Shown here one piece after another: positions 1-64,000 of a stretch of 64,000 bases of DNA (its first letter is position 1; every line of letters begins with the position of its first letter). Where the stretch lies: contig CAUYUJ010000248.1 of NCBI GenBank assembly GCA_963575745.1, positions 124,001 through 188,000 of the forward strand, given 5' to 3'. The notes below the pieces were generated by a model. It searched no databases. It saw only the letters and a list, made by a program, of their open reading frames with translations, and was not told where the DNA came from. The translations under genes were made by a program, and so were the position numbers. Origin of the DNA: Prorocentrum cordatum (Eukaryota).

Positions 1-599
1 GTGAATCGAAGCGGGTGAATCTCGCGATCGGGTGAAAAAGCTTGTCTCTGGGGTCGAATTAAACTTGCTTCGACCTTGCTATTAGCTAGCAGCCAAAACT
101 GCGCTTAAGCTCGCCCAGCTCGCCTTGAATTATTGGTTCCTGGGTGCGTTTTGATGGTTTGTCGGTTGTCTTTCTTCGTAGCTTGCTTTGAACTTGCTTG
201 AACCTATCCAAGTACCACTGCTGACTCTGGCGCTGGCGTTGAGTTGTATGCGGCGCCCACCCACCCCCCCGCCTGCTGGCGACCCCCTCCGCCAACTGAG
301 AAGGCCCTGGCTGCTGTTACGCGCCTCGGCCTACTATCCGGCAGCCTTGTAATCGCGGCCGCCCAGACAGTTGAGCACGCCGAGGCGCTGGATCGGGAAG
401 TTTGGCATCCTGGTGCTCTTCTTCGCCTCGCCCGCGATCGGCTCGCTGCTCGGCGGGCAGAGTTCGAGAGGATGCGGCTGGACATCATGCAGGGAATCGG
501 GGCTGTTAAGAAGGCCGAAGCTACAACTGAGCTTCAGGCTGTCAAGCAGGCCGAAGCCATCAGGCCATTGCAGAGGCAAAGCAGAGGCGACGCTGCACA

Positions 600-1300
600 G
601 GCGAAGCAGAGGTAAAGCAAAGGCTAGCTAGTGGCGGCCATGGCAGCCATGTCTCAGTATCGTCAGAGCCTTCCCAACCCCCACTGGGACAGAGTAGTTT
701 AGCTCTCCTAGCGTGCCCCCTCTAAGTGGGGATGGGCGCCGCAATGCCCCGAAGGAGACGGCAGCTGTCCCCTCATGGGTGGAGTAGATCGGCCGGCGGG
801 GCCAAGGCATCCCTGGGGGGGGTGGGGATGGTTTTCTTGTCCAGAATGGCGCTGTAGTCCACGAATTCGCACAGCGGGTATCCGCGGCTTCGGCAGGCGG
901 TTCCCCGTCTCCGTTCAGCGCTCGCAGCCCTCGGCGCCGACTCCATGGCTCTCCTGCGCTTCAGCCTGCAGTTGGCCGGCCTGCACCTGGGCCTACAGGG
1001 CCATGGGCGCGCCCTCCTAGAAGCTGGCTCCGGCGTCGGACACAGCCTGCTGCCCCGGATGCATCATCCCGACTGGGGGAGTGGCGGAGCCACCGCACCG
1101 CTGCGCGTGGTGGAGTGGCAGTTCGCCGCCGTCAGCGGCCCCATACAGACCACGCTCCTAACGGCCACGCCTTTGGAGGGCAGCATGGCGCCTGTTGCGG
1201 CACACTCCTTGCCCGCCCCCTGCCTCTGATGGGCGCGATCCCCCCCTCCCAACCCAAGCTCAGCTCGGGGCCACGAGGTCGTGGTCGTGGGGGACGTGGT
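600..1300 (-). mobile_element. Highly degenerate non-LTR retrotransposon remnant (possible Zn-knuckle/RNase H region)
   Basis: Minus-strand peptides 'AQRCGG...MMH' and 'LRGGTLGELNYSVPVG' loosely resemble LINE C-terminal Zn-finger and RNase H segments. Many stops and frameshifts. Confidence 0.3.
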
Positions 1301-2459
1301 GGCGTGCATGTCGTTTAGGAGTTGTTCTGGGGAGCTGGCACCAGGGAATATCGATTGCGACCCTCGCTGCCGCGGGAGTCCGATCGCAAGCATCGCCACG
1401 ACTGGATGGAGATCTGGAGAGGTCCAAGATGGTCACCCTCGAACCCCGGCTGCTAGGGGCATCTAGCATGGCAGTGCATTGACTTCTCCTTGCGCCTAGC
1501 CGCTGGCACGGCGGGCACGAGGATGCCCCAGAACGTATGCCACCTCAGGGGCTGCTGGACGTCAAGGGTGACGACTTCGCTGTGCTCATCTGGAGGAACC
1601 TGAACGGTGTGGCGACCACACCGTTTGGTGAGCCAGTGGGGATTAGGGGTGGCCGCACGGTTTTGAGACTCAGGTCGTTCTCCGATGTCTCGGGCGATTG
1701 GGGCGTCCAGGGTCCACAAACCGTACGGTGACGAACCCTGCGGTGAGATCTCTTGGGATTTCGACGTCACCGCACCGTTTGTCACCTCACCGTTTTGGGA
1801 CCTCTAATGCTCAATTGAGTGGGCGGTATTTGGCGGGTCTGCCCCGACGGTCGCGCCTTCCTTGTTGCAAGGGTGATGCGACAATTCGACCAGCGCGGCG
1901 AAGCGCACATGCCCACCTCCAGCAAAAAGGAAGGTTATGTTGCCCGATGTCCTAGTGGGGCGTGAAGCGAGAGCGATAGAGCTGGTATCCATGACGATGG
2001 GTGGCACGGGCGAACCACAGATCTTCTACGCCCGAAGTATTGTTCACGGGGTCTCGATGGTGGCTCGTGGCGTGGCGTGGCGATAAATGCAAGATCTGCC
2101 CGTGGCGTTGTTCAGGTCATTTCGACGGCAGCGACGTTCGATATCACTACAGACTGTACTGATGATTCGGCGGTAGTGCCACTACAAGAGTAATTTGTTC
2201 AATGTGTTTGTTGCCGTGTCTGTCCTGGAGGATTCAATGGGTGCATCCGCGAAGGAGGTAGTGGCGCCATGTAATTGTCGCGCGTTTGGAATCTTGGAGC
2301 GCGATCGCAAGACAGCCCGACCTGAGGAGCCTGCGCGTAACCATCATTACCTTGTCGTATGTGGCACTTGGTTGCTGGGATTACGAAAGCGAAACCGACA
2401 TCCTAGCCATCGTCATTGCCACTGCCGTCGCCACCTTTACCAAATTGACCGAAACTATT

Positions 2460-2730
2460 ATCGATCATTGCCGTCGTCGCCGTCGTCGTCATTATCATCA
2501 TCGTCATCATCATCATCATCACCACCACCATCATCGTCATCATCGTCATCGTCATCGTCATCGTCATCATCATCATCATCATTATCATCATCATCACCGT
2601 CATCACCACCATCATCATCATCAGCAGCAGCAGCAGCATCCTCATCATCAGCATCAGCATCAACGTCAGCATCAGCATCAGCAGCATCCTCATGAGCAGC
2701 AGCACCAGCAGCATCAGCATCAGCATCTGT
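2460..2730. repeat. (CAT/CGT/CAG)n compound microsatellite
   Basis: Directly visible trinucleotide tract. Confidence 0.95.
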
Positions 2731-2871
2731 GCTCGTGTTCGCTCCCCCCTTTCTGTTTCAATGAGAGCTACAGCCATATAGTGGCATGGTTGTTGCATCT
2801 CGAGGGCCAGGCTTACCAGAGGTAGCCCACAGCAGCAACAATATCGCTAGCACATGCGTCATGTGCGCGCT

Positions 2872-2895
2872 CAGGTCTTTTTTGGTTCAAGCCAT
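2872..2895 (+). promoter_or_regulatory. Putative relic dinoflagellate spliced leader in a 5' UTR
   Basis: cag-gtc-TTTTTTGGTTCAAG-ccat resembles the 3' part of DinoSL (CCATTTTGGCTCAAG), about 70 nt upstream of gccATG at 2963. Confidence 0.45.
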
Positions 2896-2962
2896 CAAGA
2901 GGCGTCTGTCCATGTCAGGGTGCCAACCTCTTGTTTGACGTTGTTGCGCTGGCGCGACAGCC

Positions 2963-5900
2963 ATGCTCCATCAAAGTACGGTGGTTGGCCCCCAGAACTC
3001 GTTGGCGACGACTCTCGATTTCAGCCTCCAGATCGCGGAAATAGAAGCTTTGAAGTCTGGGCATTATGCTGCACAGATGGATCTGAATAAGGAGCAGACC
3101 GCCATCGTCGCAGCTGATATTCGTCCGTCTGGTGCCACATCCGAAGATTTCTTTAGGCGTCTTGGGGACCTTGAGGTGCATGTCTCGAGGCCTCTCCTCT
3201 GCCATGTCTGGGGGCCTCCTGGACCTCCTGGGCCGTCTTAATTGTCTTGCAGGTCTCTTGGCTGATCTTGAAGCGCTCGTAAGGAGAACAGGTGTCGCTC
3301 GGAACCCCCCTCCCCGGAGGGGCCCATCAATCCACACCTGGGGGCCCGGTGGGACGAGACCAGGGGAAGTAGCCTCACACGCTTAGTGGCCCCAAAGGGG
3401 TCGGCGGATTTCACAGCTCAAGCAGGAGGTCTTGCAGCTGCAGGAGGAGGTCGGCTTGGCCAGTGGCCACGATCGCCTTCGGGATCGCGTTGCCTTGTTA
3501 GATAAGGGCACCAGCGATTGCTTCGATAAGCACACGAAGACGATGGCTGAGTTCATGCAATCCCATGATGGGCATCGTGCATCATTTGAGGCGCGTGTTT
3601 CGAGCATCGAGGTTGCAATACATGAGATGAATATATGGTGGCCTTCGGTCCATCCCGCCACCATGCCAGGGTCGTGGACACGAGGCTTCGCAGAGGCCTC
3701 TTGGAGTTTCTCGGAATGCCTCTTGAGTCATCTCTGGAGTTTCTTTCTGGGCAAGTGGAAGCCTATTGCGAAGGCCTTACGCCCGGTGCCGCCGACCCTG
3801 AAGGGAGACGACGACGACGACAACGGCGGCGGCGGCGAAGACAACGACGACGACGACGACGACAACGCTGACGTGGGCCAGAGTCCTCAGGGATGCTTCT
3901 TGGGGTCTCTCTGGAAGGCTCGGGGTCTCCGGGGAGAAATTCCAGGGCCTCTTAAACGCGAGGCTTGGCAGAGGCTTCCTGGGGTTTCTTGGAAGGCCTC
4001 CTGGGGCCCTGTGGAAGCCTACCTGGGGGCCTGATGCGGACCTCTGAGGGGCCGCGGGGGCCCTCCTGGCGAGCCTCGTGGGGTCCTGGAGGCATGCTCG
4101 GTAGCCATCTTCGGGTGGAGGGCCAAAGAAGCACATTCAAGCTCGCGTCGGCCACGCGCACAAGGGGGGTATGGGGGAGGCGGGAAGGCTTCTTGGAAGC
4201 GCCCCTGCTTCTTAGAAGGTGCGGGCCTTGTCTATAGATGCAAGGCCCGCGCCTTCTAAGAAGCAGGGGCGCTTCTAAGAAGCCTTCCCCCCTCCCCCTA
4301 ATTACCCCCCTTGTGCGCGCCGCCAGTCGTGGGTGCCTCGGGGGTTCTCTTGCTGTAGCAACGTAAGATTCGGGCACGCCGGAACTCGGGTTCGCCTGCG
4401 CTTTTTGACGGGCCCGCCATGGATTTTGACGGCCCAGTTTTCGTCGGATGTCTGCAGCGGGAACTCGCGTCATACTTCAGAGTGGGTCTCATTATTTTCC
4501 TGTCGCCCCAGCAGGTCAACCAGCGGCCCCCAAGCCCGAGTCTCATGTCTCCCCGATCTTGGGGCCATTTTGGACCGTCTTGTACGCTCTTGGGACGCAA
4601 AAGGCGAGCATGCGAATGGCATATAAAGACGATGGTTGTTAAACGATGTTGCCCTCTTGGGCCGACCCCCAGGGCCTGCATGACGGCCAAGAGGCCTCCA
4701 ATGGAATCCTCGGACGGCCCATGGCGGCCTTCTGGAGTCATCTTAGGACATGCGGGAAGTATGGACCCCCAAAAACGCTCCCAAGGCCGCGGGCAAAGCC
4801 ATGCGACACGCCCCAGGAACGCGCAGGCGCGCCCGAGCATTCTGTGAATGCGAGGTGTGATGCCTTCAAGGAGCACGTGCGATCCTGAATCCAGGGAGTT
4901 CGAAGGGGCCCGAGGACACTCCACTCAGTGCTTCGCGGCACAGTGGCGGATCAAGGAGGTGGGGGAAATTTCCCGACGCCTTTCGCTTTTGGAGCAAGGT
5001 TGTCGTGATGTCGCAGACAACCATCGTAATCAAATCAATGAGCTTCAGGCTGCCAGCGATAAGAACGGCACAGACTTGCTTATGTGCAGGGAAGCTCTGT
5101 GCAGACGCATTGAGTCTGTTGAACAAGGCGTCAAAGAGTCTGCCCTGACGCAAGTCGAAATATGTGCTGCTTCTCTGAAATCTTACGAAGGTCCGCTGCC
5201 AGAGCGGCTGGGTTTCCTCGAGAAGCAGTTCGCTGCGTCCGTAGACAGGATGGACCGGATGAGCTCAGAACTTCGGAGGTGCGCGGACGGCGCCAGGCGG
5301 GCCGGCTCTGAAGACGCTGCACTCCATCGCCGAATGGTTTCTCTAGAGAGCGATCTGGCCAAGCTGCCAGAAAGATGCGGCAGAGAGCTGGACAAGGTTG
5401 CAAGGGAGTTGACCGGTTTGAACAGCAAGCTCGACATTATTGCCGAGCGCGTCGCATGTTTAGAGAGGCAGCTTGGAGAGGCAGCTGGTAAGCTCACCGT
5501 GATGTCTGAGGAAACAGGCGCAGTTCGCGCTGGGATACTGCGAGATGTTCAGGGATGGCTGAGCACAATACGTGAGATCTTGGACTTCTTTGAAGCGGAG
5601 ATACGCCATTTGTGGAGCAAGCATGAGGAGGCGATAGATGACGTCAGGAGAACTAACGACGACAACATATGTAAAAATAATGCGCGCCATGTGGCAGTGG
5701 TAGGGCGCATGGATAGTCTGGAGAAAACTTTGACCGAACTCTTCGGTAAGTATTGCAGCAGTATGACAGATATGCAGCACGAACACTCAGAACTCAGCAT
5801 CGACAGCGAGTCCGTACCACACCGCGCTGTTTGCTTGGAGCAGCAGCAGCAGCAGCAGTGCGATTCCAAAGTCGCGTGTGCCAGCGACTCCCAGCGGTCG

Positions 5901-6698
5901 CAGGATCAGTGCCAGAGCCGCATCGACGAGATCGAGGGCGAAAGCGACGGCTGGCGCGCATCCGTGGCAAGTCGCGTGGGCGCCCTCCAAAGGGCAGTCC
6001 GCGACAAGGCGGGCCAGCATGTGGAGGGGCTGGCTGACCTGCGACAGGCGCACCTGGAGCACACCGGACGCGGGCCTCACAACGCGGGGGAGGCGCGAGC
6101 TGTCTCCGCGGGGAGACAGGGCTCGGAGCAGAGCGACGTGCGTGGCGAGCTGCTCTGGCACGGGACGCCGACGCAGCAGCCCGAGGGGCTCCCACACCCC
6201 AGGGCGTTCAGCCCGCAGGACCGCGTGACGCGGGCAGGTGCCGAGGAGGCGCAGAGGAAGGCCGACGCCAGAGCGGCCCTGATGAGCGAGCTCACGAGGT
6301 CGGCGTCTAGCCCCTCCCTGTCGGCCGCTTCGCTCAGTGCCGACCCAGGAGGGCAGGGCAGTCCCCAGACTTCACAGGAGAAGCAGAGACCGCCGCCGTT
6401 GAGAGCTCATCGTGGATGGAGGACCCACCCCCGGGGCGGCCGCGCGCCTGAGCGTCGTCCCGTACTTGGTGACGCTCGGGCGTGCCACCGCCCAGGGGTG
6501 GGGCCCCCCCCCGATGGGTTCTCGATGGTGGCGGTGGTCTCTGCCTCTCCTGCGACGAGTCCGAACACTTGGGCCAGGGGCCAGCTGTGCGGCAGGGCGC
6601 TCCGGGCGTTTCGGCCGACACGTCCATCTCAGGACGTGGAGGGCGGGAGGTGCGAGCTGCGACCGCCGAGGTCTCTGTGGTGGGCCCAGCCAGGGTGA
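2963..6698 (+). CDS. Spliced coiled-coil repeat protein (dinoflagellate 'ERxxxLEK...D...KH' repeat type); approximate exons 2963-3189, 3398-3611, 4956-~6698
   Basis: gccATG start. Repeats DRVALLDKGTSDCFDKH, ERLGFLEKQFAASVDR, ERVACLERQLGEAAGK, RMDSLEKTLTELFGK. Phase-compatible AG|GC (3190) to AG|G (3397) and GAG|GT (3612) to AAG|G (4955) junctions. First junction and true C-terminus are uncertain. Confidence 0.65.
4150..4326. mobile_element. Palindromic MITE (CTTCTAAGAAG family) inside an intron
   Basis: Arms cgcgcacaagggggg...ccccccttgtgcgcg fold back on each other around ~4235; close relative at 19651-19820. Confidence 0.75.
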
Positions 6699-7099
6699 GA
6701 GCACTTTCCCTGACCGGCCTATGTGCATCGCCACGCCCTGCGCCCAGATTCAATGGCGCGAAAACTTACACACAGACGCACAAACACACAAGCCCTCCAG
6801 CACCCATATTATATACATATATTTAGAGTTGCATATCTGTACATATATATATATATAGATATATACACACATGCGTACAGATGGCGCATGCGTGTGTGCA
6901 GACTTAGGTATTAGGCGCACAAGCAGCGTCAGCGGCTTGGTGGATGGCCATCCGATCAGTCACGATGCACTGGCCAGTACATGCCAAATCCGGGGAAACG
7001 ACCTCACAATCTCCCTCTCTCTCTCTATCCCTCTCTCTTTTTTTTTTTTCTCTCTCTCTCTCTCGCACGCACACACACACACACACGCGCGCGCGCGCC

Positions 7100-7470
7100 G
7101 GCCCCCAGGGAGCATTTCCGTGGATGTGCCGGGCGCGCTGGGCGAATCCCAATCCAGCGCTCTCGCTCGAGACATCTTCGCAAAATCGCCCCACGGGCTC
7201 CCCACGGCGCTTCCAGGGACCATTTGCGGGGTGCGCTGGGCGCGCTGGGCGAATCCCATTCTGGCGCTCTCGCGCGAGAGATCCTCCCAAAATCGCCCCA
7301 CGTGCCCCCCAAGTCGCCTCCGAAGGGACCATTTCCGGGGGTGTGCTGGGCGCGCTGGGCGAATCCCATTCTAGCGCTCTCGCTCGAGACATCCTCGCAG
7401 AATCGCCCCACGGGACCCCCACGGCGCCTCCGAAGGGACCATTTCTGGGGATGTGCCGTGCCGGGCGCTC
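7100..7470. repeat. ~110-bp tandem repeat, about 3 copies
   Basis: Recurrent gggcgcgctgggcgaatcccattct...gagacatcctcgca..aatcgccccacg. Confidence 0.9.
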
Positions 7471-8233
7471 TGGCTGCACATTCCCTATAGGTGCTTCTTG
7501 GCACGTGTCCGGTCCTCCTCCTCCTCCTCCTCCTCCTCCTCTTCCTCCTCCTCCTCCTCCTCCTCCTCCTCCTCCTCCTCCTCCTCGTGAGCATCATCTC
7601 GCAGAAGCTCGCGGGGTTGGTCTTGACCAAGGAGGGCGCCAAAGAAGGAGTGTGGAGGATGATCGCCACTGTAGTGTGATTCCCTGAGATCTGACGTGGC
7701 GAGACACTTGCAACATCGTAAAACATCACGCCCGGAGTTCTAGACCCCAGCTTCCTGCGTCATTTTTCGAGCCAGATCGATCTGTGAGGGTCCCGGGGCC
7801 CGAAAAAAGGCAAAAACGCCCGGCTCGAAAAAATTGAGACGCCAGGATCTCAGGGGAGGATTGTTGACATGCCAGGTCGTCGAGATGATCCCGGCACTTT
7901 GCGCCGACCATCAGGCCGGCGCGAGCCCGGTGCGGCTGTTCGACGTCGGCTTTTAGGCGGGCGCATTCCTGGTGCTGCTGCCAGCGCCCGCCCCGCTCGG
8001 GGCGGCGCCGCCGTGCCACGTGGTGTGGTATAGCCGGCCATCGCTTCCTCGGGGTGACGCCTCTGTGCTTTGTGCGAAGAAATTCGAGTAGGGGATCGAC
8101 TACAGAATTGATTTACCCCCAACTTGGTTTCCCCGCCGAATGTACGAGAAGCACAACGTAGAACTATCGTAGATCCGCGGGACATTCTATTCGTTTATGG
8201 TACATTCGGCGGGAAAATCAAGTGTGGGGTGAA

Positions 8234-8916
8234 TTAATTCTGTAGTCGGTCGACTACTCGAAGAATGACATGGTCCATCATCACGCCGTAGCTCCAGATG
8301 GCCCGGTCCAGGCCGGCCTTCCGCTTGATCCCCGTGGGCCAGAAGAGGCGGGCCTGCAGCGCGTCGCGGGGTATGCCTGGCGGGCTGGCAGCGCGGATCT
8401 CTGGGCACAGGCGCCTCCTCATCACGTGATCAAGGGTTCCGTAGTCGTGGCCGCAGAAGGGGCACTGGGAAGGAGGGGGGCCTGCTCGCGCCGCGGTGGC
8501 TGCGGCGGCCTCCGCCAGGGAGTCGACGGCCCCTGCGGAGAGTCGTAGCGACCTCCGCTCCTGTTGGGCATGCCTGGGCTGCCGGCGTCGCGCCGGCCGG
8601 ACCTCCGCCAGTCCTGGTTTTGTTGGGGGTCGCGCCAGGCCTCCCAGAGAAGGTGTTCTGCTAGCCCCGGCGTGTGCCAGTACTCGCTGTCGGGGTCGAT
8701 CGACAGGTCCTTGTCGATGCCGTCGTGCCTCCACGTCCTGGGGTGGTGCTGCCTGAGGCTTCCAGCCCGTCCATTCCAGATGCTCGGACAGCAGCCTGGC
8801 GTAGCCCTTCGGTGGGGGCGGGGTGGGCGGGGCAGCAGCACTCTCAACCTCCTGTATCCCAGGCTGTGTCTGCCTTGTGGGATAAGTTTGAAGGCTTTCC
8901 TGATGCCAGCGACTCG

Positions 8917-8951
<35 letters not shown>

Positions 8952-9080
8952 ACCTGCCCGCGAAGCGAGGCTCTGGGTCGAGTAGCGTCTCCATCGCTGG
9001 CGATTGAGTGTTTGAACCTCTGGCTGGTACGCCTGCGGCCCACGGGATGTCGAGGACGGTGGCGGTGCCCTTCTGGCCGC
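8234..9080 (-). mobile_element. LINE-like retrotransposon C-terminal fragment (Zn finger), frameshifted
   Basis: CPFCGHDYGTLDHVM...C followed by PRDALQARLFWPTG; a homologous peptide (PQDALQRRLFWPTG) occurs at ~29870 on +. Confidence 0.7.
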
Positions 9081-9403
9081 TGCGAGACGTCGCAATCTGG
9101 GGCGCCTGTGCTCCTCCTCCTCCTCCTCCTTCTCCTCCTCCTCCTTCTCCTCCCTCCTCCTCCTCCTCCTCCTCGTCGTCCTCCTCCTCCTCGTTCGTCC
9201 TCCTTCTCCTCCTCCTCGTTCGTCCTCCTTCTCGTTCGCTTCCAGGGCAGCTGCCCCAGCCACCCGTACTGCGGGTCGGAAACTGGAACATACACAGTAC
9301 CAGCGGCGGGCTGCTCTTCAATCCCAGGGCTTTTTTGAGGATCGGGGACGACGTCGGGGTGGTGTGGTGTATTATTTTTCATCCGTCTCCTGGGGGAACA
9401 TCC

Positions 9404-10340
9404 ATTACCCCAGTGCGACCCTACCTAGAAATTGGAGCCCCTAGGAAAGCAGCATTAGTTGCTATGCTATGCTATGCTATGCCATGCTATGCTGCGCTAT
9501 GCTGTGCTATGCTATGCTATGCTGCGCTATGCTATGCTATGCTAAGCTATGCTATGTCATGCTGCGCTGTGCTATGCTAAGCTATGCTATGCTATGCTAT
9601 GCTATGACAAGCTGCGCTATGCTATGTTATGACATGCTATGCTATGCTATGATATGATATGCTGCGCTGTGCTATGCTATGATATGCTATGCTATGCTAT
9701 GCTATGCGTGGCTATTTTATGATATGCTATGCTATGCTAACGCTGCGCTATGCTAAGCTAAGCTAAGCTAAGTTAAGCTAAGCTAAACTAACCCTCTAGA
9801 CAGAGTCTAGGTAGGGAATTACACCCATGATAATGCTTTGCTTTGCTTTGCGTTGTTTGTGCTTTGCTTTGCTGTCGCCTTTGCTTTGCTTTGCTGCTGT
9901 GCTATGCTATGCTCTGCTATGCTATGCTATGCTATGCTGCGCGGCGCTATGCTGTGCTGTGCTGTACTGCGCTATGCTATGTTATGCTATGCTATGCTAT
10001 GCTGCGCTATGCTGTGCTATGCTGGGCTTTGCTATGATATGCTGTGCTGCGCTGTGCTGCGCTACGCTCTGTTATGCTATGATGTGCTCTGCTATGCTAA
10101 AGCTCGGCGAAGCTAAGATGAAGGTAAGCTAAACTAAGATAAACCTGAGCTAAGATGAAGCTAAGCTAAGCTAAGATGAAATAAGCTAAGCTAAGATGAG
10201 ATAAGCAACGCTAAGCTAAGGGAACGTCACTGGGGGAACCGCGGGGCGGATGCAGGGGGAACCGCCCGGGGCGGGCAACACTGCCCGGCCCTTTAAGCAT
10301 ATAAAGTAAGAACCCTTCTAGGCAGAGCCTAGGTAGGGGA
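9404..10340 (+). mobile_element. Tandem pair of non-autonomous elements carrying (GCTAT)n/(GCTAA)n satellite, with subterminal inverted repeats (Helentron/HINE-like)
   Basis: CCCTACCTAG (9419-9428) vs CTAGGTAGGG (9807-9816, 10329-10338); terminal hairpins; homologous inverted copy at 40213-40758. Confidence 0.7.
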
Positions 10341-10649
10341 AACATGTATACACCAGGGTCCCGTATACACCAGGATCCGCTTTCCTGTGCAAGCTGCAGT
10401 GCAGGGCCAACAAAAAGCGTCGGTGTATAGAGTTCGGTCCCCTATGTAGAGCTGAGGGGCCCGCTTTGGACGACCCGCGCCTTGGAGGCGAAATCGATGA
10501 GGAGCCGCGCTGCCGCACGTCCCTGGGCCGTGGCCCTGTCCCATCGCTGCTTCTCGCTGTCGCTCGGCGGGCGGCTGGCGCGCCGCCGATCACCGTGTGG
10601 TCCCTAATTCGAATGGTGGCCGAGTCCTTGGTGCTCTCCTAGGGCACGT

Positions 10650-11130
10650 CAGCCTCGGCCAGCCGCTGGCGGTGGGAGGGCTGCCGGTGCATCCGCTGCT
10701 CCTTGGTCGTGTTTTCCCTGAGGCCCAGGATGACGCTCCAGCGCCGCCAGATCACGGCGGCGCGCCTCATGGCGACATTTCGCACCCTTGGCCTTGGCCT
10801 TTACCTGCCGAAGTTGCCCCAGGAGCACGCAGCACATGTCCGCCAGGGACCAGGGATCCCCCTGGGGCGCCCCAGCATGGTGCGCGGGTTGCCCGGTTGG
10901 CCGACCCAGCCCAGGCCGAACTTGGCCACTTGTGGGTGGCACCAAGTCGAGAGCAAGGCTGAAGTCCCAGGACGCCAGGTACTCCCCGGTTCCCACTCTG
11001 GAGATGAGCGCCGTCGTGGCGTCCGCCGCCTCCTTCCCCTCGACGCCTCCCGCCGCGTCGAGGCGCTGCGGCAGTGGGCACTGGCCCACTGTCTGTACCA
11101 GCTGGAGGCGACGCTGATGGGCCGGAGCTT
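10650..11130 (-). mobile_element. Degenerate LINE reverse transcriptase fragment
   Basis: GGVEGKEAADA...YLASWDFSLALDLVP (RT motif D..KAFD-like) and APQGDPWS (GxPQG motif). Confidence 0.75.
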
Positions 11131-11719
11131 GTCGTCCTCTCCTCCTCCCCTCCTCCTGCTCCTCCTCTTCTTCCTCCTCCTCCTCTTCCTCCTCCTCCTC
11201 ACGCCGTGTCGGCAGCGGCGCGGCCCTGCCAAGACCCCCGCGGCAGCAAGGGAGCAGGAGGAGGAGGAGGAGGAGGAGGAGGAGGAGGACTGAGCGAGGA
11301 GGAAGAGGAATACGGGGAAGGATGAGGAGGTGGAGGAGGAGGAGGAGGGAGAGGAGCGGGGGGGGCAGCAGGAGGGGGAAGTGACAGGAAAAACAGATCG
11401 GATCGAGTCGGAACTCCACGACAATGTCTCAGCATAAAACCACTGCCGGGGACGTGCTGTGCCCAACGTGGCAAGCAGGACGAGGAGGAGGAGGAGGAGG
11501 AGGACTGAGCGAGGGGGAAGAGCACTGAGCGAGAAGGAGGAGCACGGAGGAAGAGAGGGAGGAGGGGTAGGGGAAGGAGGAGGAAGTGGAGGGACGACCA
11601 GGAGAAGAGCGAGGATGATGAGCAGAGCAGGAGGAGGCGGCCATCTCTTGTCCATCGGTCGTGGGACCACGGCGGGAGGCTCACATGCGGCGGTCAGCCC
11701 TCGCGTATGCGCTTGCATC

Positions 11720-12135
11720 GGCCGACGAAGACAAACTTTCGGAGGTCCGCGTGGATTTCTCGGGTTGGCGCTGGGGCCTCCTAAAGCGCCTCTGGCGCCG
11801 CCCCTGGCGCGCTCCGTGCGCCAGGGGGCCAGCGCCGACCCAAGAACTGCGCGCGAACCTCCAAAAGCCTGCGCATGTTGATGCCATCTCTTTTTGCTTC
11901 TCGAGCCGACGGCCTATCGGGGACGCGCTCTTCCTCCCGCGGCTCGCAGGGTCTATGAGGCTGCGCGCTTGCCAGCAGATGCTGCAGGCACGATATGGGG
12001 GCCACTGCCGCAGCCGGCGTTCAGCGCTGAATGCCGCCGTGGACCCAGAGTCGGTCGATGTTGAACGATCTGACGTCTGGGAAACGGCCGATCGTTCGAG
12101 GCGGAACGATCCCCGCGGTGTCAGGATTCAGCGAC
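11720..12135. repeat. Dispersed repeat modules
   Basis: ctctggcgccgcccctggcgcgc module recurs at ~54190-54260 (inverted) and ~54890-55030. The gaacgatctgacg..ggaaacggccga module recurs at ~30950-31022 and ~58300-58535. Confidence 0.75.
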
Positions 12136-13129
12136 GACGTCGGCACGGCGGGAACCTGCCGTGATCAGGGGCAGGCGACGGCGCCGTGGGACGGGCGGGG
12201 GGTGAGGGTTGCAGGTCCCACGACGGCCCTCTGGCGTGAAGCGCAGCGCACGAACTGGCTGGAGGGGCCAGCAGGAAGATGATCAAGGGGGAGCTGCCAG
12301 GGGAGGAAAAGGTACCCATACCTCTACCTCGGTTTCGATGTCGCCTTTTCGGGCCTCGGGGGAGGCCCTCGTCACCACCGCCGGATTCGCCTCGAGATTC
12401 TGGCCGGAGCGCCTCCTGGGAGAGGTCCAGGGAGTAGCGCTATCGGTACCTCTTGTTTTCCCCGAGTTGGTGGTGGGGCGCGAGGCGGCGGCATTGTAGA
12501 GGGGGGGGAGGCCGGTCCCGCGTCGAGCTTCCAGCACGGAGTGCAAAGCATATGGGCTTGTCGGAGTGGCCGTTCAGCGCAGACCCAGCCGGCCGCCAGG
12601 ACAGGCGCGGCTCTACTTCGGTTTCGAGCCCGTGGCGCGTACCCTCTGGGAGCGGCCGCGCGCTTCGTGGAGGAAGGAGTGGCCGCGAAACATGGAAGCG
12701 TATGGTCCGGAAAGGGAGAGGATTAGTCAGGCGAGAAGGCGCGCAAGAAATGATGGGCGGAAGAAGAAGTTGTTTTCAGTAGAGCGAACGGCAGTCGGAG
12801 ATGGCAGGTCTTCTCGCAGTCTTGACTTGTAATAGTCATGTGCCGCAGGCATGGCAGGCTTTGAGTCGGCAGTGAGACTAGTTTTCGTTGTACGGCGTGC
12901 ATGTTATTTTCTCTTGCTTCCCGACATGATACTGAAGGGAGGCTTTCAGTCGGAAGGTGTCTGCACATGTGTGTATGCATGTCATACAGTGCGGCCTCCC
13001 CGTCTTCCCTGCACGGTCATATGTTTACGTGTTGGATTTCCCTGCGCGCGTTCGCGATCCTCTGGTCGGGTCCCCGCATGCGATTGCTTTGCCCCGCTGT
13101 TGGGGGCCCAAGAGTGTTTCCGAGTGCGG

Positions 13130-13650
13130 CAAGATGACCCCCCCCCTCAGGGTGGTCCCAAGACGGCCCACGATGCTCGAAGACAGCCCGAGTGGCCCGA
13201 GTGGACATGAAGACTGGCCAAGAAGGGTTCGGATTGTTTTGGGGGGGCCCGAAGACGCCCTGAGAACGATCCAGGAGAGCTCCCAAGAGGCTTCCGACAT
13301 GCAGAAACGAGTGATTCCCCCAAGGTGCCTCAAGAGTTTTAGAAGTGTCGCCAGAACGGCCACAGAAGCCCCCAAGACGGCCCAAACGGACCCCGCGAGG
13401 GCCCCAGCTGACCCCAGGACAGACCAAACCGGCCCGAGAGGGGCACAGGACGCCCCAGGAGGGCGCCAACAGGCAGGGCTCCAGGACGACCCCGAGAGAT
13501 TCTCAAGACGGCCTCGACGGGCCCCAGACGGCCGCGGCCCGAAAGGGCCCCAACACGACCCAGCAGAGGCCCAGGCGGATCGAAGAAGGTCCGAGAGGCT
13601 CTCCCCGAAGAGCCCTCATGACAGCCCCGAGACGGCCCAAAAGGCCCATT
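13130..13650. repeat. Dispersed low-complexity repeat (ccaaga/ggcccc-rich)
   Basis: Same motif style as ~34020-34310, 34650-34940 and 36790-37160. Confidence 0.6.
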
Positions 13651-14149
13651 AGAATTCAACCACAGTCGAGTCACTTCTACATCGATTCTACTTCTGGCAA
13701 CAGGCAGGTGGGGGCGCGGTGACTCGCTGCAGGCATCTCCGGTGCTCTTCCTCCTGATTATCATCGTCCTTCTCTTTCTCCAATCTCCTCACCCTTCTTT
13801 GCCCATCCGTCTTTCATCCCCTCGCTCCTCCTTATCATCATCCCTATTCCTGCATGGTCCGCCTTCTTCTCTTCCTTCTCCTCCTCCTGTTAATCGATGT
13901 ATGTGTCTTCCTTCCTCCTCGTCCACACCCTTCGGCATTCATGTGATGTTTGGCGAGTCACGATATCTTCAAGTGTTCGGTCCGAGTAGCTGCATGGCAT
14001 CCCTGGGAGAGGCCATAGAGCGTCTACAAAGGCCCCAAGATGCCCTTCAGATGGCATCGAGAACTTGTGGTTATGATTTACCGTGACACGGCAACGGTTC
14101 TTCGACAGGGGCCGACCACAACGATGTTTAGTTAGGTGTTGGTCCTCGT

Positions 14150-14900
<751 letters not shown>

Positions 14901-15024
14901 GTATTCGTTTCCAATGGAGCACTGCCGACCCCACCTCCTCCTTCGCCTTCTTCTCCTCGTCCTTCTGCTGCTCCTCCTTCTCCTCCTCCCTCTTCCTCCC
15001 TCCTTCCTGGCTCTTGACATCGCC

Positions 15025-15590
15025 ACACCCTGGGGGCTGCGATCTGCGAAACTGTCGCCACTTTCGTGGGCTTCTGGGAGGGCCAGCGGAGGTACGTCCC
15101 ACGCAGATCACCACGAGACCTTCCCCTGGGGAGCTGCGATCTGCGAAACTGTCGCCACTTTCGTGGGCTTCTGGGAGGGCCGGCGGCAGTACGCCCCACA
15201 CACACATCACCACGAGACCTCGCCGTCCCCTGGGTGGCTGCGATCTGCGAAACTGTCGCCACGGTCGCGGGCTTCTGGGAGGGCCACGCAGATCACCACG
15301 AGACCTCGCCGTCCCCTGGGAGGCTGCGATCTGCGAAATCGTCGCCACTTTCTTGGGCTTCTGTGAGGGCCAGCGGAGGTACGTCCCACACCGATCACCA
15401 CGAGAATTCGCCGTCCCCTGGGGGGGCTGCGATCTGCCAAACTGTCGCCACTTTCGCGGGTTCCTGGGAGGGCCAGCGGAGGTACGTCCCACGCGGATCA
15501 CCACGAGACCTCGCCGTCCCCTGGGGGGCTGCGATCTGCGAAATCGTCGCCATTTTCCTGGGCCGTTGGGAGGGCCAGCGGAGGGACGTC
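15025..15590. repeat. ~100-bp tandem repeat, about 6 copies
   Basis: ggctgcgatctgcgaaactgtcgccactttcg...gggagggccagcggaggtacgtcccac..gatcaccacgagacc repeated. Confidence 0.95.
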
Positions 15591-16329
15591 CTACTCCTCG
15601 AAGCTCTGCGCCATCTTTCCCGCAGATGCTTTCAGCTGCCAGACGTTCGCGCTGCACGGTTCACATTCGCGAACAGAAATCTGTGCGCAACTGGCTGGGC
15701 CGCGCCCGCAGATGGGCCATCTGGCGGTTCCCTCGGAACCCTGCAGACGTCCAGCAGATCCTTCTCGATGGCGTCGCTTTCGACGCCCGCCAGCTCATCG
15801 GCGATCATTGGAAGGAAGCTCGCATCATCCAGTTGGTTTTGTGTGATGAGCCGCTGCGGGTAACGGGCGCCGGACGGCACCGCGGCGGAATTTTCGACGA
15901 CTGCGTCATCGACGCGCCCAAGGACACCGCCAGCACCGCCGAAGGTGGATCACCATCAGCCCTGTCGGCTATACCCGAGGAGACCGACAGCGACTTCTCT
16001 GGCCGACAGCCTGACGCGACGTTGAGGGGGCAGAAGACCTGGCCCAGGAGCTGGAGGAGCTGGAGAGCGCCGACAGCCGGCCGGCATGGGATCTCCGCTG
16101 CCGCCGAGCACGCCGCGGCCGATCTAGGCCGTGGGCCGCGCGAGTGGCCCCAGCACCTCGGGGCACAGCGCCAGCTTCAGAGCATCCACGCGCAGTGCCA
16201 CTGCGACTTTTCGCGGGGCCCCATTGGACGATTACGTCACGCTAGAGGAGGAGGACGATGTAGGTAGACATGTGGAGTTGCATCTTGATCCAGGGGTGCG
16301 CGAAGCATTCCTGAGCTTCAACGAGGCTG

Positions 16330-18180
16330 CGTCTGGCGACTGCGTCGCTGGCGATCCTCAGAAAGCTGTGCTTAACATTTATGCTGGCGTCAAGACAGTG
16401 GTCATCAAGCGCAACTCCGACCTCCCGTCGAACGACGAGGTGTCGAGGCTATCGAAGGAGGTCGCAGCTGCCATCCTCGAGGAACTCGCCATTTGCGTCA
16501 ATTTAACATGTTTCGAGAGGCGGCCGCTCAAAGGCGGTCGAAACGCAATGGATCCCAGACGCGCCTTCACGTGGAAGCGCTGGAAGGAGTCAGACGGCAA
16601 GACTGCCGGGATCACCCGCGCGGCGCTGAGGGGCCTCCGCGACACGGGCGCAAAAGCCCTGGAGATGTCCGCCGGGACAGCGAAGCGGGCGCCCCAGCGC
16701 CTGCTATCCGCCGAGGCGGCGAGTCGCCCCGACCGGATGCACGTAGCCGTCGACGTCGAGAAGGCGTTCCTGCAAGGCATGGCCTATGCAGAGATACAGG
16801 GGCAAGGCGAAGCACCTCGAGAGGTGAACTTCACCCTGCCACCCAGTAGCGCAGCCATCCTCAGTCAGGTGCCCAGCTACGAGAGCTTCGACGAGCGGAC
16901 CGAGTGCCTGCGCTGCATCAAGCCGGGCACGGGCTGCAAGGGTGCGCCCCGAGCCTTCTCCATGAATCTCGCCCGGGCCACGCGCTCACCTGAGAGCGAC
17001 GCCAGACCTACCGGGCGGGGCTCGAAGCTTGAGGTCAAGCAGCCGACGCCTGGCAGCTGCGTTGCCAGCGTCTCGGAGTTGGCGCCCGCGTTGTCCATGC
17101 GCGTTGACGATCTGAAGACCGCCGGGCACAAGGAGCACGTCGACCCGTTAATCAGCCACATCGAGGGCGTCTTGGGCCAGATGAAGGGTGACTGCGACGA
17201 CTTCACCAACTGCGGAGCGCACCGGCACCGCAGTGCCGATGGCACCGCGCCGCTCGACCAGGGCGAGTGCGTCGACGCTCCGATATCGATCGTGCGCGCC
17301 GACCTGGTCAACGCTGAGGCTGACGAGTTGGCCAGGGGTCAGCTTCCCGACCTCTTAGTTTCCATCCGTGGAGCAGCGGCCTACGCCTTGCCAGCCCAGC
17401 GCCGCGTCGCAGCCTTCGTCGTCGCCTCGCAGAGAGCCAGCAACAAGCTGCTCATTCGACGCGCGATGCAGCTCGACTGCGTTGTTCTGGCCACGCAGAA
17501 GATCAAGGCACGCATCGCGTTACCATCAATGGAGTGCGCCAGGCAACTCAGCGCGCGCAGCGACGGGTCGTTCAAGAGGGGGGAGGAGTCAGGGCACGGC
17601 ATGAGAGGAGCCGGATACCTGCATGTCGGCAATTGCCGCTGCACTGGCGAACGTGCGCGCCACCTGCCGGCTGCTAGGCGCCGCGAGCCGATCGCACAAG
17701 CTCGCGCGCAGATCCTCTTTGGGCCCCGAGCTGCCCGCAGCACGCGGCGCAGCCGACGGCCTGCAGGCGCACCTCCTCGCGTCGCGCGAGACGGTGCACG
17801 GCCCCGCCTCTGCCGAGGAGATCAGGGCGCTGAAGGGGGAAGGAGGTTGCGCGGTCCCTGCTGACCTCGTCATAGACGGCATTTCCATCGTCAGCGCCCT
17901 GCTCATGGACCCAGCCTGGCCGCCGTCCGATAGCAGCATGGTTGCTCACCTGTGGCGGTTAGCCGAACAGCTGCGCACCGAGCAGACCGACGACTTGCAC
18001 TGGTGCGACACTCGGGACACACTGGCCGACCCCATGACCAAATGCAGCATGGGCCAAGAGCTTATCCTCAGCGCGCTGGACGGCCATATCAGCAATGACC
18101 ACGCCGCGGCCAACTTCGGCGACAAGACGCTGAATGAGGCCATCCCGAGCTCAAAGCATAGCTCACCCTCGCAGGAATGA
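16330..18180 (+). mobile_element. Decayed Ty1/copia LTR retrotransposon pol (RT + RNase H)
   Basis: RRAFTWK...LRGLRD, VDVEKAFLQG, KPGTGCKGAPRAF, MRVDDLK (YVDD-type), RSDGSF, RSSLGPEL, WCDTRDTLADPMTK (ADxLTK); frameshift near 17670. Confidence 0.9.
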
Positions 18181-19650
18181 GAAGATGACTCTTGTGGCTG
18201 TGTCGCGAGGTCACATGGAGTCGGAAAGCGGATCTATTTCCACTAGCCGCACTGGCCCACTGGGGGGTGGGATGCGTGATCGAATTTACGAGGGCATCCA
18301 CGTGCGAGATTGACGAGTAGAGCACTCAAGCGAGCGGGCTTGCCCGGATTGCGTCTGGGGAGCTCGCGGATGCTTGGGCAGTGCTCCTTGGTAGCCTCGC
18401 ACTTTTCAGGCGGGGGGATAGATTAGCATGCTTCGGCTAGTCCCACGGGCTCTGGCCTGAGTGCTTCCATCCCTGCCACTGGCGCCGTAAAGTGTGATTG
18501 CGGTTGGCGCCGTGGGGGGCCAATGTGCCCTGGGGATGGAGTGGCGTCCGCCAACCCAGGGACATGCCGAACCCAGGTGAACTGATCCTCCTGCGGCCAG
18601 GCAATTTGTTATGAGAAGGGCGGTCAGTAGAGCCCTTTCTGCAGCTGGCTGCTTGCCTGTACAAAGCACGACGGACTCGCTTGAACACCAGACTCGAACG
18701 GTAGGTCCTCCTGCATTGCCTGCTCGTCACCTTGTCCTTGCCGCTGCCGCGCTGGATCTCAAGGATCCTTGACCGCGCCCGCTCTACATTGCTTTCCACG
18801 CTATGCATCCGCTTACGTAATGCAGTCTTTCATTTCCCACCACATCCTCATTTCTAGTCTCCTTCTCCTCCTCCTGCTCCTGCTCCTCCTTCCCAGGCTC
18901 CTCCTCAGCCGGCGGGCCGCGCGTCTCGCCGGCCGCGCTGGCGTGAACGGGGGGGGCAAGCCCGCGCCACGGCATCGGCACAGTCGGACCGAGGTGTAAA
19001 ATCGAGGTCGATGCGGGGAAGGAGCCCTGACGTTATTCGTGTTTGTTCACGTTCTCGTGAATCCTGGGGGAGCGCACCCTCGAATGCTTTCCAGTCTGGC
19101 CGGCGGAGGGCCTCATACTCTTGAGGGGCGCTTTTCTGCCCCAGGTCCAGCCGTAGCGTCATCGATGCGCTCCTGTTTCCCCTATGCGGGACGACCGCGC
19201 CCGCCTTCGGTTCGTTCGGCGCACGGGTATTTTTTCTGCGGGGTTTCGGCCTCCCGATCCGCCGCCAGAATATCACCACATCCACTGTCGCCGGGACGTG
19301 GTCCGAGGATTCGGGGAACGGTAGATATGGATATTTGCCCACCCACGCGAGTGGGCAAACATCCTTATCCACCGCCCCTCGAGATCTCTGGGCACAACTC
19401 CCAAGAAGCGGATGTGGACATATTCTGGCGGTGGCTTCGACCCCGCCCGCAACCATTGGGGAAGTCAGGCCGTGCGGTTCGCGCCCGTGCGCGGCTCTCG
19501 TAACCCATGGCGACCGTGGCGGCGCGCTCGACGGCGGGCGTCTCGGCCGCGGGCGCGCCGCGCCGGACGTCGTCGGGGTGGTCGCGGGCCGAGAAGTTCC
19601 AGGACGTCTTCTCCGCGGGCGAGCGTGGCAAGGCTCGGGGGCGGCCAGGG

Positions 19651-19820
19651 CTGGCGGCGCGCAGAGGGGGGTAGGAGGAGGGGGGGAAGGCTTCTTAGAA
19701 AGAGGCTGCTTCTCAGAAGGCGCGGGCCTTGGCTGTAGATGCAAGGCACGCGGCTTCTAAGAAGCAGCCCCCTTCTAAGAAGCCTTCCCCCCCTCCCCTG
19801 CCCCCCCCTGCGCGCCGCCA
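19651..19820. mobile_element. Palindromic MITE, same family as 4150-4326
   Basis: ctggcggcgcgcag...ctgcgcgccgccag termini with internal cttctaagaag arms. Confidence 0.75.
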
Positions 19821-20209
19821 GCAGGAGGGCAGTGCTCGTGTCGATGCCTGCGATTCGATTCAGTCCGATCTCGATGGCTTCCAGTGCCGAGTCGGTTGGG
19901 TTGAGGGTTCCGATGTGGATCCCGATTTCTCAAGGGAGGCTTGCCAGCCTGCCGATGTCCGCCGATACGACTTCTCCCGACTCTGCTGCCGATTTCCGCC
20001 GACCCGATCCATTTCGATCGCCGATGCGACTTATCGATTCAATTCTGGGCTAGCTTGAGAGGGGGGTGACGACCAGGCAGCGGGGATGCCGTGTCGGCGG
20101 CCATGATACCTCTCCCTTGATGGCATGGCCCCTCGTCTTATCTCGGTGCGGTTCCTGGCCTCCCCCGTGGCCCGCGCGCATGCCTCGGGCCATGATGTGC
20201 GAACCCCCT

Positions 20210-20512
20210 TCTCCTCCGCCTCCTCCTCCTCCTCCTCCTCCTCCTCCTCCTCCTCCTCCTCCTCCTCCCCTTCCTCCCCCTCCTCCTCCTCCTTCTCCTC
20301 CTCCTTCTCCTCCTCCTCCTCCTCCTCCTCATCCTCGTCGTCCTCCTCCTCGTCCTCCTCTTCCTCCTCTTCCTCGTCCGCCTCCTCGTCTCTTCCCACT
20401 CCTCCTCCTCCTCCTCCTCCTCCTCCTCCTCATCCTCCTCCTCCACCTCCTCTTCCTTCTGCTCCTCCGCCTCCTCCTCCTCCTCCTCCTCCTCCTCCTC
20501 GTCCTCCTCCTC
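20210..20512. repeat. (CCT)n microsatellite
   Basis: Directly visible; similar tracts occur throughout the window. Confidence 0.95.
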
Positions 20513-21635
20513 TGGTCCGTCTTCTTGAAGTAGGTTGCTGAGCATGCGTGCGTATGGCCGCTGGCGTGAATGCTCAAGCTGAATCCAGAGACCACTACGA
20601 CAATTACGTCCTCGGTATCGAACCCGTGTGGTTGGGCCTCGCATCCGCGAGGCGCTGAGAGTTGTCATACACCTTTTGCTTTGTGCTCCCGACCGGGGGC
20701 AACCACCTTTTGACAAGTATGCCACGATGGGCTACATGAACTGGGTCATCACGTATGGCCGGCCCGTCGAGGGCACTTACGTACACATAGCATTACCTTA
20801 TCATGATGCCCCGTCGGGGGCGCGTAGGCGTTCACGACGTTCGCCTGCATGTATCGTCTCTTCGACATCCTTTTACAGCCGTTCTCGGCTATTGGCCGAC
20901 GCCCGCGGGATGGGTGGGTTATCCCTTCCCCGGTTGGCTACTGTGCTGCCTTCTATTCTTCATCCTGGCTGTCGGAAGGTGCTCGTGCCATGGGATCGTG
21001 CCGACGCCCGCGGGATGGGTGGGTAATACTTTCCCCTGTTGGCGCCTTCAATGTGGAGTCAGAGGCCTAGACACGCACTTATACTTCGTCGGCACCCCAG
21101 GGCGTTGCGTCCTCTATAAATCGCTGGTCGTTGAGTTCACATCTGTCCCACGGCCGACTTCTTTCTGTTCCTTTCCTTTGGCGGAGTTCTTCTCCTGCAT
21201 GTCCATCGGTGGCTACATGGCTGCCGGGTGTGCGTCTTCGGCCACCAGCGCCTGGCTACACATGACAAGGAATTCACACCCATTTTGGCGTGAACTACAT
21301 CATCATGATGTTCAAGTGGTTCGAGACGGTTTCTGTTCGGTCATCTTCTTCAACGCTTGTGGACCCTAGGCCAGAGTCAGCCTGGTTCATATTCAGAGTG
21401 CAGCAGAGGCAGGCGCATGATCGGTCTTCTCCAGGGTGCTACGATCCGCGCGGTGCCCTGGGCCCCCTCCAGCACATCCCATCGTACATCCAGAGTTTCT
21501 TCCCAGATCACGAGGGCGCTGGTACTTGCTTGCCCATTACGGAAGATATTGGCATCCAGAGTTTCGCTTGTATCGTGTTCCTCCTTTGCATCTTGGTCTG
21601 CGGCGTTCTGTCGTGTTGCTGTGGGGCTCTCGGCG

Positions 21636-24600
21636 ATGGAGCCTGGTCAAACTGTCGCCATCCAGTGGAGAGTTCGAGAAGATTGGCAAGTGCGTCTGGT
21701 CATCTCCCCTTGCTCTCCCGAGAACTACGATCGCGAGATCGGCGACCCTGCCCAGGCGAATCAGACATCGAAGCTATTATATTGTATGACCCCCGACGGC
21801 GACATCGACCCGCATGTACTGGACGTGGGGCCCTTGGTCGGGGTAGTGGCACCCGATCCGACGGGTCAGCCCCTGCCGGGCACCAGGCTCGGCCGCCAGT
21901 TCCGACCTCAGGACCGATTGTACGGAGCCGACTGGGCCCCAGCGCCCTTGGAGTATACGCGAGCTCGCAAGTTTTGCTGCCCAACGGATCCCTCGGGCGC
22001 CGCCCTGCGCCGGCTCCGCGGGAAGCATGGAGTAGCAGCCCCAGCGGACGCAGCGTCGCCAGCCCCGCCAGCAGTTCCGAGCAACCTGGACGTCGGGGCG
22101 GGCGAGTTCCCGAAAGCGAAGGCTGACTCGTACTGTTAGAAGGTGATGGCAGCCACGGGCTCCACCGACGCGAGGTCCGAGTTCCCCAGTGGTGACACGG
22201 TGGGAGGGTTCGCGGTGGCACAGCGAGGCTCAGATGTGTTTCTGCTCAGGTACATCAAGCGTGACGAGCTGGGCGGCGAGGGGCGACCTCGACGCCCGCG
22301 TGCTCGCCATCAAGGAGACGCAGGACGGCGAGAGGCGGAGGGTGTTCAAGGACGCCGTCAGTGTGCTGACGGAGACCAGCTGGCCCCACTGGCCAGTCTT
22401 GGGGCCGCGGACGGCTCGGCGGTGAACGCGCTTCATGGCAGACAAGGATTATCATCCACGGTCGCGCCACACGAAGTGGAAACGCGAGACGGGCCTCGCC
22501 AATTACAACCCTGGTGCAAGCGAGCACGAGCTCATCATGCGCGTGTTCGACGCCGCCATCTCGCTCGACCAGCTCAACGCGAGCGAGCTCGCCACCTTCG
22601 AGTACCTCGCCCGCCGCGCCCCACTCATCGAGCACAAGTACCGTGAACGTGTCACGAGGCGACCCAGCACTGACGACACCGTCTTCTTGATGATGGGCAC
22701 GGCCGAAACGCGCGGCCACTTGATGATCTGCTCTGACCTGCAGGGTCACATCACGACCGAGCTGCACCGCGAGGCCAGCGCGATGACGGAGCGGCGCAAA
22801 CTCCGCGCGGAGCGTGCCAGCGCGCGGACAGGTGGCCGCGGCAGCGGCAAGGGCAGCGGGGGGGGGCGACAAGGACGGCCTCCACCTGAAGATTGAGCAG
22901 CAGGCAGCCGAGCTGAAGAAGCTGCTGGTTGCTCGGTCCCTCCTCGGTGGCGACCAGTCTGGCGACGGCCCTGGGGCCGCGGTCAAAGCTGACCGCGCGT
23001 GCTCCCCCTGGGCGCCAAGCCTTGCAGCATGGCGCCCCCGCCGCCTGGGCGCCCTTCGGCGCCGGGGCCTTGGCTGCCATGGTGGTCGGGCGCGAGCTCC
23101 TCCCCGTCGACGTCGAGCAGCTGGCCGACTCCGTCGTGCATGACGGCCTGGACGGAGCCTCCCGCAGCGTCCGTGGCCGAGTTCGCCGCCGGGTCGCCCT
23201 TGGCGACCGGGTGCGCGAGACTGCGTCTGCTCTCAATCTTTTGCGCAACCACGGCGAGCCCAACGGCTCGCGCTCTCTTTCGCTTGCTCAGCGACGCGGC
23301 GCCGAAGCTTCCGACGCGGCCAGGGGCGTCTCGGCCCGCCTAACCTGAGCGCCGCGGCAGCCCTCGGCGAGCTGCGCGGCGGCAAGTCCGGGTGCCAAGA
23401 CTCGACGAAGTGCGCCTCCTACCAGCGAGACCACGTCTCGCTGCCTGGCGGCGGGGGCCTCGCTCAGGGGGGCAAGTGTTTCGGCGGTCAGGCCTTGAGC
23501 TTTTGGAGGGGGTGGGGGCGGCATCTCTTGCATCCCGGCGTCGACCGGGGCGCAACCTTTTCGAAATTCAAGCCGCGCGTGGACAGCCGCCCAAGAAGCC
23601 GCTCGCCCTACGCGCGCTTCAGTTTAGACTTGCAGGCTGCAGGCGCCGCGGGCACCTGCAGTGCCCGAAGCCGGCAACTCTCGGGCTCTTCTTTGTTTGG
23701 AAAAGCGATGGCGTTCGGCGGCGTCTGATTTTTGATGCCGGGGGGCGAGCGCGTTCTTCCGCGCCCCTCAGCGCCCCCAGTTGCCCACCTCGGGCGCGTG
23801 GCGCCCCTCGTACATGCCTGACGAGCGTGGGCTTTCACTGCGCCGAGCTGACGTTGAAAGTGCTTTCTATAGGATCGCCCCCCATCTGGCATCGATGATT
23901 TGTTCGTTCCCCTTCCTGTTTCCGCTGGGCATCTCGAGGCGCTGCCCCCAGGTAGCTCTGGTTGCGCTCGGGGCGCTGGGGCGCCGTCGCTGGCGCTGGT
24001 CTTGGCCCTTCTATTTCTGCCAGTGCGCGGTTGAAAAAAGCCGCTCTCGATTCCAGCCCCCCCCCTGACAGGCTTGTCCAGGATAGGCGGGCGATTGCCG
24101 ACGAGGGGGGCTCCGTCGCCGCCGCCAATGTCGACGACGTCGCTTTCCTCGGGGCCAACTCGTCTGCGCGCGCCGACGGTTGCTCGAGAGCCGTCAACTT
24201 CCAGGGGCAGCGCGGCCTGCTTTTTAAAAGGGGTGGTCGGGGCCTCTGAGCAGCAAGGGCTCACTGGTCTCACCGTCGAGCGAAAGTCCGGGCTGATTTC
24301 CCCATCGACCGCGCGTCTCTGGAAAGTTCGGCTCGGGCTCTCGGAGCTTTGTAGGGCAGGCTAGCGCAGCGGAGACGAGTTGAGACGGGTCCTGGGGCAC
24401 CTGGCCTGGGCCTGTTTATTGAAGCGGGGAATGCTGTCTGTTGTTCCTTCGGTTTTTCCAATTCGTTTCGCTTGCGGGGAGTCGGCGGTGGCGCCTCTGG
24501 GCTCGCGTAGTGAGGGAATTGCGGATCGCCGCTGCCCTGCTGCCGTTTGCGCTCGCGGACGTCAAGCGGCCGTTCGACTCGCTCGCGGCGGCCTCGGATG

Positions 24601-26900
24601 CTTCCGGGGCCGGGGCATTCGACAGCGGTGGTTTCGGCGTTTGCGAGCGGGCTCGGGATTATGATGTCGTTCGGGCCGTGGCCAGCCGCGTTGATAAGTG
24701 GCGTTGCTGCGTGGAGGGCGCCATTGGCGCTCGGGAGCAAGCCTCGGGACTTCTCGTGGACGAGCAGCGCGTCGTTCACGTGCGGCCGCGGGCCCGGAGA
24801 GGCGCCGCCGACTTGTCGCACGTCGATCGGGGGCAGATCGGGGATCCCGACGCGTGGCCCACGGTCCTGTTCGGCCGTTTCGCCACGACAGAAGACATCA
24901 TGAGGACCGAGGGGCGGGCGCTGGTCATGGGTACCCGGCGCAAGCTTAGTAACATCAGCAGCTTCGGCAGTCGACGTCTGCCCTGTGCGATAATGTGTCA
25001 GTTGCGCTCGCCACTGGAAAGGGGCGGTCGTCGAGTCCCCCTTTCAACCGTACTTGCCAAGAGTTGTTGCGTTTGTCCATCTTGTCCAATTTCCTTTCAT
25101 CGTGCGACGGATTGCTTCAGAGCTGAACCCGGCCGGCGACCCCTCCCGCAGCCTCGCGGCCCGGCGGGGAGGGCCGCGCCGGGGCCCGCGGGGACTCGCG
25201 CGGACGCCCCGGCGGCCTGGAGCACAGCCGCGTCCTTCTTCGACGCGGAGCTCGACCTGGTCCTCGCCCGTTGCGTCGAGCGGCGCTTCGGCCCCGACCC
25301 GGGGGGGCAAGGGAGCGCCCGCGGCCCCCTGGCGGGTCTGGGCCGGGCGGGCTCGGCGACGCCTCGGAGCCAGGCCCTCGCCCTGGCGGCCTCGCCCGGG
25401 CCCGGCTCGCGCGCGACGCTGGCGGGGGCCCTGCAGGGGCTGGCGCGACCCGAGTGGCTCGGTCCAGCTCGTCCTCTTCGCCCAGCGAGGACGAGGGCGC
25501 CGCGGGCGCAGACTGCCGCTCGGAGGTCGACCGCCCTCCAGGCGCGGCGAGCCGCGGACCGAGCCCGACGCCAGCAGGCGGCGACGGCCACGTCCCAGCC
25601 GGCCTGACCTTCCCGCCGCGGGCCCGAGCCAGCCGCTTGGCCGAGACGCGGCACCGCCGCGTCTGCGACGTGTTCCTGGAGGGGGGCCGTCTGGAGAGGC
25701 GCTGGCTGCTGACCATGGCTCCGGAGGTCAGCCGCGCTGCGCTCAAAGGCTTCAAGAAGAGGGCGCCTGGGCGGACCCGCAAGCCTTTGCTACGGGCAGC
25801 AGTCTTCGCGATGGTGGATGCCGACGGGTCCTCCAACTTGCTCGACTTCTCCCTCGGCCGCCTGGTCGCCTGGGTCGCGCGCTCGCGGCCGCCCGGCGAC
25901 TTGGCGGATGCGGCGGGCAGCTCGCCGGCGGAAACCCAGCCCAGCAACGCGATCAATGAGGTCGCCATCCTGTTCTTCATGCGCAGCAAGACGGCGCGAT
26001 TCGACGAGGGGGTGGCGTTCGAGAGCGCGGCGGCGGTCGCCTCCCACGACGTCCTCTTCGAGAGCTGGGAGTTCAGCGCCGCCCAAGAGATGCGGAGGCA
26101 CCTGGGCGAGTCCAGCGCACTGCGCTACCCGAAGGGCACCAGGTACTCGGCCGAGGTGGAGCGTCTCCCGACAGAATTCGCGGAGTTCGGCGCCTGGGTC
26201 GAGGCCGTCTTCTCCGAGCGGCCGCGCTGCCGCGGGCCGCCAGAGCCCCTCAGGTGAGCCAGCTGGCTCGAGACAGTGGCGCCAAGGCTGGCGACGCACT
26301 GGGCGTTTCCTCGCGCCTCAGCAGGGGCTCCATCCATCAGACGTGGGCCGACGCCTTTTCCGACGCCACCTCTTCCCGCACAGGCCAAATATTTCTAGAC
26401 CTTTTCTCGGGCTCCGGGAGTCTCGCTCGGGCTTTGAGGCGCTCGAGGGATTGGGGGTCATCGAAACCGACCTGAAATTCCACCCCGCGTTTAATCTAAA
26501 TGATTCGATGGTCGTGGACCTCATAGTCGGGTGGATCGGCTCAGGCCGAATCAGAGGCATTTGGCTTGCCTTCCTTTGCTCTATCTGGAGCGCTGCCTCG
26601 CGCCAGCGATATAGGACCCCACGTGGAGCTGTTTGGCCGTGCTGACATGGACCCCCAGGGCCTGGAGCTTGTGCTGGCCGGGAACAGATCCCTGGCCGCC
26701 ACCTGCCGCATCGTCGGAAAGTGCGCTCGCGGCGGTGTGCCACTCGTGGCAGAGAATCCCGCCTGCAGCCTCGCCTGGAGCACGCCCGAATTGCAGCGTC
26801 TCGCCCGCCACAAATCTTGCCAACGCCTCACATTCGATTTTTGTCTCTTCAAAGTCACGTGGAGAAAACGGACGACCATGTCGGGCTGGCATCTGACCCT
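21636..26900 (+). mobile_element. Decayed DIRS-type (tyrosine recombinase) retrotransposon with a C5 cytosine methyltransferase
   Basis: Ordered domains: gag-like (MTPDGDI; DARVLAI...WPVLGPRT...EHELIMR...DQLN, 21636-22896), RT (LFFVWKSDG..RLIFDA; DVESAFYRI; NVDD), RNase H (ASDASG; EGRAL; SELNPAGDPSR), recombinase-like (RAALKGFKKRAPG..RKPL; SKTARFDE), then a DNMT. Many frameshifts. Confidence 0.85.
26385..26900 (+). pseudogene. C5 cytosine DNA methyltransferase domain of the DIRS element
   Basis: Motif I FLDLFSGSG; degenerate motif IV WLAFLCSIWS (catalytic PC lost); motif VI VAENP; motif VIII-like DFCLF..WRKRT; spread over more than one frame. Confidence 0.8.
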
Positions 26901-27514
26901 TTCCCCCTCCGCCGCTCTCTCGCTTGTGCCAACTCGTCGACGGCCGATGTTGTTTTTGAAATGAGCCTCACATACACTTGTCCGGTTCGGCCCCAGGGTC
27001 CAACCAGAAATGGACCGCACGTTCCGAGCTTTATCCGTTGGGCCTCTTTTCTGTTGGCGCTCGGTGGCTCTGGAGTACCGCTCTTTCAATCGAAGGAACC
27101 CGTCTGGACGCTATCGCTGGCAAATGAGTGTTGTGTGCCTGCCTCTGTTGACGGCCAGTCAAGTTGGCCAAGGCACAGTATGGTGATCGGGGGTCTGGAC
27201 GACCACAGCCTGGGCCCCTGTCCGCTGTCAGCCTGTGCTCGAGAGAAGTGTGTCCGATCGGTCCACGATATCCAGCGTGCCGCCGAATCCTACAGATGTT
27301 CTGGCCCCTTGTTGCCAAAAAGGTTTCCCGCGCCTCTGCAAAACATCGTCGAACTTGCTAGCATTCTCCCTGTATATCCCTCCTCCTCCTCCTCCTCCTC
27401 CTCCTCCTTCTCCTCGTCTTCCTTCTCCTCCACCTGCGCGCCCCCCTCTGGGATGCCCCCCAGAAGGCGCCGACCGACTCCAAGGGCGCGCCGCCTTCCT
27501 TCGCCGAGGCGGTG

Positions 27515-30500
27515 ATGCAGCTCGAGGCCGCGCACGCGCGGGAGGTCGAGTCGTTGCGGAGAGAGCTGCGGAAGATGAGCCAGAAGGCCACGAAGCAGGC
27601 CAGAGGAGGGAAATATACCAGTTCCCCCCCACGTTTCCCTCGGTTTCGCCTTGTCCGGCCTCTCGGGAAGCCCTCGTCGCCGCCGTTGAAGTGGCCGCGA
27701 GATCCTGGTCAGAACGCACCCACCCAGGGAGAGGTCCGGGGGGTACCAGCATCAGTATTTTTTCGTGTCCTCCCCCAGGCGGCCGACGTTGCCGCGCGGA
27801 ACTCGGAGGGCTCCACCAAGGACGGGACCCCGGGGACGGTGAACGACCCGCAGCAGGCTGGGCAGCAGGCCGAGCTCGGCTCCCAGGAGGGGGCCTGGCC
27901 CCGGCAGCACAGCTGGGACAGCGAGGCCGAGGTGTCCGAGGACACGTTCGACGACCCCTTCGTGGTCGCAGAGCGGGCGGGCTACGACAGGAACAGCATC
28001 GTGTGGAACCCGTTCGCGGAGAGGCAGAACGAGTTCTGTCAGTTCATGAACAGGTACCTCAAGAGCGGCGGGCAGTCGCGGAAGAGGCGAATTGCGTACA
28101 AGATTGCGAAGAGTTGGCCTTTCGATGCTGTGACGTATTTCATGATCATTGCTAATTCCTCCTTCATCGGCATTCGCATGCAACTTGATATGGACAACGC
28201 GCAGAGCAACACACCGGCGGAGATGTGGCCGGAATATGTCGAGCTCGGTTTTGTTGTTTTTTTTGCGCTTGAGCTCCTGTGCAAGCTGCTGGCGGAGGAC
28301 GTGTACGTCTTCTTTGGCACCGATTGGCACTGGAACCTGCTGGACACGATCCTGGTGCTTGCTGCTCTTGTGCAGCTGGCGATCGAGAGCGTCAACGGCT
28401 CCGACACACCGAACCTGACGCCGACCCGGAATATCAGGCTCTTTCGCATCACGCGGGTCTTGCGGGTCGTCAGGGTCGTGCAGGCATGCCAGACCTTGCG
28501 AGTCATGATCTTCTCAATATTCAAGTCTTTGGACGCGCTGATCTGGGTATTCGTAGTGTTATTGTACTTCATGTACATATTCGCGATGATCTTCATGCAT
28601 GGCACCCTTGCGTTCTTCGAGTCACACCTGGACAGCGGCGGAGGTGACCTTAGTCTTCAGGAACAACAGTTCTGGCTGACCCCGCAAGATCACATCGACT
28701 ACATGAAGTGCAGCTGGAGCAGCATCGACCGAGCAATCGTGACTCTCTTTGAGAGCGTCACAGGCGGGCGGGACTGGGGGGAGGTGTACTACTCTTTTCT
28801 CAGGGTCGACCCGTTTTACGGTCTCCTGTACTTCGGCTACGTGTATCCAAGAGGCGTACGCCTTTCCGTCGAGCCCCCGAGCAGGAGAGAAGTTCGTCGT
28901 GTTCGCTAGCTCGACGTCGGAGCCTCAGTGCTGGCGTTCGGCGAGGGTCCGAGGACTCTGGAGATGTTAGGGTTTGGCAGGAGTCAACCATCCTTCCTGG
29001 TGTTTTGTTCTCTGCTCGAGCCTCTGGGGAGACTCATGGAGCTGCTTGGGGGGCCATGCGAACACTGTTCAGCCACGCTGATAACAAACACAAGCGAATC
29101 TTGCCTCCTGAGGCCCTCTGGGGGGCGCTCTTGGAGCTCGTCTGGGACGTCATTGGAGGCCTCTTCGGCCGTCTTGCGGCCATCTTGGGTGTTGGTGAGG
29201 GCTCTCCAGAGTGTTGGAGCTCCTTTCTTGAGCCATCTTGGAAGACATCTTGAGGCCACCGCCCCAGAAGTGCGACGACGAGATCGTGACCCCCCCTCAA
29301 GCGATTGGGGTCCAGGAGCTCCAGCGAGGAAGAACAAGTGGCAAGGGGGTACAGCCAAGACGCTGGAACAAGGAACAGCTTGGGTTCGGAAGGGGCTCGA
29401 TGTTCCCTAGATCCTTCCAGCGGGAGCAACTCTCCCCTGACCCCAGGACTCCGAGAGCGGCCTTGCCTCCTCCCGAAGTGGCTGCCAGCGTATTCGACGC
29501 GAGCGAAAACAATGCTGCAACAATCCGAAACAGTGGTTCCCAGGATGGCCACAGAGGACACGGATTCTTCCCACGCCCGGCTATTCGCCCGCCTGGCAGT
29601 GCGGGCCACCGCGACTCTTATTCGGACCAAGGGACGGGCTGACAAAGAAAAACGGGCAAGAAAGATCCTTGTATGGCTGTTTCTCTAGCCCTCCTCGTGC
29701 ACTCAGGCGCTCTTGGGAGCCAAAGAGGGACTCCGTTCCTCGTTTGGCGTTCCTTGTCTCAGCAGCCCGATTGTACAGCCACTCATCTCATACGCTTCCT
29801 CGCTCCCGGCGCACGACGCCGAAGCCAAAAAAGTCGCCAGACTTGGCTGCGCTGCGGCCCCGGGCCCAGCCCCAGGACGCGCTGCAGAGGAGACTATTTT
29901 GGCCGACTGGTACGTGCCGCCTGAAGACCGAGGATGCCCTCGTCTTCAGGTGGGGCGCCGCGCTGGACGGGTTTATCCTCCAGCAAAGGCACAACCACGA
30001 CGACGTCGTGCACGAATTGGTTCAGTTGTCACGGATGAGGAGGAGGAGGAGGAGGAGGAGGAGGAGGAGGAGGAGGAGGAGGAAGAGGAGGAGGAGGAGG
30101 AGGAGGTGGAGGGGTCGAATCCTGGCGAATCCTGCCGTGGCGACCCCCCTGCGCGTTCATCCAGACGGACGCGCCGAAGCCAAAGTACGGCGGCGGATTT
30201 CATGGTGTTCTTGGTACTCAACGTTGTAATTGGCACTGTGGTGGATGTTACAACTGGCGTTGCCTCGAAGGACCGGGACCGTATGGTTGATCACGAGATC
30301 GCATCCCTCAAGACCTACGCAACTGACATCAAGACCTTCTTTAAGCAGGCAGATACAGACAACTCAGGCCAGCTCTCGTGGAAGGAATTCAAAGAACACT
30401 TAGAAAATGATCGTGTTAAAGCGTATTTCCAAACGCTGGATCTAGACATCCGCAAAGCTCACACGTTGTTCAAGCTGCTGGACCGCAACGACAACGGAGA

Positions 30501-30663
30501 GGTCGGGATCGAGGAGTTCCTCGACGGCTGCCTCCGCCTGAGGGGCCAGGCCAAGAGTCTCGACATGAACCTAGTGATCTACCAGTTGGAGACACTTGTC
30601 GAGGAGATCTCTCGGAAAAAGCCCACTCCAGGGCGTGGAAATGTGCGGGCCGAGACGACCTGA
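27515..30663 (+). CDS. Single-domain (6TM) voltage-gated Ca2+/Na+-type cation channel with two C-terminal EF-hands; exons ~27515-27598, 27779-28846, 30199-30663
   Basis: S1 FDAVTYFMIIANSSFIG; S2 ELLCKL; S3 WNLLD; S4 RNIRLFRITRVLRVVRVV; pore TLFESVTGGRDWG; S6 GYVY|FMVFLVLNVVIG; EF-hands DTDNSGQLSWKE and DRNDNGEVGIEE. Intron 27599-27778 is GC-AG, 180 nt and in frame. Start codon uncertain. Confidence 0.9.
29352..29773 (+). mobile_element. Tc1/mariner-like MITE (TA flanks) carrying an internal ~250-bp insertion
   Basis: TA|CAGCC...ATTG|TA; its two halves match the uninterrupted copy at 58689-58852. Confidence 0.65.
29780..30105 (+). mobile_element. 5'-truncated LINE 3' end with (GAG)n tail inside the channel gene interruption
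   Basis: PQDALQRRLFWPTG peptide homologous to 8234-9080, followed by (GAG)n. Confidence 0.6.
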
Positions 30664-31932
30664 GTCGAGTCTTGGGGTTTGCGACGGCCCGAGACGAGGC
30701 ACCGCCATCGCGCGACATGCGTTGACTCCAGCTGGCCTGCAAGAGGCTTTGCAAGTGGTTTCTGGTGAAACTCCAGGGATCGACTCTGCATCTCTTTTCT
30801 GCTCGGCGCCGCGTAGTGCACAAGCAGGAGAGACGGCGAGGCGCCATGCGACCGCCCAGCCTACGGAAGGTTCGTGTCGTGTTGACCAGCGACCACCCCG
30901 CCGCCGGCGTCGGCGTTCAACGTTGAACGCCGCCAGCGACCCAGAACCGATCGATTTTGAACGATCTGACGGTTCGGAAACGGCCGACCGTTCAAGGTGG
31001 AACGATCCCTGCGGTGTCAGGAGCTAACGCAGAAGGCGGCACGACATGAACTTGTCGTAGTCCCGGCGACTGACTCTGCACTCGCGCGCCATCGCTTCTC
31101 CTGTTCCAGGGCGGCCTTTGCCCAGAGTGGCCGCGCCAGGGCACCAGCACGGTCGCGCTTCTCGCGGGCGCGAGAGCGCGAAGTTGGGTGGCCTTTGCAG
31201 GCCCTCCGCCCGTCGCCAGGGGGGCGCCCCGGGGGGTTTTCCGCGCGGCGCATAATCTGGCGACGAAACCTATACATATTCGTTGCTCCTTGGCCATGCC
31301 CATCCTGAAACAAGTAGCTGTGCATACGCCCTCCTGGCCAAGCAAGGAGGGCGTGGCGTATACACCGCTGCTGGGTTCAGGATGGGCCTGGCCAGGGAGC
31401 AGTGGATATTTATAGATTTGGTCGCCCTACATAGAAGCCCGCACCCCCGCAAGCCCGGCCCGGCAATTGTCTGTCCCCGAAAAACTCGCCGGGGACGTTG
31501 TTTCACAGAGGGCCTGCGCTGAACGGCACCTCCTTCTGCATACGTCGGTACTGCTGCCCCGTGAAAGGGGAAAAGATGGCTCGGCGCCCGCGTTGCCTGG
31601 CCGCTCGAGCGCCTCCTGGCATAGACAGCGCCACGGCTCGCCAGCTGCGGGGGGCGACGCGAGCCACCCGCCTGGCCGCTCGGAGCCGATCAGGAGCCAC
31701 TGAGCACCCCGCGTCCAGATCACCCACGGGGGCGCGAAGATAATCGCGCTTCGTGCGTCGCGGCCTGAGCCAGAGCGGCTGCCATGCGGCGTGGGGGCGC
31801 GAGGGGCGAAGTCAGGTGACCGAGGGCGCTGCAAGTCGTTACGCAGCGGGCGATTGCCCCCAATCCCGGGCCCCAGGACAGTCACGGAACGATCCGCCTC
31901 GAGAAGTGCTGCAGGGATGTTGGGTCTGGGGC

Positions 31933-31933
<1 letters not shown>

Positions 31934-32012
<79 letters not shown>

Positions 32013-32394
32013 GCGACGACGATGATGATGATGGTGATGGTGATGGTGATGGTGATGGTGATGGTGATGGTGATTGTTGTGATGGTGATGGTGATGGTGA
32101 TGATGAGGATGAGGATGAGGATGAGGATGAGGATGAGGATGAGGATGAGGATGAGGATGAGGATGAGGATGAGGATGATGGTGATGGTGATGGTGATGAT
32201 GCTGATGGTGATGGTGATGGTGACGGCGATGGTGATGGTGATGGTGATGGAGATGATGATGATGGTGATGGTGATGGTGATGGTGATGGCGATGGTGATG
32301 GTGCTGGTGCTGGTGCTGGTGGTGATGGTTGTGGTGGTGGTGCTGACGATGATGATCGTGATGGTGATGGTGATGATGATATTGGTGGTGCTGG

Positions 32395-32425
<31 letters not shown>

Positions 32426-32740
32426 GAGGATGAGGATGAGGATGCTGGCTGTCTTTAGGGCGGGTTTAGGTTGAATCGGTTGAGTGTTTTTGTGTTTTGA
32501 TGCCGACGACGATTGTAATGATGGTGATTATCAAATCGTAGTGCTGATGGTGGTGGCGATGGTGATGGTGATGATGGCGGTGCTCATCACATCCACAATC
32601 ACCATCATCACCATCACCATCATCACCATCACAACCGCCCTCACCATACCATCATCACCATCCCCATCATCATCATCATCATCATCATCATCACCATCCA
32701 TACCATCAGCATCGCCATCACCATCACCATCGTCACCATT
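31934..32740. repeat. (GAT/GGT/GAG)n and (CAT/CAC)n compound microsatellite
   Basis: Directly visible. Confidence 0.95.
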
Positions 32741-32927
32741 GTGGTCCGTAGGACTTGGCTCAAGGTAATGTCATGGAGCTCTAACATGCTATGTAAGAGC
32801 TCCTTGGGAGCTCTAACATGCTATGGTAGATTTCGATGTGAGGGTTGTGAACTCTAACATGCTATGTTAGAGCTCGATGGGAGCTCTAACATAGCATGTT
32901 AGAGCTCCCATCGAGCCGTCCCCCCCG

Positions 32928-32992
<65 letters not shown>

Positions 32993-33469
32993 CCATCGGG
33001 CACGTCCGCATGCCGCCCCCCCCGCCGTCGTCGTCGTCGTCGTCGTCGTCGTCGCGGTCGTCGTTGTCGTCGTCCCATTAAGGCACACCCTCACACGTCT
33101 TGTCGGCCTCACGTGGAGCTCCGCCGAAGGCTCCAATGAGCATTTCCATTTTGCGCGTCCGCCTCATTTCGGCAACCCCCTCAGACGCTTCGCGGCCCCC
33201 ATCCGCAATGCCTCGGGCTCCACCCCTCTGGCGGCGCGCTACCTATGAGGAGAGAGTCATCCTGCGCCACTCGCAGCTGCATGGGGTTGGGCCCTTACGA
33301 CGGCGACGACTTCCACGAGGACGACGAGGTGAAGACGGCGACGACGACGACGACGACACATCCTCTCCGCAGCCGCCTCCTCATCCTCCTCTCCTTTCCT
33401 CCCACGTACCTGGTCATCCATCCAACCTTCCACTGTGTTCCTCCCACGAATCCTCGTCGTCGTTGTCCT

Positions 33470-33648
33470 CCTCCTCCTCCTCCTCCTCCTCCTGCTCATC
33501 CTCCTGATCCCCCTGTGCCTCGTACCCTGCATCCCCCTCTCCTCGCCTTTCTTCTTCTTCCTCCTCATCATTATCATCACCATCATCATCGTCAGCAGCA
33601 GCAGTATCGGCATCCTCAGCATCATCATCATAGTCGTCAACATCATCG

Positions 33649-33680
<32 letters not shown>

Positions 33681-35044
33681 GTTCTCATCATCATAATCAG
33701 CATCCCCCCGTGGCCCATGGCCCTCTTCCTGCTCACCCTTTTTCCTGCTCTCCTGCCCCTCCTGCTCCTCATCCTCCTCCTTCTCCTCCTCCTCACGCTC
33801 CCCCTCGCCCCCCTCCTCCTCCTCCTCCGCTCCGCCTCCCCCCCTCCCCCACCAGCAGCAGCAGCACTAGCACCAGCAGCAGCGCCAGCAGCACCACCAT
33901 CAGCAGCAGCAGCAGCAGCAACTGCCGCAGCAGCAGCATCACTGGCAGCACCGACAGCAGCACCACGAGCACCTGCAGCAGCATTACCACTAGCAGCAGC
34001 AGCAGCAGCAGTAGCAGCAGCCTTATTGGGCCATCTTGGGGCCATCTTGGGGCCTCGGATGGTCATCGGAAGCGAAAATGCGAGAAGGCACAAATCACAT
34101 TTTGTTTAGTTTTTAAAGGAGTTTGGCATATTGGGGGCCTCCTTGGAGGTCTCCGAGGCCGTTTGGAGCCGTCTTGGAGCGTTCTTGGGGCCCCTTGGAG
34201 AATCTGCGGGGCCATCTTGAGGCATCTTAGGCTATCTTGAAGCATCTCGGAGGTCATCTTGGGCTCTCCGAGGCGCTCTTGGAGCCGTCTTGGGCCATCT
34301 TGGGCGCTCTAACTACCCGCGGGGCGCCCCGTCCAGGTCCAGGGGAGGGGGTAGGGGGAGGGGGGGCGTGAGGAGGAGGAGAAGGAGGATGATGAGGAGC
34401 AGGAGGAGCAGGATAGCAGGAAAAAGGGCATCATCATCGTCATCATCATCATCATCATCATCATCATCGTCATCATCACCGTCATCATCGTAATCAGCAT
34501 CCCCACATGGCCCATGTCCCTCTTCCTGCTCACCCTTTTGCCTGCTATCCTGCTCCTCCTGCTCCTCATCCTCCTCCTTCTCCTCCTCCTCACGCTCCCC
34601 CTCCCCCTTTACCCCCTCCCCTGGACCTGGACGGGGCGCCCCGCGGGTAGTTAGAGCGCCCAAGATGGCCCAAGACGGCTCCAAGAGCGCCTCGGAGAGC
34701 CCAAGATGACCTCCGAGATGTTTCAAGATAGCCTAAGATGCTTCAAGATGGCACCGAAGATTCTCCAAGGGGGCCCAAGAACGCTCCAAGACGGCTCCAA
34801 GAGGCCTCGGAGACCTCCAAGGAGGCCCCCAAGATGCCAACATCCGTAAAAACTTACAGGCAAAATGTGATGTGTGCCTTCTCGCCTTTTCGCTTCCGAT
34901 GACCATCCGAGGCCCCAAGATGGCTCCAAGATGGCCCAAGAGGGATGCTGCTAGTTCTGCTGCTGCTGCTGCTGCTGCTGCTAGTGGTAATGCTGCTGCA
35001 GGTGCTCGTGGTGCTGCTGCAGGTGCTGCCAGTGATGCTGCTGC

Positions 35045-35077
<33 letters not shown>

Positions 35078-35617
35078 TGATGGTGCTGCTGCTGGTGCTG
35101 CTGCTGGTGCTAGTGCTGCTGCTGCTGGTGGGGGAGGGGGGGAGGCGGAGCGGAGGAGGAGGAGGAGGAGGAGGAGGAGGAGGAGGAGGGAGATGAGGGG
35201 GGGCGTGAGGAGGAGGAGAAGGAGGAGGATGAGGAGCAGGAGGAGCAGGAGAGCAGGAAAAAGGGTGAGCAGGAGGAGGGCCATGGGCCACGGGGGGATG
35301 CTGATTACGATGATGATAACGATGATAATGATAATGATGATGATGATGATGATGATGAGGATGATGACGACTATTATTATTAATAATATTAATATTATTA
35401 TTATGATGATGACGATGATGATGATGATGGCGACGACGATGATGATGATGATGCTGATGATGATGATGCTGAGGATGCCGATACTGCTGCTGCTGCTGAT
35501 GATGATGGTGGTGATGATGATGAGGAGGAGGGGGAAGAAGAAGAAGAAAGGCGAGGAGAGGGGGATGCAGGGTACGAGGCACAGGGGGATCAGGAGGATG
35601 AGCAGGAGGAGGAGGAC
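33470..35617. repeat. ~2.1-kb imperfect palindrome (inverted duplication of a ~1-kb repeat)
   Basis: cctgatccccctgtgcctcgtaccctgcatc (~33500) is the reverse complement of ~35560-35600; arms align inward to a centre near 34440-34490; third partial copy at 36860-37480. Confidence 0.85.
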
Positions 35618-35619
35618 AA

Positions 35620-36290
35620 CGTTTGCGCAACGGTTAAGGCCCCCCCCTGGCGAGACGGGGGGCCTTAACCGTTGCGCAATCGATTGTGAAACGGTTAAGG
35701 GGCGGCGGCGGCGGCGGCGGCGGCCGGCGGCGGCGGCGGCGGCGCTGAACCGTTTCACAATCGATTTCGCAACGGTTAAGACCCCCCCCTGGCGAGAGGG
35801 GGGTCTTAACCGTTGCGCAATCGATTGTGAAACGGTTAAGGGGCGGCGGCGGCAGCGGCGGCGGCGGCGGAGCGCTTAACCGTTTGACAATCGATTGCGC
35901 AACGGTTAAGGCCCCCCCTGGCGAGAGGGGGGTCTTAACCGTTGCGCAATCGATTGTGAAACGGTTAAGCGGTTACGGAGCGGCGGCGGCGGCGGCGGCG
36001 GCGGCTGCGGCGCTTAACCGTTTCACAATCGATTGCGCAACGGTTAAGGCAGGGGGGGGCTTGCGCAATCGATAAACGCGAAGGCGCAACGGTTAAGGCT
36101 CCCCCCTGGCGAGAGGGGGTCTTAACCGTTGCGCAATCGATTGTGAAACTGTTAAGGGGCGGCGGCGGCGGAGGAGCGCCTAACCGTTCCACAATCGATT
36201 GCACAACGGTTAAGACCCCCCTGGCGAGAGGGGGATCTTAACCATTGCGCAATCGATTGTAAAACGGTTAAGGGGCGGCGGCGGCGGCGG
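35620..36290. repeat. Palindromic satellite TTAACCGTTGCGCAATCGATTGTGAAACGGTTAA with GC-rich spacers
   Basis: About 10 near-palindromic units separated by ccccctggcgagaggggg or (GGC)n. Confidence 0.9.
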
Positions 36291-36296
36291 CGGGTA

Positions 36297-36720
36297 GGTT
36301 AGAGCTCCCAGGGAGCTCTAACATGGTATGTTACAGCTCCAGGGAGCTCTAACATGTTATGTTAGAGCTCCCAGGGAGCTCTAACATGGCATGTTCGAGC
36401 TCCCACGGAGCTCTAACATAGCATGTTAGAGTATGTTAGAGCTCCCTGGGAGCTCTAACATCGTATGTTACAGCTCCGTGGGAGCTCTAACATAGCATGT
36501 TAGAGCTCCATGTGAGATCTAACATGCCATGGTAGAGTTCCACGGGAGCTCTAACATAGCATGTTAGAGCTCCACGGGGGCTCTAACATCCTATGTTAGA
36601 GCTCCCAGGAAGATCTAACGTAGCTTGTTCGAGCTCCCTGAAGCTCGAACATACCATGTTAGAGCTCCCTGGGAGCTCTAACATGCCATGTTAGAGCTCC
36701 CTGGGAGCTCTACCATGTGA
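36297..36720. repeat. ~31-33-bp palindromic satellite GAGCTCTAACATAGCATGTTAGAGCTC
   Basis: Tandem units; further arrays at 32775-32910 and 37488-37800. Confidence 0.9.
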
Positions 36721-37990
36721 GGGAAATCGATCAACGAAGGGGGATCCCTCAAATCGCCCTGCCCCTCGGGAACCCACAAAATAGCCTCCTGGACCCCTCT
36801 TGGGGCGCTCTTGGAGCGCTCTTGGGCGCTCTTGGGGCCGTATTGGGGCTCTCTTGGCCCCCTCTTGGGGCCCTCTTGGGCCATCTTGGAGCCATCTTGG
36901 GGCCTCGGATGGTCATCGGAAGCGAAAAGGCGAGAAGGCACAAATCACATATTTTCTGTAAGTTTTAAAGGATTTTGGCATCTTGGGGGCCTCCTTGGAG
37001 GTCTCCGAGGCCTCTTGGAGCCGTCTTGGAGCGTTCTTGGGGCCCCTTGGAGAATCTTCGGGGCCATCTTGAGGCATCTTAGGCTATCTTGAAGCATCTC
37101 GGAGGTCATCTTGGGCTCTCCGAGGCGCTCTTGGAGCCGTCTTGGGCCATCTTGGGCTCTCTAACTACCCGCGGGGCGCCCCGCCCAGGTCCAGGGGGGG
37201 GCAGGGGGAGGGGGGGCGCGAGGAGGAGGAGAAGGAGGAGGATGAGGAGCAGGAGGAGCAGGATAGCAGGAACAAGGGTGAGCAGGAGGAGGGCCATGGG
37301 CCATGGGGGGATGCTGATTACGATGATGACGGTGATGATGACGATGATGATGATGACGATGATGATGATGACGACGATGCTGATGATGATGATGACGACG
37401 ACGATGATGATGACGATGACGATGATGATGATGCTGCTGATGACGACGACGACGATGATGATTATGATGACGATTAGGGCTCACATGGAGCTCTAACATG
37501 GCACGTGAAACCATGTTAGAGCTCCCAGGGAGCTCTAACATGCTATGTTAGAGCTCCCTGGGAGCTCTAACGTGCCATGCTCGAGTCATGCTCGAGCTAC
37601 TTGGGAGCTGTAACCTGCCATGCTCGAGCTCCCAGGGAGCTCGACCCTGCTATGTGAGAGCTCCCATGGAGCTATAACATAGCATGTTAGAGCTCCCATG
37701 GAGCTCTAACCTAGCATGTCAGATCTCCCAGGGAGCTCTAACATAGCATGTGAGAGCTCCGATGGAGCTCTCGAGCTCTACATTGCATGTTAGAGCTCCG
37801 ACGGAACCCTAATCTCCGAGGTCAGAGCTCAGCCTATCATGCTGCACCTCACTAGCCTTCATGTTAGGCCTTCAAGGGAGGTTCCACTCTTCCCCCGAGA
37901 TGCCGTCGTCGTCCCCTCTATCCCGCCCTTCCCTCCAGGGGGAGCTCAGTCGCCGTCGTTCCCCTCTCCTCCATCCGCCCCTCTCCGCAG

Positions 37991-39578
37991 GTGGTGATCG
38001 GCGACCTCGGCTGTGTGGAGATGGCGGATTCCCGCGACAGGTTGAAGAAGAAACTGCGCTACATCCCGACCTGCGATGACCTCGGAGTACGCACGCCCGC
38101 TTACAGAGCGGTAGACGTTTTCTTGGGGAACCAGCGCTACTCAGAGGACCTGGACATCTGGTCCATCGGGCGCCTGGTCGCGGAGTTGTGCGCGCGCCAG
38201 GTGTTGTTCCAACCAGAGCCTTTTGGCGCGATCGGGCAGCCATGGGTGCACGCGAAAGACTTCGCGGATACCTTCAGGGAGGTCTTGGGGGCCCCAGGCG
38301 AGGAGCCAGGGTCCGGAGACTACGGTTACGAGGATCCCGCCCCGTGGCTGGACAACCTGCCTTTCTTTAAGAAGTGGTTCAAGCGGTCGGGCGAGGATTG
38401 GCTAAAGGCTGAAACAGCGAAGCCACTCGACGGCAGAGGACGCTGGCCCGTTGCCGAACTTGCAGGCTGCCCCCCCAGACTTATTGAAGGCCGCCGAGAG
38501 CTGCCTGCTTTGGCACCCTGGCGCCAGAGCGACAATCAGCCGTCTAAGGGCGCGTCGCTTCCTGCAGCCGGCTGGCGCCCAGCTCGACGTGCGCATCTCC
38601 ATGGCGCAGGGGAAAAACGGCACGGGCACGATAGCGGAGGCGGAGCTGGACCCAGACTTGCCCCGCTTCTTGCAAAGAGACCCGCGCTGGCAGAACTTGG
38701 CCAAGGAGCGCCTGGACACGGGAGCAACCGTCTCCAAATGCGTCCGAGGCGACGAGGCGGCGCAGGGCTTAAAAACAGAGGTCGCAGGCATCGTGGACGA
38801 CGAAAGCCCCCCGAAGTGCCGCAGCCTCAACAAGGGCGGGAATTTGCAGATCACCCCCTCGCCCCACATGGCCGCCTTCGCGCGAGCGCTGCGGAAGAAG
38901 ATGCGCCCGCGGCTGCAACAGCTGGGAGACAAAATGCGCGAGGCTGTCAAAGCCGACGGCATGCCACCTGCCATCGCCGAGCAGAACGGAAGACCCATCA
39001 TGACAGAGCACTTCGCCGACAACGCGTTCGCGTACGCATCGATCCAGCTCATGCAACCAGGCGCGCGGGACGATGGTTGGCACACAGATGGCGGATGCTC
39101 CCTGTTGCACGCGGCCGTGACGCTTTTCGGGACGCGCTCCGTGCAAGTGAGGATCCCAGGGGGAGCACATGATGGGGCGTCACCCTCGAGCACAGCCTCC
39201 TGCGGAAGGGTCGTCACCCCCGAGCAAAAGCCTGGGTCCTTCTACATGGGCACCCTGTCCTCCCTCGAGCACAACGCGCACCGCCACGCCTCCGCGGGCT
39301 GCCAGGACTGTTTCGCGACCCACCACGAGCTGCAACAGCGCGTAGACGACAGCAGGCTGCAGATCGCCGTCATGATCCGCTCCGACGTCTTTCGGGAGTA
39401 CAGGGCGCGCAGGATCGACGCCACGCCCGACCCGAAGGAGTTCTTCAACGTCCTGAACCACGTCGTGGCCGATCACCTGGCGCGGGCCCCCGTGGCGCTG
39501 CCCGACCTCACGGAGGTGCTTGACGAAATGCGGTGGCCCGCTTCCACGGAGGCTGTGGGGCTTTCCGATTCCGATTAG
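37991..39578 (+). pseudogene. Ser/Thr kinase C-lobe (CMGC-like) fused to a 2OG-Fe(II) dioxygenase (AlkB-like) domain; one frameshift at a C run near 38470
   Basis: Acceptor ccgcag|GTG, then VVIGDLG, TPAYRAVDV, DIWSIG, CLLWHPGARAT; then GWHTDGG, PGSFYMG..LEHN, QIAVMIR. Confidence 0.75.
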
Positions 39579-39619
39579 GCTGCAACAGTATCCGAATCCG
39601 ATTAGACTGCCACAGTATT

Positions 39620-40145
39620 CAGCATCATCATCAGCATCATCATCTTCATCGCCATCATCATCGCAATCATCGGCTTCATCATCATCGTCATCATCACCCT
39701 CATCAACATGTTCACGCCGCCATCATCGTCATGCGGGTCATGACTTAATCATCATTATCACTACATGATGATGACGATGACGAGGAGATGATGATGGATA
39801 TTATGATGATGACGATGATGAGGAGATGGTGATGATGATGGCGATGACGCGGACGATGATGAATGTCATGACGACGATGATGACGATGATGATGACGATG
39901 ATGCAAAAACAGGTTGAGTCGGCTGAGTCCGAAAAGCCCGCCCTAAAGACAGCCAGGATGATGATGAGGAGGATGAGGATGAGGATGAAGATGAGGATGA
40001 GTATGAGGATCCGGATGAGGATGAGGATGAGGATGACCATGATGATGATGATGATGTTGGTGGTGATGGTGATGGTGATGGTGATGATGGTGATGGTGAT
40101 GGTGATGGTGACGGCGATGGTGATGGTGATGGTGATGGTGATGAT
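39620..40145. repeat. (CAT)n/(GAT)n microsatellite
   Basis: Directly visible. Confidence 0.9.
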
Positions 40146-40212
40146 ATTTGGCATCATCAATACTATCAGTATTAGTATGGTTATTGCTGTTGTTTTTATT
40201 GTTATTACTATT

Positions 40213-40758
40213 AATTCCCTACCTAGGCTCTGCCTAGAAGGGTTCGTACTCTCTGGGCTTAAAGGGCCGGGCAGTGGAAAGCGCCCGGGGCGGTTTCCCC
40301 CGTATCCGCCCCGCGGTTCCCCCAGTTACGCTTACCTAGGCTTAGCCTAGAGGGTTATTTTAGCTTAGCACAGCGCAGCGCTGCATTAGCATAGCATAGC
40401 ATAGCATAGCATAGCATAGCATAGCATAACATAGCCAAGCATGGCACAGCATAGCATAGCGCAGCACAGCATAGCGCAGCATAGCATAGCATAACATAGC
40501 CTAGCATAGCATAGCATCGCATAGCATAGCATAGCGCAGCTTAGCTTAGCTTAGCTCAGCATAGCATATCATAGCATAGCATAACTTAGCATAGCACAGC
40601 GCAGCATGACATAGCTTAGCTTAGCATAGCATAGCATATCATAGCATAGCACGACATAGCGCAGCATAGCATAGCATAGCATAGCGTAGCATAGCATAGC
40701 AACTAATGCTGCTGTCCTAGGGCCCCCAACTTCTAGATAGGGCCGCACTGGGGGTAAT
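40213..40758 (-). mobile_element. Inverted copy of the (GCTAT)n-carrying element at 9404-10340
   Basis: Both unique ends match the 9404-10340 ends in reverse complement; (ATAGC)n core; T-rich flanks. Confidence 0.8.
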
Positions 40759-40819
40759 TTTGTTATTCGCATCATTATTGCCACCATTAACCTTCGTCTC
40801 ATTAGTTGTATGGTTGCTA

Positions 40820-40904
40820 CATCCATATTATTATTATTGTTATTATCATCATTATTATGTATTATTATCAATATGTTTGTTATTATTATTGATATTATTA
40901 TTGA

Positions 40905-40945
<41 letters not shown>

Positions 40946-41320
40946 GTATCATTAGTATTGTTATTACTATTATTAGTATTATTATTATTATTATTCTTAT
41001 TATTATTGTTAATATTACTGTTAATAATATCATTATTCGGAGGAGGAGGAGGAGCAGGAGGAGGAGGAGGAAAAGGAACAGGAGGAGGAGGAGCAGGAGG
41101 AGGAGGAGGAGGAGGAAGATGGTGAGGAGAGGAGGCGGGGGAGGAGAGGAGGAGGAGGAGGAGGAGGAGGAGGAGGAGGAGGAGGAGGAGGAGCAGGATG
41201 AGGAGGAGGAGAAGATGAGGAGGAGAGGAGGCGGGGGAGGAGGAGAGGAGGAGGAGGAGGAGGAGGAGGAGGAGGAGGAGGAGGAGGAGGAGGAGGGGGA
41301 GGAGGAGGAGGAGGTGGAGG
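40820..41320. repeat. (TAT)n followed by (GAG)n microsatellite
   Basis: Directly visible. Confidence 0.95.
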
Positions 41321-41735
41321 CGGCAAGCGGGGCTCGCCCCCTCCAGCTGCCCCAGTCGTGATTCCCCACGTCGCCGCAAGTTTCTCGAGGCGTCGAATCT
41401 CATGGACTCCATGCGCCCGCGCTCCGGGGGACAGCAACTGACTGCCTCACCGATCCCGAGCCAAGGCTGATCTTGGGCCCAGGAGCAGACGGGGCTATGA
41501 CGAGAACGCTCCCAGAGCGCTCTGGAACGCTCTGAGAAGGCCGCGGTGCCCGAGACACACTCCAGAGCCGCTGGACGTATCCTCACCCGATGTTGTCCAT
41601 GTGCATGCCCTCTGGGCTTGGCCAGGAGGGCATGCACACGGGGATCTGGGGCCCTGCTCCTGGAGCGCCCCGGCAGCTCTGAGCGTCTGGCTGGGAGCGT
41701 CTAGGGGTGAAAGCGAGTCTGAGTCACCGACGGGT

Positions 41736-41827
<92 letters not shown>

Positions 41828-42279
41828 AGCAGCGGCGGCGGCGGCGCGGCGGCGGCGGCTGCGATCAGCAAGGGCGCCCTCGAGGGCGCGAAGTTATTCG
41901 CGCTTCGCGCTTCGCGGTTCGGCTCCGATTCCTCCTCACCCTCCACTTCTCCCCTGGGAGGTGGCGCGAGAGCGCGAAGTTATTCGCACTTCGCGCTTCG
42001 CGCTGCGCGAAGCGCGAAGTTAGGAGCCCTTGATCAGTGACGGCGGCTACGGTCAGGAGAGACGACGACGACGACAACGACGACGACAGTAACGACGACA
42101 GCAACGACGACAGCAACGACGACAGCGACGACGACAGCGACGTTGACGACATCTCACAGACAGACAGACACTGGGCAGGCCCCTCCCCTTCTCTCCACCA
42201 TCCTCCTCGTCGTACCGCCTCGCTTCTCGTTCACCTTCCTCCTTTCTCCCTCCTCCTGCGTCCTCATCCTTATTCCAGC

Positions 42280-43055
42280 GCCTCGCTCGAGACATCCTCA
42301 AAATCCGCTTCCTGGCGGCTCCTCCTTGGGATGCTGAAGCGAGTGCCTCGCTTCAGGCATCCTCGCAATCTGCTCCCTGGCAGCTCCCCCTTCGGGTGCT
42401 ACGGCCAGCGCCTCGATAACGACATCCTCTCAATCTGCGTACAAAGCACAGACGAAGGCCGGCCAATACAGTCAGGCCGTCTGAGACAGCCCAGCAATCC
42501 GGGCGCGAACGAGGCCGTGCGACCACCCGTGGTGACTCCCCCCTCGGGTGCAGAAGCCCACGATCGCATGAGACATCCTCACCAATTTGCTGTGAAAGCA
42601 GAGGAGCCTGGGCCACCAGACTGGCAGACCGTTGAACACATCCCCGCAGTCTGGCCGCGAACGGGGCTGTGCAACCAAGCTCCCCCTTGGGTTGCTGAAA
42701 CTGGCAAGTAGCCTGAGACATCCTCGCATTCTGTTCTGAAAGCAGATGAGTCTGGGCGCGATCGGGGCCGTGCAACCACCCCTGGCGACTCCCCCTCGGG
42801 TTGCTGAAGCCGGCAAATCGTTTGAGACATCCTCACAACTTGATCTGGAAGCAGAGGAGTCTGGGCCACCGAACAGGCAAGCCATTTGAGACGTCCCCAC
42901 CGTCTGGCCAGGAACGGGGACGGGCAACCACCCCTGGCGGCTGCACGTCGGGGTGCTGAGACCAGCAAATCGCTCGAGACTTCCTAACAAGTTGAGTTGA
43001 AAGCAGAGGAAGGAGCCTGTGCCACCAGACAGACAAACCGCTTGAGACATCCCCC
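42280..43055. repeat. Degenerate tandem repeat (gagacatcctc...aaagcagaggag...gggccacc)
   Basis: Recurrent modules of roughly 100-170 bp. Confidence 0.7.
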
Positions 43056-43169
43056 TAATCGGATTGCGATCCGTGGAGTGAAAACACCCTTGGTGGCTCC
43101 TCCTCGGGGCGATAAATCGTCACCTCGATCGAGACAGCCGCACGATCTGCGAGTCCAAGAGCGAGCGAG

Positions 43170-43560
43170 GCTGCGCGAGTCTGAATGAGTCTGACCGAGA
43201 GCGAAGTCTGAGTGCGAGTGAGTCTGGGCGTGATTGAGTCTGAGAGCGATTGAGTCTGAGTGTGAGTCAGTCTGAGTGTGAGTGGGTTTGAGTATGAGTG
43301 GGTCTGGGTACGCGTGCACATGACTGCTTCGCGAGTCCTAGCGCGAGCGAGGCTGAGTTTGCTTGGGCTCGACTGCGAGTGACTCTGCGCGTGAGTAAGT
43401 CTGAGCATGCGTGGGTCTGAGTGCGAGTATGAGTGAGACTGAGTGTGAGCGGGTCTGTGTGTGAGTGGGTCAGATCAGTGAGTCTGAATGTTGGTGAGCA
43501 AGTCTGAGTGTGAGTGAGTCTGAATGTGATGAGTGAGCCTGAGTGTAAGTGAGAGAGAGT
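43170..43560. repeat. (GAGTCT/GAGTGT)n minisatellite
   Basis: Directly visible. Confidence 0.85.
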
Positions 43561-43692
43561 GAGGACGAGAAGGCTGAGGGGGATGGGAGTTGTGTCGGAG
43601 GCGTATAAAAACGTATTCGTATGCATTACGATGATATCCCTATCTCATGATATTTGGGGAATAAACTGCGCAGAAACATCAGGCGGGAGCCA

Positions 43693-45294
43693 CTGTTGTT
43701 GTTGTTGTTGAACATTATTTATTCTAAAGAATAATTATTGTTGGGCCCCCTGGTGCGCGCCCCCCCTGCGCCGCCTAGGCCGCAGCTACATTTTCATCAT
43801 TTTCGTGAGGAAGCCTCAGGTAAAACGATGTGATCCAGATCCGGTTGTTTTGTTGTAATCCGTTTTCCCTTGCAAAAAACACTATAAAATGACATTTCTT
43901 GTTCTAATATAATCAAATTTCAAGAATCCCTTGCAAAAAATAAGGTAAAGTGGACATTCGCGCGCGCAAGACGAAATCCTTCCAAAAGCTTAGTGTTCGC
44001 AGCGATTTTAACATAACAACATCAAAAAACCAATGGTTTTTCAACAAAAAATGTCAAAATTTCATCCCGCGCGCTCTTGCGGATTCGTAGGAAACCCAAC
44101 ACTTTTTAAACATTTCTGTCAAACGGGCTTTTGCGAGCAACTTTTTCGAACTTCTGCGACAACGGTTGCGCACCTGCCAGGGCCATCATCCCTGTCAAAT
44201 AATACCATGCGGGACACATTCGTTTTTTCTTCGCGCGCGCACGCCGAAATCTCCAAAAACCATTGGGCTTCTTAAGAATTTTAGCACCGCGCATCATAAA
44301 ATCACACGAATCGCACCGTAGGTCCTCGAAAAACACCTGCACGACTTTTCAAAATTTCTACCCGCGCGCGCTGTCCTAACAACTTCTGTGGGTGTGTACT
44401 CCACGCCAGTGTAGTAGCCACGGTCGTCCGCAGGCCACGAAGTGAAGTGTCCGAACGTCATAGGGCGGGAAGCTGGGTGTGGGTGGTGGCGAAGAGTCGT
44501 GTGGATATTTGGTAGAGCTTGCACTGCCCCCCCACAAAGTGGGGGTATTGGCTGGCGTCGCATGAAAACCCTGGCACTGGTGAGAACACTGAGCGTTCGG
44601 GTAAAGTGATTGTTGTTGTTGTTGTTGAACATTATTTATTCTAAAGAATAATTATTGTTGGGCCCCCTGGTGCGCGCCCCCCCTGCGCCGCCTAGGCCGC
44701 AGCTACATTTTCATCATTTTCGTGAGGAAGCCTCAGAAAAGAGGGTGTGTACAGGATCCGGTTGTTTTGTTGTAATCCGCTTTCCCTTGCAAAAAACAAT
44801 AGAAAATGACATTTCTTGTTCTAATATAATCAAATTTCAAGAATCCCTTGCAAAAAATAAGGTAAAGTGGACATTCGCGCGCGCAAGACGAAATCCTTCC
44901 AAAACCTTAGTGTTCGCAACGATTTTAACATAAAAACATCAAAAAACCAATGGTTTTTCAACAAAAAATTGTCAAAATCTCATCCCGCGCGCTCTTGCGG
45001 ATTCGTAGGAAACCCAACACTTTTTAAACATTTCTGTCAAACGGGCTTTTGCGAGCAACTTTTTCGAACTTCTGCGACAACGGTTGCGCACCTGCCAGGG
45101 CCATCATCCCTGTCAAATAATACCATGCGGGACACATTCGTTTTTTCTTCGCGCGCGCACGCCGAAATCTCCAAAAACCATTGGGCTTCTTAAGAATTTT
45201 AGCACCGCGCATCATAAAATCACACGAATCGCACCGTAGGTCCTCGAAAAACACCTGCACGACTTTTCAAAATTTCTACCCGCGCGCGCTGTCC
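43693..45294. repeat. AT-rich tandem duplication, period ~918 bp
   Basis: 43711 onward matches 44628 onward; identical ORFs at 44106-44342 and 45024-45260. Confidence 0.95.
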
Positions 45295-45721
45295 GAATCC
45301 TAAAAAAACCAATGGTTTTCCAACATTTATGTTACATGAGCTCGCGCGAGCTACTTTCGCACGCTCTTGCAACGGGGTTCGCGCGCCTGCCAGGGGCCAC
45401 AATCCCTTGCGGTTGCGCCATAGGTTGCGCCCTCGGCCGCCGAGAATAAAACGTCCCCCTATTGGTTGCGCCATAGGTTGCGCCCTCGGCCGCCGAGAAT
45501 AAAACGTCCCCCTACTGGTTGCGCCATAGGTTGCCCCAGGAGGCCTTCAAGAGGCCCCAAGAGCCCGCCGTGAGGACCCAATAAGCCGCGGCGGGGAAAA
45601 GACGGTGGGTGGGCGTGCAAGCGCCGTTCCCGCCCCTCCTCTCTCTTCTCTCCTTTCCTCCTTGTCCTGCTCCTCCTCCTCCTCCTCCTCCGGCGGGGGG
45701 CGTGAGGATCCGGCATCGCTC

Positions 45722-45932
45722 ACAACCATCGGGACAACCATCGGGACAACCATCGGAACAACCATCGGGACAACCATCGGGACAATCATCGGGACAGTCA
45801 TCGGGACAACGATCGGGACAAGCACAACCATCAGGACAACCATCGGGACAATCATCGGGACAACGATCGGGACAACCACAACCATCAGGACAACCATCGG
45901 GACAACCATCGAGACAACCATCGGGACAACCA
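45722..45932. repeat. 12-bp minisatellite ACAACCATCGGG
   Basis: Directly visible. Confidence 0.95.
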
Positions 45933-46134
45933 TATCCTCTCTCTCTTGTGTATTCCCACATCCCTCAGGAATTTGCCCTAAAGATGTGATCAACTATCTT
46001 GTGAGTACGTATCATGTGTATCATGTGTATCATGTACCATATGCATCATATGCAACAGATGTTCTGTGGAAGGCTTAACAACTTCTGTGGGTTAACAAGG
46101 CTTAACAACTTCTGTGGGTGTACGAACGTAGGCT

Positions 46135-46366
46135 TAACAACTTCTGTGGGTGTGTACTCCACGCCAGTGTAGTAGCCACGGTCGTCCGCAGGCCACGAAG
46201 TGAAGTGTCCGAACGTCATAGGGCGGGAAGCTGGGTGTGGGTGGTGGCGAAGAGTCGTGTGGATATTTGGTAGAGCTTGCACTGCCCCCCCACAAAGTGG
46301 GGGTATTGGCTGGCGTCGCATGAAAACCCTGGCACTGGTGAGAACACTGAGCGTTCGGGTAAAGTG

Positions 46367-46401
<35 letters not shown>

Positions 46402-46455
46402 CGCTGCTGTTGTTGTTGTTGTTGTTGTTGCCGTTGCTGCTGCCGCTGTTGTTGA
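46135..46455 (+). repeat. ~230-bp block apparently identical to 44377-44609, followed by (TGT)n
   Basis: taacaacttctgtgggtgtgtactcc...gagcgttcgggtaaagtga in both places. Confidence 0.9.
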
Positions 46456-46639
46456 ATACTCATTTCTAGATAATAATCATTGTTGATCCCTGAAAACGGT
46501 TCCACGCGCTCTCGCCTCGATGCCGGCTGCAATTCCTCTAAAAACGAGGCTCCCGCTCGAGCGTGGGCTTGAGTGTGAATATGTGCCCTTGGTGGCCCAG
46601 CTACAACAACATCGGCTCCCGTTTGATATTTCCTCACAC

Positions 46640-47110
46640 GTTACTTCCAGACACCCTGGCGAGAGAGGCCCCCGAACTCAGAAGCGGCGCTCTCGCTCGA
46701 GGCTTCCTCGCAATTCAGTCAAGTGGGTGGAGGCCCAGCCGCAGCGACAAGTGCTCCTGCTCGATACTTCTTCCTCACGATTTAGTCCGAGAGCCCCTGG
46801 CCAGGAAGGCCCCCGAACTCAGGAACGGCGCTCTCGCTCGAGATTTTCTCGTGATTCAGTCAGATTGGTGGAGGCCCAACTACGATGACAAGGGCTCTCG
46901 TTCGATATTACCTCGCGATTTACTCCAGGAACCCCTGGCCAGGAAGACCCCCGAACTCAGGAACGGCGCTCTCGCATGAGATTTTCTGGTAATTCAGACA
47001 AGTTACGACAAGGGCTCCCGTTCGATATTTTCCATCTCCATGTATATTCCGAGGGCCCCTGGCCAGAGAGGCCCCCGAACTCAGGAACGGCGCTCTCGCT
47101 CGAGAGTACC
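46640..47110. repeat. ~130-140-bp tandem repeat, 4 copies
   Basis: ccctggcca..aaggcccccgaactcaggaacggcgctctcgctcgag. Confidence 0.9.
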
Positions 47111-47194
47111 TCGCACTTCAGTCAGTGGCCGACAAGGAAGATATTCCCCCTGAAAGGGGGTGCGATTCAAGACGAAGTGGGCGGGTATCGAGGG

Positions 47195-48220
47195 TTGGGT
47201 TCACCCTGGAACGGTTCCGGGCTGAAAATCCACCTGAAGCGCTCGCGACCAACATTGGGCGAGGGAGCCCAGCTGCGAGAAAAAGGCTCCCCAATCTGAG
47301 ATTTCATTTGAAAAATTACGATTTTCTATGCTGGGGCCCCCCCCCCAACCCCCGAGAGCGTGTTTTTTTTGCGCTGGGAAGGGTCCCAGCAGAATTTTCC
47401 ACTGTAGCGGCTCCGGGGTGACAATCCATCTGGGCGCCCCCGACGCTAGGCGGGGCAGCCCAGCCGCGAGAAAATGGTTCCCCGATCAGAGATTTCATTT
47501 GGAAAATGGCAGTTGCTGGTGCTCGGATATGCCCCCCCTGATCCCCGAGAGCGTTTGTTTGGAATCGGGAGGGTGCCATATGATGGATTTTCACCCTGGA
47601 ACGGTTCCGGGGCGAAAATTCATTTGGAGCGCTCCCGACGCTGGGCGGGGGGGTCCAGCCGCGAGAAAAAGGCTGCGCAAAAAGAAATTGTATTTGGAAA
47701 ATGGCGAGTTTGCGGGCTCGGGTGCAACCCACCCTGCTTATTTCCAAGAGCGTTTTTTTTTGCACTGGAGGGGTGCCAGATGGATTTTCACCCTGGACCG
47801 GCTGCGCGGTGAAAATCCATCTGGGCGCTCCCGACGGTGGGCGACGGGGGCCAGTCGCGAGAAAAAGGTTCCCCGGTAAGAGATATCATGCGGAAAGTGA
47901 TGATTTTTCGGAGCTCGGGCACCCCCCCTTACTCATCTCCGAGAGCGTTTTTTTGCACTGGGGGCAGATGGGTTTTCACCCTGGAACTGTTCCGGGGTGA
48001 AGATCCATTTGGAGCGCTCCCGACGGTGGGCGAGGGGAGCCCAGCCGCGAGACAGAGGCTCCCCAACAAGAGATCTCATGCGGAAAATTGCAATTTTGGG
48101 AGCTGGGGTACACCACCCCCTCCCTAGCCCCGAGAGGCGGCCCATGAGGCTCCTGAGAGCGCCCAGACGGAAAATCACCCCCTGCAGGCTTTCATTTTCA
48201 CCCCGGAACGGTTCCAGGGT
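47195..48220. repeat. ~190-bp tandem repeat, about 5 copies
   Basis: ttttcaccctggaacggttccgggg..aaaatccatttggagcgctcccgacg. Confidence 0.85.
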
Positions 48221-50729
48221 GATTCTGGACTATGAAACGGGTGGATGCGCTAAGAAAATCCAGGGACCACGGGAGCGTCGCGCGGGCGGACCGGGCGAAC
48301 CCCCGCGGGCGGGGCGCGAGGGAGTCTCAAGGGGGGAGGGCTTCGAGGAAATTGCGGGGGAGAGGCCCACGCGAGAGAACGCGATTCCTGGGTTAAAAGT
48401 CTTGGACGGGAGCGGGCCTAGGAGGAGGAGGAGGAGGAGGAGGAGGAGGAGGCCTGCGTGAATTGCAAGGAATCCTCAGGCGGCAGCCGCTGTTGTAGTT
48501 CGGAGGCCAGGGGCCCACGTTTGGAGCGAAGCCCGCGCTCGAGCGCAGCCTCGCTTTCGTAGAGTGTGCCCCACGCTCGACCAAGAGAGCGCTCCATCCA
48601 TCTTCCGTAGACCAACCGCAATTGTTCCTTAGAAGTGCTGCAGCAGCAGCAGCAACAACAACAAGAGTGTGGCGGGCGCCGAGGGGACAGGGCCCTTCGG
48701 AGCGATCGCTGGAGCTCCGAATATCTAGGGTGGTGGGAAGCCGTGAGAAGTCAGTGCGCGGAGTTGGCGTTGGCGGGCGAACGGCCGCAAGTCGTCGGGG
48801 TAGACGGGGGAGTAGAAGTCGTCATGAGCCATCGTGCAGGGAGGCTACGAGGCCCTCCCCTGCCCCTGCCGGGCCGCCCCTCCCTCCCCTGCCCCTGCCG
48901 GGCCGCCCCTCCCCTACGTCGTCACGAGCCTATCCCCCTCCCTCCCCTGCCCCTGCCGGGCCGCCCCTGCCGCTACGCTTTTTGCGCGCCTGTCCCCTCC
49001 TCCTTCCTCCTCCTCCTGCTGCTGCCTTCCTCTCCCCTTTCTCCCGGTTGTATGTACTCGTGCGCAGGCCGGGCTCCAGAGGGAGGCCGGCCATTGTGTA
49101 CAGGTGCAGGACTTCGGGGACCATTGCTCAGGGCAGCCCCCTGAGAGCTGGCGGGGGCGCCCCACCCGCGGCCAGCGGAGGAAGAAGATGAAGAGGAGGA
49201 GGAGGAGGAGTGCGAAGGGAAAGCGGAGGGAGGAGGAGGCAGGAAGGATAGGATATACGGCAGGCAGGTAGGTTGCCCCAGGGTGGATGGGCGGGAGAGC
49301 TGGCAAAGGTACAGCCAGCCAGGGCACCATCGAGATGCTCAACGTGCGCTTCAACAGCTCAAGGCTTCTACAATTTCGTCTATCCTTCCCCTCCCCCTCC
49401 TGTCCAATCCTTCTCCCCAAGGCATGCCCAGCAGCGGCAGTAAGTCGACCCGCTGTTGTGGCCGCGTCTTGTCTGCACACTGCGGCATATGGCAACCCCG
49501 CCGTGGTTCGCGAACTTGCCCCTACTCTTCAGCCGCCAAGTGTGTGGTTGAAGGCACCACCTTCGCTTCCAAGCCTGCGATCCACCTCGCCCTCCTTCTC
49601 CTGTTCCTCCCCTCTCCCCCCCGCATATCTCTCTCCCGATTCGCCCTCGTTTCCTGGGCAGGCTCCCACCGACTTGTAGGTGTCAAGGGACTCCGATGGA
49701 ACTACCCACCTCGCCCTCCTCCTCGCTCCTCGCCTGTGCCTTGTTCATCCAATTGCGCTACCGCGCGAATCCGCCACTGCGCTTGCAGCGGGCGTTGCCA
49801 GGGGGGCCTGGTCGGGGGGGTGGGGGGGGGCGTGCAGTGGAACCCGGCACCCAGAACTTTGATCCGGGGAATGGAACGCTAACGACAGGATGCAGTCAAA
49901 CAGATTCAAACAGTGAACGCGTGTTGGCCTTTGCGCCTCGGGGGCATGGGGCGTCATCGCTTCGCGCGGGGCTAGGGCAGGGATGAGTATCTCTGGCTCT
50001 GGGGCTGTTCCGGAACGCTCTCAAGGCATCCCAGAACGCTGTGGGAAGGCCGCAGCGCCCGAGATGTCTTTTAGAACCGACGGACTTCAGAGATCCCCGA
50101 TTTGTCCCTGTCCGATTTTGTTGTTGTCTTGGCGTCGTCTGAGGGGAAGCGTCATTGCTTCGCAAAGGGCGGGACTATGGAAAAAGGCAGGGGTCCAACA
50201 CCCGCCAAGTGCTGCAGTCGCGGTGGCGGGCATTTCTTTTCCTCCTCCTCCTCCTCCTCCTCCTCCTTCTCCTCCCCCTCCTCCTCCGAAAACACTTCCT
50301 CCTCCTCCTCCTCCTCCTCATCCTCGTTCGTTCTCCTCCTCGTTCTTTCTCCTCCACGTTCTTTATTCGTCTCGTTATTTATCCTCCTCGTTCTTTCTCC
50401 TCGTGTTTTCTCCTTCTCGCGTTTCTTTTTCTCGTCCCTCCTCCTCGTCGTTTTTCCTTCTCCTCCTCGTTTTTGTTTCTCATCCTCCTTCCTCCCCATC
50501 CTCCTTCCTCATCATCCTCCTCGCCATTACACCTCGAGCTCCTTCCTCCTCAGACTTCCTCCTCCTCCTGCTTCTCCTCCTCCTCCTCCTCCTCTTGCTC
50601 CTCCCTCCTCCTCTTCCTCCTCCTCCTCCTCCTCCTCTTGCTCCTCCCTCCTCATCTTCTGCAGCGACTGCTTGTGACCCAACACCGGGGTTTGGGGGGC
50701 AGCTGCGCGCGCTGGCGGGGCCGGGAGGG

Positions 50730-53700
50730 ATGGGCCAGTGCCGGAGCGCCGCAAGCCCGAAGGACAGGAGCCAGGCCTACGTCCCCAGCAGGTCCCCCAC
50801 CGGCAGGGCCGGCAAGAGGGCCCGGTTCGGCTACTGTGTCGGCGGCGCGCCGAGGAGTGAAGCGAGAGTGGGCGGGCCCGCTCAGGGAGGCGGCGGGGCT
50901 TCTCGGAAGCCCGCCGGCCTTCGGGGAGTCCTCCGGAGAAGGGCTCCGAGAGTTTTTCCAGAATGCCAGAGGCCTTCCCGTGCCTGCTGAGAAGGCCCGC
51001 CCCCTCTGCCCTCCCCTCTGGGCGCGCCGCTACACGTAAGAGTGACCCGTCGCCAGAGCGACATTTGGTGCAAGAGGAGGAGGAGGAGGAGGAGGAGGAG
51101 GAGGAGGAGGAGGAGGAGGAGAAGAAGAGGAGGAGGCGGAGGAGGAGGCGCGGCTGCTGGGGGGCGTGGGGGGGCGGCCACACCCAAGCGCAGGCCGCCT
51201 CTGTCGCATCGCATCGCACGCAACGATCGGCAAGCCTCGCACCAAAGGCCACTCTTGCCCAGGGTCACTCCTGCGTGTAGCCGACCTGTTCGGCCGGCCA
51301 TCAGCGGACGACGAGCGGTATGGCACAATGTGGCACGCTGTCGGGGGCACCTGCCCCAGGACTGCTGGAGAGTTTAGACCCCGACGTGCCACCGCAGGGA
51401 GTAGGATCTCCAGCCGTCCTGGGACTGGCGTCCCGAAGGGCGGAAAAGTATGTGTCGCGCCACTGTGCATCCGCCAAGGTCAGGGGGCAGCTTCGCCAGC
51501 CAGAAGGACCCTGCGCCAAAGACGGCACCGAAGGAAGTCTGTGAGAAGAAAGAGCTGCGAGCCCACACCTGTGATGGCACGAGGAGGTTGGGCCTCTTGA
51601 CGCCCGTCAGTTGGGAGAGGTCGACAGAGGAGTTGAAGTGGAAGCCACCGGACGAACTCCAGAAGATCAAGCAGGACACTGAGGCAGAGCTTGCCGCGGC
51701 CGCTGGTCGACAGGATACGCAGGCGAGAGAGCTCGATTGGAAGCCGAGCGCCCACACGGGCACGGCAGGCGAGGCTCTTGGGCCGAGCACGACTGCGAAG
51801 TCGCCCCCGAAATCACAGGCTGCACTCGGCGGCGCTTGCCCCTCCACGACATTCGGCGGCTCAAAGATGGGGCCCTGAGGGCTGGGGCTCTGAGCATAGG
51901 AAGGGGCCCGAGGCTGGATTTACGTCATTGTCTGAGGCGTTTCGTCTTGGCCTCCCAGATGGGGTCGGAGTAGATGGTGTCGGAGGATCGTGCCGCAAAG
52001 CTGACACATGGGCGATGCGGCTCAATGTGGAGGCGATGCTCTCCACGCCGATGCATCGGTGATGCGTCGGCGATGCGGCGCAATCCTCGGACCCCACTAC
52101 TCCGACCCCATCCCCTCTACAGTCGGGCACCAGAAAAGCCTGGGTGCACGAGGAGGGCTGGAGGAACAGCCATGGAAGGACCGAAGGCACGTCGTGCCCC
52201 TTCCGAACCCAAACTGTTCCTGATGTCAGCGTCTTGGCTGTACCTCGTCCTTAGGGCCCCACCCCTCAGGACCCCACCTTTGAGCCACCGAGACGTCCCC
52301 CGCCGCGCCGGCAGACGCGGCGGTGGCCGCGGGCCCGAGCAGGGCGGCGAGCCATTTGCAGGTGACCCTGGAGGACCCGCTCGCTCTTCTCGGGCCAGAC
52401 GCCCTCTGCGGCGGCCGGCCATACGCAAGAGTGACCTCGTCGCCAGAGTGACCTTTGGTGCAGGCACACTCCGGCGGCGAGCGAGGGGGGCAAGCGAGAA
52501 GATGCGAGAAGGAGGAGGCCTTGTCAGAAGGCGGCGGGGCTTCTCAGAAGCCCTCCGGCCTTTTGAGAAGCTTGCTGTGTCTTCGGGGGAGGCTTAGAAA
52601 AGGCCGGAGGGCTTCCGGGCCTTCTGAGAAGGCCACCCTCTCGCACTCCCCCCCTTGGTCGACCGCCTACTCTGGTGCAGGAACACTGGGGCCCCCAGAT
52701 GACCGAACGCGATGCGATAGCGGCGGCTTGCGCGCTCGGGAATGGCCTCCCCGCGGCACCCGAAGGTCGCGCACCACAGGTCACTCTCGCCCAGGGTCAC
52801 TCTTGCGAATAGCCGAGGCGGGGGCACTGGGCTGGCTGGCCTGCAGTGGGACAGCACGTGGGCCGACGACCCCGCCGGACCCCGCGACGAGTACCACCGC
52901 CTCCAGGTGAGGTTGAGCACGAGGGACAAGGTGAGGAGAGAGCTGGGACTTGGGTTCTTCGGGGAGCCCGCCGCTCTGGCCAGGAGCATGCCCCCGCAGG
53001 TGAGCAGCTCGTGCTTGTTCCGCGACGTGAGCGAGGCGGCGCAAGAGGGCATCGCGCCTGCAGGGGGCTACAACCTCCTGGGCCGCTACGACGTGTGCTG
53101 CGTGAAGACCTGCGCAGACCTCGACAGGAAGTGGAGCTTCCTGAAGAGCCAGAAATTTGACTTTTGGGTTGCCCACGCTGCCGCCGTGAACATCGGCGAG
53201 TCTGTGGACGCCCCAGACTTCGGTGATTTTCAAAAGCTCGAGAGCGAGGCCATGAAGGTCCTTGACAGGTGGAAGTACATCGAGGCCATGGGGCACATCA
53301 TGGACAACATCGTCAGCATCTGCACTAAGTTGCAGATCAAGCAGATGGTGTTCTTCCCGTTCGGAATGGGCGCCTTCCTCAGGCACCTCGGGCAGATCGA
53401 TGCGAGCTTTCTTCAGGACGAGGAGATGCTGAAGCTGCGGCGGGCCCTGGCAGCGCGAATGGTGGAGAGCTGGGCGAGGTTGCCGCAGGGGCTCAAGGTT
53501 CGGCGACGAGCGAGGGGGGGAAGCGAGAAGGAGAAGGCCTTCTCAGAATGTTAGGAAGTCTCCCGGCCTTCTGAGGAGTTTTCTGAGCCTTCACCGAAGA
53601 CAGCGAAACAACTTCTCAGAGGGCGCGAGGGCTTCTGAGAAGTCCCGCCGCCTTCTGAGGAGGCCTGCTCCTTCTCACTTCCCCCCTCGCTCGCCACCGA

Positions 53701-54716
53701 AAGGTTCACCTCTGTCTGCAGTTCGCCACCGACGAGGCCCAAAGGAACGCGGACGCCTTCTTGCGAGCTCTCTCGGCGAACACGGCCTCCGGCCACAGAA
53801 GCCTTCTCGTGAAGGATCGCGTCGTGGTAATCCCCGAGGGCGACGCGCTCAACGTCGCCAGCGACCTGGCCGTGAGGTCCGACGGGGTGCTGCTCGTCAA
53901 CGGCGCGAACCGCCGGCTCATCCAAAGGAAGAGCAAAGCCAGCATAAGCATATCGTGCGTGCTTGGCGGTCCACGCGGGCTTCTTGGATTTACCACCCAC
54001 CAAACCACGCCAACTCAACCCGAAGGCCTCCCTTTGCCCTCCATTTCCAGTGTGGGGGGGTGGGGGAACACTGAAAGAACACATGGAACCCGTACCCCCC
54101 CCCCAATCCGAAATTTCGATCAAATTCGGGTCTTCGGGTTGGGTTGGGGTGGTCTGGTAGGTAGTCATGGATCGGCGCTGGATCACCCCTCGCGGGCTGC
54201 GCCAGGCGCGCCAGGGGCGGCGCCAGAGGCGCCGCCAGGGGGGCCCAGCGCCGATGGAAGAGCTCTGCGCGGACCGTCCAACGTTTATGCTCATGCCATT
54301 GTTAGGTCGGGCATGTCCCCCCACAGGCGGATTTTGGACGAAATAAGACAGAGTCAGACAATGTTCAACACATACCCCAAACATAGTTTTTTTTTTTAAT
54401 TGCCCCCCGGGCAATTGTTGGATTATTCTTCTTCTTGTTCTTCTTCTTCTTCTTCTTGAGTACTCCTCCTGTAAAGGGAGACGCCCGACTGAATGCCACT
54501 GTTTTGTCTTCCCCGACCGTCGGCAACCACTGGTTCGCCGGCAGAGCGAGGGCGGCCATGGACGAGAACCTGCACCGGAGGAGCTGGCGCCTAGCCGCCC
54601 TCTCCTACGTGCTGAACGGGCACGGTGGAGAGCAGGACACCCCGCGGCGGCACCGGGACACGCTGGCCGAGCGGGTGCGGCAGCTGGGAGGAACCGTTGC
54701 CGATCTGAACTGCTAG
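50730..54716 (+). CDS. Spliced protein with an N-terminal MGQCRS acylation motif and a macrodomain-like (putative ADP-ribose hydrolase) C-terminal domain; exons 50730-50791, 51479-~51713/51818, ~52293-52410, 52818-53497, 53704-53922, 54522-54716
   Basis: Phase-compatible junctions AG|GT (50792)/AG|G (51478), GC (52411)/AG (52817), GT (53498)/AG (53703). Motifs WVAHAAAVN, VFFPFGMGAF, LVNGANRRL(I)GNHWFAGRARAAMDENLHRRS. Exon 2/3 boundaries uncertain. Confidence 0.75.
51026..51284. mobile_element. TIR element (agagtgacc family) in intron 1, with a (GAG)n core
   Basis: gctacacgtaagagtgacc...ggtcactcctgcgtgtagccga; same TIR type as 52415-52816. Confidence 0.75.
52120..52240 (-). mobile_element. 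Internally deleted Tc1/mariner-like MITE
   Basis: TA|CAGTCGGG...GGCTG|TA; reverse complement of the 58689-58852 family. Confidence 0.7.
52411..52817 (+). mobile_element. Introner: GC-AG intron formed by a TIR element with a GGCGG duplication
   Basis: ~46-bp imperfect TIRs at 52415-52461 and 52771-52816; GGCGG at 52410-52414 and 52817-52821. Confidence 0.85.
53498..53703 (+). mobile_element. Introner: GT-AG intron that is a foldback MITE
   Basis: ~50-bp TIRs ttcggcgacgagcgaggggg.../...ccccctcgctcgccaccgaa; AAGGTTC repeated at both junctions. Confidence 0.9.
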
Positions 54717-55689
54717 ATTCAGGTGCAGCGATAGGGGGGGATAGGCATAGGGGGGGAGGCATCGATCCCCAATCGCCCATTGATCGCCGATAGGGGCCCG
54801 ATAGCCCCACCCAGCCCAGGAACCGTCGTCGATCTGAACGGCTAGATTGTCTGCAATCGAAGAGGAAAAAGCCACATAAACATGAACTTGTGGCGCTCCG
54901 TGCGGATTTCTTGGATCCGTTTCTGGGCCCTCCGGAGGCGCCTCCGGCACCCCCCTGGCGCGCTCCGCGCGCCAGGGAGGGGTGGTCCAGCGCGAATCCA
55001 AGAAATCCGCGCGGAGCGCCAAAAGATTATGTTTATGTGTTTTGTTTCGTCTTCCATGCAAGTCAACCTGGCTGCGCTGCCGCGTGGCAGAGCACCCCGC
55101 GGCGGACCGTCGTCGATCTGAGCGGCTAGGCTGTTCACAGGACGGATCTGGCTGCGCTGCCGCGCGGCAGAGCGCCCCGCGGCGGCATCGGGACACGCTG
55201 GTCGAGCGGGTGGGGCAGCTGGGAGGAGCTGGCGTCGATCTGAGCGACCAGCCTTCTTTCAAATTAATCCGCTCGCGCTGCCGCGCGCATCCGCCACCTC
55301 GCCCTGGGGAGGGCGGGAACCGGAGGGCGTGCGGGGCGGGCCGCCCTTCCTGGCACTCTCCTCCTCCTCCTCCTCCTCCTCCTCCTCCTCCTCCTCTTCC
55401 TCCTCCTCCTCCTCCTCCTTCTCCTCATCGTTTTCCTCCTCCTCTTCCTCTTCCTCATTGTTTTCCTCATCGTCTTCCTCCTCCTCCTCCTCCTCCTCCT
55501 TGTCCCTCCTCCTGCGGCGTACGGGGCGGCCCTGTCCTTCCTGGCGCTGTGTGTTCGGGGTGGGCCGAGGGCCCACGTGCTCGGAGCAGGAGCGGAGAAG
55601 CACGGGCGCACGCCGTGCCCGCTGACTCGAGAGGGGGCCCGCTCACGCGCCAGAGCCGCAGCACCGCGCGGGGACCGATGAGGACGGCA

Positions 55690-55940
55690 GTCGCCAGCAC
55701 CTGCACAGCTTTTTGACGCTGCCGCCGCCGCCGACGACGACGACGACGACGACGACGCCGACGCCGACGACGAGGAGACGACGACCAGTCCGATGAGGAC
55801 AGCAGTCGCCAGCACGTACCTGCACAGCTTTTTGCCGACGCCGCCGCCGACGACGACGACAACGACGCCGCCGACGAGGAGACGACGACCAGTCCGATCA
55901 GGACGGCAGTCGCCAGCACATCCTTGCACAGCTTTTCGGA
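55690..55940. repeat. ~120-bp tandem duplication with (GAC)n
   Basis: ggacggcagtcgccagcac...ctgcacagcttttt repeated. Confidence 0.8.
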
Positions 55941-58688
55941 TGTTGCCGCGTTGCCTTGGGCATCGCTCGTTTTCCGGCGGGCCCGCGCCGAGCGGCATCC
56001 GCCACGGCCCCTCGCCGCGCCAGAGTCGGCGCTGGGGCGCTGCAGTGGGCGCCCGCTCCCTGAGAGGAAGTGCTAAGCCATGGGCGTTGGCCCCGCCCGC
56101 ATCTTCCGCCCCCCACTTGAGGGAAAGAGTGTGCAGCACCCCGCCCCCTTCTCCTCAATTCCAAGTTGGCACGCTCACGCACTACCGCTCGGACACTCAA
56201 GCTCGGGATATCCGAACTCAACATGGCATTCGAGGGGAGGGGGGGGAGTTCAAACCAATTGTTTCGCGTGGGTGTTGCTTGATTGTTTGCGACACCTGCC
56301 ATGCCATCCTGCTCGGGGACAGCGAACCCAGACCAAACCAAGGAGGGGTGGAACTCCCGTTTCCGCGCCATCTTTTCTCAGGGGCAGTGTTAGGGGGAGG
56401 ATTAGCCTCAGAGGAAGACGAATCGACCACCAATCGCCAATACATCGACGATAGGGTCCCGATAGAAAGCCCCAGCCTTCCCAGGAACGTTCGAAATTCG
56501 CTATCGCGGGCCTATCGCCAGTCTATCGGCGATGTGTCGCCGATTCCAGACAGATTTTCCCCCCCCTTGGGCTGGTCTCCCCCCTACGGTCGGGCCGAGG
56601 TACAAGATCGAGGTCGGCTCGGAGAGGGTACCCTAATGTTCTTCGTGCTTGCTGGATGTTCCTGTGCATCCTAGGGGAGGGCACCCTCGAGAGGTCTTCA
56701 GTTTGGGCCGGCTGAGGGTCTCATGCTTTTGAAGGATGTTCCTCTGTCGTAGGTCTGGCTGTCATTATCGTTCCCTCTTATTGTCGGGGACAGGGGACCC
56801 AGACCAGACCAAGGAGGGGTGGAGCTTCCCCGGGGCTGGTCCGGGATGTTGCACCCCCTCCTCGGGGAAGAGCCCTAGCGGCCAGCCAGACATGATCCGC
56901 CCCTCCTCAGTCTCAGGCGATCGCAAGCATGGATTAAGGGGGCGTGGAATAGCGACGGGTCCCGCTTCCGCGGGAAATCGCGGATGTCCGCCGCCGAGCG
57001 AGGCGGCACCGGCCGCATTTTGGGGAGGGCGCCTCCCCCGATCCATGACTTGGCGACCGCGCGCCAAATCCATGGATCTCAGGAGGGGAAGAAACACACA
57101 GACACAATTAATCGTCGATTCCCAGGAAAAGATGCGAAAATATGGGAAGTGGTGGGGAGGACAATATGGAAAAATATGGGGAATAGTTTTATTTGTGTGT
57201 ATTTATTTGTGTGTCCCAGGGCCCCTTTAGGATCGCGAATCCATGTTTGCGCTCCCCCGACGGTCTGGCCCGGGTCCCCCTCCGCCTCGAGCCCCACGGG
57301 CGCCAGGCGCTCGCCCTCGCGGCTCCTGGCGCCAGGGCGCGCCGCGCGCGTGCCCCCCTCGTGGGGGAGCAGCGAACGCCCCCAGAGGGGCCCCCTCCTC
57401 CTCCTCCTCGCTCCTCCTCCTCCTCGCTCCTCCTCCTCCTCCTCCTCCTCCTCCTCCTCCTCCTCCTCCTCCCCTCCTCCTCCTCCTCCTCCTCCTCCTC
57501 CTCCTCTCCCCGAGGCCCGAGGGTCCGACGATCCCCCCTGGCTCGGGCCGGACGACAGGGGGGGATGACTGGGAAAGGGGGGGTGGTACGAAGTCTGCTG
57601 CGTGCAGCTGGTTTCGACCCCGCCGAGGGGCCCATTCTTCGGTACATGGCCGCCTCCAGCGCTGGGAGGCGCCGGGAAAAAATCAGCGACGTGAGCTGAT
57701 TCTCCCCCCCCCCCCTTTGCTATCCCCCCCTTTCGCCTGGCCCGACTGGCGGAGAGGGGCCGCGAGGCGGGCCCAGGATCGGGCTGCGGTCGACCCGCAC
57801 AGTCTGATCATTTTTTCTTCGGGTGGAGGGCAAAGGGTGAAATCTGAAATGCCGTCTCGATGGATTTCCGAGGCTTGATCTGCAAAAGGCGAGCAACATA
57901 ACGGATCCATTTTCGGGGTGCAAAAACCCATATGGAATTCACCCTGAGCCATCCACCCGAAGAAAGTTATCATATAGTAAGATGAGCAACTTTCCAAGGT
58001 TGGTTACCCTCGCATCCTTCCTCTTCGGCCACTCCTTGGCCGCTTGCGCTGGCCGCGCCCCACTCGCAAAGTGTTGGCATGGCCTTCCAAGGCCCTTTCA
58101 CCCTTCTCGTGTGTCCGTGAGATACGGGTTGAATGTAACTTGTTCCGAAGCCTTCTGGAACGCAAGCGAGCTGTGGGCACGAGAGCAGAACAGCAGCCAG
58201 GCACATGGGTCCGGAAGCGTGGCGGCGAGCGACATGCCAGATCCAGCGGCACAAGAGAGAATACAGACAAGACGTTGAAATAAGGAACAGGGTGGTCTCA
58301 CGTTTCGGAAACGGCCGATCGTTCCCCGAGATGGCCGTCGGGATGGCTTGCCCTTCAGGATGGTGCCCGTCAGGATGGTGCCCGAGAAGGGTCTGGGGCC
58401 GGCTGTTGGCGCACTCGCCACGGGAGGGCGAGAGGGACTGGTGGCAGAAAGGGGGGGGGCAGGAGAGGGGGGGGGAGAGTCGGTCGGTGCTGAACGATCT
58501 GACTTTCAAGGTTGAACGACCCCCGCGGTGTCGAGAGCCGGCGCCGAGGTCGGCGCGGCACGGCCCTGCAGACATACCCTGGTCCGGTGTTGTCCGGTTC
58601 TGCCCTCGTCGTGTGCGTGGAGGCGGGGGTGCCGGGGAGGCGGCGCGGGGGTGCCAGTGAGGAGGGGGGAAAGAAGGACGTACACGTA

Positions 58689-58852
58689 CAGTTACCCTGA
58701 AATGAGGAACAGTTTGGGGTCGGAAGGGGCTCGATGTTGCTTAGGTTCCTCCAGTGCTGTTCCTCTTGCCCTCCTGGGGCACGGAGGCGCTTACAGGGCC
58801 AAGAAGGGGCTTCGTTCCTTATGTAGCGTTCCTTCTTTCAGCGGCCCGACTG
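58689..58852 (+). mobile_element. 164-bp Tc1/mariner-like MITE
   Basis: TA|CAGT...ACTG|TA termini; relatives at 29352 and 52120. Confidence 0.75.
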
Positions 58853-60049
58853 TACATGAATCCACGCTGGTTTCGAGAATTCGCACTGCGCGAATGTTCG
58901 TATCACGCGGCAGATCTCGCGGGTCAAGGGGCCGTGTTCATGTACACAGCTGGGTGAGTTACGTCTTGTGTGGGCCCCCTATGTGAGGAGGGGGGAGGAG
59001 TCGCTCCCTTGTGGCTCCAGCGCCTCGCCCTTCCCCGCCCCCGCCCCTCGGGGGCAGCATCAGGCAGGGATGGGCTCAGAAGGGGTGGGTGGGACGCATC
59101 GACCCCCAGACGCCCCCTCATCGCCGATCGGGGGCGGGGAGCCCCCAACCTTCCCAGGATCGCGCGGCTTCGCGATCGGGGGCCTCATTCCCGATCTATC
59201 AGCGCTGTATCGCCGACTCAAGCTCGACGTTCCCCCTCCCCTTGAGCTGGTCTCCTCTGAATCGTTCCCCCTCAGCCCCGCTCGTTCCCGCTCCCCGCTC
59301 CTTTCCCTTTCGTTCCCGTTCTCCGCTCTCCGTCCCCCCTTCGCTCCTTTCGCTCCCGCCCTCCGCTCCTTGCCCCCCCGCTCCCCGCTCGCGCCTCCGC
59401 CCCCGCTCCCGCGCGCCGAGTCCCGTGCCCGGCCCCCGCTCGTCGTCGCCTTCCCTGGCGGAAGTTCCGGCGATGCGGGAGGGCGGCTCTGCTGTCAACG
59501 GCACCGCAACGGGTACTTACTAACGGGTACTTTGAATTGTTGCCGAAAGTTGCCACTTTAGGGCCTTTTTCTTGCATTGCAGCTTTGCCCACATCGGGAA
59601 GGGTTGGGTTCGCTGGGTCACTGGCCAAAGTACCCGTTAGTGGAGTCCCCGTTTGAGGGGCGCTGATGCTGGCCGAGGCTCGGAGGAGGGCATCGGCGGC
59701 GGGAGTGAAGAGGCAGGCCGTCCCAGAACGAGCAGCGCCGGGGCACCCAGGAGGTTCCGGAGTCGGGCAGCGGCTCCGCGGTGGCGGGGCCAGCAGCGGT
59801 TGGTGGGACAGCGGCCAGCGTTGCCAATACCTTGCCCATCCTCTCCCTGTTGCACCTCCTCCCGATCCCCTTCCTCGCTATTGTTGATGCCGCAATCTTG
59901 AAAAAGGGTGAGAAAGATGAAGAGGAGGAGGAGGAGGAGGAGGAGGAGGAGGAGGGGGAGGAGGAGGAGGGGGAGGAGGGGGAGCAGGAGGAGGAGGAGG
60001 AGTTGTTGTTTTTTTTCTTGTGAGGCCGTCAGCCTGGAACAAAACTTGC

Positions 60050-61660
60050 TTCTGCTCAGTTCGGCTCTCGCCGCTTGGAGGGGGGCTCCTCGCCCCATGG
60101 TGCGGCTTGGAATAGGCTGCACACCGTGGAACACGACAGAACCCTCTCCCCATGTATCGCCTGAGCTTGGCCCAGCCTGTCCAGCTCGTCTTTGGCCTTG
60201 CTAGACGCATGCTTTAGACAATATTTGGCCAGAGCAATGATGTTTCTCTTTCCTACTTGTCCGCAGACTGTGCAGAAAAGATACGCTGTCTCCTCTGAAT
60301 AATTCACATGGTGCGAATCGTGCACTCTCTGCTGGCCCACAAGTGCCCACCTCAATCCGCGGCTTCGCAGGACTGGAGGATGCCGCAGGTTGGGAGCACG
60401 GTGTGGTCAGCCATTCATGCGCAATCGAACGACTCACAGTGGAACGACTGACGACACATCTCAAGAGGCCGGCCGCATCGAAAAGTACATTGCACTGGGA
60501 GGCGTCGATCGCCTGCTGCAGTTGTTGTTCACGCTTGCGCCCAACGCGCACCTGTCGCGCGTTTGGAGGCCTCGCTTGTGGGTCCTTCTGGACTGCATCT
60601 AAAAACGTGGCGGCTATTCTGGATCTCACCTTCTGCGAAATTCCTTTCGCGATGGCGAGTGTTGCTATATCTGCCTGTGAGACCTGCACGCTCGGACTGA
60701 TCTGGTCTGCAAGCTTGTCAGCCAGAGCGCTCATCAAAATTGCTGCTGGGTGTGTGCCTGCTGCTAGGGCCGCCTCAAGGGCCCGGTAGAAGTCAACCTT
60801 CCAGAGGGCACCGTTTTCTTCTGCAAGTGCGCTCTCACGCTGCTCCACAGATCTACGTGGCTCGCGTGCTTGGCGCACCCGCGCATCTCGCGAGCTACTC
60901 CTTTTCGCACGTAGTCCGAATCCACAACGTACAGGAGCCTTCCGACTGACCGCCTGAAGCCTGGGAGCCCTCCCGCTCGCCGTGGGCGAGCTCCAAGGCT
61001 CGGGTCTCCAGCGCACTTGGAGAGCTGCCAGATGCATTAAAGATCAGCGTGGCCCAACTCACCCGTCTGAGGCGTTTGCCCCGAGTGTTCGGACCACTCG
61101 ACGCGCCTCCCCCCCCCACTGCCAAGCCTCATTGACGGGGTGGCCAGAAGCGACATGCCCGACCATCTCCTCTGGGGGATTGGTAAGCCTCGCCCATTCC
61201 TTGGGCAGCAAGCCTCTCAGCCAATGCCCTGGTCGCGATTCTAGCTCGGCCAGTGCACGGGGAACTAGAAAATCTGAATGGATGCAGGCGGGGATGGTGC
61301 AGTTGCCTGGGCATTGCCACGTTCCGTGTGTGAGCGCCTCTTGGACCTGCTGATCGCACCGCTGACACGTGCTATCGAGAAGGATGCCCTGATCGGCTAG
61401 CCGCGCACGCGGCCACGAAGAACCAGTGACAGCCACGAGAGTGGCTCCATACCACTCCCGCTTCTCCTTCCTCCGGAGGTTTTTCAAACACCCTATGGTT
61501 GGAGTCAAATCGACTCCGCACTCTAAGCCGGCGCTGCTGTAATGCTTGGCCACGCGTTTCCAGAGTATTGGCTCTATGGACTGCCGTAGCGCAGATTTTA
61601 TTCTGACGCGTCAGTTTTGCCCGCTGCAAGGAGCTCCTCGGAAGCCTTGAGTTCAACTCC
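60050..61660 (-). mobile_element. 5'-truncated LINE C-terminal region (Zn finger and Cys-rich tail), frameshifted
   Basis: VAVTGSSWPRARL...STCQRCDQ...HGTWQCPGN...WLRGLLP; LRCVV; HDSH...LFCTVCG; stop followed by a repeat-rich 3' end. Confidence 0.8.
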
Positions 61661-61719
61661 CTCAGGCGTCTCCCAGTGCCACGGACCGTGCGGATACCAA
61701 TTCTTCACGCTTCGCGTAT

Positions 61720-62625
61720 CCCCACCAGCCCATCTCAAAACAGCAACTCTTGCGAAACATGCCGACAGTCGTGTTTTTCAGGCGTGTTTCCGCCTGCCCC
61801 CGCATATCTCCCCTGTTCCTCCTTCCTCCCGCCTCCTTGTACATCCTCCTTGTGGTGGGAGCGGGAGAAGGACGAGGCGGAGGAGGAGGGAGAGAAAGCG
61901 CTCCTCGTGGTTTGAGTCGTTTGGGGTTTCTCGTCCTGGGATGAGTCGTTCGGGCCCTTCTTCCTGGTGTGAGTCGTTCGGGCTCTTCGTGGTGTGAGTC
62001 GTTCGGGCTCTTCGTCCTGGTGTGAGTCGTTCGGGCTTTTCGTGGTGTGAGTTGTTCGGGCCCCTCGCTTGCAGCCCGCGCCCAACTTGATTGGCGAACC
62101 TGCCTCTCAGGTGCAGCTCAAGCCTGCGAGCCTGAGCAGGGTATTGACTTGTGCCCCGTGGGCTCCGAGCAAAGCAAATAAAAAAGGTGGACGGTTTACC
62201 GCCAGCGCCCAGTGGCAGCCAGTCCCGTGGGACGCTCACTGCACAACTTCTCGGGAGAGATCGCTGGATCGTCGACGTCGTCGTCCATGGAATCGTCGTC
62301 GTCGAAGTCGTCGTCGTCATCGTAATCGTCGTCGTCATCGTCGTCGTCGCCGTCATCGTCTGAGACGTCGCCGTCATGTGAGTCGTCTGACTCGTTCACG
62401 TGTATGACTCGACGACGACCGCCCTCTGTCTTGCCTCCCATCGCCTTGTCTCCCTCCTCCTCGTCCGACTCGTCCTCCCTCCGCTCCCCCCACAAGGAGC
62501 ATGTAGAAGGAGGCAGGAAGAAGAAGGAACAGGGGATATATGCGAGGGCAGGCGGAAACACGCATGAAAACACGACGGTCGGCATGCTTCGCGGGAGTTG
62601 CTGTTTAGAGATGGGCTGGCGGGCT
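61720..62625. mobile_element. ~900-bp foldback element with ~180-bp TIRs
   Basis: 61720-61900 is the imperfect reverse complement of ~62440-62625. Confidence 0.8.
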
Positions 62626-62629
62626 TCGT

Positions 62630-62780
62630 CAGAAAGTAGCAGCAGGAGCAGTAACACTAGGTTGTGGTAGTACTAGTAGCAGAAGAAGAAGAAGGAGAAG
62701 TAGTAGTAGTAGTAGTAGTAGAAGTAGTAGTAGGACTCGTACTAGTAGTAGTCGTAGTGATGGTAGTAGTAGTAGTAGTC

Positions 62781-62838
<58 letters not shown>

Positions 62839-63074
62839 CACTAGAAATTGTGGTAGTAGTAGTAGTAGTAGTAGTAGTAATAGTAGTAGTAGTAGAAGTA
62901 GTAGTAGTAGTAGTAGTAGTAATAGTAGTAGTAGTAGTATTTGTAGTAGTAGTAGTAGTAGTAGCAGTAGTAGTAGTAGTAGTAGTAGTAGAAGTCAGAG
63001 TAGTAGTAGTAGTAATAGTATAACTTGCAGTAGTCGTAGTAGTAGGAGTAGCTGAAGTAGTAGTCGTTATAGCT

Positions 63075-63111
<37 letters not shown>

Positions 63112-63260
63112 AAGCAGTAGGAGTAATAGCACTAGCAGTACAAGTACCAGTAGCAGTAGCAGTAGCAGTAGCAGTAGCCGTCGTAGTAGAATTCGTAGTG
63201 CTAGTAGTAGTAGCAGTAGTATCAGTAGTAGCAGTAGTAGCAGTAGTAGTAGTAGTAGTG

Positions 63261-63349
<89 letters not shown>

Positions 63350-63404
63350 TGGAGCAGTAGTAGTGGTAGTAGTAGTAGTACCAGTAGTAGTAGTAGTGGT
63401 CGTG

Positions 63405-63447
<43 letters not shown>

Positions 63448-63585
63448 CAGTCGTAGTAGTAGTAGTGGTGGTGGTATTACCAGTATCAGCGGTAGTCGCA
63501 AACGTAGTCGTCAACGTCGTCGTCGCAGTAGTTGTCTCAGTAGCAGTAGCAGCCATTAGAGCAATGGTCTATATAGAAGTAGTAC

Positions 63586-63635
<50 letters not shown>

Positions 63636-63959
63636 CTCGTAATAAAAGTAGTGGCAGTAGTAGTAGTAGTAGTAGTAGTAGTAGTCGTAGTCGTAGCCGT
63701 AGCACCATGAGTAGAAGTAGTAGTACTAGATTTAGAAGTAGTAGTAGTACTAGTAGTACTAGTAGTAGTAGTAGCAGTAGTAGTGATGGTAGTCTTAGTA
63801 GTAGTAGTGGTAGTAGTCGTGGTAGTAGCAGTAATAGGACTAGTAGTAGCAGTAGAAGTAGTAGTCTTAGTACTAATAGCACAGTATAGTAGTCCCAGTA
63901 GTAATAGTAGCAGTAGAAATAGTAGCAGTGGTAGTGGTAGTACTAGTAGTAGTAGTAGC

Positions 63960-64000
<41 letters not shown>
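62630..64000. repeat. Long (TAG)n microsatellite running off the window end
   Basis: Directly visible. Confidence 0.97.

What the first reader, a model, noticed from the sequence alone, without database searches (positions are those of the whole stretch)
28841..30204. Intact ion channel gene split inside S6 by a 1352-nt insertion with no canonical splice sites at the motif-restoring junctions
Seen: upstream reads ...GGC TAC GTG TAT|CCAAGAGGCGTAC and downstream reads GTACGGCGGCGG AT|TTC ATG GTG. Removing exactly 1352 nt (AT..GG, TC..GA or CC..AT boundaries, 2-bp AT repeat) gives GYVYFMVFLVLNVVIG, which matches the usual S6 spacing Y-I/V-x-F-x-x-F-x-V-L-N. The insertion ends are loosely inverted (ATCC...GTAC vs GTAC...GGAT, with weaker similarity over ~80 nt). 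Both flanks are stop-free and conserved, while the insert holds a MITE and a LINE fragment, which suggests an old tolerated intron. The only nearby in-frame GT-AG option (28843 to 30185) gives V-TAAD-F inside the helix. Inference: a non-canonical, possibly structure-guided intron of transposon origin, as known from Amoebophrya introners and euglenid nonconventional introns.
Basis: partly seen in the sequence, partly recalled or inferred. Interest (0 to 1): 0.78.

Follow-up and report, generated by a model that had tools for sequence, protein, structure and literature searches.

The report
Odd-ended intron splits dinoflagellate channel gene

Summary
Observation confirmed. The gene is a single-domain voltage-gated cation channel with a C-terminal EF-hand pair, in a Prorocentrum cordatum-type genome. 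RNA contigs from 4 of 4 runs laid (4 studies) join 28844 to 30197. They skip exactly 1352 nt with ends AT..GG, TC..GA or CC..AT (2 shared letters) and have no mismatch in the bridging contigs. A 99%-identical transcript-derived protein reads GYVY|FMVF. None of 60 nearby G[T/C/A]..AG pairs gives this mRNA. Introns 1 and 2 of the same gene are ordinary GC..AG. A fourth intron, in the 3'UTR (30848-31075), is also odd-ended: GC..CT. Five of 8 NCBI gene models of P. cordatum paralogs derail at this junction, and 15 of 15 transcript-derived relatives read through it, so the intron looks old and shared. The ends are not inverted beyond chance and show no exceptional pairing. No LINE fragment was found. 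The MITE is real but internal. The U12 type does not fit. The removal mechanism is unknown. This scan had already noted one other odd-ended intron in this genome (e1-7627401).

The parts
19507..19632 (+). Exon 1 (start codon ATG at 19507; MATVAARS...)
   Evidence: tblastn of P0002 residues 1-43 at 100% identity. The loose end before 27464 in X1 and X9 equals the exon-1 end. The joined CDS matches P0002.
19633..27466 (+). Intron 1, 7834 nt, GC..AG followed by G (5 shared letters AAGGC allow other registers)
   Evidence: Reading together with the loose ends. The join reproduces P0002.
27467..27598 (+). Exon 2
   Evidence: RNA contigs cover 27464-27595 with 0 other letters.
27599..27778 (+). Intron 2, 180 nt, in frame and stop-free, GC..AG followed by G (5 shared letters CAGGC)
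   Evidence: Joint 27595->27776 skipping 180 nt in 4 of 4 runs, both=5. Sequence read.
27779..28846 (+). Exon 3: S1 to the first half of S6 of the channel (pore motif TLFESVTGGRDW)
   Evidence: Ion_trans PF00520, E 8e-27, profile positions 3-213 of 241. RNA contigs 27776-28844.
28847..30198 (+). Intron 3, 1352 nt, the finding: CC..AT (equally 28846-30197 TC..GA or 28845-30196 AT..GG). No G[T/C/A]..AG register and a purine-rich 3' end without a pyrimidine tract
   Evidence: Joint in 4 of 4 runs. P0002 junction. 0 of 60 canonical-type pairs give the mRNA. Sequence read.
28843..28848 (+). GTATCC, which resembles the start of the U12-type 5' splice-site consensus but lies 2-4 nt upstream of the cut actually used
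   Evidence: Sequence. Consensus RTATCCTY / ATATCCTTT as quoted in passages of PMC5032977 and PMC6259924.
30184..30185 (+). Last AG before the true 3' boundary, 11-13 nt upstream of it and not used as acceptor
   Evidence: No joint to 30186 appears in the RNA contigs.
29349..29776 (+). MITE-like element with terminal inverted repeats (GTACAG...CTGTAC) and a ~257-nt internal insertion (about 29421-29677), lying inside the intron
   Evidence: Inverted repeat I1. Copies at 58694-58856 (+) and 52138-52244 (-). Three-way alignment.
30033..30112 (+). (GGA)n microsatellite inside the intron
   Evidence: Tandem Repeats Finder, period 3, 26.7 copies.
30199..30847 (+). Exon 4: second half of S6 (FMVFLVLNVVIG...), EF-hand pair, stop codon at 30661-30663, then 3'UTR
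   Evidence: EF-hand_7 E 4.4e-16. RNA contigs 30197-30847. CDS.
30848..31075 (+). Intron 4 in the 3'UTR, 228 nt, GC..CT (or 30847-31074 TG..AC; 1 shared T). Its 3' end is not AG
   Evidence: Loose ends at 30847 in 4 of 4 runs with one consensus. Its first 20 letters match only 31076-31095 (1 match, 0 expected), and all 30 letters read at 31076-31105.
31076..31105 (+). Start of exon 5 (3'UTR); its further extent was not determined

Best explanation
The 1352 nt at 28847-30198 are a genuine nuclear intron of a functional single-domain voltage-gated channel gene. The intron is removed from the pre-mRNA precisely and, as far as assembled contigs show, constitutively, although no register gives the G[T/C/A]...AG ends of dinoflagellate introns. 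It is old: paralogous channel genes appear to be interrupted at the same codon. It has since picked up a MITE and a microsatellite inside. Shown: the DNA holds the insert, the RNA lacks it, the junction is exact, and the neighbouring introns 1 and 2 of the same transcript are ordinary GC..AG. Inferred: removal is by RNA splicing of this locus's own transcript, most likely by the cell's major spliceosome working with relaxed recognition of intron ends, as proposed for the non-canonical introns of Amoebophrya. Removal probably does not depend on a hairpin that pairs the two ends or on the minor (U12) spliceosome. A second odd-ended intron in the 3'UTR of the same gene (GC..CT) suggests that such introns are not rare in this genome. 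The public annotation allowed only GT/GC/GA donors, with AG(G) the acceptor motif it reports, so it cannot represent them.
For: RNA: the joint 28844->30197 occurs in 4 of 4 runs from 4 studies, with 0 mismatches in the bridging contigs. The RNA runs hold 0.36-0.47 of the words of 27400-30700, which fits exons only. P0002, a spliced transcript product 99% identical to the window, reads GYVYFMVF. Register: 151 of 169 homologs are ungapped over the junction slice, and the Ion_trans profile match runs through the junction, positions 3-231 at 105.6 bits against 94.4 bits for exon 3 alone. Non-canonical: 0 of 60 G[T/C/A]..AG pairs reproduce the mRNA. Age and function: 5 of 8 NCBI P. cordatum models (P0003, P0005, P0006, P0014, P0019) and the unnamed P0135 break exactly at the junction. 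The breaks are an inserted HGGG, read-through starting with Pro, exon 2 read out of frame, or Ion_trans matches that stop at profile position 210-213. In contrast, 15 of 15 jgi/lgn/merc relatives read Y[VI]Y|F straight through. The annotation pipeline was set for GT/GC/GA donors; AG(G) is the acceptor motif it reports (passages of PMC10666404; two supplement files searched). Second case in the same gene: intron 4 is GC..CT. No self-splicing or other known RNA family lies in 28600-31300.
Against: No DNA run was laid, so an identical insert-free copy of the gene cannot be ruled out directly. Contigs cannot show rare isoforms, lariats or intermediates. The claim about paralogs rests on protein models only. 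Their DNA could not be fetched, and a true 4-residue insertion in P0003 is not formally excluded. Three of the 8 NCBI models (P0009, P0020, P0062) are intact at the junction, so not every paralog need carry this intron. Nothing here shows that a spliceosome does the cutting: no conserved end motif, branch site or pyrimidine tract was identified. The whole-intron minimum-energy fold does close the two junctions with an interrupted 8-bp helix, although that helix is no better than random pairs.
Confidence: 0.62

Rival explanations
1. Removal is guided by structure or an introner and is not conventionally spliceosomal. On this reading the intron descends from a TIR element, and pairing of its ends juxtaposes the exons, as proposed for Amoebophrya introner elements and euglenid nonconventional introns.
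For: Non-canonical ends with a short shared repeat (AT) and terminal ATCC...GGAT and GTAC...GTAC. No pyrimidine tract at the 3' end. The minimum-energy fold of the 1392-nt stretch (intron plus 20-nt exon flanks) pairs 28840-43 with 30201-04 and 28845-48 with 30195-98, so both junctions sit in one interrupted helix, with a summed pair probability of 5.9 between the two end regions.
Against: Inverted similarity of the ends equals the shuffles at 20, 40, 80 and 120 nt: 173, 395, 201 and 146 of 500 shuffles reach the observed score. End-to-end duplex z-scores are +0.83, -0.02 and +0.76. The junction-to-junction duplex is -13.0 kcal/mol against a null of -11.1 +/- 5.4, and 34% of 2000 random pairs do as well. 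The canonical introns 1 and 2 score better. The direct repeat is 2 nt, not 3-5, and no 8-20 nt inverted repeat exists (criteria from passages of PMC7789003). Positions +4..+6 and -8..-6 are not the paired CAG/CTG of euglenids (passage of PMC11282704; sequence). No second copy of the ends lies in the window.
Confidence: 0.15
2. The mRNA comes from another, insert-free copy of the gene (a recent duplicate, retrogene or allele). On this reading the copy in the window is a gene disrupted by an insertion and is never correctly expressed.
For: Only RNA-type runs were laid, and dinoflagellate genomes hold many duplicates and retrogenes (general knowledge; scan notes). A 2-nt repeat could be a target-site duplication.
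Against: Exons of the window match the RNA contigs of X1 with 0 other letters from 27464 to 30847, including the UTR, and introns 1 and 2 are spliced from the same transcript. The insert is composite: unique sequence, a MITE with a nested insertion and a microsatellite. It is not one recent element. Five of 8 paralog models plus P0135 break at the same codon while keeping conserved open frames on both sides, which independent insertions would not give. A retrogene would still need the non-canonical junction to have been made in RNA once.
Confidence: 0.08
3. It is a U12-type (minor-spliceosome) intron with degenerate ends, like the conserved AT-AC introns of animal sodium and calcium channel genes.
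For: GTATCC lies at 28843-48, and in one register the intron begins ATCC. The last upstream AG and GTAC lie 11-13 nt before the 3' boundary, a distance typical of U12 branch sites (that distance is recalled, not from a call). Animal Nav/Cav genes carry a conserved U12 intron (passages of PMC6259924).
Against: The cut lies 2-4 nt downstream of where a GTATCC site would be cut, and that cut cannot give the observed mRNA (and reading). No TTCCTTRAC-like branch box precedes the 3' end (consensus). A survey of over 3000 genomes reports no evidence of minor introns in Alveolata (passage of PMC10639083). The animal U12 intron is in domain I S1, not S6.
Confidence: 0.03
4. Assembly artefact: the 1352 nt were wrongly placed in the gene by the assembler.
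For: No DNA reads were examined here.
Against: The same kind of interruption is implied at the same codon in several paralogs on other contigs. A second odd-ended intron lies 650 nt downstream. The insert has clean unique flanks and shares only 2 nt with the exon edge.
Confidence: 0.03

Closest known systems
Non-canonical introns (NCIs) of Amoebophrya strains A25 and A120 (Farhat et al. 2021, PMC7789003; passages read)
   Same: RNA-supported nuclear introns in a dinoflagellate lineage whose first and last two letters follow no rule. Short repeats make the exact boundary ambiguous. Standard gene finders fail on them.
   Different: Here the host is a core, free-living, photosynthetic dinoflagellate. 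The subset called introner elements needs 8-20 nt inverted repeats and 3-5 nt direct repeats, and both are absent here. This intron seems old and shared by diverged paralogs rather than recently spread. It is 1352 nt long, whereas that study analysed introns of 40-1000 bp.
Standard dinoflagellate introns with GT/GC/GA donors, AG(G) acceptors and identically repeated boundary sequences (Mendez et al. 2015, PMC5032977; P. cordatum genome paper PMC10666404; passages)
   Same: A short sequence is repeated at both boundaries and kept once in the mRNA. Introns 1 and 2 of this very gene fit this type (AAG|GC and CAG|GC, 5 shared letters).
   Different: Intron 3 has no GG or AGG at either boundary and no G[T/C/A]..AG register. 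Intron 4 has a GC donor but ends in CT.
Euglenid nonconventional introns (as reviewed in PMC11282704; passages)
   Same: Variable non-canonical borders, no pyrimidine tract, short repeats at the junctions, and lengths from tens to thousands of nt.
   Different: The defining end-pairing (usually CAG/CTG at +4..+6 and -8..-6) is absent, and end pairing is not above chance. Excision as circles could not be tested. The lineage is unrelated.
Non-canonical introns of the tunicate Fritillaria borealis, removed by an adapted U2 spliceosome (as reviewed in PMC11282704; search listings)
   Same: This is the working model I favour: a major spliceosome that tolerates non-GT/AG ends.
   Different: Those introns have preferred end types and trace to MITE insertions. 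Neither is shown here.
EukCat single-domain voltage-gated channels (Helliwell et al.; bioRxiv 10.1101/2020.04.29.068528; passages)
   Same: The host gene is a 6-TM single-domain channel with a C-terminal EF-hand pair, like EhEUKCATB1. The paper names a dinoflagellate class, EukCatC.
   Different: No phylogeny was made here to place it in a class. The pore motif TLFESVTGGRDW differs from the motifs quoted in that paper.

Membership tests
Dinoflagellate spliceosomal intron of the annotated type (G[T/C/A] donor, AG acceptor) | A register with GT, GC or GA at the 5' end and AG at the 3' end that gives the observed mRNA | tested here: not met
   0 of 60 donor-acceptor pairs within 28815-28899 and 30120-30244 reproduce the mRNA. 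The three possible registers are AT..GG, TC..GA and CC..AT. Introns 1 and 2 meet the feature.
Amoebophrya-type introner element | Inverted repeat of 8-20 nt between the 5' and 3' ends of the intron | tested here: not met
   Only ATCC/GGAT (half of it the shared AT) and GTAC. Local alignment scores are at the shuffle level for the first and last 20-120 nt. Criterion taken from PMC7789003.
Amoebophrya-type introner element | Direct repeat of 3-5 nt overlapping the exon/intron boundaries | tested here: not met
   2 shared letters (AT).
Amoebophrya-type introner element | Many similar copies in the genome (a family) | not testable with these tools
   No genome is held for this window. Within the 64-kb window only the internal MITE and the microsatellite recur, not the ends.
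Amoebophrya-type non-canonical intron in the broad sense | RNA-supported intron whose splice sites differ from the canonical motif | tested here: met
   This is a descriptive class, not a homology family.
Euglenid nonconventional intron | Stable pairing near the ends (typically +4..+6 with -8..-6) that brings the ends together | tested here: not met
   Those positions are not complementary. Duplex energies are not better than controls. The fold closes the ends, but with a helix of ordinary strength.
Euglenid nonconventional intron | Excised as a full-length circular RNA after the conventional introns are removed | not testable with these tools
   Only assembled contigs were available.
U12-type (minor) intron | RTATCCTY at the 5' cut site | tested here: not met
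   GTATCC is present at 28843-48 but is followed by AAGA, and the cut used lies 2-4 nt downstream.
U12-type (minor) intron | TTCCTTRAC-type branch box shortly before the 3' end | tested here: not met
   The last 40 nt hold no such box. Consensus from PMC6259924.
U12-type (minor) intron | Minor spliceosome present in the lineage | not testable with these tools
   No genome is held. A passage of PMC10639083 reports none in Alveolata.
Self-splicing group I or II intron, or another curated RNA family | Match to an Rfam covariance model | tested here: not met
   0 matches at E <= 1 in 28600-31300, both strands.
Voltage-gated ion channel, Ion_trans (PF00520), with EF-hand pair | Profile match above the curated cut-off running through S6, plus EF-hand domains | tested here: met
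   P0002: Ion_trans 105.6 bits (cut-off 25), profile 3-231 of 241; EF-hand_7 36.1 bits. The window's exons score separately. Solved Nav/Cav chains match at E down to 8.5e-28.

The most novel reading that the evidence does not exclude
Core dinoflagellates, and not only the parasite Amoebophrya, may run a second, end-sequence-independent way of removing introns. It would act on old introns that stay fixed at one codon across diverged paralogs, here in the S6 helix of a channel family. In Prorocentrum it may define the 3' cut by something other than AG. Both odd introns of this gene are cut 11-15 nt after the last AG. The paralog models hint at a shared start (CC) and a G-rich (GGC)n-like 3' end. 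If so, a sizeable hidden class of introns is missing from every dinoflagellate annotation that admits only GT/GC/GA-AG.
Probability: 0.3. Interest if true: 0.8.

Novelty: new member of a known kind. Interest (0 to 1): 0.57.

Why it matters
The P. cordatum annotation was built with tools set for GT/GC/GA donors (passages); other dinoflagellate genome papers report the same three donors with AG acceptors. Two of the four introns of one gene are of this kind. The price is visible: 5 of 8 public models of the paralogous channels are truncated, frame-shifted or carry false residues in the pore-lining helix. A splice-motif-free remapping of existing RNA data could reveal how large this class is, correct many gene models, and provide the set of examples needed to learn what defines these splice sites. 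It would also show whether the Amoebophrya phenomenon is a general dinoflagellate trait.

Tried and rejected
1. End-to-end inverted repeat: alignment of the first 20-120 nt with the reverse complement of the last 20-120 nt is at shuffle level.
2. End-to-end duplex energy against dinucleotide shuffles: z = +0.83, -0.02, +0.76.
3. Pairing of the intron ends with either exon: 56-82% of shuffles do as well.
4. Junction-to-junction duplex against 2000 random 24-mer pairs: not exceptional for intron 3 (0.34) or intron 4 (0.083).
5. Two-step idea: an inner GC(28854)..AG(30185) intron is removed first, leaving 20 nt. The fold of that hypothetical intermediate gave a hairpin of no tested significance, and no RNA contig shows the intermediate. 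Dropped as unsupported.
6. Stem-loop sites of the IRE1 kind and bulge-helix-bulge sites were only looked for by eye, against recalled motifs, and not seen. No formal test was made.
7. Rare-codon constraint at the junction: Tyr TAT occurs at the junction in both the window and L001, but TAT makes up 4 of 18 and 5 of 15 Tyr codons, so this is not significant.
8. LINE fragment: 0 Pfam families for the 7 intron-overlapping ORFs of >=110 aa. These were among 130 of 155 filtered ORFs sent; 25 were left out, mostly overlaps of the channel exons. Among 20 ORFs of >=45 aa there were only sub-threshold low-complexity hits.
9. Metagenome scan for paralog DNA with a degenerate exon-2 pattern: 1 locus (L001), which is a spliced transcript and not genomic.
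10. A second gene in the window (kinase-like, 37868-39578) to sample more introns: only 3 relatives at 32-38% identity, useless for exact junctions.
11. The own genome and cluster names could not be queried, so the source of P0135 and P0133 is unknown.
12. Parts of the intron with RNA depth (29357-29719) are covered by contigs with mismatches that belong to the MITE family elsewhere. This is no evidence of intron retention.
Full report
What is there. The window is GC-rich. Its best named protein relatives are gene models labelled Prorocentrum cordatum. The finding lies in a gene on the + strand. The upstream open frame carries an Ion_trans domain (PF00520, E 8e-27, profile positions 3-213 of 241). 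The downstream frame carries an EF-hand pair (E 4.4e-16). Solved sodium and calcium channel chains match the upstream part at E down to 8.5e-28.

Check by RNA and by relatives. A protein on record, P0002, is 99% identical to the window. It has 596 residues and sits on a 2318-nt contig, so it comes from spliced RNA. It reads ...FYGLLYFGYVYFMVFLVLNVVIG.... tblastn places it on 19507-19635, 27464-28846 and 30199-30660. Of 23 public runs listed, 18 hold part of 27400-30700, with shares of 0.36-0.47 of its words, which fits exons only. I laid the contigs of four runs from four studies. All four carry a joint from 28844 to 30197 that skips 1352 nt, with ends AT..GG and two letters that fit either side. 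The bridging contigs have no mismatch, and 69-255 nt lie on the shorter side. I enumerated 20 G[T/C/A] donors in 28815-28899 and 3 AG acceptors in 30120-30244. Of the 60 pairs, 15 are in frame and stop-free, among them 28843/30185, which gives V-TAAD-F. None gives the observed mRNA. The S6 register is secure. Of 169 family members compared, 151 align without a gap over the 31 residues around the junction. The Ion_trans profile also runs through the junction in P0002, positions 3-231 at 105.6 bits.

The other introns of the gene. Joining exons by coordinates gives a 596-codon CDS that differs from P0002 at 4 residues. Intron 1 (19633-27466) and intron 2 (27599-27778; joint seen in 4 of 4 runs) each share five letters between their boundaries. 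In one register each is GC..AG followed by G, the usual dinoflagellate type. In all four runs the contigs also leave the window at 30847 with one common continuation. Its first 20 letters occur once in the window, at 31076 (0 expected by chance), and all 30 printed letters read there. So a fourth intron of 228 nt lies in the 3'UTR. It runs GC..CT, or TG..AC if the one shared T is moved. It has a normal-looking donor but no AG at its end. Two of the gene's four introns therefore fall outside the rule.

Age. Fifteen of 15 relatives from transcript-type sources (jgi, lgn, merc) read Y[VI]Y|F.. straight through. Of 8 models named P. cordatum by NCBI, 5 go wrong exactly here:
- P0003 has HGGG inserted.
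- P0005 continues with exon 2 read one base out of frame and stops.
- P0006 runs into foreign residues and stops.
- P0014 and P0019 replace FMVFLVLNVV by eight foreign residues, and their Ion_trans matches end at profile position 210-213.
P0009, P0020 and P0062 are intact at the junction. An unnamed representative, P0135, at 46% identity to P0002, also derails at the junction into Pro-Gly-Arg-Gly-Gly and then the out-of-frame exon 2. The P. cordatum paper states that its mappers and predictors were modified to accept GC and GA donors, and its tables list only GT, GC and GA donors with an AGG acceptor motif. I read passages of the main text and searched its two held supplementary files. The simplest reading is that these paralogs carry an intron at the same codon that the pipeline could not model. 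This is an inference from proteins. I could not fetch their DNA: no genome is held, the metagenome scan found only one spliced transcript, L001, and cluster names were unavailable. The read-through residues hint that the intron begins with CC in the window, P0019 and P0135. They also hint that it ends in a G-rich (GGC)n-like run in the window, P0003, P0014, P0019 and P0135. The third codon letters are unknown, so this is a lead, not a result.

What is inside. A MITE-like element with GTACAG...CTGTAC termini lies at 29349-29776 and carries a ~257-nt internal insertion. Shorter copies lie at 58694-58856 and 52138-52244. A (GGA)n array lies at 30033-30112. No reverse-transcriptase, endonuclease or transposase signal was found in 7 ORFs of >=110 aa or 20 ORFs of >=45 aa. 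No Rfam family matches at E <= 1 in 28600-31300. The intron ends have no second copy in the window. The mobile DNA is thus a passenger inside the intron and is not its borders.

How it might work. I tested the structural idea in several ways:
- The inverted similarity of the ends is at shuffle level.
- Duplex energies between the ends have z between -0.02 and +0.83.
- The intron ends do not pair with either exon better than shuffles.
- The fold of the whole intron with 20-nt flanks does close both junctions in an interrupted 8-bp helix. A junction-to-junction duplex of that strength is reached by 34% of random pairs from the window, and the canonical introns 1 and 2 score better.
The U12 idea fails on the cut position, on the missing branch box and on the reported absence of minor introns from Alveolata. 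I therefore favour removal by the ordinary spliceosome with relaxed end recognition, as was proposed for Amoebophrya. I stress that no step of the chemistry is shown here. One shared feature of introns 3 and 4 is that the true 3' cut lies 11-15 nt after the last AG. With two cases this is only a lead.

Comparison and novelty. Non-canonical introns with arbitrary end letters are described at genome scale for Amoebophrya A25 and A120. A review lists 'other boundaries' essentially for that genus. Papers on core dinoflagellates treat GT/GC/GA-AG only. Mendez et al. note that early single-gene studies saw introns that fit no consensus (passage; I did not read those older papers). My searches listed no paper that describes introns outside G[T/C/A]..AG in Prorocentrum. 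This scan had already noted one other odd-ended intron, 17.7 kb long, on another piece of the same genome (e1-7627401; I did not test it). So this is a new, well-documented member of a known kind in a lineage where it is not annotated. It has the added points of conservation across paralogs and a second case in the same gene.

Limits. All RNA evidence comes from assembled contigs. These show presence and exact joints, but not rare isoforms, strand, lariats or levels. No DNA run was examined, so an identical insert-free copy is unlikely for the reasons given but is not excluded.

Noticed in passing
window 30848-31075: A second non-canonical intron of the same gene, in the 3'UTR: 228 nt, GC..CT (or TG..AC), removed in RNA contigs of 4 of 4 runs. 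The last AG lies 15 nt before the true 3' boundary.
   Followed up: partly
proteins P0133 and P0020 (relatives, no DNA held): P0133 derails right after ...FLVMNVV, and P0020 has two extra residues (SM) after ...LNV. Some paralogs may therefore have a further intron ten codons downstream, which would make FMVFLVLNVV a 30-nt micro-exon. This would also explain why P0014 and P0019 lack exactly these ten residues.
   Followed up: no
window 30199-30260 and L001 926-985: GC3 falls to 0.55 in the 20 codons after the junction, against 0.80 and 0.78 gene-wide. That window ranks 30 of 578 (window gene) and 2 of 447 (L001) for low GC3. This could be a nucleotide-level constraint next to the splice site or just codon choice in a membrane helix.
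   Followed up: partly
window 37868-39578 (+): A protein-kinase C-lobe (weak Pkinase hit below cut-off) continues in another frame into a ~390-residue domain that contains WHTDGG. Relatives of 822-839 aa with kinase domains exist at 32-38% identity. The frame change near 38400 suggests a small intron or a frameshift.
   Followed up: partly
window 27599-27778: Intron 2 (180 nt) is in frame and free of stops, so the upstream exon looks like one long ORF (27362-28909), and a naive ORF call would add 60 false residues.
   Followed up: yes
window 20207-20512, 31700-35900, 40700-42000: Very long triplet and other simple repeats (CCT/GGA, poly-Asp, His or Ile-coding runs) fill intron 1 and the region downstream of the gene.
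   Followed up: no
window 28758-28792 and 30466-30528: RNA contigs of paralogous channels (for example one that encodes ...TLFECITGG...) lie on these conserved stretches and produce a false 'joint' 28792->30466 in three runs. It is not an isoform of this gene.
   Followed up: partly
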